In this document: piece by piece, positions 1 through 64,000 of the stretch
Position numbering within the stretch: position 1 is the stretch's first letter
Layout of the letters: each line of letters begins with the position of its first letter
Assembly: GCA_030390025.1 (NCBI GenBank)
Contig: CM059430.1
Span: forward strand, 62,248,001-62,312,000
Reading direction: 5' to 3'
DNA from: Squalus acanthias
Taxonomy: Eukaryota
DNA: 64,000 nt
Notes under the pieces: model-generated
What the model saw: only the letters and a program-made list of their open reading frames with translations
What the model was told of the DNA's origin: nothing
Database searches by the model: none
Translations under genes and position numbers: made by a program

Positions 1-3000
1 CGAGCCACGTGCAAATTGGCATAGAAGCAGTCAGATTAGAGCAGTCAGATCAGATTAGTGGCTAAAGGGATGGTGTGGGAAAGAGGGTTCCTTTTCATGG
101 GACACTGGCACCAGTACTGGGACAGGAAGTAGCTGTACCAATGGGATGGGCGCCACCTGAACCGGGATGGGACCCGTGTCCTAGCAGAAAGGGTGCATAG
201 GGACGTGGCAAAGGCTTTAAATTAGTAAGATGGGGGGAGGGATACACAAGAAATGAAACCAGCTTAAATATAAACAAAACAGGAAATGAGAGCTTAGGAA
301 AGAATAAAGTAAGGGAGTACATTGATAGCCAGGGAATAAATAGAGTTATAGAACAGGTGTGTGAAAAGATGGTTAAAAATGAAGTGAAAGTAAATGCTAT
401 TAAAAATGTCTGGACAGCACACAGTGACCGTAATAAAACAGGGGAGCTGGAGGCAATCATGCATTGTGTGGAGCCAGACATAGTTGGGATTACTGAGACA
501 TGGTTACAGAAAAATCAGGGCTGGGAATTAAAGATTGCAGGGCAGAACATATTTAGAAAAGATAGAGAGGGGAAAAGGGGAGGTGGAGTATCTGTACTTA
601 TTAGGGATATCATAATAGCAGTAGAAAAAATTGACGCAGCTATAAGCATGACAGAAATAGAATGCATGTGGATAGAGATAAAAGATGATGAAGGGTAAAT
701 CGCACTAATCGGGGTAGTCAACAGGCCACCTAATAGTGGAAGGGATGTGGAGGATGAAATATGCAAACAAATTAGGAAAATTATTAAAAAACTTAGAATA
801 ATAATCATGGGGGATTTCAACTATCCAGATATTAATTGGACAGAAGAGGTCGGTAAAGGGGATAAGGGAATGGAGTTCCTACAATGTGTACAGGACTCCT
901 TTCTAACCCAATATTTAAAAAGCCCAAGAAGGGAGGATTCGCTATTGGATCTAGTAATGGGGAATGAACCAGAGCAGATAAGAGAAGTAAAAGTAGGGGA
1001 ACATCTAGGCAATATTGACCATGATATAATACTCTTTAAAATAATAATTGAGAAGGACATAAGTATAACAAAGTCCATGGTAATATGGTAGAGAAAAGCT
1101 GAGGTTGAGGGGCTGAGAATAGAAATTGGGAAAATAAAATGGTCAAAGATATTGGCAAACAATGACATAAAACAACAATGGGAATCATTTAAAACTGTGT
1201 TCAACAGAGTCCAGGAAAAATATATTCTGCTAAAAAAACAAGAACAAGCTAAACACTACTGAGACACCATGGATGAATAAAGATATAATGGAAAATTGAG
1301 CGTAAGGAAAGAGGCATACATTAAGTACATGGACAGCAGAAGAGAGCATGATAAGGGAACATACGAGGAGATTAGGAGAGAAGTCAAAAAAAGGAAAAGC
1401 AAACAGGAACTATGAAATTAAATTTTCAAGGAACATAAAACAAAATAATAAAATATTTTACAGGCACATCAATAAAAAGGAAGGTCGAGTTGGGAATAGA
1501 GCCACTAAGGGATGGAAAGGGAAATACCACAGGCAGTGATAGAGAGATGGCAGAAATATTAAATAATTACTTTGCCTCTATATTTTCCAGGGAGATAGAA
1601 CAGGTGGATATAAGAACATCAGAACATAAGAAATAGGAGCAGGAGTAGGCCATTCGGCCCTTCGAGCCTGCACCGCCATTTAATGAGATCATGGCTGATC
1701 TTCTGCCTCAACTCCATTCACCGGCCCTATCGCCATATCCCTTGATGCCCTTACTAGTCAGAAATCTATCGACTTCTGTTTCGAATATACACAATGACTG
1801 AGCCTCCACAGCCCTCTGGGGTAGTGAATTCCAAAGATTCACCACCATCTGTTGGAAGACATTTCTTCTCATCTCAGTCCTGAATGGCCTACACTTTATC
1901 TTGAGGCTGTGGCCCCTGGTTCTAGACTCCCCAGCCAAGGGAAACATTCTCCCAGCACCATGACATTGGATCATGAGATTAGTAATTAAGTAGCTGCATT
2001 TAAAATAACAGGAGTAGATATATTAAATAAACTGATGAATCTCAAAGAGGAAAATAACCCTGGTCCAGATGGATTACATCCGTGCATTTTAAAAGAATCC
2101 AGGGAAGAGATAGCAGAGGCATTACTACACATATTTAATAATGCATAAAAAAAGGTGTAGTGCCAGAGGACTGGCAGATAGCCAACATGATACCTGTATT
2201 TATGAAGGTAGATAGAACATGTCCAGGAAACTATAGATCAGTCAGCTTAACATCGATGGTAGGAAAAATAATGGAATCGCTACTAAAGGTGAAAATAGAG
2301 GAACATCTAGAAGCCAAAAATATAATAATGAATAGTCAGCATGGATTTCAAAAGGGAAAGTCTTGTTTGAAGAAATTCGTTGAATTTTTTGAATAGTTAA
2401 TAGAGAGAATAGACAAGGGTAATACAATAGAATTAATTTATCTAGATTTTCAAAAGACCTTCTATAAAATACCACATAATAGACTAATGAATAAGGTCAG
2501 AGAATGCGGAGTCATGTGACAAGTAGCAGATTGGACAGCGAACTGGCTTCAATACAGAAAGCAGAGTGTAGGGGTAAAGGGTAGCTATTCGCAGTGGCAG
2601 AAGGTTGGTAGTGGTGTTCCACAAGGATCAGTTTTGGGACCACTGTTGTTCACAATTTATATTAACGATTTAGACTTTGGAATCAAAAACACAATTTCTA
2701 AATTTACGGATGACACCAAATTGGGTTGATAGTTAATACTTAGGAGGACTGCAACAAATTAGAGGAAGACCCCAATAATCTTGCAGAAGGGACATATAAT
2801 TGGCAAATTAAATTCAGCAGAGAGAAATGTGAGGTATTACATTTTGGTAGGAAGAATAGGTAGGTCACTTATTACTTAGAGCGTGCGAGTCTGGGTGGGG
2901 TAGAGGAACAAAGGGATCTCGGAGTACAAATACACAAATCACTTAAAGTAGCGACACAGGTTAACACGAACATAACAAATAAAGCAGGCACTAGGGTTTA

Positions 3001-3541
3001 TTTCTAGACGTATAGAATTGAAAAGTAGGGAAGTTATGCTAAACCTGTATCGAACCTTGGTTAGACCACACTTGGAGTACTGCGTACAATTCTGGTCACC
3101 ATATTATAAAAAGGATATAGAGACACTGGAGAGGGAGCAGAGAAGATTTACAAGGATGATACCAGAAATGCGAGGGTATGCCTATCAGGAAAGGATGAAC
3201 CGGCTGGGTCTCTTTTCATCTGAAAATAGTAGGCTGAGGGGTGAACTAATTGAGGTCTTTAAAATTATGAAAGGTTTTGATAGAGTAGATACAGAGAGAA
3301 TGTTTCCTTGTGGTGAGAACGTGGAATTCGCTACCACAGGGAGTAGTTAAGGCAAATAGTATAGATGCATTTAATTGGAGGCTAGATACACATATGAGGG
3401 AGTAGGGAATAGAGGGTTATGCTGACAGTGTTAGTTGAGGAAAGACGGGAGGAGGCTCGAGTGGAACATAAACGCCGGCATGGACTGTTTGGGCCGAATG
3501 GCCTGTTTCTGTGCCGTATATCCTATGTAATCCTATGTAAT
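1..3541 (+). mobile_element. Decayed CR1 LINE (end of ORF1 esterase, ORF2 endonuclease + RT, 3' tail); 5' part outside window
   Basis: ORF fragments PDIVGITETW, IIMGDFNYPDINW, NYRSVSLTS, LVRPHLEYCVQFWSP; tail atcctatgtaatcctatgtaat at ~3520-3541; many stops and frameshifts. Confidence 0.92.
1611..1959 (-). mobile_element. CR1 3' fragment inserted antisense in the CR1 above
   Basis: Starts with reverse-complemented tail taagaacatcagaacataag; ORF 1708-1974 has RTRGHSLK...VVNLWNSLP (CR1 ORF2 C-terminus). Confidence 0.88.
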
Positions 3542-3691
3542 GATACATTAAAACATGTATTTAATGCTTTCGTTGATATCTCCCACGGTATTTCTATGGA
3601 CTAACTTCATGATTGTTAGCATGTACAACCTCTACGATATATCTCTTTACGAATTGAATAGAAGCTGTTTTTTGGACTGTAGGCCTCGTAC

Positions 3692-4003
3692 CTTGGTTAG
3701 ATTTAGAAACAACATAGGTGACAGCAGCTGGAGTCTCGAGAGAGACATGAGAAACCAAACAGGTATAATTGGCGTTGCTCGGGACAGGCTGCGTCTCAGT
3801 CAAAGAGCTGCAAACTTCATACAGTCCCTCCGTCTTCTGCACTTTCCTGGTATGTATTCCTGATGCAGTTTCGACACCATTTTTATACCAAGTGAGGGTG
3901 AAATTCTCCGGAAAAAACGCAGCCGTTTCACACACAAGTGTCAGAGACGCAGGTGAATTCCCTTCAGTTGTCCTGGAGACAATCTTCAGTGGGGCTGGGG
4001 CCG
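3692..4003 (-). CDS. IgSF receptor gene 1, C1-set domain exon (312 nt, phase 1/1)
   Basis: tccgcag|CGG...AACCAAG|gtacga; TAPAPLKIV...LTLVCETAAFFPENFTLTWYKNG...YEVCSSL...YTCLVSHVSL: C1-set motifs (C-x4-F-[FY]-P, W, Y-x-C-x-V-x-H); open frame. Confidence 0.9.
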
Positions 4004-4535
4004 CTGCGGAGCAGAGAATAAACAAAGTTGGTTTACTGGGCACCATTGCGAGAAATTAAATATGATTCTGATTTGCCTTCGGTCCATTATATTATCATAC
4101 CACCATTACAAATCACAGCATCTTGTCATGTTAATGTCGATCGACAGTTCCGACGGGCCACAGCGAAAAACCGCATAGACCTCCTGAGAAGACGAACACG
4201 GGACACAACCAACAGAGTACCCTACGTCGTCCAGTACTTCCCCGGAGCGGAAAAACTACGCCATGTTCTTCGCAGCCTTCAACATGTCATCGATGACGAC
4301 GAACACCTTGCTAAGACCATCCCCACGCCTCCACTACTCGCCATCAAGCAGCCGCCTAACCTCAAAAGTACCATCGTTCGCAGCAGATTCCCCATCTTTC
4401 AGGAGAACAGCAACCAAGATACAACACAACCCTGCCACGGCAACCTCTGCAAGACATGCCAAATCATGGACACAGATACCATCATCACACGTGAGGACAC
4501 TACCCATCAGGTACACGGTACATACTCATGTGACT

Positions 4536-4789
4536 CATAGAAACATAGAATCTAGGAGCAGGAGTAGGCCATTCGGCCCGTCGAGCCTGCTCCACCATTC
4601 AATACGATCATGGCTGATCATTCAAATCCAGTACCCTGTCCCTGCTTTAATCCCCACAGTACACATATCCCACCCTAGCCCCGTAACCCCACGTATTTAA
4701 TTCCCCCTAACATATCCCATGCTATCCCCATAACCCCACATATTTAATCCCCCCCCCCTAACACTAAGGGTCAATTTATCATAGCCAAA
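4536..4789 (-). mobile_element. 5'-truncated SINE with CR1-type tail (HE1-like) interrupting the Penelope GIY-YIG frame
   Basis: catagaaacatagaa tail; the host frame tcatgtgactc|ggccaacgtt is split at this point. Confidence 0.7.
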
Positions 4790-5341
4790 TCGGCCAACGT
4801 TGTCTACCTGATACGTTGCAGTAAAGGATGCTCCAGAGCATGGTACATCGGCGAGACCATGCAGACACTGAGACAACGTATGAACGGACACCGCACAACA
4901 ATCGCCAGGCAGGAGGGTTGCCTCCCAGTCGGGGAACACTTCAGCAGCCAGGGGCATTCAGCCTCGGATCTGCGGGTAAGCGTTCTCCAAGGCGGCCTTC
5001 GGGATACACGACAGCGCAAAATCATAGAGCTGAAACTGATAGCCAAGTTCCGCACTCATGAGGATGGCCTCAATCGCGATATCGGGTTCATGTCACGATA
5101 TAGAACGTGACTTGACATCATGGCCGGTCTTCCCAGGTGTTTTTTTTTAAAAAGACTAACACAAGAACCAACACAAATTGACAGGTTATGCAGCCAGCAG
5201 GTGGTTTGACACGTTGGACCCCCTGGGACACATCTCATTGTCTTGGCTGTGCTCTTAGTGTGTCTTTGATGTAGGGAAAGATTTGAATAGATTTTGTCTG
5301 TGTTTAAATTGTGAATTCTGGGAGATTCTCTCACTGCTAAC

Positions 5342-5380
5342 TTACCTGAGGAAGGAGCGAACCGCTCCGAAAGCTTGTAA
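5342..5380 (+). ncRNA. Minimal type I hammerhead ribozyme in Penelope pseudo-LTR
   Basis: TTAC-CTGAGGA-A-GGAGCG AAC CGCTCC-GAAA-GCTT-GTAA: CUGAnGA and GAAA cores, stem I TTAC/GTAA, stem II GGAGCG/CGCTCC, palindromic AAGCTT stem III. Confidence 0.8.
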
Positions 5381-6395
5381 AATTAAATAAATCTGTTGGA
5401 CTATAACCTGGTGTTGTGCGACTTCTCATTTTTGTCTACCCCAGTCCAACGCCGGCATCTCCACATCATGTTAATGCTATGCATGCCATCTACACACACC
5501 CTATCCTTATCTCTCGTAGATTCCGGCATCTGTTCAAATTTACTTGCGCCATCAAGTCCAAGACTTTGAGTTACTCAGCAGTTACTCAGACATCGCAACG
5601 ATTGCTAATCTATGTTTGCGTTTCATAGTCCCAAGTATTAAATAATTAAACCCTGAGGTTAAGTTGGCGCGCCGAGACCCTCCGTGTTTGTCACTCATAG
5701 ATTGACAGTGAGGTATAATCTGCATTTTGTAGATGATAAAACGAGGGCTTGGTAGATATCGGACAGATCTCACAGCCGAAGCATGACATTTTCTGAATGA
5801 AATTATGCTCGGTTGAACCTCAGGAGGTTTCGGTAACACAGTTCTTCTGTATTGTTTTATTTATTGGAGGTTAGTGAGGTGACAAAATTGTGTGTTCCAA
5901 GCTCCAGTTTGATGAGTGAAGCCGTTGATCAACAGTTAGTTTTACGCCGGCTTTCTAATCCCTGACGCTAACATTATGTGAGAATTAATTTCAGGAATGT
6001 TAAACCGCAAAGACAGCGATGGAGGCTGACAGAGCATCAGAAATGGGCCAAGATGTATATGTTGAGTGAGACGCATTAATACAAACGATTTTCAGTCAGT
6101 TATATGCTTGGAATTTGTTCCGAACTTCCGCTATTAGACATCAGGTGGAAAAATTGTTGCGTTATAGTCAAATTTGTTAATATTGATAAATTTTGCAATA
6201 CTCTGCCTGTTACAATGAATATCTAATTAGCAGTTCGCACAGAGCACACGAATATACAACTTTACTTATCGCGAAATGTATCAATAGACATGTTTATACT
6301 GCCAAAAGCGATGCAATAAAGCAATCACAAAGCATCCCGGTTTGTTATGTTCGATATATTTTCGACTGTGCCGCTCTCCTGTGTTTAACACTTAC

Positions 6396-6716
6396 TATGC
6401 ACAATTAGATGTGATCCGCTTCCATTTCCTCGAATTATTCCTTGATGGAGCACTGCGCACTGATAGACTCCAGAGTCTTGGAAAGTCGCGCTCAGCAACT
6501 GAAAGAACCCGCTCCCTTTACTTTTCAGACCAAATCGTTTTCTGTTATCCGCGCCTGTGCGCAGGTATTCATTCTCACCCTGTTTCCACCAATACACTCT
6601 GACCCAGGAATTGTCCTGGGAGATGGGGAATATGCAGTAGAAGGTGATGTTCCCTCCTCTGGATACAGTCGCTTGTTTGGGCGCTTGAGTCACTCTGAAC
6701 GAAATCTGGTCCGCTG
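6396..6716 (-). CDS. IgSF receptor gene 1, V-set exon with germline J-like end (321 nt, phase 1/1)
   Basis: ctgacag|CAG...GTGCATA|gtaagt; AADQISFRVTQAP...ITFYC...VYWWKQ...DSGVYQCAV...GNGSGSHLIVH; open frame. Confidence 0.9.
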
Positions 6717-6885
6717 CTGTCAGAAAATATAGTCAAGTACAGGTTAATTGTATTAGACACGTCATGGAGTTGGAAGAGAGAAAAATAATCTAAATATAGG
6801 GAGCACATTTCACTAAATTAGTGTGAAAACTATCTCGGAATCATTTTATAAATTAAAGTAGCTGCGATAATGAATAAAGAGGTAC

Positions 6886-6940
6886 CTGTGTAAATAATCC
6901 CCCGGAGAGTCAGGCACAGGAAAAGCAAAGTCGCCGACAT
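6886..6940 (-). CDS. IgSF receptor gene 1, leader exon MSATLLFLCLTLRGIIYT
   Basis: ATG at 6940, hydrophobic 18 codons + 1 nt, donor ACAG|gtacc; homologous to the leader exon at 60733-60793. Confidence 0.85.
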
Positions 6941-7209
6941 TCTGAGCAACAGATTCAACTGATGACTCTCTGCAGTAACTGCGAGTTTGCAACTGTTAAG
7001 AATGGTTTGCGGTTAGTTTTCAATGAGATACGTCGCAATGACGTTTAACATCATGTAATAGCGGGTTCAGAATTTCGGCTTCGTTTGTGTAGTAGGATTT
7101 TTTAACTTCTGCACTTAAATCGACTGCTGGAATCATATGTGTGACAGACAGCAAAGAGTAAAGCAATATATTTGATTTTCAAATGCAGAATTTACTAACA
7201 TTCGTGGAG

Positions 7210-8030
7210 TGTTTCCTGACAAGTGACGGCTGTCTAAGCAGGTTGGATACAGAGGAAAAGCGTTGGAGAATGGTGGTTTGGTTGACCACGTCAAAAGAGA
7301 GTTCAAACGAACATAAAATGAGATTACGCACCATGGTCACAGTCACACTTACTGTAATTAATGGCCGTTTTGGTTTTGCGTGAAAGGTAGAAAACTGAGT
7401 GGAGAGGTTAAATCAGGAACTGGTGGGGACCTAGGCACGCATCTGGGAGGTGACAACAGGTTCACTGTTTTAAAGGAAGTTGGAGATTTGGTGGCAGTTT
7501 GCAAGGAGAGAGCTGGCGAGTGTGAGTTTATTGAGAATGGGTGACCATATCTGTGTCCAAACGAAACGGGACAGTCTCTACTTATCATTTATAATTTTAG
7601 CTATCATGGAGGCCAGAAAAGGAAGTTGGGTGGTCAGCGGTTAAATCCGATTGAGGTCTATGAATCAGGAGGTGTTTGATGTGGATTAGATGAGTGCATG
7701 TGGGGAAGAAGGAAGACAAATACACGGAAACAGGGATTCAGAGGTACGGTATGACAGGGAAGCGAGATTTGGCCTGATGTGCAAGGGGAAAGGAGGAAGC
7801 AGTAGATGTAGCTGAGCGGAAGGTCTCTATTTGATGTCAAATAAACTCATGAGGTCTGTGAACTTAGTGGATAAAGTTTCAATATGTGGTTGGTAGAGGG
7901 GGAAAGAAACGGTAGGTTACTATTGATCTCCAGTACAATTGCAGAGCAGTGGGCAGTTGCGGCAGAGAACAGTGAGACTCTGCAAGGCTTCACATGGTCC
8001 AGCCAGATCTGGCCTTGGATGTGTTTTAAG
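7210..8030 (-). mobile_element. Highly decayed LINE fragment (L2-like RT region)
   Basis: Minus-strand remnants such as LSFDVVNQTTILQRFS resembling RT AFDTVDH.ILL.RL, and QIWLDH. Confidence 0.5.
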
Positions 8031-8489
8031 AATCCCTCGTGTCAGCGACGCTCGGCCCTAGTTTACCCTACCAATGATTTTGCTTGGAAATCCTAATTGG
8101 ATGTGACAAGGTTTTATTGTAACACTTTGCAGTATCAATCATACACGCAGTATTAAACAGCTATTACAGATTCAAGGTTGGTATTTCCCAACCTTCTGGT
8201 CAGCAGTGCAGCATGGAAGGTCTTGTTCAAAATCTGCTGTGTTTGTTTCTGTTAGTGCTCTTGCACATATACCCCTTTTCTTCTGCCTCTGTGGTGCATG
8301 GATATTGAGAGTGATTATTTCCTCGGTGTTCTGAGTCCCTCTGTGCTTGCGCCCCCGTTTGGTATAGCGGATGCGCTCTCGATCCGGTCGCACATGCGCA
8401 CCCGACATTGCGGCGGCTGACGGCTCGCGGCCTCAACCAGCAGCTTTCCTCGGCTCCCTGTGGAGAGATTCAGGGGATTGCATGAGGTT

Positions 8490-9345
8490 GGAGAGGAGAG
8501 GGGCTCGAAGCGGGGTGGGTGAGATAGGAGCTCGGAGGCGGGGGAGAGAGAAGCTCGGAGAGGGGGACAGAGAGGAGCTCGGAGAAGGGTGGGAGGAGCG
8601 GGGTGATGGGAGAGAGAAGCTGGGTGAGGTGAAGGAGGAGCACAGAGAGGGGAGAGAGGACCTCGGAGGCGGGGAAAGAAGAGATTGGAGAGGGAAAAAG
8701 GAGAGTGGAACTTGGAGTGGGGAGAGAGGAGCTCGAAGAGTGGAGAGTGGATAGAGTAGCTCGGAGAGAGAGGAGAGGAGCTCTGGAGGGGATAGCGGAG
8801 AGAGGAGCTCGGAGCTCGCAGAGGGAGAGAGAGAGGAACTCGGAGAGGGGAGATGGGATAGAGCAGCTCACGGCGAGGGAGAAGGTCAGGAACTCGGGGG
8901 AGACGGGTGGTGGAGAATATTAGGAATTCGGGGGGGGGAGGTGGAGAAGGTCAGGAATTCGATGGGGTGAAGGTCAGGGGCTCAGGAGGAGGGGAGAAGG
9001 TCAGGAACTCGGCGGGAGAAGGTCAGGAACTAGGGCAGAGATGGTCAGGAGCTTGGGGGAAGGGGAGAAGGTCAGTAACTCGGGGTGGGGTGAAGGGCAG
9101 GAGCTTGGGGCAGGGGAGAAAGTCAGGAATTCAGGGAGAAGGTCGGGAGCACGGGGGAGGAGAGAAGGTCAGAATCTCGGGGTGATGGTCTGGAGCGAAG
9201 GGGAGGGGAGAAGCCAGGAGCTGGGGGGCAGAGGAGAAGGTCAGGACTCTGGGAGTTGAAGGTCAGGAGCTCGGGGGTGGGGCGGGGAGGTGTGGCGGGC
9301 GGAGGTCAGGAGCACGGGCGGGGTGTGGTCAGGAACTCCGAGGGG
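8490..9345 (+). repeat. Purine/G-rich minisatellite in two blocks (GGAGCTCGGAGAG-type 8490-8870; GGGAGAAGGTCAGGAACTC-type 8876-9345)
   Basis: Direct reading of degenerate tandem units with strong G/A strand skew. Confidence 0.85.
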
Positions 9346-9596
9346 GTGGATGCGGTTGCGGCAGTGTTTAGAGCATGGGGAGCACAGTGGGGATAGGGAA
9401 GAATGTGATCCAGGTCTAAAGCGGGGACTTGAGAGCAAAACGATGATCCAGATGGGAAGATGAATCACGTTCTCCCCCTCTGTTAGACGTGGATGAAGTT
9501 CTTCCAAACGGAAGAATTAGTGAATCCCTTCTCAAACACGGAGCATGTGAATGGCCTTTCCCCAGTTTGAACTCACTAGTCTGTCAGAAGTTTGGA

Positions 9597-11760
9597 TGCA
9601 TACGAACATGCGACCAACGGCGGACAGGTAAAGACCATTTTGGCCAACGAGCCTGTCCCACACAATTGCGAAACCTTGTGTATCAGAACATATACACCCC
9701 ACCCCACCTGAAACCATCTGATACCTGGGAGAGACAAAAAAAACAAGAAACCCAGGACAATTTGGGAAAAATATCTGGAAAATTCTTCTCCGACCCATCT
9801 GGATGATCGAAACGAGTCCAGGAGATCACTCTGGCCCTGAATTCCCTGCAGTACCTAGCTTATATAAGAGGTGATCCCCGCCCCAAACAGACACAAATCC
9901 AGCTCTCGCTTGAAGGAATTCAGTGAGTCTGCATTCACCACATGAGACGGCATGAGCACCACCTCCTGACATCTAACCTAGATTTAGCCTTATACAACTT
10001 AGTTTTGTTGACCCCATGTCCTGCCTAACCTATTTAATTGAAATAAACTGTCATCGAGAACACAATCTATTCCCTTCGTTATCTTATAAACCTCAATCAG
10101 ATCCCCTCCCCCCCCCCCCCAAGTCTACGTTTCTCTTAGGTATAGAGTCCCAACTCTTTTATCCTATCGTGATAACTAAGATGATTTAGACTAGGAATTA
10201 GTCTAGTGGCCCTCCTCTGCACCCTTCCATAGCCTCAATATCACCCACCATGTGAGGAGACCAAAACTGGAAACAGTATTCCAAGTGCAGCCTGAATAAG
10301 GTCTTGTACAAGGACAAAACAGTATGCCTCGTCTTGTACTCAATTGTCCTATGGATACACCCCAACAACCTATTTGCTCTAGCTATGGCTATATGGCATT
10401 GCTTCTGTACCTTTAAGGATTTATGCACTAGAATGCCCAAATCTCTTTCTATCTCCACCATCTTTAATGTCTTTATAGAGAAGTCTCTTATGTGGTACCT
10501 TATCAAAAGCTTTTTGGAAATCTGAGTCGACAAAGTCTACTGGAATTCCCTCAACCACCAACTTTGAAACTTCTTCAAAAAATAGAATTAGATTTTTAAG
10601 ACATGACCTCCTTTTTATGAAGCCATGCTGGTTGTTCCTAATATGTGCCTCTCTATCCATGTATTCATATATTGCATCCCTCATGATTTCTTCATGCACC
10701 TTACCTATTACTGACGTTAAACTAATGAGCCTGTACTTACCCGGGTCTATCTTGTCAACTTTTTAAAGATGGGGACTACACCAGCCTCCTTCCAGTCTAT
10801 TGGAACCATTCCAAAGTTCAGTGAACTATTAAATATACAGGCTAGGGGCTCGCACCTATGCCCCATCTTCCTGAGGACACTCAGGTGGATACCGTTCGAA
10901 ACGTTATTAAATTCTAATAGTTGAGCATCAGTTTCAAGGGTGAAAACAAAATACTCATTTAATATTTCCGCCATACCCAGTGAGTTCTTTGTAACCTGTC
11001 TTAGAACACCCTTCAGTGGCCCAATACAGTCTTTGATAGTTCTCTGACTCTTCACATTACTGAAAAAGCTTTTCCCAATACTGCCAATGTTGTCTACGAT
11101 CCTTTTTTTCACTAGCCTTTTTGCTGATCTAATAGTAGCCTTCGTTTTCTTTAGTTGTTCCTTGTAATCAACTCTGTTTAGTTGAGTATTAAGTGTCTTT
11201 AATTTAGAGAAATATTTGTTTACATCTTTTTTGTCTTTGTACATAACCAATCAGCCACCTTGGCTTTTCTTACAACTTTTCCTTCTTTTGATTTTGGGTA
11301 TAGATTTGTTTTCCATCTTTTTTATCTTGTTCTTAAAAACTTTTCATTTATATTCTACATAGGTCTCATGACCACCCAGGAGGCCTAGAAAATTTACCTG
11401 TTCCAAATCTTCTGCCATTTTGGTGAAGTCTGCACTTCTGAAATCTGGTGCGAGTTGAAGGTTCTGAGTACCTTTAGATCTACTCGCCATTTGGAAACGT
11501 TTACTCTTGTGGTCACTGTTGGCCAGATGTTCCCCCACATGCAGGCCCGATCCGAGGTCAGGCTCACTACTAAACACAAGATCCAATCTGTGATTATCCC
11601 TCGTTACTTCATTAAAATGTTCAGTCAGGAAACAGTCTTGTATATTTTCGACAAATCTTTCACCTGCACTTCCCACCACAACAGCAGGTAAACCATCATG
11701 CCAATGAATGCTAGGAAAATTAAAATAATTCATCAGACAAAAGTGCCATTTTATATTAAA
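9597..11760 (-). mobile_element. Decayed CR1 LINE, main part (end of EN, RT, 3' UTR)
   Basis: NQHGFIKRRSC, DFQKAFDKVPH, LHLEYCFQFWSP; tail catacgaacatgcgacc at ~9599. Confidence 0.88.
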
Positions 11761-11789
11761 AGCATTTTCAATCAGTTTCCATAATAACT

Positions 11790-13152
11790 CATTAAGCAGT
11801 AGCAGGGCATTTGGAAAATCATAATGCAGTCAAGCAGAGTCAGCATGGTTTTATGAAGGGAAATCATGTTTAACAAACTTGCTGGAGTTCTTTGAGGATG
11901 TAACGAGCAGGGTGGACAAAAGTGAACCAGTGGATGTGGTGTATTTAGATTTCCAGAAGACATTGGATAAGGTGCCACATAAAACGTTACTGCATAAGAT
12001 AAGAGCTTACGGAATTGGGGTTAATATATTAACATGCATAGAGTATTGGCTAACTAACAGAAAGCAGAGAGTCGGGATGAATGGGTCATTTTCCGTTTGG
12101 CAAACTGTAACTAGTGGGGTGCCACAGGGATCAGTGCTGGGGCCTCAACTATTTACAATCTACTTTAATAATTTGGATTAAGGGACCGAGTGTAATGTAG
12201 CCAAGTTTGCGGATGATACAAAGATGGTTGGGAAAGCAAGTTGTGCAGAGGACTCAAAGAACCTGCAAAGGGATATAGACAGGCTAAGTGAGTGGGCAAA
12301 CATTAGGCAGATGGAGTATAATGTGGGAAAGTGCGAGGTTATACACTTTGGCAGGAAAAATAAAAAAGTTAATTATTATTTAAATGGAGAGGGATTACAA
12401 AATGCTACAGTTGAGAGGGACTTGGGGGTCCTTGTGCATGAAACACAAAAGGTTAGCATGCAGGTACAGCAAGTAATCAAAAAGGTAAATGTAATGTTGG
12501 CCTTTATTTCAAAGGGGTTGGAGTATAAAAGCAGGGAAGTTCTACTACAACTGTACAGGGTATTGATGAGACCACACCTTGAGAACTGCGTACAGGTTTG
12601 GTCTCCTTATTTAAGGAAGGATATACTTGCATTGGAGTCAGTTCAGTGACGATTCACTAGGTTAATTCCAGAGATGAGAGGGTTGACTTATGAGGAAAGG
12701 TTGAGCAGGCTGGGCCTATACTCATTGGAATTTAGAAGAATGAGTGGTGATCTTATTGAAAAATATAAGATACTGAGGGGGCACGACAAGTTAGATGCAG
12801 AGAGGATGTTTCCCCTCGTGGGGAAATCTAAAACGCGGGGGTACAGATTTAGAATAAAGGGTAGCCCTTTTAGAGCTGAAATGAGGAGGAATTTCTTCTC
12901 TCAGAGGGTCGTAAATCTGTGGAATTCTCTTCCCCAGATAGGTGTGGAGGCTGGGTCATTAAATACATTTAAGGTGGAGATAGACAGATTTTTACAAGAT
13001 AAGTCAGTGAAGGGTTATGGGGTGTGGGCGGGGAAGTGGCTTTGGCCCAAGATCAGCCATGATCTTATTGAATGGCGGAGCAGGCTCGAGGGGCCAGGTG
13101 CCCTATTCCTGCTTCTATTTCTTATGTTCTTCTGTTCTTATTATCTTATGTT
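11790..13152 (+). mobile_element. 5'-truncated CR1 LINE
   Basis: [34 protein letters not shown]; tail ttcttatgttc. Confidence 0.92.
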
Positions 13153-13154
13153 CA

Positions 13155-13255
13155 GGTGTCTGACCCGGGGGACTATAACAATTACGGATAAATAGACCCT
13201 GCCCGTGAGCTTGGTATACTTGACCCCAGAGAGCCTCAGCTGTATGGCTGTAAAT
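13155..13255 (-). mobile_element. Middle piece of the minus-strand CR1 endonuclease
   Basis: AEALWGQV...LFIRNCYSPPGQ resembles the EN segment E.LWV...IG.CYRPP. Confidence 0.65.
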
Positions 13256-14830
13256 CCCCAGGCCCGGATGAAATGTATCCCACGCTGCTAAGCGAAACAA
13301 AAGAGGAAATAGCAGAGGCCCTGACCATCATTTTTCAATCCTCTCTGGCTTCAGGTGTGGTGCCTGGAGACTGGAGGACTGCTAATGTGGTGCCCTTGTT
13401 TAAAAAGGGAGAAAAGGATAGACCGTGTAATTACAAACCAGTCAGCCTAACCTCGGTGGTAGGAAAATTGTTGGAAAGAATTCTGAAAGACAGGATAAAT
13501 CTTCATTTAGAAAGACACGAATTAATCAAGTATAGTCAGCATGGATTTGTTGAGGGAAGGTCGTGTCTGATAAACTTGATTGGATTTTTTGAGGAGGTAA
13601 CAAGGAGGGTTGATGAGGGTAGTGCGTTTGATGTAGTGTATATGGACATTAGCAAGGCTTTTGATAAGGTTCCACATGGCAGACTGGTCACGAAGTTAAA
13701 AGCCCATGGCATCCAGGGCAAAGTGTCAAGTTGGATTCAAAACTGGCTCGGAGACAAGAAGCAGAGAGTAATGTTTGAAGGGTGTTTTTGTGACTGGAAG
13801 TCTGTTTCCAGTGGAGTTGCGCAGGGCTCAGTACTAGGTCCCTTGCTTTTTGTGCTATATATCAATGATCTAGATTTGAATATAGGGGGTATGATTAAGA
13901 AGTTTGCAGATGATACTAAAATCGGCTGTGTGGTTGATTCTGAAGAAGGAAGCTGTCGACTGCAGGAAGATATCAATAAATTGGTCAGGTGGACAGAACA
14001 GTGGTAAATGGATTTCAATCCGGAGAAGTGTGAGGTAATGCATTTGGGGAGGGCTAAAAAGGAAAGGGAATACACATTAAATGGTAGGACACTGAGTACT
14101 GTAGAGGAACAAAGGGACCATGGAGTGCATGTCCACAGATCCCTGAAGGTAGCAGGCCAGGTAGATAAGGTGGTTAAGAAGGCATACGGAATGCTTGCCT
14201 TTATGAGCCGTTGCATAGAATACAAGAGTCGCGGGGTTATGCTTCAACTGTATAAAACATTAGTTAGGCCTCAGCTAGAGTACTGCGTGCAGTTCTGGTC
14301 ATCACATTACAGGAAAGGTGTGATTGCACTAGGGAGGGTACAGAGGAGATTTACAAGGATGTTGCCGGGAGTAGAGAATCTTAGCTATGAGTAAAGACTG
14401 GATAGGTTGGGTCTGTTTTCCTTGGAACAGAGGAGGATGAGGGGAGTCATTATTGAGGTGTATAAAATTATGAGGAGCATAGATAAAGTGGATAGAAAGG
14501 AACAATTTCCCTTGGCAGAGGGGTCAGAAACTAGGGGGCACAGATTTAAAGTTATTGGTGGAAGGTTTAGAGGGGATTTGAGGTGAAATGTCTTCGCCCA
14601 GGGGGTTGTGGGGGTCTGGAACTCACTTCCTGAAAGGGTGGTAGAGGCAGGAACCCTAATCACATTTAAAAAGTACTTGGATGTGCATTTGGGATGCTGT
14701 AACCTGCAGGGCTACGGACCAAGAACTAGGAAGTGGGATTAGGACGTTAGCTCTTTATTGGCCGGCGCCGACACGACGGACCGAAATGGCCTTCTTCTGT
14801 GCTGTAACTTTCTATGAGTCTATGATTCTA
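13250..14830 (+). mobile_element. 5'-truncated CR1 LINE (RT + C-terminus)
   Basis: ORF 13273-14007 with RT motifs (YMDISKAFDKVPH, QGSVLGP, FADDTK); tail ttctatgagtctatgattcta. Confidence 0.93.
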
Positions 14831-14854
14831 CACTTGATGAGGCAATATCAAGTC

Positions 14855-15062
14855 TTTCTTTAGCTGACATTCTCACTGATAAAAATAGCAACCCCCAGCT
14901 CCCCTTTGACCTACTCTATACATTGTGAAACCCTTGCAGCCCTTTAGGTGAATTTCTGTAACGTCACTTTCATCTAGCCATGTCTCAGAAATACATAATA
15001 TGTCTAATTTCTCCAACACAACATAGGATTGCAGTTCCAACAATTTGTTTCTAACATTTTGA
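14855..15062 (-). mobile_element. N-terminal piece of the minus-strand CR1 endonuclease
   Basis: NVRNKLLEL...LDILCISETWLD...YRVGQRGAGG. Confidence 0.75.
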
Positions 15063-15063
15063 T

Positions 15064-15232
15064 GCATACACACGAACCCCACACACATGACCCCCACACA
15101 TATGGACCCCACACACATGGAACAAACACACACACATGGATCCCCCACATACCCGGACGCCACACACATGGAACACACTTACACGGACCCCCCATACATG
15201 GACTCTCCACACACGGACTCCACACACACGGA
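15064..15232 (+). repeat. CA-rich minisatellite (~16-18 nt unit CACACACATGGACCCC)
   Basis: Repeated cacacacatgga/cacacacgga units. Confidence 0.85.
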
Positions 15233-15425
15233 ACAGTCATTCAGAATTTTTTTTTTTTTATCACTTCCAGAAGGAAAAAAAACACCCCATAAAACACCAA
15301 AGAATTAACTACTCACTTATTACAGTATAAAGTCTTATATTTTACCAGCCAAGGACAACTATAAGTACAATTGGCGAATATTATTAACAGAGGATCTTCA
15401 TAAAGTTAACTATACTTCCACATTC

Positions 15426-15860
15426 TGTAGTCTGGCAAGACTGGAGCAAATTTCTCATTGCAGGGTTGTTTACAGCAGGCAGAATAAAATTACACATTTC
15501 AGACAATCTACCAAGGGGTACAATCAGAACTATGGTCTTGTCCTCCAAAGGGGAACAATCAGAAATCTGGTGCTGCAAATAAATGCTGCCTTGATTATTA
15601 TCAGCCGAAACGCATTGGCTGCACCCTATCTAGTTTTAACTAACCATTCTCTTACACAGACTATGTGTCGTTGTTTGTCTGTAATTCGGTGTGACTTCCC
15701 TCTAGCCAATTGTCAAAGCATGAAAATGATAAGTTGATAACAGTTGACGAAATTATATCCATCGAAGGCCATCTAGCAGTTAATGAGGTATGGTACACAT
15801 CCTAATTGGCTCCACCCTGTCTAGCTTCAATCATCTTGCAGCTAACTAGGTTACCTTACA
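15426..15860 (-). mobile_element. Putative 3' LTR of an ERV/LTR element
   Basis: Minus strand: polypurine tract AAGGTGGGGAAA (15872-15861) directly followed by TGTAAG; candidate end ...GACTACA; two CCAAT boxes. Distal end uncertain. Confidence 0.6.
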
Positions 15861-17975
15861 TTTCCCCACCTTGAGGTTGCAAAACATAGTTCTGATTCTA
15901 CAACGGAAGGACCAGTCATCTCCACCCTCCCGCATAAGTGCAGCTCGCTCCGGATTATTAACGTGTAATTTAACTATTTTGATGGACTGGTTCATATTTC
16001 AGCAATGACTGAACTTTGAGTGAAAGCACTGACACAGTGGCATGGAGGCCGTGCAAGCATCACTGTTATCCCCGTCCGTTCGACTGTGTAAGTGGCAAAC
16101 CCCATTGATGTGGGAGGCATTTCACTGGCCATTGACTCCTGACCTTAGTAAACTGTTAGCATTCAACCTCCTTTCTCCTCTGGTTCACAACAATAGTTTC
16201 GAGTAAGCACGATACTTTGTAGTGGAGTATATGGAACAGACTTCATTGATACACAGTAAAAGGTGATCGGCCTTTAACTTTATATAGAGAGTGACTTTTT
16301 CCTGGTTTCTGTATCTTTCGAGCATACTTTGAGGTACTGTTGAAAACCATGATTCTTCAGATACAATATGTTGACTACATCAAAGGAAAATGTCAAAATG
16401 ATGTATCTATTTCCCAAATCATTTGAAAACAGAATATCCATGTAAACAATTTGCAAATGTTTACTTCAAAACCACTCCCCTTAAACAAGGCTTCATTTAC
16501 CTACTGCTATCTTTAGCAAATGGGCTCGCTACCCCGTTTTATTACCCTCAAACTAAAGTTACATTTTATTACCTACACATATTTCCTTACACAAACACTT
16601 TACATATCAGAAGACAAGTCAAGCATTCTCCTCACAACACTTCAAAGTCACCCTCTTTATATATTGGAAAGCCTGTTAATCCAAGATACAATGAAGATCG
16701 ACTGTTAAACCTTAAATCCCCAAGATGTCCAAAATACATCTCTCCAGGATGTCCAGCATAAACACGTGAAATAACACTCGTTGTGCTCCCAAAACCGGGG
16801 CCAATATATTTCCTCAGTGTTCTTGATGCCAGTGCTGTTTCTCCTATGGGGAATTCGTTGTACTTCTTTCTCTCTCATTTTCCCAGGTTTCATTATATCT
16901 GGGATGTGGTTATCAATAGACCATCCCCAAAAATATATACGCCGCGCCTCCGCAAGTGTAGGTTCCCGACAAATACATAAACATTGAATACAAACTTCTG
17001 ACCCTTCCGGGATCTGGTAAGTCGTTGGTATGGTTTCATTCAGTGCACAGTTTCTAAGCTTTCTGTCCCCAATATATAGTCCTGGTAGTGGTTGGTCCAC
17101 TGTGTGTTGGTTCCTCTCTGAGCTCCATCTCCAACGACCATGCTTGAGTCATTGGCTGTGGACGCACTCCTGGTCAATATCAGTCCGAGGTGTAGATACC
17201 GTCCAATCTCCATTTCTAGTTTTAGTTCTGTAAACCAAGCATTGCATTTGTCATTATCTCAGTCTTAATATGTGGAGATCCTCTTTCAGTGCTCCCAAAC
17301 GCTTCAACCACATTTGCAATGCTTCCTGATCCTGTAACTGACGCCATTGCTGCCAGACCTTGAGTGAACCACAAAATCCATCTCACAGTACTCACATTAT
17401 GACAGGTCTTGCACCAGTATTGCCAGAAGCTCTCTAGTGTTTTCAGAATGCTTGAGCTCACTCTCATTGCTGTCAGACCCCGAGACCCTGGAAATACCGC
17501 TAGACCCCATCCGAATATTTTAAAAACCTAATATTCCGAATTCTCCCAGATTCCAGGGCTACCTCAATGATACTTAATCATATTCCACTCTAAAACTGCA
17601 AAACTTCCATCAGACTCCTGTTCTTCGAGAATCTCTGAATCTATGAGCAACGCCACAGAGACACCGCTAGTGTTTAATGATATAGACATGGTGCTATTTC
17701 TTTGAAATAAAAAAACACAATGCAATAGAGATAATAATTTATTTGATTAAAAACGGAACATTTTGTGTTTTGTTTTCATATGCTGCTGCCTTCTTCCAGT
17801 CACTAATCGAAGTGATGCTTATGGAAGTTCCAGTTGATAGAGTCAAATTCACATAAGACAACTTCTGAATAAAGGGACCAGAACTGTCGAATAACTTCAC
17901 ACTCCCAACCAAACCTTATGGCACAGATTATCCAAAGTCACCACTTATGGTACATTTATAATACACTTCATTAGA
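15861..17975 (-). mobile_element. Internal 3' region of the LTR element with two decayed ORFs (17689-17222 and 17247-16705)
   Basis: Splice acceptor ttttatttcaaag followed by gcaccATG; frames of 156 codons (2 stops) and 181 codons (1 stop) directly upstream of the PPT. Confidence 0.45.
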
Positions 17976-17979
17976 ATAA

Positions 17980-20873
17980 AACCAGATGGACAACCCAGCC
18001 TTGACATAGGCATCGGATTCGCACATGACAAAGGCACACACAGCCCCATCAACCCTACAATGTCCTCCTCACGAACACATGGAGACTTGTATCAAAATTC
18101 GGAGATCTGTCCTACAGACAAGTCAAGCAACAACCTGACATAGTCATACTCACAGAATCATACATTTCAGCCAACATCCTGGACTACTCCATCATCATCC
18201 CTACATATGTCCTGTCCCACCGGCAGCACTGTCCCAGAGAGGTGCAGGCACACATGAATACAGTCAGGTGAGAGTGGCCCTGGGAGTTCTCAACATTGGC
18301 TCCAGGCCCCAGGAAGTCTCATGGAACTAGGTCAAATATGGGCAAGGAAACTTCCTGCTGATTACCATCTACCGCCTCTCTCAGCTGACGAATCAGTGCT
18401 ACTCCATGTTGAATATGACTTGGAAGACGGACTGAGAGCAGCAAGAGCACAAAATGCACTTAGGGTGGGGGACTTCAAAGTCCATCACCAAGATTGAGTC
18501 GGTAGCAGCATTACTGACCGAGCTGGCCGAGTCCACTAGGAAATAACTGCCAGTCTGGGCCTGCAGCAGGTAGTGAGAGAACCAACACGAGGGAAACACC
18601 TACTTGACCTCGTCTTCACTAATCTACCTGTCGCAGCTGCATCTACCCATGTATTGGTAGGAGTGACCACCACACAGTTCTTGTGGAGAAGAAGTCCCAT
18701 CTTCACACCAAGGACGCTTTCCACCGTGTTGTGTGGCACTATCATCGTGCTAAATGAGATAAATTCAGAACAGATCCAGCAGCTCAAAACTAGGCAGCCA
18801 TGAAATCCTATGGGCCATCAGCAGCAGCAGAATTGTATTTCATCACAATCTGTAACCTCATGGCCAGCATATCCCTCACTCTACCAATACCATCAAGCCC
18901 AGGGACGAGTCCTGGTTTAATGAGGAGCGTTGAAGAGCATGCCAGGAGCAGCACCAGGCTTACCTAAAAAGAGGTGCAAACCTGGGGAAGCTGCATCACA
19001 GGACTAGATGCATACTAAACAGCGGAAGCAGCGTGCTATAGGTAGCGCTAAGTGATTCCACAATCAACGGATCTGATCAAAGCTCTGCAGTCCTGCTACA
19101 TCCAGTCGTGAATGTTGGTGGACAATTAATCAACTAACAGGAGGAGGAGGCTCCGTTAACATGCCTATCGTCAATGATGGCAGAGCCCAGCACGTGAATT
19201 CAACAGACAAGGCTCAGGCATTTGCAACCATCTTCAGCCAGAAGTGCCGAGTGGATGATTCACATCGGCCTCCTCCTGAGGTCCCCACTATCACAGAAGC
19301 CAGTCTTTAGCTAATTCAATTCACTGCTCGGGATATCAAGAAACGGCTGAGCGCACTGGATACTGCAAAGGCTGTGGGCCACGACAACATTCTGACTTTA
19401 GTGCTGAAGACCTGTGCTCCAGAACTAGCAACGCCTCTAACCAAGCTGTTCTGGTTCAGCTATAACACTGACAAAGGGAAAATTTGCCCATATATTTCCT
19501 GCACATATAAAGAAGGACAAATCCAATCCAGCAATTAGCGCCCCACCAGCCTTCTCTCAATCATCAGCAAAGTGATGGATGTGGTCACCGACAGTGCTAT
19601 TAAGCGGCACTTACTTACCAATAACCTGCTCATTGATGCATAGTTTGGGTTACGCCAGGATCAGTTAGCTCCACAAGTCATTACACCCTCTGTCCAACCA
19701 TGGATAAAAGAACTCAATTGCAGAGGTGAGGTGAGAGTGACATCTCTTGACATCAAGGCATCATTTGACCGAGTGTGGCAACAAGGAGCCCTAGTAAAAT
19801 TGAAGTCAATAGAAATTAGGGGGGAAATCTCCACTGGCTGGAGTCATACCTAGCACAAGGGAAGATGGTTGTAGTTGTTGGAGGCCTATCATGTCATCCC
19901 CCGAACATCGCTCAGTAGATTCTCAGGCCAATGTCCTAGGCCCAAGCATCTTCTGCTGCTTCATCAATGAGCTTTCCTCCATCATAAGGTCAGAAGTGGG
20001 GATGATCGCTGATGATTGCACAGTCTTCAGTTTCATTCACAATTCCTCAGATAATCAAGCATGCAGCAAGACCTGGATAAAATTCAGGTTCGCGCTGATA
20101 AGTTGTAAGTAACATTCTCGCCAAACATGTGCCAGGCAATGACCATCTCCAACAAGGGAGAGGCTAACCACCTCCCCTTGATTTTCAATGGCATCACCTT
20201 CGCCGAATCCCCCAGCATCAACGTCCTGGGGGTCACCATTGACCAGAAACTTAACTGCACCAGCCACACAAATACTGTGGCTAAAAGACCAATTAGTGGC
20301 TGGGTATTCTGCCACGACTGTTTCACCTCCTGACTACTAAAATACATTCCACCACCTGCAAGGCACAAGTTAGGAGTGTGATGGAATACACTCCAGTTGT
20401 CTAGATGTGTGCAGCTCCAACAACACTCAAGAAGCTCGACCCATGCAGGATAAAGCAGCCCACACCCCACACAGAACCATATCTTTCACTCCCTCCACCT
20501 TTGCTGCATTGTGTACCATCTACAAAATCCACTGCAGCAACTCACCAATGCTTCTTAGACAGCATATCCCAAAACCGCAAACTCCACCAACTAGAAGGAC
20601 AAGGGCAGCAAACGCATGGGAACTCCACCACCTCTACGTTCCCTTCGAAATTACAAACCATCCTGACTTGGAAACATTTTGCAGTTCCTTCATTATCACT
20701 GGGTCAAAATCCTAGAACTCCACCTCTATCAGCACTGTGGGAGTACCTTCACCACACGGACTGCAGCGGTTCTAGAGGGCGACTCACCACCCCCTTCTCA
20801 ACGACAACTAGGGATAGACAATAAATGCTCGCCCAGTAAACAACGACCACATTCCGTGAAAGAATAAAAAAAC
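17980..20873 (+). mobile_element. Decayed CR1-group LINE of a second family (EN + RT, A-rich tail)
   Basis: QQPDIVILTES, LLDLVFTNLP, VLKTCAPELATPL, LDIKASFDRVW, VLGPSIFCCFIN, IADDCT; ends gaataaaaaaa. Confidence 0.88.
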
Positions 20874-20949
20874 TGCATCGACTTGAAAGCTGCAGGTAAA
20901 ATGCAAATGCAGCCGAAAATCGAAGTCAGGACTAATGGATATCATTTCT

Positions 20950-21240
20950 AATTGTGCGGTAGCGGAAAAACGAGCGTCAGCGAAACGGCTGCCCGTTTTG
21001 CACTCTGCCCGATTTGTCTTTGCATTCAATTTAGTGGAAAATAATCGGGTGGTGTGCAAAACGGAATGTCGATTCACTATCGCCCATTTTGCCCAGCCAC
21101 ACAAGACGAATTCTACCCCAATACACAATTGGGGGAGATTTTTGAGTTTCTGCAATAAGGAAAATCGGGCCGTGTATATAATCGGTGGCCGATCCACTAG
21201 AGCCCATTCTACTCCCCCACTAAGGTTGAATTTCACTCCC
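20950..21240. mobile_element. MITE-like palindromic remnants
   Basis: Internal inverted repeat ccgttttgcact...ggtgtgcaaaacgg; similar sequence at ~52250-52345. Confidence 0.5.
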
Positions 21241-21623
21241 TCGTTTGCTGTCAGATCAAAGTGACTGCAACAGCAGATCGCAGATCACAGAGTAAATTCA
21301 GTCTTCTATGGTTCTCAACCCAAACGGCAAATTGAGCAAGGATTAGGGTGGAAAGAAATATAATTAGGTCTAACATTTTGCCCCAATTGGCTGTTGTTCC
21401 TGAGGATAAGGTCAAAACAATTTTAACCACTCCAGATTTGCCGAAACTATTTTATGTGTATGTTTGGTGGTACCAAGACCTCAATAAACAAAATAATTCA
21501 GATATGATTTTGGACATATAAATGAGACCTCTAGACTGAAAGCCAAATCGGAATTGATTGCCTCGTATTCCCATTGGTTCCGTTTGAATGCACAGCTTTA
21601 CTCAGAATTTTAGGTGAATAGAA

Positions 21624-22051
21624 TGGCCCGGATTGTGTGCTCAGCGGCGAAGTGATGCCGCTCGCCGCTGACCTCGAAGAAAGCTGCCCACTCAGATCTG
21701 GTGATCTCCGTGACATGGATTTCACCTGTCCTGACGTTAATTTCATTCTGTTGTCAAGTCAAGGGTATCTCCATTGTCCAGCAACACTGATATCATAAAG
21801 CTGCCTAAACATCCAATCACATTAAAGACTCCTCACAGACAACAAACCAATGGAAATTAAATTGATTGCCGGATGCGGTGAGTTCAACAGATCAGCCCGT
21901 GGAGTTGCAGGCAATGACTGACAGCAACTTATAGATGTCTGCGTTTAACTGCGCATATGCGATCGAGGCCAGAAATTGCTGTCAGTTTCACAGTTGTAAT
22001 GAAGGTGGACGCTGACAGTTTCGCCGTCATTTCAACCGCGAATTCCAGGCC
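21624..22051. mobile_element. Harbinger-type MITE remnants
   Basis: Ends ggccagaaattg...gaattccaggcc resemble the GGCCCAGAAATT TIR of other MITEs in the window. Confidence 0.5.
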
Positions 22052-22227
22052 AATACTTTTCCTAATTCTCTGGGTTGGATGATTATAGCCATTTCCAAGA
22101 AGGCTCATACTTGCAATACCAAATGTTCCGCTTTGACACAGCGCGAAAAATTGAAGTGAATTTTCAACAACCATCTACCCATAGTTATGTTACTTGTACA
22201 TTCGATTTCCTCATTTAATAAGAATAA

Positions 22228-22545
22228 TAGATCGTAGAATCACAGAATTTCACAGCACAGAAGGAGGCTATTTGGCCCAATGTGCCTGTGCCGGATCTTT
22301 GAAAGACATGTCCAATTTTATCCCGCACTCCAGTCATTTCCTATAACCCTGCTAATTAGACTTCTTCAAGTACCCCTCCAATTGCCTTTTGAAAGTTCCT
22401 ATGGAATCTGCTTCCAGTTCCCTTTCCGGTGGGTTATTCCAGATCTTAACAAACTTCTTTATGAAAGCAATTATCCTAATTTACCCTCTAGTTTTTTTGG
22501 AAATTATTTTACCACAAATCTATGGCCTCTGGTTACCGACCCAAT
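22228..22545 (-). mobile_element. CR1 3' fragment
   Basis: atcgtagaatcacagaat tail followed by cacagcacagaaggaggc...ggccca. Confidence 0.75.
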
Positions 22546-23425
22546 TGTTTCAAATTGTAGAATATATAATTGCAGTATGGATTAATTTCATAACCCGGTA
22601 GCGGAGTAAAACGCAATTCAGACATAGCAGCGTGAAATGTCAGTATGTTCGACTTATCACGTAGTCTGATGAAACGTAAGGAAATAACGAAGATTTTGAC
22701 CGTGTGGTTTTTGCAGTACTTAAACTTGTTTGGAAATAGTGACACAAGCCATCACGTTCTCCAGCTAAATAAAGAATATGGCTCATCAATTCACCTCCAC
22801 ACAGCAGCAGTTTAAGTGTTAAGTTTAGCTCTGTTCATTGCAACATCCTGCGAAAGCGCCGCATACGCGTAATGTTCACAATCAAACGCGACTGTACTGA
22901 ATATTTGCCCTGTAACATTTCTTAACATCTACAATTTACAATGGCTTCACCCGAAGACGCTATATCTGATCCATTCTTTATATGTATCGGCTTTATACAA
23001 AATTTAGAATAAACAGCAGGTGTGTCATTCTAAATACTGGCGCATTATATTTTTCGCCTGCACTTCCACTAAAGTGAAATTTGTCGAATCCCTTCCACGA
23101 AATGTCTCCATGTACTCCAACACTGTTCGCCTGATCATACGGGATCCCGAAATGTAATTTCCGGCCAGTTAGTTAAAACATAACCATCATTTATCTAAAG
23201 TGAAACATTTTTTAATTGAATTTCCCCGTAATAGTAACTATTTTAAGAGGAATGCTGCTCTTAAAATTAAAGTTGACCCCTGTTACAGTTTGTTGTACCT
23301 TCGAACTGCAGGTGGGAGGCGATCATGTCGGAGATTTTGCGTCGTACTTCTCCTTTAATGATATCATGATGTCTCCGTCTAACCACCTCAGGAACAGGAG
23401 GCAGGGTAGAGAACAGAACTCCCAT
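22545..23425 (-). pseudogene. Unknown two-exon gene, copy A (exon 1 23425-23299, exon 2 from 23194)
   Basis: acaATGG Kozak; MGVLFSTLPPVPEVVRRRHHDIIKGEVRRKISDMIASHLQFE G|gtac, 104-nt intron, ctttag|; exon 2 has stops and frameshifts; nucleotide homology to 46030-47190 and 49074-50950. Confidence 0.6.
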
Positions 23426-23524
23426 TGTAACAAAGGATGGAAAGCGCAACAAGTGTGGCCAATTGGACAATATTTTGAGTTGTGGCAAAGGGCGAGGAAG
23501 TCGACAGGATGGATCCTGGGTTAC

Positions 23525-24000
23525 GAGAAGTTTCACGAGGTTGATTCCGGAGATGAAGGGGTTGTCTTATGAAGAAAGGTTAGGCAGGTTGGGCCTATAT
23601 TCATTGGAGTTTAGAAGAATGAGAGGGGATCTTATTGAAACATATAAGATTCTGAAGGTGTTGACAGGGTAGAAGCAGAGAAGATGTTTCCCCTCGTGGG
23701 GGAATCTAGAACTAGGGGGCATATTTTCAGAATAAAAGGGCACCCTTTTAAATCGGTAATGAGGAGTAATTTCTTCTCTCAGAGGGTCGTGAATCTTTGG
23801 AATTCTCTTCCCCAGAGAGCTGTGGAGGCTGGGTCATTGACTATCTTTAAGGTGGAGATAGACAGGTTTTCGAACGATAAGAGAGTCAAGTGTTATGGGG
23901 AGCGGGCAGGGAAGTGGAGTTGAGGCCAAGATCAGAAAAGCCATGATCTTATTGAATGGCGGAGCAGACTTTCTCCTGCTCCTACATCTTATGTTCTTAT
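23525..24000 (+). mobile_element. CR1 3' fragment
   Basis: FTRLIPEMKGLSYEERL...RVVNLWNSLP; tail cttatgttcttat. Confidence 0.9.
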
Positions 24001-24699
24001 ACTCTTTATGTACGATGTAGAAAAAAGTGATGTATCTGGAGCATAACTATGGAGGTACTTCCAGATAAGTCGTCTGCTCACAGGCTGCCTGTTTTCAACA
24101 GTTCCACATCAAAACAAAGGTTGAACGGAAGACAGCAGTCAGTATTTCCATTTATAACCTTTGAGAATAAGGCGCAGTTTATCATTTAAGAACACAACAA
24201 ATTGCATGTCATTATGTTCATATATACATACACAAGTATTTATTTACTTATTAAATAAGAAAAAAAAATGCAGAGCAACGGATAAAGCGGTGAGTAGTGG
24301 GACTAATTGGATAGCTGTTTCAAACAGACTGCACAGGGGTGATGGGCCGAAAGGCCTCCTTCTGTGCGCTATGATTATATAAGTAAAAACCAAGTATATA
24401 AACCAATACGCGCGGCCAAATATACCAATATGAATAGAGATAATAAAAACAAGGATAATAATAACGACGAATGAAAATCTGCTTTATGATCTCACTCGGA
24501 TGAAATTATATTTCTTTGCGTTATGTTCCAGATGCAGCGCTCTTCTCTGCATCATAACCCATGGCCCAGCCGCCGATTGCCTATGTTATTCATGCAGAAA
24601 GGTCCATACCTCCTCATAAAACCATTTAAGTGATTATTCTGTATTTAATTTAAGTCTGATGACTAACTCTTTAATATGTTGGTGGTTCTGGCGAAAATC

Positions 24700-26745
24700 A
24701 TAAACATAAGAACATAAGAAATAGGAGCAGGAGCAGGCCATTCGGTCACTCGAGCCTACTCCGCCATTTAATGAGATCACGGCTGATCCGATTTTGGCCT
24801 TAACTCCACTTTCCTGCCCGCTCCCCATAAGCCTTGCCTCCCCTGTTGCTCAAAAATGTGTCCATCTCAGCCTTCAATATATTCAATGACTCAGCTTCCA
24901 CAGCGTTCTGGGGTAAAGAATTCCAAGGATTCACGACCCTCTGTGAGAAGAAATTCCTCCTCATCTCCGACCTCTTAAATGGCGACCACTTATTCTGAGA
25001 TTATGCCCCCTAGTTCTAGATTCCCTGACGAGGGGAAACCTCCTCTCATCATCTACCCTGTCCAACCCCCTCAGAACCTTATATGTTTCAATAAGATCAC
25101 CTCTCATTCTTCTGAACTCCAATGAGTATAGGCCCAAACTGTTCAAGTTTTCCTCATAAGACAACCCTTCCATCCCAGGAATCAACCCAGTGAACCTTCT
25201 CTGAACTGCCTCCAATGCAAGTATATCCCTCCTTAAATAAGTGGTCCAAAACTGTACACAGTACTCTTGGTGTGGTCTCACCAGTTGTAGCAAGACTTCC
25301 CTACTTTTATACTCTATCCCCCTTGAAATAAAGGTCAACATTCCATTTGCCTTCCTAATTACTTGTTTCACCCGCATGATAACTTTTTGTGTTTCATGTA
25401 CGAGGACACACAAATCCCTCTGTACCGCCGCATTCTGTCGTCTTTCTCATTTTAATTAATATTTTTATTTTCTATTCTTCCCACCAAAGTGGATAACTTC
25501 ACATTTTCCCACATTATACTTGATCTGCCAAATTCTTGCCCACTCACTTAACCTATCTATATCCCTTTGCAGACTCTTTATGTCCTCCTCACAAATTGCT
25601 TCCCCACCTATCTTTGTATCGCCCGCAAATTTGGCTACAATACATTTGCTTCCTTCATCCAAGTCATTAATATAGATTGAAAATAGTTGAGGCCCCAGCA
25701 CTGATTCTTGTGGCACCCCACTAGTTACAGATTGCTATCCTGAAAATGACCCATTTATCCCGGCTCTCTGTTTTCTGTTAGTTAGCCAATCCTCTATCCA
25801 ATCTATTATATTACCCGCAACACCATGAGCTCGTATCTTATGCAGCAACCTTTTATGTGGCACCTTGTCGAATGCCTTTTGGAAATCCAAATACACTACA
25901 TCTATTGGGTCCCCTTTATCCACCCTGCTCGTAACCTCTTCAAATAACTCAAATAGATTTGTCAAACACGATTTCCCTTTCTTAAAACCATGTTGACTCT
26001 GCTTGATTCTATTATGATTTTCTAAATGCCATGCTACTACTTCCTTAATCATGGATTCGAGGATTTTACCAATGACAGATGCAAGGCTAAGCGGCCTATA
26101 GTTTCCTGCATTCTGTCTCCCTCCTTTTTTGAATAAGGGCGTTACATTTGCGGGTTTCCAATCCACAGGGTCTTTTCCAGAGTCAAGGGAATTTTGGAAG
26201 ATTACAACCAATGCATCCACTATCTCTGTAGCCACTTCTTTTATGTATGCAGACCATCAGGTCCAGGGGACTTGTTAGCCTTTAGACCCATAATTTTTCC
26301 TCGCACTTTTTCTGAATTATAGTGTTTGTTTTAAGTTCCTTCCTCCCTTTTGCCCCTTGATTTTCTACTATAACTGGGATGTTTTTAGTGTCCTCTACTG
26401 TAGAGACAGATCAAAATATTTGTTCAAATCCTCTGCCATTTCCTTGTTTCCCATCTTTTCCCCAGTGTCGTCCTCTAAGGGACCAACGTTTATTTTAGCC
26501 ACTCTCGTCCTTTTTATATACTTGTAGGGGCTCTTACTGTCAGTTTTTATATTTCTTGCTAGTTTACTCTCATAAGCTATTTTCTCCCTCTTTAATATTT
26601 TTTAGTCATTCTTTGCTGGTTCCTAACATTTCCCAATCTTCTGGCCTACCACTAATCTTTGCAATGTTGTATGCCTTTACTTTCAATTTGATACCATCCT
26701 TAACTTCCTTTGTTAGGCATCGTTGGTTCACCCTTCTCTTCGAGT
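24700..26745 (-). mobile_element. 5'-truncated CR1 LINE
   Basis: ORFs 25735-26235, 25465-25716, 24961-25413 with RT motifs; tail aacataagaacataag. Confidence 0.92.
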
Positions 26746-27599
26746 CTTAAAGCAAATCATTTCCCTTCTCCACATATGCTGCCTCGCCTGGTCAGTATTT
26801 CTAGCATTTTCTGTTTTTGTTCCATATGTCCAGCATCTGCAGTATTTACTTTTTCAAAAAATATATTGATTTTTCTACCTTATCCCCACTGATTATACAA
26901 TGTAAATATTTGCCATATATTCCTCATAACTTCGGAGCCAGTTCTAAGACACTTGCTTCCTTGTTTTCTCCTTAAGCCATCCAATATTTTATAAAACTTA
27001 TCGTAATTCTCAACAGTATACCTCTACACAGTTGCTCCAAGTATAACTTGAAGCCCCTGAGATTTGGACAGTTACGGCAAGAAATGTTTTACAGTCGAAA
27101 CATATGCGAAAATTCTGTTTTGTACTTTTAAAATCTGATTACTTTACAGACCTTCGTTTGAATTAATTTGGCCTGTGATATAACTGTCTTCGCAATTGCT
27201 AGGTCAAATAAATGCATTATAATGTACTTCGGTTCCCTCAACAACACCGAATAAATATGAAAACCATAATCTGATTTTAAGTGAAAAGTTGATAAATATT
27301 CGAAGCAGAAGAAGATACAGGGTTCCAGGAAGCGAAAGGGTGCTGGCATTAATTTTGGGTTCGCTCTATCATTAAGCCAGCATGGACGCGATGTGTGAAA
27401 TGCTGTCCCTTTGTGCTGTAAGCTTCTATGGCTTCACTGTCTTCCGCTTCTGCAATTGTGGGGTTGAATTACACTACTTGGATCAGAATATTAACATTGT
27501 GACACCAGAGCTCTCTTCCGTTTAATTCACAGAAACCAGAAAGATTTGTTTCGGAAGTAACACTAATATTTTATAAAGTCACTTCCTTTGATACAAAAA

Positions 27600-27870
27600 A
27601 GAGAAACGGCGTCCTGGATTTCTTTCTCCTTTCCATATGAGGCGCTGCTCCTCGCGCTTCTGTTGCGTTTTACTGGAACCGTGTAGGATGCCGAGTACAG
27701 AGAGGTCAGTGTGGGAGTGGGATGGAGAATTAAAATGACAAGCGACCGGAAGTTCAGGGTCAAACTTGCGTGCTGAACGGTGGTGTTCATCAAAGCGATC
27801 ACCCAATCGGTGTTTCTCTCTCCAGAGATACTCCCTGAACTGCTCAGCATTTCAAGCATATTCTGTAACT
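27600..27870 (-). mobile_element. Penelope GIY-YIG remnant (second family)
   Basis: GDRFDEHHRS...LPVACHFNSPSHS. Confidence 0.75.
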
Positions 27871-28238
27871 ATTTACCGTTCTCAGTTTTCCCTCCAATAA
27901 TCGTAAGGATTTGAAGACCATGTCATTATCTATTCACTGTACCCGATGTGTCTTGTTTTCTCTCGTCTTCCTTTTATCTTTGGTGTTGTATCGCTCTTTG
28001 GCCAGTGGTTGTTCTCCAGAGCTCGAGTTTGTTATACATTTATTTTAAAGCTGTTCGTACAGCATTCGAAGTTCAGACAGTCCATTCTATTGCTATTGAC
28101 GCCGACACAATAACTCAGAAAGTTCTATTTGCTAACTCAATTGACATGGCCAACAATATCATTCAGCATAGTTTACTGTGATCCTTATGTTCTATTAAGT
28201 GTAATTTGCAACAGATATACTGAATACGGGATTGTCTG

Positions 28239-28441
28239 TTACAAAAGCAAAACACTGCGGATGCTGGAAATCTGAAATAAAAACAGAAAATGCTGGAAAC
28301 ACTCAGCGGCTCAGGCAGGATCTGTGGAGAGAGAAACAGCGCTAACGTTTCAGGTCGATGACTTCATATTAACTCCACTTCCATCTCCACAGATGGTGCC
28401 GGACCTGCTAAGTGTTTCCAACATTTTCTGGTTTTATTACA
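28239..28441. mobile_element. Short Penelope-derived element with inverted arms and 10-bp TSD
   Basis: Arms aaaacagaaaatgctggaaacactcagc / gctaagtgtttccaacattttctggtttt; GGATTGTCTG at 28229-28238 and 28442-28451; related pieces at ~26755-26855, 46778-46870, 59880-59995, 62500-62620. Confidence 0.75.
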
Positions 28442-30149
28442 GGATTGTCTGGTGTGGGCTTGGGTTAATTTCAGATAATATTGGGTATCGAAATGACTCG
28501 GTAAACCACATGAAGTACAGACTTCGATGCCACTCTTCACACTCGGTCACCGGCACGTTAGTTTAAGGTGCGCGCACGTCATTGTCTCACATATCAAATT
28601 ATCTCCAAACCATTTTGCCGCCAAACCATGAGAGTTTTCTGTTCATTGTCGGCAAGGTGCCAGTTTCTGTCAATGATTGGGTTTTGGTTCAGTGTATGCT
28701 GTTCATTGGGATAACTTTTACAGGTATTTTCCATTGTTGCCACTCTCTGTGTGGATATGATGCTGTGTTCCAAGTGGCCCAAGCTCTTAAAGAACCATTG
28801 TGATTACGTTCTATTCTATCCTCTCCTCTCCTTTTCAACATAATTCAATGAATGTCTCTATTGGTGGAGATTTGCCGAAAGTGAGTTTCTATAAACAGGC
28901 TCAGGCAGAAGGGAACAATTTCTTATAGGGAAGTGAGGCTGGATTGAGGAATCGATTACTGCGGAGCGAGGCAACCGGAAAATAGAATCCAAAGCGGAAC
29001 TGGATCAAAGCTTGCAGTCCATGGCACGTGACATTCGAGACAGTGGAGCCGCTGAGATGCCTCACCGTTATAGGAAAATAAATTTTTTAAGCAATATTCG
29101 TATATTTCTATAAGCATATATTAAATATGTTCGAGGCTATGGCACGTTAAAATTTATGCTATACCATCAACAGTGGAAATCTAAAATCTAAAATCAAGTC
29201 TACAAATTCGAATTACAAAGCACATGTACCGAATTGTGTGACAATGTTAAATTATTTCAATTATTTAATATTTGGTATTGTTTCAGCTATATAAATGTAC
29301 ACAGTCGGCGTTTTTATCGTGCAATAGAGACTATGATATAATTTGAGAAGTTTTCAAGTTCGAATCATTTCGATAGTGAAAAAAGTCTGCGAGCTCTTGA
29401 CTCGTCCAGGACTCAGCGGCAACTGAATCCACTTCTCTCAGGCGCTTTGTATTCACTGGATGTTCAGCTCTAAGACGTGCATTTCCTCATGCTAACTTAG
29501 AAATAAAGTAGGCACATTTTTGAAAGAACCCAGAGTTGTGCAATCTTTTGTCCTGGTCTGAAACCTTTGAAAGTGAGGTTCTTTTTATTCATATAGCCTT
29601 TGTGGATTTATACATTTATCCAAATTGTACAGATAACACCAGCCAACTAGCACCTGACTGGAAAATGTTAGATCAACTGAGTAGGTAAATTCACATTTAT
29701 AGGTTGTGACACAAGAGATACATCACAGGTTGGTTTTATTAATGTCTAATGAAAGTACATGCAAGTCTATACGTCTATATATTTAAACAACGGCTATCCA
29801 CCGGGGTCTGGAAATTCATAATCAACCCAGGCGAGTCCTCAATGGGAAATATTAAATAACCACTGAAAACATTGCCTATTTTTAGACATTAAACACAGTT
29901 CAAGCAGTGTCAGTTCAGCCTTGCTCTGAAACTATAAATTCTGAGGTTATTGTCCCGTGACCTGACGTACCATACGCTACTGCAACAGTAGATGGCAATA
30001 TTGCACTGCATAAACATCATTCTCACCGGACAGTGAGTCCCGTTTAACTTCTTATCAGTAAAGGTTAAGACAGTTTTGCATGTTTATATATACCACATCT
30101 TTCCAGAATAATAATAATTTAAACGTGAAATGCTGTCTCCATAATAGCC

Positions 30150-33100
30150 AGGGAGTGCAGCTCGGAACAGAATGTTAAACTGCGAGTTTGGTGAGTGAGG
30201 GAGTTCGGGGAGGAAGGTGTTCCTTTCTTTTTCCATCTTTGTCAGCTTCCAGGAGAGCAGGAGCTAAAAAGCTGCACAAGAGGGGGCAGAGAACCAGCAG
30301 TGAGTATTTCTACAATATTTCTACATTCCAGCCATTAAAGTAAAAGTAAGGTCTCTAGTTTAGAGTAAATAGTGTTTAAAGGGAAGTAGGGTCCCTAGTG
30401 TATTTAATATTATTTAATTTAAATGGAGTAAATTAATCGTAGGACATGGCAGGGCAGCTCGGCAGCGTGGAGTGCTCCTCCTGCGCTATGTTGGAAGTCA
30501 GGGACACTTTAGGTGTCCAGGGCGAACACATGTCCAGGAAGTGTCTCCAGCTGCAGCTACTCGATACCGCGTTTCGGAGCTGGAGCTGTGGCTGGAGTCA
30601 CTGTGGAGCATCTGCGAAGCTGAGATCTTCGTGGATAGCACGTTTAACAAGGTGGTCACACCGCAGGTAAAGAGTGCACAGGCAGACAGGGAATGGGTGA
30701 CCACCAGACAGAGTAAAAGAACTAGGAAGGTAGTGCAGAAGTCCCCTGGGTGCATCTCCCTCTCCGACAGATTTTCTGTTTTGGATACTGATGAGGGAGA
30801 TGGTTTCTCAGGGGAATGCAGCAAGAGCCAAGTCCGTGGCCCTACGAGTGGCTCAGCTACACAGGACGGGAGGAAAAAGAGTGGGAGAGCAATAGTGATA
30901 GGGAATTCTATCGTGAGGGGAACAGATAGACGTTTCTGTGGCCACAGACGTAACTCCAGGATGGTATGTTGCCTCCCTGGTGCCAAGGTCAAAGATGTCA
31001 CTGAACGGCTGCAGGGCATTCTGAAGGGGGAGGACGAACAATCAGAGGTCGTGGTTCACATTGGTACCAACGACATGGGTAGAAAGAGGGATGAGGTCCT
31101 GCAACAAGAATTTAGGGAGCTAGGTAGCAGATTAAAAAGCAGGACCTCAAAGGCTGCAAGCTCTGGATTACTCCCAGTGCCACGTGCTAGTGAGTATAGG
31201 AATAAAAGGAGAGAGCAGATGAATGCTTGGCTAAAGAGTTGGTGCAGGAGGGAGGGTTTTAGTTTCCTGGATCACTGGGTCTGCTTCTGGGGAAGGTGGG
31301 AACTGTACAAGTCGGACGGGTTGCACCTGAACCGGAACGGGACCAACATCCTTGCAGGGAGATTTGCTAGTACTGTTGCTGGGGGGAGGGGGGGGGGTGG
31401 GGTGGGGGGTGGGGTTAAACTAACTTGGCTGGGGGATGGGATATGGGGTGGTTCTATAGTAGGGGTTGATGCACAGCCAACTATAGAGGAAAAAACAAGT
31501 CAGCATGAAAGGCAGAGCAAATATGCAACTGCACAAGGGAGTATGTCAAGGCTGGATGGCATTTATTTTAATGCAAGAAGTCTTGCAAGTAAGGTAGATG
31601 AATTGAACGTATTGATGAACACATGGGTGTACGATATTGTTGCTATCACAGAGACATGGTTGAGGGAGGTGCAGGACTGGTAGCTCAATATTCCGGAGTA
31701 TAGAATCTTCAGCCGAGACAGAGGGGGGTGTAAAAGAGGAGTGGGTGTCGTAATATTAATCAAGGAGTCAATTACCGCTGTAAGGAGGGATGATATCTTA
31801 GCTGGTTGCTCTAATGAGGCCATATGGGTAGAACTTAAAAACAAAAAAGGGGCAAGCACTTTGCTGGGAGTGTACTATAGGCCCCCAAACAGTCAGGGGG
31901 AGATAGAGGAACAGATATGTAGGCAAATCTCAGAGAAGTGTAGAAATAATAGGGTAATAATACTAGGGGATTTCAACTTCCCCAATATTAACTGGAATAT
32001 TCAGAGTGTGAAAGGCATAGAGGGTGCGAAATTCTTAAAGTGCATCCAGGAGGGCTTTTTGAGCCAGCATGTAGAAAGACCGACAAGAGAGGGGGCGGTA
32101 CTGGACCTAATTCTAGGGAATGTAGCCGGGCAAGTGGTAGAAGTGTCAGTAGGACAGCATTTTGGTGACAGTGACCATAATTCAGTGAGATTTAAGGTAG
32201 TCATGGAAAACGATAAAAAATGGACTGGAAATAAAGGGTCTAAAATGGGGGAAGGCCGATTTTAATATGATAAGGCAGGATCTGGCCAAAGTGCACAGGG
32301 ATCAGTTATTTGTAGGAAAATCCACATCAGAGCAGTGGCTGTCTTTCAGAAAGGAAATAGAGAGAGTACAACGGCAACATGTTCCCGTAAAGGTCAAGGG
32401 TGGGACCAAGAAGCCCAGGGAACCCTGGATGTCAAGGGATATACGAGAATGGGTAGGAAAAAAAGGGAGACTTTTGGCAGATACAAAGGAATAAAAACAG
32501 TGGAAGCCCTAGAGGAGTATAGAAAGTGCAGGGGGGTACTTAAAAAAGAAATTAGCAGAGCGAAGAGGGGGCATGAAATAACACTGGCGGGCAAAATAAA
32601 GGAAAATCCCAAGGTGTTTTATAAGTATATTAAGGGCAAGAGGATAACCAGGGAAAGAGTAGGGCCCATTAGGGACCAAAGTGGCAATCTGTGTGTAGAG
32701 CCAGAAGATGTAGGTGGGGTTTTAAATGAATATTTTGCATCTGTGTTCACGATGGAGAAGGACGATGTAGGCATAGAAATCAGACAGGGGGATTGTGATA
32801 TACTTGAACAAATTAATATTGAGAGGGAGGAGGTACTAGCGGTTTTAGCGGGCTTAAAAGTGGATAAATCTCCAGGCCCAGACGAGATGTATCCCAGGCT
32901 GCTGTGTGAGGCAAGGGAGGAGATTGCAGGGGCTCTGACACAAATTTTCAGAACCTCTCTGGCCACAGGTGAGGTGCCAGAGGACTGGAGAACAGCTAAC
33001 GTAGTACCATTATTCAAGAAGGGTAATAGGGATAAACCAGGGCTTATTAGGCCAGTGAGCCTAACATCAGTGGTAGGGAAATTATTGGAAAAAATTCTGA

Positions 33101-34440
33101 GGGACAGAAATAGTCTCCACTTGGAGAGGCAAGGTTTAATCAAGGATAGTCAGCATGGTTTTGTCAGGGGGAGATCATGTCTGACCAATTTGATTGAATT
33201 TTTAGAGGGGGTGACTAGGTGTGTGGTTGAGTGTAGTGCAGTTGATGTGGTCTACATGGACTTCAGTAAGGCTTTTGACACAATCCCGCATGGGAGACTG
33301 ATCAAGAAGGTAAGTGCCCATGGGATCCAGGGCAACTTGGCACATTGGATCCAAAATTGGCTTAGTGGCAGCAGGCAGAGGGTGATGGTCGAAGGTTGTT
33401 TTTGTGAGTGGAAGCCTGTGTCCTGTGGTGTACCGCAGGGATCGGTGCTGGGTCCTTTGCTGTTTGTAGTGTACATTAATGATTTAGATATGAATGTAGG
33501 AGGTATGGTCAGTAAGTTCGCAGATGAAAGGAAAATTGGTGGGGTGGTAAATAACGAGGAGGGAAGCTTTAGGCTACAGGACGATATAGACGTGTTGGTC
33601 AGATGGGCAGAACAGTGACAAATGTAATTTAACCCTGAAAAGTGTGAGGTGATGCATTTTGGTAGGACTAACAAGGCAAGGGATTACACACTGAATGGTA
33701 GGAACCTAGGAAGGACAGAGGATCAGAGGGACCTTGGTGTACATTTACATAGCTCCCTGAAGGCAGCAAGACAGGTAGATAAGGTGGTTAAGAAGGCATA
33801 TGGGATACTTGCCTTCATTAGCCGAGGCATAGAATATAAGAGCAGAGAGGTTATGATGGAGCTGTACAAAACGCTAGTTAGGCCACAGCTGGAATACTGT
33901 GTGCAGTTCTGGTCGCCACACTAAGGAAGGATGTGATTGCATTGGAGAGGGTGCAGAGGAGATTCACCAGGATGTTACCTGGGCTGGAGCGCTTCAGCTA
34001 TGAAGAGAGACTGGACAGGCTGGTGTTGTTTTCCTTAGAGCAGAGAAGGTTGTGGGGGGACCTGATTGAGGTGTACAAAATTATGAGGGGCATAGATAAG
34101 GTAGATAGAAATGAACTTTTCCCCTTAGTACAGTGGTCAATAACAAGGGGGCATAGATTCAAGGTAAGGGGCAGGAGATTTAGAGGGGATTTGAGGAAAA
34201 ACCTTTTCACCCAGAGGGTGGTTGGAATCTGGAACTCACTGCCTGAAAGGGTGGTAGAGGCAGGTACCCTCACAACATTCAAGAAGCATTTAGATTAGCA
34301 CTTGAAACGCCATAGCATACAAGGCAACGGACCAAGTGCTGGAAAATGGGATTAGAATAGACAGGGCTTGATGGCCGGCGCGGACACGATGGGCCGAAGG
34401 GCCTCTTTCTGTGCTGTATAACTCTATGATTCTCTGACTC
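30150..34440 (+). mobile_element. Near full-length CR1 LINE (ORF1 zinc finger + SGNH esterase; ORF2 EN + RT), disrupted
   Basis: ORF1 CSSC..CLQL, IVIGNSIVRG, VHIGTND, DGLHLN; ORF2 FNARSL, IVAITETWL, YYRPP, LGDFNFP, SDHN and RT motifs; tail ctctatgattctctgact. Confidence 0.95.
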
Positions 34441-34752
34441 TAATTAATTACATAAATGCTTATTAAATTGTCTTAAACGGACAACACTTTCTGTCTGCAC
34501 ATTTTAACGGTCTAATTTAAGCCAAGTGTTAGCCCCTATCAGACAGAATACATTCTCATAATACAAAAATATTAATACTGAATTCTATATTGTTAAACTA
34601 TTTTCATTATTTCGCCCAGATGTTCTTAGCTTTCTACTGAATCACTCCTAATTTACGTCTATGCTTTCTACATTTTCAACTTTACTGTTGCCCTCTATGC
34701 AAAGTACCCTGTAACAGAGTTTACTTATGCGAAGTTGTTAAACTATACATTG

Positions 34753-34911
34753 AGCGGCGAGAGTGGGAGCTGAGATAAAGCGACGATTGCGGACCTGGGA
34801 TAAAGCGGCGCGCGCAGACGTGGGATAAAGCCCCGAGAGTGGAAGCTGAGATAAAGCGACGAGTGCAGCAGGTGAGATAAAGCGGAGAGAGCGGGAGGTG
34901 AGATGAAGCGG
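34753..34911 (+). repeat. Tandem repeat, six ~25-26 nt units (AGCGRCG...TGRGATAA), probably the CR1 5' end
   Basis: Units end in GAGATAA/GGGATAA followed by AGCG. Confidence 0.85.
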
Positions 34912-34914
34912 TTC

Positions 34915-35348
34915 ACCCGAAACTGAGAAGTTTATTTTTAGCCTGTTTAAAGCACATAATTTATTTTTGCAAAAAAAAATGTTGTATTAAATACTTAATT
35001 GCATGGCATTTTAATTAATTTCAAATATGTAATATGTTTTATTCCTTTGACGTGTAGATCTATTTTTTCGGGTATTGCCATTCATGCTTACGGGGTTTCC
35101 GTACATACGGAATCCCCAGAAGCATGAATGGGGACTCCCTTCTTTTATTGGTTAGGCTGGTCCACGTGATCCAGGGGCGCTTGCTAACCGCGTGCGCCCC
35201 TGAGTTACATGAACCTCCACCCGCGGGTATGCGGAGAGGCCCTGGACCGCAAATATCCGTACCTCCCGGGCCACCAGGTACGCGGGCATTTTATTTGAGG
35301 ACCGTAGGCATTTCCCCGCGGTAAACCTCCCACCTCAAATTCAGGGCC
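34915..35348. mobile_element. Harbinger-type MITE (partial)
   Basis: Ends aaattcagggcc; internal ccacgtgatcc and AT-rich core resemble 43838-44598. Confidence 0.6.
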
Positions 35349-35349
35349 A

Positions 35350-38230
35350 TTAGAGATTGCAGGGCAAGCTATGTGTCGGGCCTGCGGTATGTGGCAGTTA
35401 GTGAACAGTGACAGTGTCCCAGATTCCCACATCTGCAGAATATGTCCCTGCCTTGCTTCATTCCGGCTCAGAGTTTTTGAGCTGGAGTGCAAGTGAGAGA
35501 CACTCTGAAATATGAGGGTGGGGCCAACATTTCTGGGTAGTTTTATCTAGAACACAGTCACACCCCAGAGGAAAGCTGAGGTTCAGGAAGGGGAGGGTGT
35601 GACTGTTAGGGAGCAGGCTAGCCAGGAGACACTGTTCTTGTCCAACAGGTACAATGTTATCACTACCTCTAAGGACAAGGAGAAAGACTGCGGAGAGGAT
35701 AGACACAACACAGTCCAAGGTACCGTGGCTCAGAAGTTTTGTCCAAGCGAGGGGAAGAGCAGAATAGAAATGTGGTAGTGATAGTGGATTCTATAATTAG
35801 GGGGATTGATAGCGTCCTCTGCAGACATGAACAACAGTCTCAAAGGATATGTCATCTACCTGGTGCCAGGGTAAGGGATCTCTCGAGGTGGCTGGAGAGG
35901 AATTTGGAAAGGGAGGAGGTAAAACCGGTTGTTGTGGCCCATGTTGGAACAAACTACATAGGTAGGAGCAGGGAGGAGGTCCTGCTGAGGGAATATCAGG
36001 AACTGGGAACTAAATTAAAACGCAGGAACTCAAGGGTAATAATCTCTTGATTATTGATTGAGTCACGTGCAAATTGGCATAGAGACAGAAAGATCAGGCA
36101 AGTTAACACGTGGCTAAAGGGCTACTTTGGGAAAGACAGGTTCCTTTTCATGGTACACTGGCACCAGTACTGGGATAGGAAGTAGCTGTACTGATGCAAC
36201 AGGCTCCACCTGAACCGGAGTGGGACCAGTGTCCTAGCGGAAAAGGTAAATCAGAAGGTTGCAAAGGCTTTAAACCAGTATGAAGAATGGGGGTAGGAGG
36301 GATCGACAAGAAATGAAACAAGCTTAAATATAAACGAAATAGGAAAGGAGAGCATGGGACAGTCTAAACTAAGGGAGGACCTAAATGGCCTGGTCATAAA
36401 TAGAGTTATGGAAGAGAAATATAAAAATATGATTAAGAATAAAGGCCCAGAACTTGTGGGCATGATGTCGGTGAACTGGCAGCGCTCGTCATGATTTCAC
36501 CTTTGAAACTGGTCGCAACGTCAAGATTTAGCGCATGCGCCGTAAACTGCTCCTCCACAGATGGCGCTGTGACCCCCTCCACAGAGCCAGCAATCAGTGA
36601 CATCTCTGAAATCATGGAAACTGACGAAATCTTCGTTCTTCCACCGTAATTATGCTGTTAAATTCCCCACCAAAAGTTAGACTCAAAGGGATTAGGTGTA
36701 ACTTTGGTTTTGACAGCGTATTGACTGCTCAGCAAAGGTTATGGCCGAGAAAAACTAATTTCAACTTTTGTGTAGCTTCAAATTTATCCATTTTAATAAA
36801 TTTTTAAATTTTTAAGAAAGCTTTAAAGAAAAGGTAGTTTATCTTTATTTCAGGGTTGGCTTTACCCCATGTCAGAGCCCCAATCTTTGTTTTGCTCTCT
36901 CTAACATTTTTAAAACGTTGGACTTTAAAGAACTTACTCACTTCCTTCTTCGCTGTCTGTTACAATTCCGCATTTTGACTGGCTGCTTAGACAGCTTGTT
37001 GACATCACAGCATCTCGCACTATGGGATTCCCACTATACAATGTTGAATTGAATAATGCATCGGAAAACCCAAACTTCTTTACACAGAGATCGCGAGATG
37101 TTTGCGCAAAGCTTATTTCAGGTCCACTGGCGAACGCCTTTGCTTATGACTGCAAATTCTCGCCGAACAAAGTGAGAGGAACTGCTGTTAAAAGTGAGTT
37201 AAACTGTTTGTACAGCAATGCACAAAGTGTCTGCAATAAAAGAGGGGAACTGGAGGCAATGATACATTGTGAGGAACCAGATATAGTGTGGATTACTGAG
37301 TCGTGGTTACAGAAATATCAGGAGTTAAACTTTGCAGGGTATAATATATTTAGAAAAGATACAGCGCGAAAAAGCGGAGGTGGAGTGGCTGTACTTATTA
37401 GAGTTAACATAATTACAGTGGACTAAAGTAACACAGCCATCAGTAAGAAAGAACTAGAATCCACGTGATTAGAGATAAGAGATAAAAAGAAGGATCAGTC
37501 ACACTAACAGGTGTAGTCTGCAAACCACCTAATAGTGCATGGTGGGTGGAGGAAGTAACATGCAAAAAAAAAAGGGAAATGAGTAGCACACATAGAATAA
37601 TGATCATGGGAGATATCAACTACTCTGAAATTAATTGACCAGAAGAGGTAGGTAAAGGGAATAAGGGAATGGAGTTCCTACAATGAGTACAGGAATCCTT
37701 TGTAACCCAGTAAGTAAGAAGCCTAACAAGGGAGGAGTCGCTATTGGATCGGGTAATGGGGAATGAATCAGTGCAGATAAGAGATGAAAGATAGTGGAAC
37801 ATCTAGGCAATAGTGACCATAATATAATACGAATTAGAATAATAATTGAGAAGGAAATAAGCATGACAAATACCAGGGCAACAGATTGGGGAAAGGCTGA
37901 CTTAGAGGGGCTGCGAACTTGGGAAAATAAAGTGGGCAACAACATCGACAAACAATGATGTAGAACAGCAATGGAAAACATTTCAAACGGTGTTCAACAG
38001 AGCCCAGGAAAAATATATTACACTTTGAGATATATACCAAAGCATTAGAGTGCAAATATACAGAGATTTTACATGATGCTTCATAATGGTCTTTTCAGAC
38101 CACACTTGGGCTACTCTGTACAATAAGGAAAACAGTCCACAAAAATAGGTACCTGCACTAGGCTAGGGGCAATAAAGATTACGAAGGATGATTACAAGTA
38201 TTAAGGAAAAAACTAGAACAGCTCAAGCTC
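35350..38230 (+). mobile_element. Decayed CR1 LINE (ORF1 esterase + EN, internal deletion), same family as 1-3541
   Basis: VIVDSIIRGID, AHVGTN, EEPDIVWITESW; cacgtgcaaattggcataga shared with the start of the window. Confidence 0.85.
36444..37164. mobile_element. Harbinger-type MITE inserted in CR1
   Basis: Ends ggcccagaacttg / gcaaattctcgcc; host CR1 resumes on both sides. Confidence 0.65.
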
Positions 38231-38299
38231 TCGGTTTGGAAAGAAGGGTGAATATTTGGTACAGATAAGGTAAATTAGCAATTTTACTTAAGAATTAAT

Positions 38300-39085
38300 T
38301 CAGGCAAGTGGGGCGAGGTCAAATTCGATTAAATTGGTGAAAACTAATTTAAAATTATAGGGCCAAAAAATGAGGTCGGCGGCATATGTCCAGAGTATGA
38401 CACTGAACTGCAAAAAGTTTAAGCACCTACCTGATGTCGGGCTCACCTGCGAAAACTTGCAGTCTGACTCTGTGAGTAGGAGGGCAGCGTAATGGCTCAC
38501 GGATCGTAGGGTCACAGCCTGGTCCTCCAATCAAAAAACAGAATTAGCTTTTACATTTCAGAAGTGAATACCGTAATCAGATTTAATGGAATCCTGTAAT
38601 CACATTTCAGTACAATTTACAGGATTGTAATTTAATTCCTAATTAGCTTCATTCCACCAACTTCACTAAAAAATTAAGTTTGCTGATAATAATTATCGTC
38701 ATCATTAAAACTCATATATTCAGAAACAAGAAAAACTCAATTGCCACAGTTAACCTATATGATTTCCGAGATGAAAAGGCTAAAAACATGCCCGTGGTAT
38801 CCTATTACGCTGATGCAAACAGTCCCTGGACATATTTGTATCAACTGTAACATTTCCGTATGCAATTGCTCAGCCGTTGGTTGGCAAATAGCCCAACTCT
38901 GCACCAGTAATTGTTATTTCTTGGGCCGGATGGCTTTGCAACGTGTACATTGACAGGCTGCAAGTCTGGGAATTAGCGTATGCGCAAGTGCATGTGGACT
39001 CCAGAACTTGCGGTGGATTTCAAAGCAGTTATGATGGCGTACTCTGAGAGTACTCTACCATACCACCCAACAAATCTCGACCAAT
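38300..39085. mobile_element. Decayed MITE-like element
   Basis: GC-rich ends around an AT-rich core, as in the other MITEs; boundaries vague. Confidence 0.4.
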
Positions 39086-39748
39086 ATTTATTCTAAGCAT
39101 GATAAATTTTTAGATAAATTGCAAAGTTCAAATGCAGATGAATGCTCGGCTGCATAAGTTAGGACCATGAAAGATTGAGTTTGTAGCCTTTTCTTGTCCC
39201 TGACTGTTACGTGATGTTTATGATAATATTTCTATGCATATTAAACCATGCAAAAATGCGGTTGGTTAGTGCCTCCCTTTAGTGCCTCTGGGTGGCGGGG
39301 GTGCTAACGGGACGCTAATGACTTATCGCCCAAGCATGGCAATTTTAGCGCCGCCCGCGAAATTGACCTGGCATTTTTGCGGTGGCACAAAACAATACCG
39401 CCACAACCTCCTGCACCCAGAGATCGTGACATCATCAACATGCGTAATGCCCCGGTAGTGCCCCGGACCGGAAATTGATTCTTGCCCTCCGCTAGGAATG
39501 ACAGGTAGAGGGGGACGTTTTGCAGTTGGCTGATAGCTGGGGAAGTGCTATTTAAAGGCCTGTGCTTCCTGCTTTTTCCCGTTGGCAAAATATTCTGCAT
39601 ACGCAGGTTGAGAGAGGGAGATAGGCGTCTGGAGACATTTCAGGCTGTCCTACAAGGAGTTTTGTTCCTCACCAGCACTTTCCAGTTTCCCTTTTCTGTC
39701 AGCTTTATTACTACCTTATTTAGAATATTAAATGAGGGCTGTACTAAC

Positions 39749-40899
39749 ATGGGGCGTCATCCTCCAGCTTCACCTTCGGAGGCAGCAGAGTCGCAGAGAG
39801 AGAGCGGCAAACGTGGCCAGGGGGAGGAGGGCCAACAGCGTGCTGCACAGGAGACCTTACCCTCCCAGGGTATTCTGGGAGCAATTCTCCTAAATTCATT
39901 TGTCCGAGGAGCAGTGTTTCAGAAGGTTACGGTTCAGCTAGGAGGTTGTCACAGAGCTCTGCCACCTCCTGCAACCAGAGCTCGAGCCTCAGCTCAGGAC
40001 AAGGACGGTGGCAGTGCAGGTGATGGTGGCTCACAATTACTACGCCAGTGGCTCCTTCCAGGCTTCAACTGGGGATATTGCGAATATCTCCCAGTTCGCT
40101 GTCTATTTTTGCATCCGGGAGGTCACAAAGGCTCCATACAAAAGTAGAAGGGAGTACATCTCTCTCCTCATGATCTGAGACAAACAGCGTGAATGCGTAT
40201 GTGGCTTCGCTAGGTTAGCGGGCTTCCCCATGTTTCAGGGCCCCATTGACTGCACACATGTGGCATTCCTAGTACCTCAAGAAAATGCAGAGGTTTTCCG
40301 CAACCACAAAGGCTTCCATTCTCTCAATGTCAAGTTGGTTTGTGACCACAGACAGCGCATCCTCGTCGTCAATACCTTCTATCCTCGGAGCAGCCATGAT
40401 GCTTTCATCCTGCAGCAGAATGGTGTCCCAGACCTATTCCAACCACTGCATCACCCTCGTGGCTGGTTCCTCGGGGACAAGGTTATCCACTCTGCACCTG
40501 GCAGATGACACCGCTCCATAACCCCAACATTCCTGCAGAGCTCGCATACAATGAGAGCCAAAGTGCCACCAGGAACCTCATTGAACAGACGATCGCCATC
40601 TTGAAGCAACGGTTTCGGTGACTGGACCATTCTAGAGGAGTCCTGCATACTCCCCCAATCGCGTATTGGTTTTCATTGATGTGTGCGGCATGCTTCACAA
40701 CCTCACAATTATGAGGACCCAGCCATTTCCACCAGGGATTGGTGCAACACCTCAGGAGGAGGAAAAAGGAGAGGAGGAGGAGGAGGCAAAGGAGGAGGAT
40801 GAAGAGCAGGATGAGCAGCAGCAACGTGGGAGGGAGGCGCTCAATGTTGCTTCTGCAAGGGCCGTTCGTGAATGCCTGATAAGACACCGCTTCAGATGA
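39749..40899 (+). pseudogene. Harbinger (HARBI1-like, DDE_Tnp_4) transposase, frameshifted
   Basis: FQGPIDCTHVA...FRNHKGFHSLNV.LVCD...SSHDAFIL...WFLGDK; CGMLHNL and an acidic tract. Confidence 0.88.
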
Positions 40900-41192
40900 A
40901 AGACAGAGAAGTTGTTTTTTGGGATGAACAAGCCCATCATTACAGCCATCCCGCAGCCCAGTCAAAGCTCCAATGAGTAAAATGAGCAAAGTTGTCAAGT
41001 TTCAATAAAATAATTTATTTTTCATACAAACTGCGTCTAATTAAGCACAACCAATAACAAACAAGCACAACAATTCATTATCTAACAAAACTGGTTCCTT
41101 CCACATCAAGATAAGTGTTAACAGAGTGCAACAATATATTAACATAAACACCCAACTTTGGACAAACATTGCCCCCATTTGTTTGAGAATTT

Positions 41193-43042
41193 TTAGTTAT
41201 TCGCCCTTCGAGGTGATCTCCCTCCCCTTCGCACTTTCCCCCTTCCCACCCTACTGCTCCTCCGTAATGTGGCCCCAGTTGCTGCAGCAAGGCTGGTGGA
41301 AGGCTGCTGAATGTTGGATCCAGAGACTGCAGATGGCCTTGAAGGACGCCCTCGACCGGCTTTGGGCCTGGAGGGCCCAGCTGCAGACTGCACCAAATCT
41401 GCATGGGCGGCAGCAGTCTGGGCTGGCTGTGTTACAGGCTGTGGCAAGTGCAATGGCGGAGTGGCAGTGCTGGCAGCAGGATTGCTGTCATCCTGAGCGA
41501 GGACAGCACCTTCCTGCTCGCCCAACATTCTGCCACTCCCCCGGGGCAGTACCTCAGCATCCGCAGCTATCTGCTCGATCACAGATTGCTGGCCTACTGC
41601 GGCACCGTGAGATCCCGGTCGAAGTGGGTGACCCAGCGACGATGACAGCAGTCAGCGCTTGCGTGCCATCAATCTGAGACTGTATGAGAGCAGTCTGACA
41701 TTGGATGGCACCAACCAGTTACTCGATTCCAGCACTAAGCCGTTGCATTACCTTGGCCAGTGCTGCAATAGATGCTGCAACCTCACCCATTATACATGGC
41801 ATGGGGTCTGGGTCCTCACGGTCTCTCTGCAATTCAAACTTCCTCTGCAACGAGGCAAGGATGGGGTGAAGGGCTTGCACACAGATGACAGATGTGCTGT
41901 CGCCAGACTCCTCCATGCTCCTAGCCGGTGCATCCACGCTGTCAGGCACCCTTGCCATTGTACCCATGAGGTCCGTATGGATGCTCTTTGCCTGAGTATT
42001 CACCGCCACAATATCGAGGTCCTCATCTGAGCCCTGTGTAGCAGAACTCGTGCGCACAGTCACCCTCCGGGGAGATGGCCCTCGAGCTTCCCTTCCCCCA
42101 TGGCATTGCTGCAGCCCGCTGGGTCCCAGAGTTTCACCAAGATCAGATCCTAATCCCCTGCTCCACTGCAGTGAACTCGTGGCCCCAGTGTCGGATGTCC
42201 CACCCTCGGGAGATGCAGGCAGTGAGGCGTGGACTTCATGTTCCTCCTCCTCTCATGCGTCGCTGCCACTGGGAGGCTGAGGGACAAGAGTGGCTTTAAC
42301 TTGAGGGCAGGGGGGCAGGAAAGGAGTAAGGAATGGAGACAGTATAGTTAGATGGAAAGTGTAAAGGGCTGGTGTTGTGAGGGCGAAGTGGTATGAGAGA
42401 GGAAATAAAGCTGATGAACATACCCTTACTGTCCCCAAGGGGGTCGACCTCTCTAACAGCCACAGCACCGATGACATGACTGGCGATGAGTCTGTGGACT
42501 CACTGCTCCAGTTGTGTGAGGGTTGCAGCTCTGCCTGTCCTCCTCCTGTGTGATGTTACTACCTCCGGTTATGTGAAAGCTTGTCCTGCAAGAAAAGGAC
42601 AGCGTGAAGTGAGTGTGCAGCCATATGTTTGCCAGATGTGCCTACCATAGTTAAATAGCCGTTAATGTCTGCAAGGTTTGGGATGTGAATGCGACTTTCA
42701 TTAGATGGGCGTGTGCTGCGGATTTGGGAATTTACACTGTCTGTGCACAGAGTGAGGTTGAGATGGTGGGATGTAAAGGTTTTTCAAGCAGGTACTCACC
42801 CTGACTACCGGAGTGAGGTCATTGAACTTCTTAAGTGTCTGCATATGCGTCCTTTAGACCAGGCTCCTGGATGAAACGTGCTGGGCAACCCCCCTCCACA
42901 CCCTTGTAAACTCCCAGGGCAATGACCTCCTGCCAGTCTCTGGAAAAAGCACTGCCTGGCGGCGTTCCACAGCACCAACCAGAGCCATCAATCCCTGGTC
43001 ATTAAACCAGCGAGCTCTCTCCCTGGGCCTTTGATTAGCCAT
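41193..43042 (-). pseudogene. Harbinger Myb/SANT-like DNA-binding protein gene (spliced; exon 1 ~42800-43042)
   Basis: MANQRPRERARWFNDQGLMALVGAV...VWRGVAQHVS...KKFNDL, donor gtgagt; low-complexity basic C-terminus. Confidence 0.75.
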
Positions 43043-43837
43043 CTTGAATCTTTGCTGAAGATTTTTACCTGCTTGCAGGCCGAGGACAAATGTTGCAATG
43101 AGCAAGGTATGGCTGTGCAGCAAGATGGAACCTGCCCTTTAAGAACTGGAAGGCGCCAGTCTGTGTGATTACAAGGTAATTGACATCGCCTGAGCTTGAG
43201 TAGCGCTCTGAGGTAGGGCCTCGTTCCCCAATGTTAGCACCCTAAGAGAGGTGTGTGTAGCGAATTTCGCGGTTGGCGAATTAGCACCGGCGCTAAAATT
43301 TGCACCCGGCTGATATTAGCGCCCCAAAATGGGCGATACCGAATTTTTCCCCCATGATTTGAACCGTAGCTTTTATGTGGATTTTGGGAGAAGCAACGTC
43401 CCCCACATTACAAATAAACTCAAATCTCTATTTAATGCATTAAGAGGGGTGAGCTAGTTTCGTCTCAGAGGTTTTTTCTCATCCTTGATTTTCTGATATT
43501 TTCATGTAATATTTTGTATTCTTAGTAATTTTCTTTATATTTGATGAATATTGAAAATTTCGTATAAACTTTATCTAAAACATGGAGGTGGGGAGGTCGG
43601 CTATCAAGGATCCGGTAGATTTTGAGGCATATGTATTCTTTTTGTAAGCATTATATTGCAATAAATTAAGTTGCACTGCGGCTGGCGTCTATTAATATTA
43701 AGTGCCATTGATATTTCATTCCACACAGAGTATAAAATTAGATTGGGATTTGAAGTGTGTTCATGGAAATCACAGCTGAGTCTACCAGTAAATAGCTAAT
43801 AGTAGGTTATATCAAAAATGATTAGAATATATTAATG

Positions 43838-44598
43838 GGCCAGAAATTTGGCGCTTGTCGGGTGAGTACGGGCTGTGTACTCACCCGTAAGGCCACCTGA
43901 AGTGCCGGTTTCACGCATGCACTGCGCATGCGCGGGAAACCGCAACTTCCGTTCCCCTGCAGGAAGAGGTTCAGAAGTCCAACGTGTGCGCGGGAGAGGC
44001 AGTGCGCATGCAGCGAACTTCGGGTTTTTTTCAGGTTACTCCGTGAGGGTAGGTATGGAAAAGCTACACATTTGAAAAGGAGGCACAAGGCCTGTTTTTA
44101 ACAAGGTAAGTGGTTAATTCATTACAATTTAAACATTTTTTCAACAGGTTTAACTTTTTTACATACTTTAAAGAAAGGTTAGTTTATTTTTAGCACAGTT
44201 AAAAAGTTTATATAATTTTTTCAAAAATTTAAATTTTTGTTTAATTAGTTAATTTATGTAACTTATAGTTATTGTAAAAATGTGATGGGTTTTTAAAATT
44301 TATTTGAAGTTTTAGTGTGGTTTTGGGGCCGATCTCTATTCATAGATTTGACAGGGCTTCCTGTCAAATCTATGAATGAAAATTCCCTGCTAGGATTGGC
44401 TCTCCATGGCCCACGTGATCCCAGGGGATGCTTCGAACTAACTGCACTCCTGGGATACGCAAGCACTGTGCGCCGGCAGCGGCAGGAGGCACAGGACCCG
44501 AATTCCTCATGGGTCCGAAGCACAACGGCAGGCGCGGTAGGTAAGTACGCGCAAGATGCTTGCACCCGCAGGAAGCTGGAGAGCCGAATTTCTGGCCC
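43838..44598. mobile_element. Harbinger-type MITE
   Basis: TIR (G)GGCCAGAAATT / AATTTCTGGCCC; possible ATG TSD; same family as 58110-58771. Confidence 0.85.
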
Positions 44599-44659
44599 AT
44601 GAGTATAGAATATAAAAACCAAGAAGCCAAGAGATCTCAGATAATGAGGCATTCCATGC

Positions 44660-45472
44660 CCACATGCATCAAGGTCTGGACAACATTCAGACTTGGGCTG
44701 ATAAGTGGCAAGTAACATTCGCGCCACACAAATGCCAGGCAATAACTATCTCCAACAAGCGAGAGCCTAACCACCACCCCTTGACATTCAACAGCATTAC
44801 CATCACCGAATCGCCCACCTTCAACATCCTGGGCATCACCATTGACCAGAAACTTAACCAGCCATTGAAATACAGTGGCAACAACAGCGGGCCAGAGGCT
44901 GGGTATTGTGCAGCGACTGTCTCACCTCCTGACTCCCCAAAGCCTTTCCACCATCTACAAGGCAGAAGTCAGGTGTCTAATGGAATACTCTCCAATTCCC
45001 TGAATTAGTGCAACAACATGAAAGAAGCCCGACCCCATCCAGGACAAAGCAGCCCGCTTGATTGACACCCATCCACCACCATAAACATTCAGTCACTCCA
45101 CCACTGGCACACCTTGGCTGCAGTGTGTACCATCTACAAGATGCACTGCAGCAACTTGTCAATGCTTCTTTGGCAGCACCTCCCAAACCCGCAACCACTA
45201 CCAGCTAGAAGGACAAGGGAAGCAGGTGCATGGGAACACCATCAGCTATAAGTTCCCCTCTAAGTTACACACCATCCTTACTTGGAAATATATCCCTGTT
45301 CCTTCATCGTTGCTGGATCAAAATCCTGGAACTCCATCCCTAACAGCACCTTCACCACAAGGATTGCTGCGGTTTAAGAAGGCAGTTTACCATCTACATT
45401 TCAAGGGCAATTCGAAATGAGCAATAAATGCTGACCTTGCCAGTGATGCGCTCAACCCAGGAATTAATTAAA
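44660..45472 (+). mobile_element. 3' fragment of the second LINE family
   Basis: QGLDNIQTWADKWQVTFAPHKCQ; 3' end gcaataaatgctg... Confidence 0.85.
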
Positions 45473-46029
45473 AAATATTATGCAAGGGTAGGACAGTGTA
45501 GATAGAAACCGAGTTTTTCCAGTAATAGTGGGTCAAGAATGAAAGGCCATATCTACAAGATTAAATGCAAGAAATTTAGAATAGCGGGCAGGATACACTT
45601 CTTCGCACAGAGAGTTCTGAATCTGTGAGCTTTAGTTGTTAAGGCAGCATCTATGTCCATATTCATGATTAGATTGGATAGGTGGATGAAGGAAAAGTGC
45701 AAGAATGGGTATGGGATTAGGACGGGTAAATTTGCTCTCGTGAACGTTAAATGCCGACGGGTACTAGAGGCACGGCTAGTTCTGCTGTACTACAGCCGGG
45801 ATTTTGTCGGAAACTATAGCCTTTGCTGTATCCAGTCTTCGCTGGCTTTGCTTGATATAACGTGGGGTGAATCGACTTTGTGGAAGACTTGCATCTGTGA
45901 TGGTGGGACCTCAAAAGGAGGCCGAGATGGATGATCCACTCGGCACTTCTGGCTGTTTGGGCCACTTATTTCTTTATATATGACCACTTATTTCTATATC
46001 TATATCTACATGAATGTGAATAGATTTCT

Positions 46030-47190
46030 GAGTCATGATGGCTTTAGAGAAAATATAGCATCTTGAATCAACATGTCACCCTGCTGATTCTGCTATATAA
46101 AACAACTTGATTTAATCCCGAATCTATCACTGCGTTTAAGAACGGCACTGGTGTTACAATCCAGAAAAATACTGTTTAACGGATAAGAACAGAAAATCTA
46201 TTAAATTCGCGGCTCCTTGGTAGAATGAATTATATGTCTGGAATGCATAATTTATAGACATGCGGTATTTCAATTGAACTACTCGTGTCCTTTACAATTG
46301 CCGGCTGTAAACTAGGTGGGGTCCTTCCATGCCCAACACGAAGAGTGGCTCGGTAGCACCACTACTGACCGAGCTGGCCGTGTCCTGAAGGACGTAACTG
46401 CCAGACTGTGCTTGTGGCAGGCGATGAGAGAATCGGCGCCCGGGAAAAAGCTAGTTGAGCTCATCCTTACCAATCTACCTGTCGCAGATGCAACATGACA
46501 GTACTGTTAGGAGTGACCACTGTACAATCATTCAGGAAACAAATTCCCGTCTTCACACTGAGCACACCCTCCATCGTTAGGTGTGGTTCTAGCGACTTGC
46601 TGAATGGGATAGATTCAGAACAGAGCTAGCAGCTCAAAATGGGCATCCATAAGACGCTTCGGGCCATCAGCAGTAGCAGAAAGGCGCAACCTTTACTCTA
46701 CGATTGCCATCAAGCCAGGCGACCCTCGCAGGTTCGACGAGGCGTGTAGAAGAGCATGCCAGGAGCAGTACCAGGCGTAAAAACAGAAAATGCTGGAAAT
46801 ACTCAGCAGGTCAGGCAGCATTTGTGGAGAGAGAAACAGAGCTAACGTTTCAGATCGATGACCCTTGAAGATATGTGGTCGGAAGATCATCTCAGGGTCA
46901 AATATGACAACTGTTGCAGCGGAGATGAGCTAATGAGCCAAGTTCTTTATTTAGCTTCAGAAACACACGCGCCGGATTCAATAATTAGCAACACTTAACA
47001 GTATAGCAAAATACACACGCTGTTCATTGCTGTTCACGGATGTGTCAGAATTGGATATCCAGTTATCAAACTAACTTGAAACATATGATGTTATTAGATG
47101 AGAAAATCGAATGTGAAATTAATTTGAATCATAATCATAGTTAAACAATTGTTAAACATTTACTTCCATTTAATGGGCCCTGTTTCATGC
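46030..47190 (+). pseudogene. Unknown gene, copy C (exon 2 remnant, interrupted by LINE/Penelope pieces at ~46315-46905)
   Basis: GDELMSQVLYLASE at ~46921-46962 matches GGELMSHILYLAGE (A) and AALLSHVVYLARE (B); shared 3' flank. Confidence 0.55.
46315..46778 (+). mobile_element. Internal fragment of the second LINE family
   Basis: Matches ~18465-18960 (WLGSTTTDRAGRVLKD, ILTNLP). Confidence 0.8.
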
Positions 47191-48122
47191 TAGAGAAAAG
47201 TGCCGGATACTTGCAGAAACACAAGCTCATCAAGGCCAAGCAGCACCGATTTCTCAATCGCAGATTGTGCTTGGCTTCCCTTAGAGAATTCTTTGAAGAA
47301 ATAACAGAGTGAAAATACAAAGGAAAGGTTGTGGGTGTGGTTTACATGGACTTTCAAAACGCGTTTCATAAGGAATCACAAAATAAACCCTTACTACGTG
47401 AAAGTAAGGAATCTGATCACAAGGACAGTGAGATGGTTGGAAGATAGTAAATAAAGTATATAGATAAAAGGAAGTTCCTTGGCATGGACATATTTGATTA
47501 TTGATGTTTCATTGCCGTATGAGCTGCTTTTATTTACTACATACATAAATTATTGATTCGTGGGAATTGAGGGATTAACATTGAAATTTGAAGATGAGAC
47601 CTAATGGGAACGGGACAATGAAGAATTGGAATAGAGCTTGTGAAATCCTGCAGGGGAACATTGATAGGGTTCGCTGGATTGACAGTTAAACAACAGATGT
47701 AGAAGGCAGAGACATTTGAAGTGATACATTTTTGGAGATACAAACGGAGATACAAAATGTTCCTTAAATATTTGGATTTGAAATGTCGCAGAGGAGCTGT
47801 GATCTTGGCATGCAGATAAACAAGTCTTTAATGGTGGTAACATAAAAAGCCAAACAGACTCCCTTGAGTTTCTGTCTAGAGGCACACAATAGAAAAACAT
47901 AGAGGTAATGTTGCACTTGACTTTTGTTAGACTGTAATTGCAGTGTATCAGCATCTCACTACACGATGGATAGAAAAACAATGGAAGGCGTGCAACATAG
48001 ATTGACTATATGTTACGATTCATGTGGGGTTAAAGTTATGTGGAGTTTTGAGAAGCTAAGGCTTTCATCAATGGAGCTGAGAAGTTTAAGGGGTGAGCAT
48101 GTAATGATTTTCAAGAATGTGT
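47190..48122 (+). mobile_element. Very old CR1 RT fragment
   Basis: EFFEEIT, VVYMDFQNAF remnants. Confidence 0.65.
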
Positions 48123-49109
48123 AGGATTGTTTAATTACCACCCAGAGAAATTAGGTAAAATTCTTAACACGCCCGGGCAAACCACCACAAATTTTGGGGC
48201 ATAACTGGACATGAATAAGGATAGGATTAGGTTGCAGATTTTGGTTTGGGTTCAAAATTGAAGCTTTCATTAAATTCCTGATAGTTGTTTCCAGTGGGTT
48301 ATTTTTATTTATCAAGATGTTGGCCCTGAAATTTCATAAGAGGTTGTTCCGCTCACACGCTTTCATCTATATATCATCGGATACCGCAGGAAAATGGTAT
48401 TTATAGGTAATTGAGAGAGGATTACAGTTTATAATAGGGTACATGAACTACCCGAAGGAATCCCGAGGGGAAAAAACCGTTTCCGTTCAAAATAGGTAGA
48501 ATTTGTCATAATCGACCCAATATTGTTGCCTTAACGGGTATGCTGCGTATCCAAAACGGAAGGATGTGGTGTTAGTTTTTGTTATGGGCAATGAAGCAAG
48601 AAAAGTTACTGAGCTGAAGCAAGAACCTTACCCGCTCGGTGCAACAAATGGGAATTTGTGACGGGCTGCTACCAATTACTATAAGATAAAAACGATCAAG
48701 TGCACATGCTTACGTTTCTAATTTGCCAGTCTTTGCTTAAAGCTCCCTAATTGGATGCATGATAACTGAAAAGTATATATTTGTGTATCAAAGGAAATGG
48801 ATAGGGAGCTGGCTTGGTCATAGAAAACCAAGAATATGGGTAAATTGACATATTTGGAATTAGAATGTTGTGGAGAATGTGTTGGAGTGGTTGATGCAAC
48901 AATGTAAATATCTCAATACAAGCAATGTAATCAAATAGTGCAACTACAGAAACAGAAAACAATTGCCAACTGATCAGGTTGTGACTTTTGCAGTTCTTAG
49001 GCGCTGCTAATGATGCAAATGTAAACGTTAATACATTTATTTGTGCACAACATCCGCGATCAGAATTTATGTCATGGGCGACACCTTTTCAAATATAAGT
49101 GCTGAGGTA

Positions 49110-49558
49110 CTTCAGTTATGTGTAAGGAGAGGAGAAGCGGGGATTGTTCTCTTTCGTGCAGAGAAGGCTTAGAGGAGATTTGCTAGAAGTGTTCAAAATC
49201 ATGAACGGTTTTGCTGGAGTAAATTTGGACAAACTGTTTCCAGTGGCAGAAGGGTCGATAACTAGAGGACACCGATTTAAACTCATTTTAATTTGAACCA
49301 GAGGCGACATGACGAAACGTTTTTACGCAGGCAGTTGTTGTGATCTGGAATGCGCTGCCTGAAAGGGTGGTGGAAGAAGATTCAATAGTCACTTTCAAAA
49401 GGGAATTGGATAAATATTTGAAGGAAAAAAATAGAGTGCTATGGGAATAGAGCAGGGGTGTGGAACTAATTGGATTGCTCTATCAAAGAGCCGGCACAAG
49501 CAGGATGGGCCGAATGGCGTCCCTATGTGTGGTATCATTCTACGATTCAATGATTCTA
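49110..49558 (+). mobile_element. CR1 3' fragment
   Basis: RRLRGDLLEVFKIM, IWNALP; tail ttctacgattcaatgattcta. Confidence 0.85.
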
Positions 49559-49924
49559 TCGCTTCCAACTTATTTTTATAAGGTTTAAAATACTGTGACA
49601 GGAACAACTTGAATTAGTAAATTCTCTTAAAATAGTAACAATTATGCAAAATGTTTTACATTACTGGCCGAACTCAGTTATTATTTTAGACATCTGTCCA
49701 GATCCTACAAGTTCTGATCCCATGTAATCAATGTCACATTATTGTAGTACATGAAGATATTACATCAAGTGCCAGGAATTTTACCAACGTTACCGAACGG
49801 AACCTATGTGTTGGTGGATAAATAAAATGTTCAGCATGAATCCAAGTCATGGCCTGAGGGAGTTAGTCATACAGATGCCAGAGTAGTAATTTTTTTCAAA
49901 TGAATTAGCAACATTCCTCTAAAA

Positions 49925-50362
49925 ATGGTCACGACCACCGGACCTCTGAACGCGATTTACAGCAAATGAAGTACTTTTTCAAGTGCAGTCACTGTTGCAA
50001 TGTAGGAAACGCGGCAGCCAATTTGCGCACGGCAGGCTCCCATAAACAGCAATGTGATAATGACCAGATAATCTGTTTTTGGTATGTTGATTGTGGGATA
50101 AATATTGGCCAGGACACAGGAGATATCTCCCCTGCTCGTCTTCGAAATAGTGCCATGGGATCTTTTACGCCCACCTCAGAGAGCACCAGACTTGGTTTAA
50201 TGTCTCACCGAAAGATGGCACCTCCGACAATGCAGCACTCCCTCATCACTGCACTGGAGTTTTAACCTTGATTTTTGTGCTCAATTCCCTGGAGTGGGAT
50301 TGTGAACCCACAATACTTCTGACTCAGAGGTGAGAGTGCTACTCACTGAGCCACATCTGAGA
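49925..50362 (-). mobile_element. tRNA-derived SINE of DeuSINE type (SacSINE1/AmnSINE-like)
   Basis: Minus-strand A box TGGCTCAGTGAGT, B box GGTTCACAATCCC, Deu-like core atcccatggcactatttcgaag...gtgcgcaaattggctgcc. Confidence 0.8.
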
Positions 50363-51687
50363 CTCAGGCGGATAGATTATATGTTGCAGACTGTTTCATT
50401 GGTAAGGTTAAGAGATGTTGCAAAGGAAAATAGGAAGTCGAATCTCTGTTAAATGCGAATGTCATATGTTGTTACCATTACATTGAAATAATGGTGTTTA
50501 ATAACTATCATTATTCGACACTAGATGGTTTTTCATGATGTTTCAATTAACAGAGCTAAATTTAAACAGTGAAGAGTCGTTGTGTCGAGCTGCGCTACTG
50601 AGCCATGTTGTTTACTTAGCTCGAGAAATCGATACGCTCGTGTCAATATTTAGCAAAACGTCTCGTGCAGCTAAAAACAGACTGGTCAACGCCTCCGTTG
50701 ATATCTTACATTTTATCAGAACCCGGGACTGATAGAACACCCAAATGTTCATGTTTCTGCTGCTGTACGTGAATATGTTACTTTCGTGTATATAATTATC
50801 AGAATAATTTAGTGCACGTTGACTTAATCTCCAGCTCGAAGCCAATGCATTTTTATTGGATGCGCAAATAGAATGTGACATAGATTGCAACATAACGGCA
50901 AGGAAACATTTGCACATTTACTTACAATTCGCAGGCCCTGTGTCATTCCGGATAAAACTACTAATCTCTTGCAGAAACCTGTGCCTGTAATCAAGCCCAG
51001 TCAACACGAATTTCTAAAAGGTAGATCGCGCTTGACTTATAGGCATCTTATACGCCTTCATCTGCAAGCTGTGTTCAGAGGGTTTATGGAAGAGTCCATA
51101 AACTGGAGCGCCCTGCCTTCCATACCAGGAGAATCGCCTGCACAGGAGATCAGAACACTGTAACGCAACACGCAAGTCAAAACTCAAGATTTGCAGTTTA
51201 ACGCGCAAAAATTAAATAAACCAGGAATGGTTGATTGATAAGAGATCGTACAACATCTACTTTTATTGAATTTATGTATGATGATATCTAGGTACAGCAA
51301 AACAAATAGCGTATCATTGCAGAGATTTGTCATCAGTGAAATACAACAGATTGATCAAAATGTGCAAGGCAAGTTGATTTGCTTACAAATAATTAAATGA
51401 AAATTCCTCAAATATTTAAGCAATATACCCTATTATACCCACAGTCAATGATATAACACTAGATTATGTCACCCTGATTTTTTTTACTGTTGTATTTCCC
51501 TGATTTTGCGAGCCTGACAAATCTAGAGTCGCGTAGGTCACTTATTTTGTCTGTGAACCCGTGTTTGGAAATATTGCAAATTGGCCGTTTTGCCAATTTT
51601 ATGTACTGCTGCCGAAAACAATCATCAGAATAACACACAGACAGCTTGAGGTACACTACACGACCCGAATCACCCAACCTTGTAGTC

Positions 51688-51867
51688 TCAGTTATCGCAT
51701 GAATGTTGGTGCTGCACTGGTGATCTGTGTCTTTCTGATCCGCTACAGAGACCCGGCTGATGGTACACAGCCCTCTCCTCTTCAAGTTTACATCTTGTAG
51801 TTAACTTAATTCTGCTCTAACCTACTGCAGCATATCAACAATCTAAGCCTTTTCTTCCAGCATGAGC
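51688..51867 (-). pseudogene. IgSF gene 2, putative decayed cytoplasmic exon
   Basis: AHAGRKGLDC*YAAVG*SRIKLTTRCKLEEERAVYHQP: two Tyr motifs, in-frame stops, acceptor not canonical. Confidence 0.4.
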
Positions 51868-53045
51868 CAGAAATAATTATATATTTTCTAATGTGGCGAG
51901 TTAATTGCATTCACCAGTTTACATACTACTGGTTAAACATTGAACAGAACAGCATAGGCTAGATACAAAGGGCATAAAGCATAATTATTGTAGTTGTACA
52001 AGTGCGAATGTTAAGACCGCTGAGTACTGTGGTCGTTATAACTAATTAAACCTGTCAATATTCCTTTTAGTTTACAGTGTTACGGAAATGTTTAAATGAG
52101 CGGTAGTTCCAGAACACGGAGTTGCCCAATTACAAATAATATTGAATCTATAAACAGTTATTATTTAGGTACATTTTCAACGAAGCTGACCGTTTTCTTC
52201 TCTGCTAGTTAATCACTTACACCAACAACCCACCGGGGTCCCGGCTGAAATTGGTCTGCGGCGGTAGCGCGAAACAAGCGATAGCAATTCGGCAACCGGT
52301 TTTACATCGCGCTCGCATTTTTGTCCGAAAACCAATTTCGGCCCGAGAGTGAAATCCTTCCCCGACGGCGTCAAATATTTTGCTGAATACTATTTGCATG
52401 ACCCATGAAGCGGAACAAATATTTTTAGGAAATAGACAAACTACTCTGACGTGATTATGATATCAATCCTTCTTCATATTTGAACCTTTTTGCGGGATGA
52501 ATGAATAAATGTACCAGCTCCTCACGGCAGTTCGGTCCCTTTCCGGCAATTTTTCCCTGTGAAGCAATGAAATTTAATCATAATGAATGATTGAAATATT
52601 TACTGAGTTTGCATATCAATGCTTTCAAAGACCTTTCTAGAGTCGGTATAATGCCGAACATGATTTTCAATTTCAGATTGTGCTGTCAGTGTTTGAAATC
52701 CTACTGCAGCGAACAGGAATGTTGTACAACCATTCCGGGCTGGAGTCTCACACCTATTCAAGATACGTTCCATTCATCATGCTGCGAAGTGGAAATTTCT
52801 GCTGCAAACATCCAGATAATTAGATCCTTTTAAATTAAATTCTGGGAGTATTTTTGCGTTTTAAAGAGCTGAGTCTGTTGCTGTTTGGAACAATCAGCGC
52901 TCCCTGAAATCAGATCACACTGCCTTCAACTTTAAGTCATAATTTAGTTCTCCTTCATGTGCACTACTCGAAAACACTCACTCCCCCGTGCCCCGCAGCA
53001 CCCTGAAGAATTGTAAGAAAATCAAATGCTTACAATAGATGTTAC

Positions 53046-53159
53046 CTTTATTAATCTGCAATTGGCAGTGCGTTCCAATGATGAACAGGAGCAGCAGAAA
53101 CGCTAATCCACTCACAGCATATCTAAAACTCGAGTAGTAAGGGTACATTCCGAAGCTAT
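53046..53159 (-). pseudogene. IgSF gene 2, transmembrane exon (114 nt, phase 1/1)
   Basis: cttacag|AT...AAAG|gtaac; DSFGMYPYYSSFRYAVSGLAFLLLLFIIGTHCQLQINK. Confidence 0.75.
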
Positions 53160-53344
53160 CTGTAAGAATAATACGAGCAAATATATTAAGTTGCACATTG
53201 TGGCGGGCGTTTCCTAAAAAGAGGCCTCAGCAGGGTTCACTGGTTAAACTATTGATGCTTTTAGTTACTCTATAGTATAGAACAGCAATAATGATGTTTT
53301 AATTAAAAAAAATATTTTTTAGATATAATATTGAGAGGGACTTA

Positions 53345-55818
53345 TTCATCTAATGGAAGAGACAATGATGGCATAAACCGAAAAGAGAGTTTGCTGTAGG
53401 TGGACGATCATGGAATGCATTCGGGACAGTTTCTTAGAACAATATGTCATCGAACCAAACAGGGAACAGGCTATTTTAGATCTTGTGTTGTGCAATGAGA
53501 AAGGGTTAATTAGCAATCTCATAGTAAAAGATCCTCTAGGCACAGTGATCATAATATGATAGAATTTCACCTTAATTTTGAATGTGACTTGCATAAGTCC
53601 GAAACTAGAGTCTTAAACTTAAATAAAGCTAATTACATAGGTATGAGGGGCGAGTTGGCTAAGGTACATTGGAAAAATAGATTAAAAGGTATGCTGGTAA
53701 ATACGCAGTGGCTAGCATTAAAGAAATATTTCATAATTCTCAAGAAAAATACGTTCCATTGAGAAACAAAAATTCCATTGGAAGAGTGATCCAACCGTGG
53801 CTAAGTAAAGAAGTTAAGGATAGCAATAGATTGAAGCTTATAATGTTGCATATAATAATAGTAAGCCTGAGGATTGGGAGGGTTTCAGAAACCAGCATAG
53901 GTTGACCAAAAAATTGATGAAAAGGGAAGAAATAGCATTCGAGAAAACCAGAAAGAAATATAAAAGCAGATTGTAAGAGCTTCTACAAGTATGTAAAAAG
54001 GAAGAGAGTAGCAAACGTAAACTTTGATCCCTTAGAGGCTGAGACAGAGAAATTATTATGGGGAACAAGGAAATGGCAGAAACGTTAAACAAATATTTTG
54101 TATCTGTCTTCACAGTAGAAGACATAAAAAGCATACCAAAAATGATGGAGAATGAAGGGTCTAATGAGGGTGAGGAACTTAACGTAATTAATATAAGTAG
54201 AGAAAAAGTACTCGAGAAAATAATGGGACTAAAAGCCAACAAATCCCCTAGACCTGACGGCCTACAAGCTGGGGTTCTAAAAGAGGTGGCTGAAGAGATA
54301 TTGGATGCATTGGTTTTGACCTTCCAAAATTCCCTAGATTCTAGAATGGTCCCAGCGGATTGGAAGATCGCAAATGTAACACTGCTATTCAAGAAAGGAG
54401 GGAGGGAAATATAGGCCAGTTAGCCTGACATCAGTCATCGGGAAAATGCTGGAATCCATTGTTAAGTAAGTGTTGTCAGGGCACTTAGAATCATAACATG
54501 ATTAGGCAGAGTCAACATGGTTTTGTGAACGGGTAAATGTGTTTGACAAATTTATTAGAGTTTTTTGAGGATGTAACTAGCAGGATAGATAAAGGGGAAC
54601 CAGTGGATGTAGTATATTTGGATTTACAAAAGGCATTCGATAAGGTGCCACATAAAAGTTTATTACATAAGGTTAGAGCTCATGCGGTTGGGGGTAATAT
54701 AGTAACGTGGATAGAGGATTGGTTAATGGAGAGAAAATAAAGAGTAGGGATAAATGGATCTTTTTGAGGTTGGCAGGCTGTAAAAAGTGGGGTGATGCAA
54801 GGATCAGTGTTGGGGCCTCAGCTATTTACAATCTATATTAATGACCTAGATGAAGGGTTCCGAGTGTAATGCATCCAAATTTGCTGATGATATAAAGCTA
54901 GGTGGGACAGTAAGCTGTGAGGAGAGCACAAATAGTCTGCAAACGGATACAGATAGACTAAGTTAGTGGTCAGTAAGGTGGCGGATGGAGTATAATGTAG
55001 GCAAATGTGAGGTTATTCACTTTGGTAGGAAGAATAGAAAAACAGAGTATTTTTTAAATGGTGCCAAAATTTGAAATGTTGGTGTTCAGAGAGATTTGGG
55101 TGTCCTCGTGCAAGAAACACAGAAAGCTAGCATGCAGGTACAGCAAGCAATAAGGAAGGCAAATGTCATGTTGGCCTTTATTGCAAGGGGGTTGGAGTAT
55201 AAGAGTAAGGAAGTCATACGATAATTTTACAGGGCCTTGGTGAGAGCACACCTGGAGTGCTGTGCACAGTTTTGGTGTCCTTATCTAAGGAAGGGTATAC
55301 TTGCCTTAGCGGCGGTGCAACAAAGGTTCACTAGATTGAATCCTGGTTTGAGAGGGCTGTCCACTGTTGAGAGATTGTGTAGAATAGGACTATACACTCT
55401 GGAGTTTAGAAGAAACGGAGGTGATCTTCTTGAAACATAAAGATTCTGAAGGGGATTTACAGGGCAGATGCTGAGAGGTTGTTTCTCCTTGCTGGATTGT
55501 CTAGAACTAGGGGGCATAGACTCAGGATAAGGGGTCGGCCAATTAAGACCGAGATGAGGAGGAATTTCTTCACTCAGAGGGTTGTGAAGCCTTGAAATTC
55601 TCTTCCCCAGAGTGTTGTGAATGCTGAGTCTTTCAGTATATTCAAGGCTGAGATAGATAGATATTGGGACTCTAGGGGGAATCAAGGGATAAGGAGTTCG
55701 GGCGGTGAAGTGGAGTTGAGCTCGATGATCAGCCATGAACTTATTGAATGGCGGAGCAGGCTCGAGGGGCCGTAGGGCGTACTCCTTGTCCTATTTCTTA
55801 TGTTCTTATGTTCTTATG
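53345..55818 (+). mobile_element. 5'-truncated CR1 LINE in the C1-TM intron
   Basis: RT motifs YLDLQKAFDKVPH, VRAHLECCAQFW; tail ttcttatgttcttatgttcttatgt. Confidence 0.92.
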
Positions 55819-57744
55819 TACTATACGAGAGGAATGATTCCCTGGACCGAATGGTTTGCACTTATCCTTCACTTTTTTATGTTCTTTACTTATTGCCTGA
55901 TGTAATCTGAGGCAATTCGGTGACAATTGTTTCGCCGTTCCCTGTACAAAATGCCAAATTGCAGAAATCGGTTAAAACCCCCTGTTCACACACCAATACT
56001 TTATTGAATGTGATTGAATAGTGAAGGAGATGGTTTATTAATTATTGTCTGCCGAGGTTAGCATTTCTTAATAAAATGAAGTAACCAGCTGAAAATAGTC
56101 AGACAGAAAGCACAGTTTAAATTAAATGTATGAGACAGATCCCACTTCAGCCCGCTGTGCCAGGATTAGAAGTTGGCCAAAGGGTTAATTTCAGAACTCT
56201 TCTTTCAGAATCACCAAAAAGCGGATCAGGATCGGGAACTGCATTGGGGGAAACCCGAGAGCACACAACTTGACCGTAGCTCCAGGTAATCGTCCAGATG
56301 AAGGAAAACCAAATAACGGTAATGAATAAACATTTTAACATGGGAACAAAACAAAGAGTAACAATCAGCAAAATATGAAATATAATCGGATACCAAAGAT
56401 AAGCCTCATGTTTATATGTGTTAGGTATCAAATACAGGAATACAAAGCTAATAATATTTTACTGAGAATGTTTGTATGGCGGACGATATAACCGGGTTTA
56501 CAGCACATTGGATTCCATTATACATTAAAACATGAATTGTATGTGTTCGTTTATATTCCTATGAATGTTCCGTGTATTTCAGCAACCGTTCAAAAACACG
56601 TCCTTAATTGCAGTTCCTTATGAAAAGATTTCCTTTTGTGCTGTCCTATCTATCTTTGACTTCAACCTTCTTCTTTCTTAATCATTCTATTTGTATGTTT
56701 GTCACACAATTTATTTACTGTGGTGTCTGTAAATGTCGACAGAGTACCTTTTTGCATTTTGTCTGTTTCACTCCTAATGAATGAAATCTTTATTATTTCT
56801 CTCCTTAGGTCCTTCCAATTGTTGTGTATTGGCTCCCACACAAGTTCAATTTTTAATGTACTCAATATCTATCTCTGACCTTTGTTTATGGTCCTAGTGA
56901 TGTGGGAAGGTGGAAGACAACATGTACTAGGTGAAACAGGCTTTTGGAGAGGTGATGCAAGATGGAGAGTTGAGAGAGAAAATGGGTGGGGAGACTGTGT
57001 GGCTGGAAGGGGTGTAGGCAGCGCTGTGGCCAGGACGAAAGAATGGGATATATTTCGATCATGAAAGTTGGAAGGGAAGGTAGGCTTGAGCAGAATGGAA
57101 GAAGGTACGAACTAGGATTAATTATGTCGTGTGTGGGAGTGCTGGGATTTGGAAACCTGTGGGAATTTAGCGTGTGTTCTTGGTTGGTCGGATTATCCGG
57201 CACCGGGGGGTAGAAGGCCATTGCGTAACTGAAATGTGAAACCTGGGAACCTTGGAAATGAGGTTGTGCTTCGGAGTAAGTGACGGTGTAAAAGCCCTCA
57301 CACTGAATCGCCCATCAGAGGCCGGACTCAGGAGCCGCAATGGGAGACACTTGAGACCAGAGAACCGAACTGCTGCTCCTGGTCCTGCAACTCATGTAAG
57401 GAACCAGATAATGGAAAAAGAATGGATGTTGAGTAATAAGAAAGACATGAAAATAATTGGATAGAAGAGGTACGTCGCCTGCTCATATTTGTGTTAACAA
57501 TTGGAGGCTGATGAGGTTTCACAGGCAGTTACTGGCTGAGGACGATAATAATCATTCGGTTTTACATCGGTTCCGTGTCAATAAGATTTTTACATTGAAA
57601 CATTAATTTTCTCTTTGCTTTGATATTTCCCGAGAGATTATTTTTAAACTATCTTTATGATTATCATTATGAACAAACTCTATGAACTACCCTTTCAGAA
57701 TATAACAGGAGCTAATCTCACTTCTTGGCCTGTTGGCCTCTTAC

Positions 57745-58056
57745 CTGGGTCGGAATTAGTAACAGTGTGGATGGTAATGGCGGGAGTTCCGAAGGAGACA
57801 TGAGATACCAAACAAATGTAAACAGCCCCATTCGGCACAGGCTGCGTCTCTTCCAAAGAGCTGGAAACTTCATAAAGTCCCTCAGTGTTCTGCCGTTCAG
57901 TGGAATTGATCGCAGTTGCGGTTTCGACGCCATTTTTATACCAAACGAGGGTTAATTCGCCCGGGTAAAACCCAGCCGTTTCACACACAAGAGTCAGAGA
58001 CGCAGCTGAATTGCTCTCGGGTGTCCTGGAAACAATCTTCACTGGAGTTGGAACAG
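57745..58056 (-). pseudogene. IgSF gene 2, C1-set exon (312 nt, open frame)
   Basis: gctgcag|CT...CCAG|gtaaga; LTLVCETAGFYPGELTLVWYKNG...YICLVSHVSF; about 63% aa identity to the gene 1 C1 by manual alignment. Confidence 0.88.
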
Positions 58057-58109
58057 CTGCAGCACAGAGAATGGAGAAAATCAGGTTACTGGGGGATATT
58101 AAACGTAAG

Positions 58110-58771
58110 GGCCCAGAAATTCGGGTCTCCAGGGGTGAGTACGCATTGTGTACTCACCCGTAAGGCCAACGAAAGTGCCGGTTTCGCGCATGCACTGCGC
58201 ATGCGCTGGAGCCGGAATTTCCGTTCCCTTGAAGGAAGGGGTTCACAGGTCAAACGCGTGCGCCTTGCTTTTAACAAGGTAAGAGGTGAATTTAGTAGAA
58301 TTGAAGCATTTTTTTCACAGGTGTATCTTTTTTAAATACTTTAAATGAAGGTAAGTTTATTTTTAGCCCCGTTAAAAACTTTAATAAATTTTGTCAAAAA
58401 TTCTAATTTGTGTTTAAAATAGTTAATTTATGTAATTTATAGTTATTTTAAAAATGTGATTTTTTTTTAAATGTATTTGAAGTTTTACTTAGGTTTTGGG
58501 GCCGATCTCTATTCATAGATTTGACAGGCCTTTCTGTCAAATCTATGAATGGAGATTCCCTGCTCCAATAGGCTCACAATGGCCCACGTGATCCCAGTGG
58601 ACACTGAAAACTAGCTTCACCACTGGGATACGCGAGCACTGCACACCGGCAGCTGGAGGAGGCCCAGGATCGGAATCACACAGTGGCCCACAGCACAATA
58701 GCAGGCGCGCTATGTAAGTGCAGGTCGGGGGCTTGCGCCCGTGGCAAGCCTCCGACCTGAATTTCTGGGTC
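58110..58771. mobile_element. Harbinger-type MITE with AAG TSD
   Basis: aag|GGCCCAGAAATTC...GAATTTCTGGGTC|aag. Confidence 0.88.
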
Positions 58772-58809
58772 AAGATATGGGAGAAGAATCGTATCCTCAA
58801 TGGTTCCCT

Positions 58810-59685
58810 TTTTCTAATTAGTTCACGGGATGTGGGCGTCGCTGGCAAGGCCAGCATTTATTGCCCATCTCTAATTGCCCTTGAGCAGAAGGTGCTGAAC
58901 TGCCTTCTTCAACCGCTGTAGTCCGTGGGGTGAAGGCACTCCCATAGTGCTGTTCGGGAGAGAGTTCCAGGATGTTGACCCACCGACAATGACGGAACGG
59001 CGAAATACTTCCAAGTCAGGATGCTGTGGAACATGGAGGGGAACCTGCAGGTGATGGTGCTCCCATGCGCCTGTTGTCCCATGCGCCTGTTGCCCTTGTC
59101 CTACTAGGTGGTAGAGGTCGCGGGCTTGGGAGGTGCTGCCGAAGAAGCCTTGGTGAGTTGCTGCAGTGCATCTTGTAGATGGTACACACTGCAGCCACGG
59201 TATGCCGGTGGTGAGTGAGTGAATATTTAAGGTGGTGGATGGGGTGCTAATCAAGCGGGCTTCTTTGTCCTGGATGGTCTTGAGCTTTTTGATTGTTGCT
59301 GGAGCTGCCGTCATCCAGACAAGTGAGAGTATTCCACAACACTCCTGACTTGTGCCTTGTAGATGGTGGAAAGGCTTTGGGAGTCAGGAGGTGAGACACT
59401 CGCTGTAGAATTTCCGGCCTCTGACCTGCTCTTGTTGCCACAATATTTATGTGGCTGTTCCAGTTAAGGTTCTGATCAATGTTGACCCCCAGGATGTTGA
59501 TGGTGCGGGATTCGGCGATGGTAATGCCGTTGAATATCAAGGGGCGGTGGTTAGACTTTCGCTTGTGGGAGATAGTCAGTGCCTGGCACTTGCGTGGTGC
59601 GAATGTTACTTACCACTTTTCAGCCCAAGCCTGAATGTCGTCCAGGTCTTGCTACATGCGGGTATAGACTGCTCATTATCTGAGG
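58810..59685 (-). mobile_element. 3' fragment of the second LINE family
   Basis: Reverse-complement match to ~20050-20870. Confidence 0.85.
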
Positions 59686-60218
59686 TAGTTAGTTTGTAGT
59701 AACTCTAGGTTTTGTCTCCCCATGAGAACCGTGTATATGGCGCGCGCCACCCATTAATAGAAAATATTTTCAGAAAGTCTTCAATGTATTTGGTTTTGTG
59801 CCGCATCGTCCATCATTAGAAATGTGTCGTAAAAACTACATTTTGAGATGAATCCAGTAACATGTTACTTACGACAAGTGAGAGACCTGAAACATTAACT
59901 CCTTTTCTCTCTCCACTCATGCTGCCTGAACTGTTAACTATTCCAGCTTTTTCTGTTTATATTTCAGATTTCCAGCATCCGAAATATTTTGCCTTTTTAA
60001 CATAGTACTTAATCTGGTTAATATTCATGGAATTATACACAACTCAGCAAATGAAACGTCATATTTTGCCGTATAATTACCAATTGTGTGCAGAGTTTCA
60101 CTCTCAATGTACAAATATACTTTTAATAATATCAAAGACGGAGCAATTAAACAATGACAAAACATCATCCTTGTCACAGTTGATACATCTGGCCGTTCCC
60201 GCTCACTCCGGTCATTAC

Positions 60219-60539
60219 CGCACACAGTTACAGGTGATCCTGTTCCATTTCCAATAATTCTTCCCTGACGGATCACTGCGCAGTGATGGATTCCAGAGTT
60301 CTGGAAAGTCACGTTCATCAACTAAAAGAAACCGCCTCCTTTCTTTTTCTGAAAAAAATCGTTTTCTGTTATCGGCTCCTGTTTGCAGATATTAATTCTT
60401 AACCTGTTTCCACCAACGCACTTCTACCCCCGAATTGTCATGAGCAAGGGGGATTACGCAGTGGAAGGTGATGTGTGTCCCCTTAATTTAATTACTTGTT
60501 CGGGAGTTTGAGGCACGCTGATCGAAGTACGCGCAACAG
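60219..60539 (-). pseudogene. IgSF gene 2, V-set exon, disabled
   Basis: Aligns to the gene 1 V exon; 1-nt deletion before ITFHC, TAA after WWKQVKN, 1-nt insertion in a T run, TAG before LMNVTFQ; ends GNGTGSPVTVC G|gtaat. Confidence 0.88.
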
Positions 60540-60732
60540 CTGTTAGAAAATATATTAAAAGTTTGGTTAATTGTATTCCATGCGGAACCAAAAACTTTAA
60601 AATGCATTTCTACATGGAAATGAAAAAGGCAAAGAAGAATACAGACGGACTAACTATATTTAATTCAATTTGTTAGATAACTACTTCAGATTTTTTAAAT
60701 TCAGACAGTTGGGATAGAGAATAAACAGGTAC

Positions 60733-60793
60733 CTGTGAAAATGATCCCCGGGAGAGACAGGAACAGGAAAAGAAACAGCACAATCGACAACAT
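60733..60793 (-). pseudogene. IgSF gene 2, leader exon MLSIVLFLFLFLSLPGIIFT
   Basis: ATG at 60793, donor ACAG|gtacc, phase 1. Confidence 0.85.
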
Positions 60794-60984
60794 TCCGAAC
60801 AAAAGATTCAACGGATCACTGACTGCACTGACTGTGTGTTTGCCACTGAAGGGAGGGTTTGGTAATTATTTAAACAGAATTGCGAGCAATGGCATCTGAC
60901 ATCCTGTGTCTGTGGGTGGAAACATTTGATGAACGTTCTGCTCTTAGGCAGCCATTGGAATCAGCTATGTCACGGTTTAATTTG

Positions 60985-61975
60985 TATTCGTTTATGGGAT
61001 GTGGGGGTCGCTGGCAAGGCCATCACTTATTGCCCATCCCTACTTGCCCTTGAGAAGCTGGTGGTGATCCGCCTTCTTGAATCGCTGCACTCGTGTGGTG
61101 ACGGTACTCCCATAGTGCTGCTAGGTAGGGAGTTCCAGGATTTTGACCCAGCGACGATGAAGAACCGGCGATACACTTCTAAGTCAGGATGGTGTGTGAC
61201 TTAGAGGGTAAGTTGGAGGTGGTGATGTTCCCATGCTCCTGCTGCCCTTGTCCTTCTAGGTTTTAGAGGACGTGGGTTTAGGAGGTGCTGCCGAAGAAGC
61301 CTTGGCGAGCTGCTGCAGTGCATCTTGTAGATGGTACACACTGCAGCCATGGTACGCTGGTGGTGGAGGGAGTGAATGTTTAAGGTGGTGGATGGGTTGC
61401 CAATCAAGCGGGTTGCTTTGTCCTGGATGGTGTCGAGCTTCTTCAGTGTTGTTGGAGCTCCACTCATCCATCCTGGTGGAGAATATGCTACCACACTCCT
61501 TACTTCTGCCTTGTAGATGGTGGAAAAGTTTTGGTGAGTCAGGAGGTAAGACACTCGCCGCAGAATACCTAGCCTCTGACCTGCTCTTGTTGCCACAGTA
61601 TTTATGTGGCTAGTCCAGTTAAGTTTCTGGTCAATGGTGAGCCCCAGGATGTTGATGGTGGGGGATTCAGCGATTGTAATGTCAAAGGGTGGTGGTTAGA
61701 ATCTCGCTTGTTGAAGATAGCAATTATGTTACCTGCCACTGATCAGCCGAAGCCTGAACGTCGTCCAGGTCTTGTTGCATGCGGGCATGGACTGCTTCAT
61801 TATCTGAGGAGTAGTGAATGGTGCTGAACACTGTTCCATCATCAGCGAATATCCCCATTTCAGACCTTATGTTGGAGGGAAGGTCATTGATGAAGAAGCT
61901 GAAGATGGTTGGGCCGAGGACACTGCCCTGAGGAACTCCTGCAGCGATGTCCTGGGGCTGAGATGATTGATTTTC
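60985..61975 (-). mobile_element. 3' fragment of the second LINE family
   Basis: [28 protein letters not shown]. Confidence 0.88.
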
Positions 61976-61979
61976 TACC

Positions 61980-62885
61980 ACCTTCAAACAGCCGACTAAC
62001 CTCAAACAGACCATCGTTCGCAGCAAATTACCCAGCCTTCAGGAGAACAGCGACCACGACACCACACAACCCTGCCACGGCAAACTCTGCAAGACATGCC
62101 TGATCATCAACACAGATACCATCATCACACGTGAGGACACCACCCACCAGGTACATGGTACATACTCTTGGGATTCGGCCAACATTGTCTACCTCATACG
62201 TTGCAGGAAAGGATGCCCTGGAGCACGGTACATCGGCGAGGCCATGCAGACACTGCGACAACGTATGAACGGACACCACGCAACAATCACCAGGCAGGAG
62301 TGTTCCCTCCCAGTCGGGGAACACTTCAGCAGTCAAGGACATTCAGCCTCCGAACTTCGGTTAAGCGTTCTCCAAGGCGACCTTCGAGACACACGACAAC
62401 GCAAAATCGTCGAGCAGAAACTGATAGCCAAGTTCCGCACCCATGAGGACGCCCTCAACTGGGATCTTGGGTTCCTGTCACGCTACATGTAACCCCACCT
62501 GACGTAGAGTCATCCAGACTCGAGTCGTCGTTGGCTTGTTCTCTCTACACAGATGCGGCCGGTCCTGCTGTGATTTCCAGCAAAACAAGTTTTTTGTTTT
62601 CCATACAGACCCCAGCATCTGCCACATTGTCTATGATGTAATGTTTTGCTGACTGACCTGTTTGGACACCATCCACAGCTTTGATTGCCGTGATTATCTC
62701 TCTGCCGAGGTGTGATAAAGGGCAGTTGGTAGGATTAACTGAAATTATCTGGCTGTGTTCTCTGACTATATATGCTGTGACTATATGAATCTCTTCACTT
62801 CACCTGACGAAGGAGCAGCACTCCGAAAGCTTGTGATTTCAAATAAATCTGTTGGACTATAACATGGTGTTGTGCGACTTCTCAC
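61980..62885 (+). mobile_element. Penelope-like element 3' part (GIY-YIG + pseudo-LTR), same family as 4135-5468
   Basis: YIGEAMQTLRQRMNGH...PVGEHFS...LIAKFRTH. Confidence 0.9.
62800..62836 (+). ncRNA. Minimal type I hammerhead ribozyme in Penelope pseudo-LTR
   Basis: TCAC-CTGACGA-A-GGAG CAGCA CTCC-GAAA-GCTT-GTGA. Confidence 0.8.
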
Positions 62886-63369
62886 ATTTCTCTATCCACT
62901 GTCACCTCTTTGGAACAACCTATCTCAACATTGACAGATTACTTCTTTCATCTCAACCTCACGTGCCATCTATTCCATCAGCATCGGTGCCCTTGAAAAG
63001 ATCTCACCTTGGTCCTCAGAATCCCAAAACGATCAGCACCAACACCAGCATCACCACGCACTCCAGCAGCACCAACAACCACACCAACCTTCACCACAAT
63101 CAACTGATGCTGCACTGGATACAGGGCATCATCACCCGTGCACATTGCTGCCCGGGACACCAGCGATGGACTCACCATGTTCAACTTAGCTTCACTGAAC
63201 GCAGTACACACTGGCTGCCACATGATGCACCAGGTTGGCATCACCCCAGACCAGCACCATAAAGCATCCCTACAATGTCCAAGCCATTCCTTTCACTCTC
63301 ATCACCATTGCAGGAGTGGGGAGGGAAGTTCTGTCGCACCATTCACGGCAACTCACTAAGACACTTTCA

Positions 63370-64000
63370 AATGTACACACGAATCTGTCCAAGAACGCAA
63401 AGTGTTGAAAATAAAGATTTCAATGTTTGATTGCACATTACCAGAATCTTCACGTGAATATTGGCTAAACCATCCAAGTACTTACCCTTGTGTGTTGTGA
63501 GTTGGTATTCTTGCAGTAGGATGAGGCTGAGTTTGAGGAGGGGGGCTAGTGAGATGGGGAAGTGATAATGTAGATAGAGAGGGATGGGTGGAGGTGCAAG
63601 GTGAGTTGGTGTGAGTAAAGATGTGCAGGAGTAGGATAGGGTAGGCATAGTAATGGGGGTGTGATGAGTGGCACAGCAGGATGAGGCTGAGTGTGGCATG
63701 GCAGTAACATTTCGTGAGCTACTGAGATCATTGAAAGGTTTGTGCGACTGCAGCCTGGTCCTCCTGACGACATCCCTGCTTGTGCCGTCCTGTGCAATTT
63801 GCAACCAGGCTGCGTTGGTGTCCTGGGAAGGTGTCTTCCGCCCATTGGTAGGGAAGAGAACCGCCCTGCATGATGTGACTGGCTCCATAAGCAGATGGAG
63901 GGAGTAATGGGAGAGCCTGGTTGCAGCCGTGCACCTTTGTGCAGTGCTTGTCAGTGTTTGCAACACCTCAATGCTGCACAACACTGACAACAGAAATGTC
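63370..64000 (-). mobile_element. Second Harbinger remnant (Myb/SANT-like exon ~63710-63900)
   Basis: RAVLFPTNGRKTP...AAWLQIAQ...VRRTRLQSHKPFNDL, same motif pattern as 42800-43042. Confidence 0.65.

Follow-up and report, generated by a model that had tools for sequence, protein, structure and literature searches.

The window that we analyzed, a 64,000-nt stretch of the Squalus acanthias genome (contig C6, 62248001-62312000), carries on its minus strand a gene in which a V-type and a C1-type immunoglobulin domain are joined in the germline. Its domains are of antigen-receptor type, and the locus raises the question of whether the gene is a relative of rearranging receptors or an innate receptor, and of what its product might do.

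Structure and decay of the focal gene

We located three exons in the window. The leader (signal peptide) exon (6940-6886, minus strand, 55 nt) runs from an ATG to a phase 1 donor, G followed by GT; the V exon (6716-6396, minus strand, 321 nt) and the C1-set exon (4003-3692, minus strand, 312 nt) are each bounded by AG and GT. All junctions are phase 1 with canonical GT-AG sites, and the joined exons give 229 open codons, confirming the three open exons described in an initial annotation of this DNA. Pfam identified the focal V exon as V-set (E 1.8e-9) and the C1 exon as the true C1-set domain that the annotation had proposed (E 5.6e-12), both above the curated cut-off. The leader resembles the N-termini of homologues P0001, P0003 and P0006. 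The V domain is short, with 60 residues separating its cysteines, and is 75% identical to three shark RefSeq models. As had been noticed from the letters alone, a single VJ-type exon extends through a J-like G-x-G strand with Asn at the Phe/Trp position of a J segment; across 43 aligned V exons, conservation of both glycines is 90% or higher. The reported absence of a recombination signal sequence (RSS) was also borne out, as positions 3001-7500 of the window contained no exact heptamer and no RSS-like match to the consensus pattern.

The intron 3′ of the C1 exon (1-3691, minus strand) runs past the left end of the window, so the remaining exons lie outside it, where the annotation had expected transmembrane (TM) and tail exons. 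Using homologous proteins as guides, we found them in the adjoining stretch L031 (C6 62238001-62248000). The TM exon, about 2 kb left of window base 1 (L031 8062-7949, 114 nt), is open, has both splice sites intact and encodes a helix with an Arg close to its outer end. The first cytoplasmic exon (L031 7550-7462) has lost its donor and has a predicted read-through stop, and remnants of decayed ITIM/ITSM exons and a polyadenylation-like site follow at about L031 6837-6246. Judged against the intact paralogue L042, the first ITIM exon has a frameshift ahead of its tyrosine and the last tail exon has an early stop and no acceptor. Read-through of the dead donor would yield a predicted protein of 296 residues, about 35 of which make up an ITIM-less tail. 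In the 24 kb up to the next V exon there was no further TM exon and no intact tail exon. The gene had been called intact; this holds for the leader, V, C1 and TM exons, which are open, and fails for the distal 3′ exons, which are disabled.

Broken tail exons would be expected if the focal copy were a recent pseudogene of an inhibitory receptor whose tail decayed first, and broken copies are common in the neighborhood. A second family copy in the window (53047-60793, minus strand) has its leader at about 60793, a V exon with a frameshift and stops (about 60220-60540, minus strand), an open C1 exon (57749-58051, minus strand) and an Arg-type TM exon (about 53047-53145, minus strand), and is a probable pseudogene. 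The closest copy of the focal gene, at 67.73 Mb, is 97% alike in nucleotides and has lost its TM exon by deletion, which suggests that the family sheds dead or soluble copies. RNA support was lacking in three presumed-RNA contig sets, which mostly covered repeats; the leader and V exons were uncovered, the C1 exon had trace depth and no exon-exon joint was present, a result that is uninformative either way. Against a recent death of the gene, its tail remnants are only about 70% like intact tail exons and their lesions are common to ten genes, while leader, V, C1 and TM exons keep their reading frames and splice sites. Tail decay common to ten paralogues, together with an intact TM exon, fits a short-tailed class better than a dead gene. 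In addition, dN/dS was below 1 in both TM and V. It was 0.37 for the TM exons of the ten Arg genes; for V, it was 0.36 when the focal exon was set against five close paralogues, 0.36-0.46 within a group of six close genes and 0.46 in a set of 62. Uncorrected pN/pS across 18 V exons of two subfamilies was about 0.9, purifying selection not being evident at such depth, and loop-wise V pN/pS gave no clear indication of CDR-restricted selection. Finally, a catshark model, P0005, combines the focal TM type with a very short tail. We therefore regard a pseudogene as improbable.

A large V-C1 family with two tail classes

We searched the 3.7-Gb genome for relatives of the focal exons. The V query gave at least 133 matches among 150 scored, at least 128 of them on C6, and the C1 query at least 150 (150 of 150 scored), all of these counts being lower bounds. 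After split matches on C6 were merged, at least 118 V and at least 126 C1 exons remained, lying at 57.5, 61.1-62.8, 67.4-68.2 and 72.4-76.9 Mb. Among the matches listed, 117 of the 126 C1 exons had a V exon no more than 25 kb upstream, nearly all one to one. The focal gene belongs to a clustered V-C1 family on C6 of at least about 120 units.

Outside this genome, all 46 matches of a profile search were chondrichthyan, and homologues are present in 15 named species of sharks, rays and chimaeras, with Callorhinchus at one end of the range and skates and rays at the other. The RefSeq entries for them carry inconsistent automatic names (SIRP, tapasin, CD276, IgL, MHC II, B7-H6, PD-L1); the family has been hidden under misleading names rather than unseen. 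We found no account of it in the open literature, and subscription papers on VJ-C1 genes, PRARP, shark NCR3 and the elephant shark genome may mention it. The initial annotation had suspected an expanded, uncharacterized cluster of non-rearranging genes in cartilaginous fish, and the unit count, the species range and the purely automatic names support that suspicion. The focal gene belongs to something broader than the annotation had described, a chondrichthyan family with the makings of paired receptors.

At one TM column, family members have either Arg or a residue that is small or aliphatic, in most cases Gly. We examined 10 kb of sequence for 114 C1 units and stretches spanning most of the other 12, and found the TM exon of 94 genes. 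V, C1 and TM exons were all in hand for 78 genes, and 54 of these were open in all three (21 Arg, 33 non-Arg). Excluding 2 genes with a stop in the TM exon left 92, in which the last ITIM/ITSM exon was seen in 2 of the 38 with Arg and in 26 of the 54 without (Fisher p 6e-6), with two table rows set by hand, one an ITIM call missed by the motif pattern and one an Arg call on a truncated match. The contrast remained in the 67 genes with a match or at least 6 kb examined (p 6e-5), and independent pairs on the C1 tree ran on average 8 to 0 in the same direction (median p 0.008). In one of the two exceptional Arg genes, the tail exon before the last ITIM/ITSM exon is interrupted by a stop; in the other, that exon gave no match. 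Extending the sequence by about 10 kb revealed ITIM exons in 8 of 14 non-Arg genes; 2 extended Arg genes had none, and one of them had an additional TM-like exon. With extension, 34 of 54 non-Arg genes show an ITIM exon and 20 have none detected, a count biased by the extension of 14 non-Arg versus 2 Arg genes.

The same association was present in other species. Among the 83 of 136 protein models that had a C1 domain, a TM segment and a distinct TM-tail, an ITIM-like motif occurred in 3 of 16 with Arg versus 43 of 67 others (p 0.002). Arg recurs at the one column in several unrelated TM types, through five different codons and in several species. Since other subfamilies use different Arg TM types and codons, the sequences suggest that the TM Arg probably arose more than once.

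Ectodomain exchange and proposed signaling

Arg and ITIM genes can carry nearly the same ectodomain. The V proteins encoded by an Arg gene at 61.92 Mb and by an ITIM gene at 62.05 Mb are identical (99.4% in nucleotides), and the two genes are 93.6% alike over the 2.9 kb from leader to C1, versus 68-79% downstream. The focal gene and the 61.92-Mb gene are 83-92% alike over the main aligned blocks. The focal C1 clade comprises 26 genes. Its ten Arg TM regions group together as a single clade (98/95), whereas the C1 tree scatters the same ten genes among ITIM genes, with 7 changes, and rejects their monophyly (p-AU 2e-55). From the single TM clade set against the scattered C1 domains, the common tail lesions and the low TM dN/dS, we infer one old short-tailed cassette that was repeatedly fitted with the ectodomains of inhibitory neighbors. 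Two features of paired receptors are present here: similar clustered ectodomains joined either to an ITIM tail or to a charged TM segment with a short tail, and ectodomains homogenized between the two classes. The 61.92- and 62.05-Mb genes, which place an identical V on opposite signaling cassettes, offer a ready experimental pair.

We consider it fairly probable that the focal gene encodes an activating receptor that signals through an ITAM adaptor (FcR-gamma or CD3-zeta) and is paired with its ITIM/ITSM paralogues. Its product is predicted to be a type I membrane protein consisting of leader, VJ domain, C1 domain, Arg-bearing TM helix and short tail. The TM Arg would pair with the transmembrane Asp of the adaptor, and the inhibitory ITIM/ITSM members would recruit SHP phosphatases. 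Repeated gene conversion or recombination would copy inhibitory ectodomains onto activating cassettes, so that both would see one ligand; the driver would probably be pathogen mimicry of a self ligand. The genome contains FcR-gamma-like and CD3-zeta-like TM exons, both with Asp, and we take them to be the one and the other from our reading of them. LRC receptors require their TM arginine to associate with FcR-gamma (PMC6557307), and in LRC and Xenopus FcR-like receptors the Arg that mediates it lies near the outer TM end (PMC6557307, PMC2413239).

Several properties of the Arg segments bear on this proposal. The NxxR motif of known FcR-gamma-coupled receptors was present in 0 of the 38 Arg TMs, and the focal Arg lies at the edge of the hydrophobic stretch, so adaptor coupling is a proposal. 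The 19-residue windows with and without the Arg score alike (2.03 vs 2.08), and the Arg may thus lie beyond the membrane. In 14 of 38 Arg genes, though not in the focal one, the TM has an acidic residue toward its inner end. A predicted complex between the TM exon and a pair of FcR-gamma TM exons spoke neither for nor against coupling (score 0.11, mark 0.34). The missing motif and the edge position would suit a protein that is made yet silent in signaling: a decoy or adhesion form with a short tail and a juxtamembrane Arg, competing with the inhibitory paralogues for ligand. Some non-Arg genes likewise have no detected ITIM exon. Against such a form, Arg returns to one column in unrelated TM types and in several species, nearly always with loss of the tail, and we give a non-signaling form a small chance, well below that of the activating receptor.

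Placement among known receptor systems

We compared the domains with known folds using a model of homologue P0002 (75% identical), not of the focal gene; it was built from an 82-sequence alignment (pLDDT 80), an earlier fold from a 6-sequence alignment being unusable (pLDDT 45). The model predicts two Ig domains and a TM helix. Its top match was B7-H6 (4zso; Z 16.1, rmsd 4.3, 192 residues aligned), tied with Rst, PD-L2 and others (Z 15-16). The model also matched MHC class II and Ig constant domains (Z about 15), in line with a C1-set domain, and the best single-domain match to the V model was a skate VNAR (Z 14.6, rmsd 2.0, 99 aligned). Foldseek matches were nearly all Fab light chains, plus a few TCR chains, with TM-scores of about 0.3. 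When the family profile was run against solved structures, an IgA chain, SIRP-alpha (second) and UrIg2 were among the first four, and SIRP-alpha clusters came first among ESM Atlas look-alikes of P0002. Searching solved structures with the V domain by itself gave unspecific matches; NKp30 was missing from the list but is not thereby excluded.

We asked whether the gene might be of IgL or TCR type and joined in the germline, or else a UrIg-type survivor of the gene into which RAG inserted. The VJ-C1 architecture would agree with such an origin, and some sequence searches of solved structures rank UrIg2 and antibody chains first. C1 trees, which took in 7 IgL, 2 IgM, 2 NAR and 3 UrIg-like domains (those of this genome labeled by eye), nevertheless gave the family a clade of its own (99/99) outside the Ig/IgL/UrIg clade (98/98), contrary to the germline-joined IgL placement that would have counted against the initial annotation. 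The family adjoins the Ig/UrIg clade with weak support (49/26 and 60/69), and no sister group was recovered with good support. Identity to the IgL C domains of Squalus acanthias is 25-31%, and the C1 exons on C10 and C1615 that we labeled B7-H6-like form a separate clade. In the V tree, a clade with UrIg-like V domains was rejected (p-AU 0.01); nearest were a coelacanth V-C1-TM protein, P0170 (82/74, weak support), and a viper multi-V receptor (also weak support), and a search with P0170 found only P0170 itself. Both trees were built without TCR, NKp30, NITR and PRARP sequences.

UrIg and UrIg2 (9dmx) resemble the family in being elasmobranch and non-rearranging, with a single-exon VJ followed by C1; UrIg is secreted and has three C1 domains, UrIg2 has nine in nurse shark, and linkage is to the MHC or AgRC (PMC12227049). 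The family differs in its single C1, in its separation in the trees and in location, since the UrIg-like exons of this genome lie on C3 and C3243. It also has TM exons and ITIM tails, which set it apart from IgL and IgH. The IgL and UrIg readings are largely refuted by these differences, and we consider a germline-joined IgL/TCR gene or a UrIg-type relic highly improbable.

The surroundings of the cluster point the same way. IgL-, IgH- and UrIg-like C1 exons lie on C13, C75, C3553, C29, C3 and C3243. The initial annotation had raised linkage to MHC paralogons; 0 of 50 MHC class I matches fell on C6, many being on unplaced contigs. Between the sub-clusters, at 64.24 Mb, an exon encodes 36 residues identical to human E2F4. 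On one side, C6 has three Iroquois-type genes at 43-44.5 Mb, six cadherin tails at 0.5-31 Mb and a FOXL1/FOXC2/FOXF1-like triple at 11 Mb, and on the other a POU3F4-like gene at 91.6 Mb and a SOX3-like gene at 132 Mb; in human, genes of these names lie on 16q and Xq. Near the cluster there was no opioid precursor, chemokine, RHD or bZIP match. The implied link to a pre-RAG antigen receptor gained no support, given the rejected UrIg-like V clade, a contig apart from MHC class I, IgH, IgL and UrIg-like genes, and the short V. A VJ-C1 architecture in a large non-rearranging family away from MHC and antigen-receptor loci bears on how much weight that architecture by itself carries as a pre-RAG sign.

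Other non-rearranging receptors differ in their domains or location. NKp30 (NCR3) has a single-exon VJ, a TM Arg and an ITAM adaptor; the family has a C1 exon between its V and TM exons, whereas NKp30 has no C1 and is MHC-linked. NITRs have a V followed by an I-type domain, and the second domain here is C1-set. PRARP genes, reportedly described by Fu et al. in 2019, are said to be non-rearranging VJ-C1 genes with ITIM/ITSM in tetrapods and bony fish. Judged by description, they resemble the family in this architecture and would differ from it in location, PRARP being placed in the MHC (PMC10751288) and the family on C6 around E2F4, away from the MHC class I matches.

Independently of how it signals, the family could be a true orthologue of SIRP in cartilaginous fishes, one that has a single C1 less and whose locus has moved. 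Like the family, SIRPs (SIRP-alpha 2wng, SIRP-gamma 4i2x, pig SIRP-beta-like P0165, lungfish P0166) combine a joined VJ with C1-set domains in the ectodomain. They too include inhibitory members that bear ITIM/ITSM tails as well as short-tailed ones whose TM is charged, and they too form a tandem cluster; RefSeq frequently gives the genes of the family automatic SIRP names. Besides the high rank of SIRP-alpha in the profile and ESM Atlas searches, the SIRP-like proteins of pig and lungfish rank among the top matches outside sharks, the order of ITIM/ITSM motifs is similar, a common clade was unrecovered yet not rejected (p-AU 0.30 for C1, 0.26 for V), and we found no better SIRP candidate in this genome. 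Yet SIRP is V-C1-C1, with two C1 domains, and the homologues are V-C1-TM; the family here has a short V and at least about 120 genes. The family V profile scored pig SIRP V at about 22 bits, versus 52 for the coelacanth V-C1 protein and 60 for the viper multi-V receptor. The charged residue is an outer Arg, while in SIRP-beta the activating-type TM residue is a central Lys. In human, NSFL1C lies at 20p13, linked to SIRP. SEP-domain matches fell on C11 and C8 and none on C6; the C11 gene is closer to p47, and the 100 kb examined around this NSFL1C-like gene contained no Ig-like exon, so the SIRP linkage is not reproduced. On balance, orthology to SIRP seems unlikely, though the chance is appreciable.

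A further parallel is with the FcR-gamma-coupled paired receptors of the LRC and Xenopus FcR-like (XFL) families. Those receptors are built from C2-type Ig domains. They have an Arg near the outer TM end with a short tail versus an uncharged TM with a tyrosine-motif tail, in a large birth-and-death family with domain shuffling (PMC6557307, PMC2413239), all of which resembles what we found. They differ in having an NxxR motif, where the family has a VJ-C1 ectodomain and NxxR in none of its Arg TMs. By analogy, we infer that the VJ-C1 family may work like SIRP or LRC paired receptors.

Antibodies, TCR and MHC go back as far as sharks, the oldest lineage to have them. To our knowledge, the diversified innate leukocyte receptors of sharks are largely unidentified apart from NKp30, and the VJ-C1 family, with at least about 120 genes in which activating-type members are matched to inhibitory ones, supplies concrete candidates. 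We put forward tentatively, as a possibility somewhat short of probable, that this family is an undescribed and ancient one of more than 100 germline VJ-C1 receptors and the main diversified paired (activating and inhibitory) leukocyte receptor system of cartilaginous fishes. It would be a counterpart of KIR, LILR and NITR built from antigen-receptor-type domains outside the MHC, Ig/TCR and SIRP loci, in which an adaptor-binding Arg was gained more than once and ectodomains were kept matched by repeated conversion.

A near-twin of the focal gene and unusual transmembrane exons

The focal receptor gene has a near-twin at 67.73 Mb of the same contig, C6 (L037), and the two are 97% identical at the nucleotide level, intron included. 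The transmembrane (TM) exon and first tail exons of L037 are gone through deletion; this copy is a pseudogene, or else it would encode V-C1 in soluble form.

At approximately position 76808300 of this contig (L234), an Arg-type gene is followed, ∼11 kb downstream, by an additional TM-like exon of the non-Arg type. The stretch that holds this exon gave no V match and no C1 match, and the exon may be a remnant or may serve as an alternative TM cassette. Divergent family members at 57.55 and 61.26 Mb (L061, L063, and L233) have a distinct TM segment, rich in Trp and Cys. This type recurs in gene models from other species (P0078, P0082, P0086, and P0114), in which the ITIM was absent.

Repeats in the window and in the E2F4-like gene

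Interspersed, retroelement-like repeats occupy window positions 1-3300, 4100-5560, 11800-14800, 24700-26700, and 30400-33600; at 30418-33615, frames inside them stay open for 421 and 450 codons. The window also harbors a 170-bp inverted repeat (28272-28442), and an intron of the E2F4-like gene at 64.24 Mb of contig C6 contains a short tandem repeat (L215, positions 5464-5900).

Other Ig-type exons and possible bony-vertebrate relatives

Elsewhere in the genome, UrIg/UrIg2-like V and C1 exons were present in several copies, on contig C3 at 132.08-132.13 Mb (L175-L180) and 158.84 Mb (L191) and on contig C3243 (L060), where the C1 exons are many and repeated. Near-identical tandem pairs of C1-like exons form arrays on contig C1615 and at 45.6 Mb of contig C10 (L051-L059 and L183); we read these pairs as B7-H6-like.

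The best V scores against the shark family profile came from an uncharacterized coelacanth V-C1-TM protein (P0170) and an uncharacterized three-V, ITIM-like receptor of a viper (P0171), and these may be bony-vertebrate relatives of the shark family.
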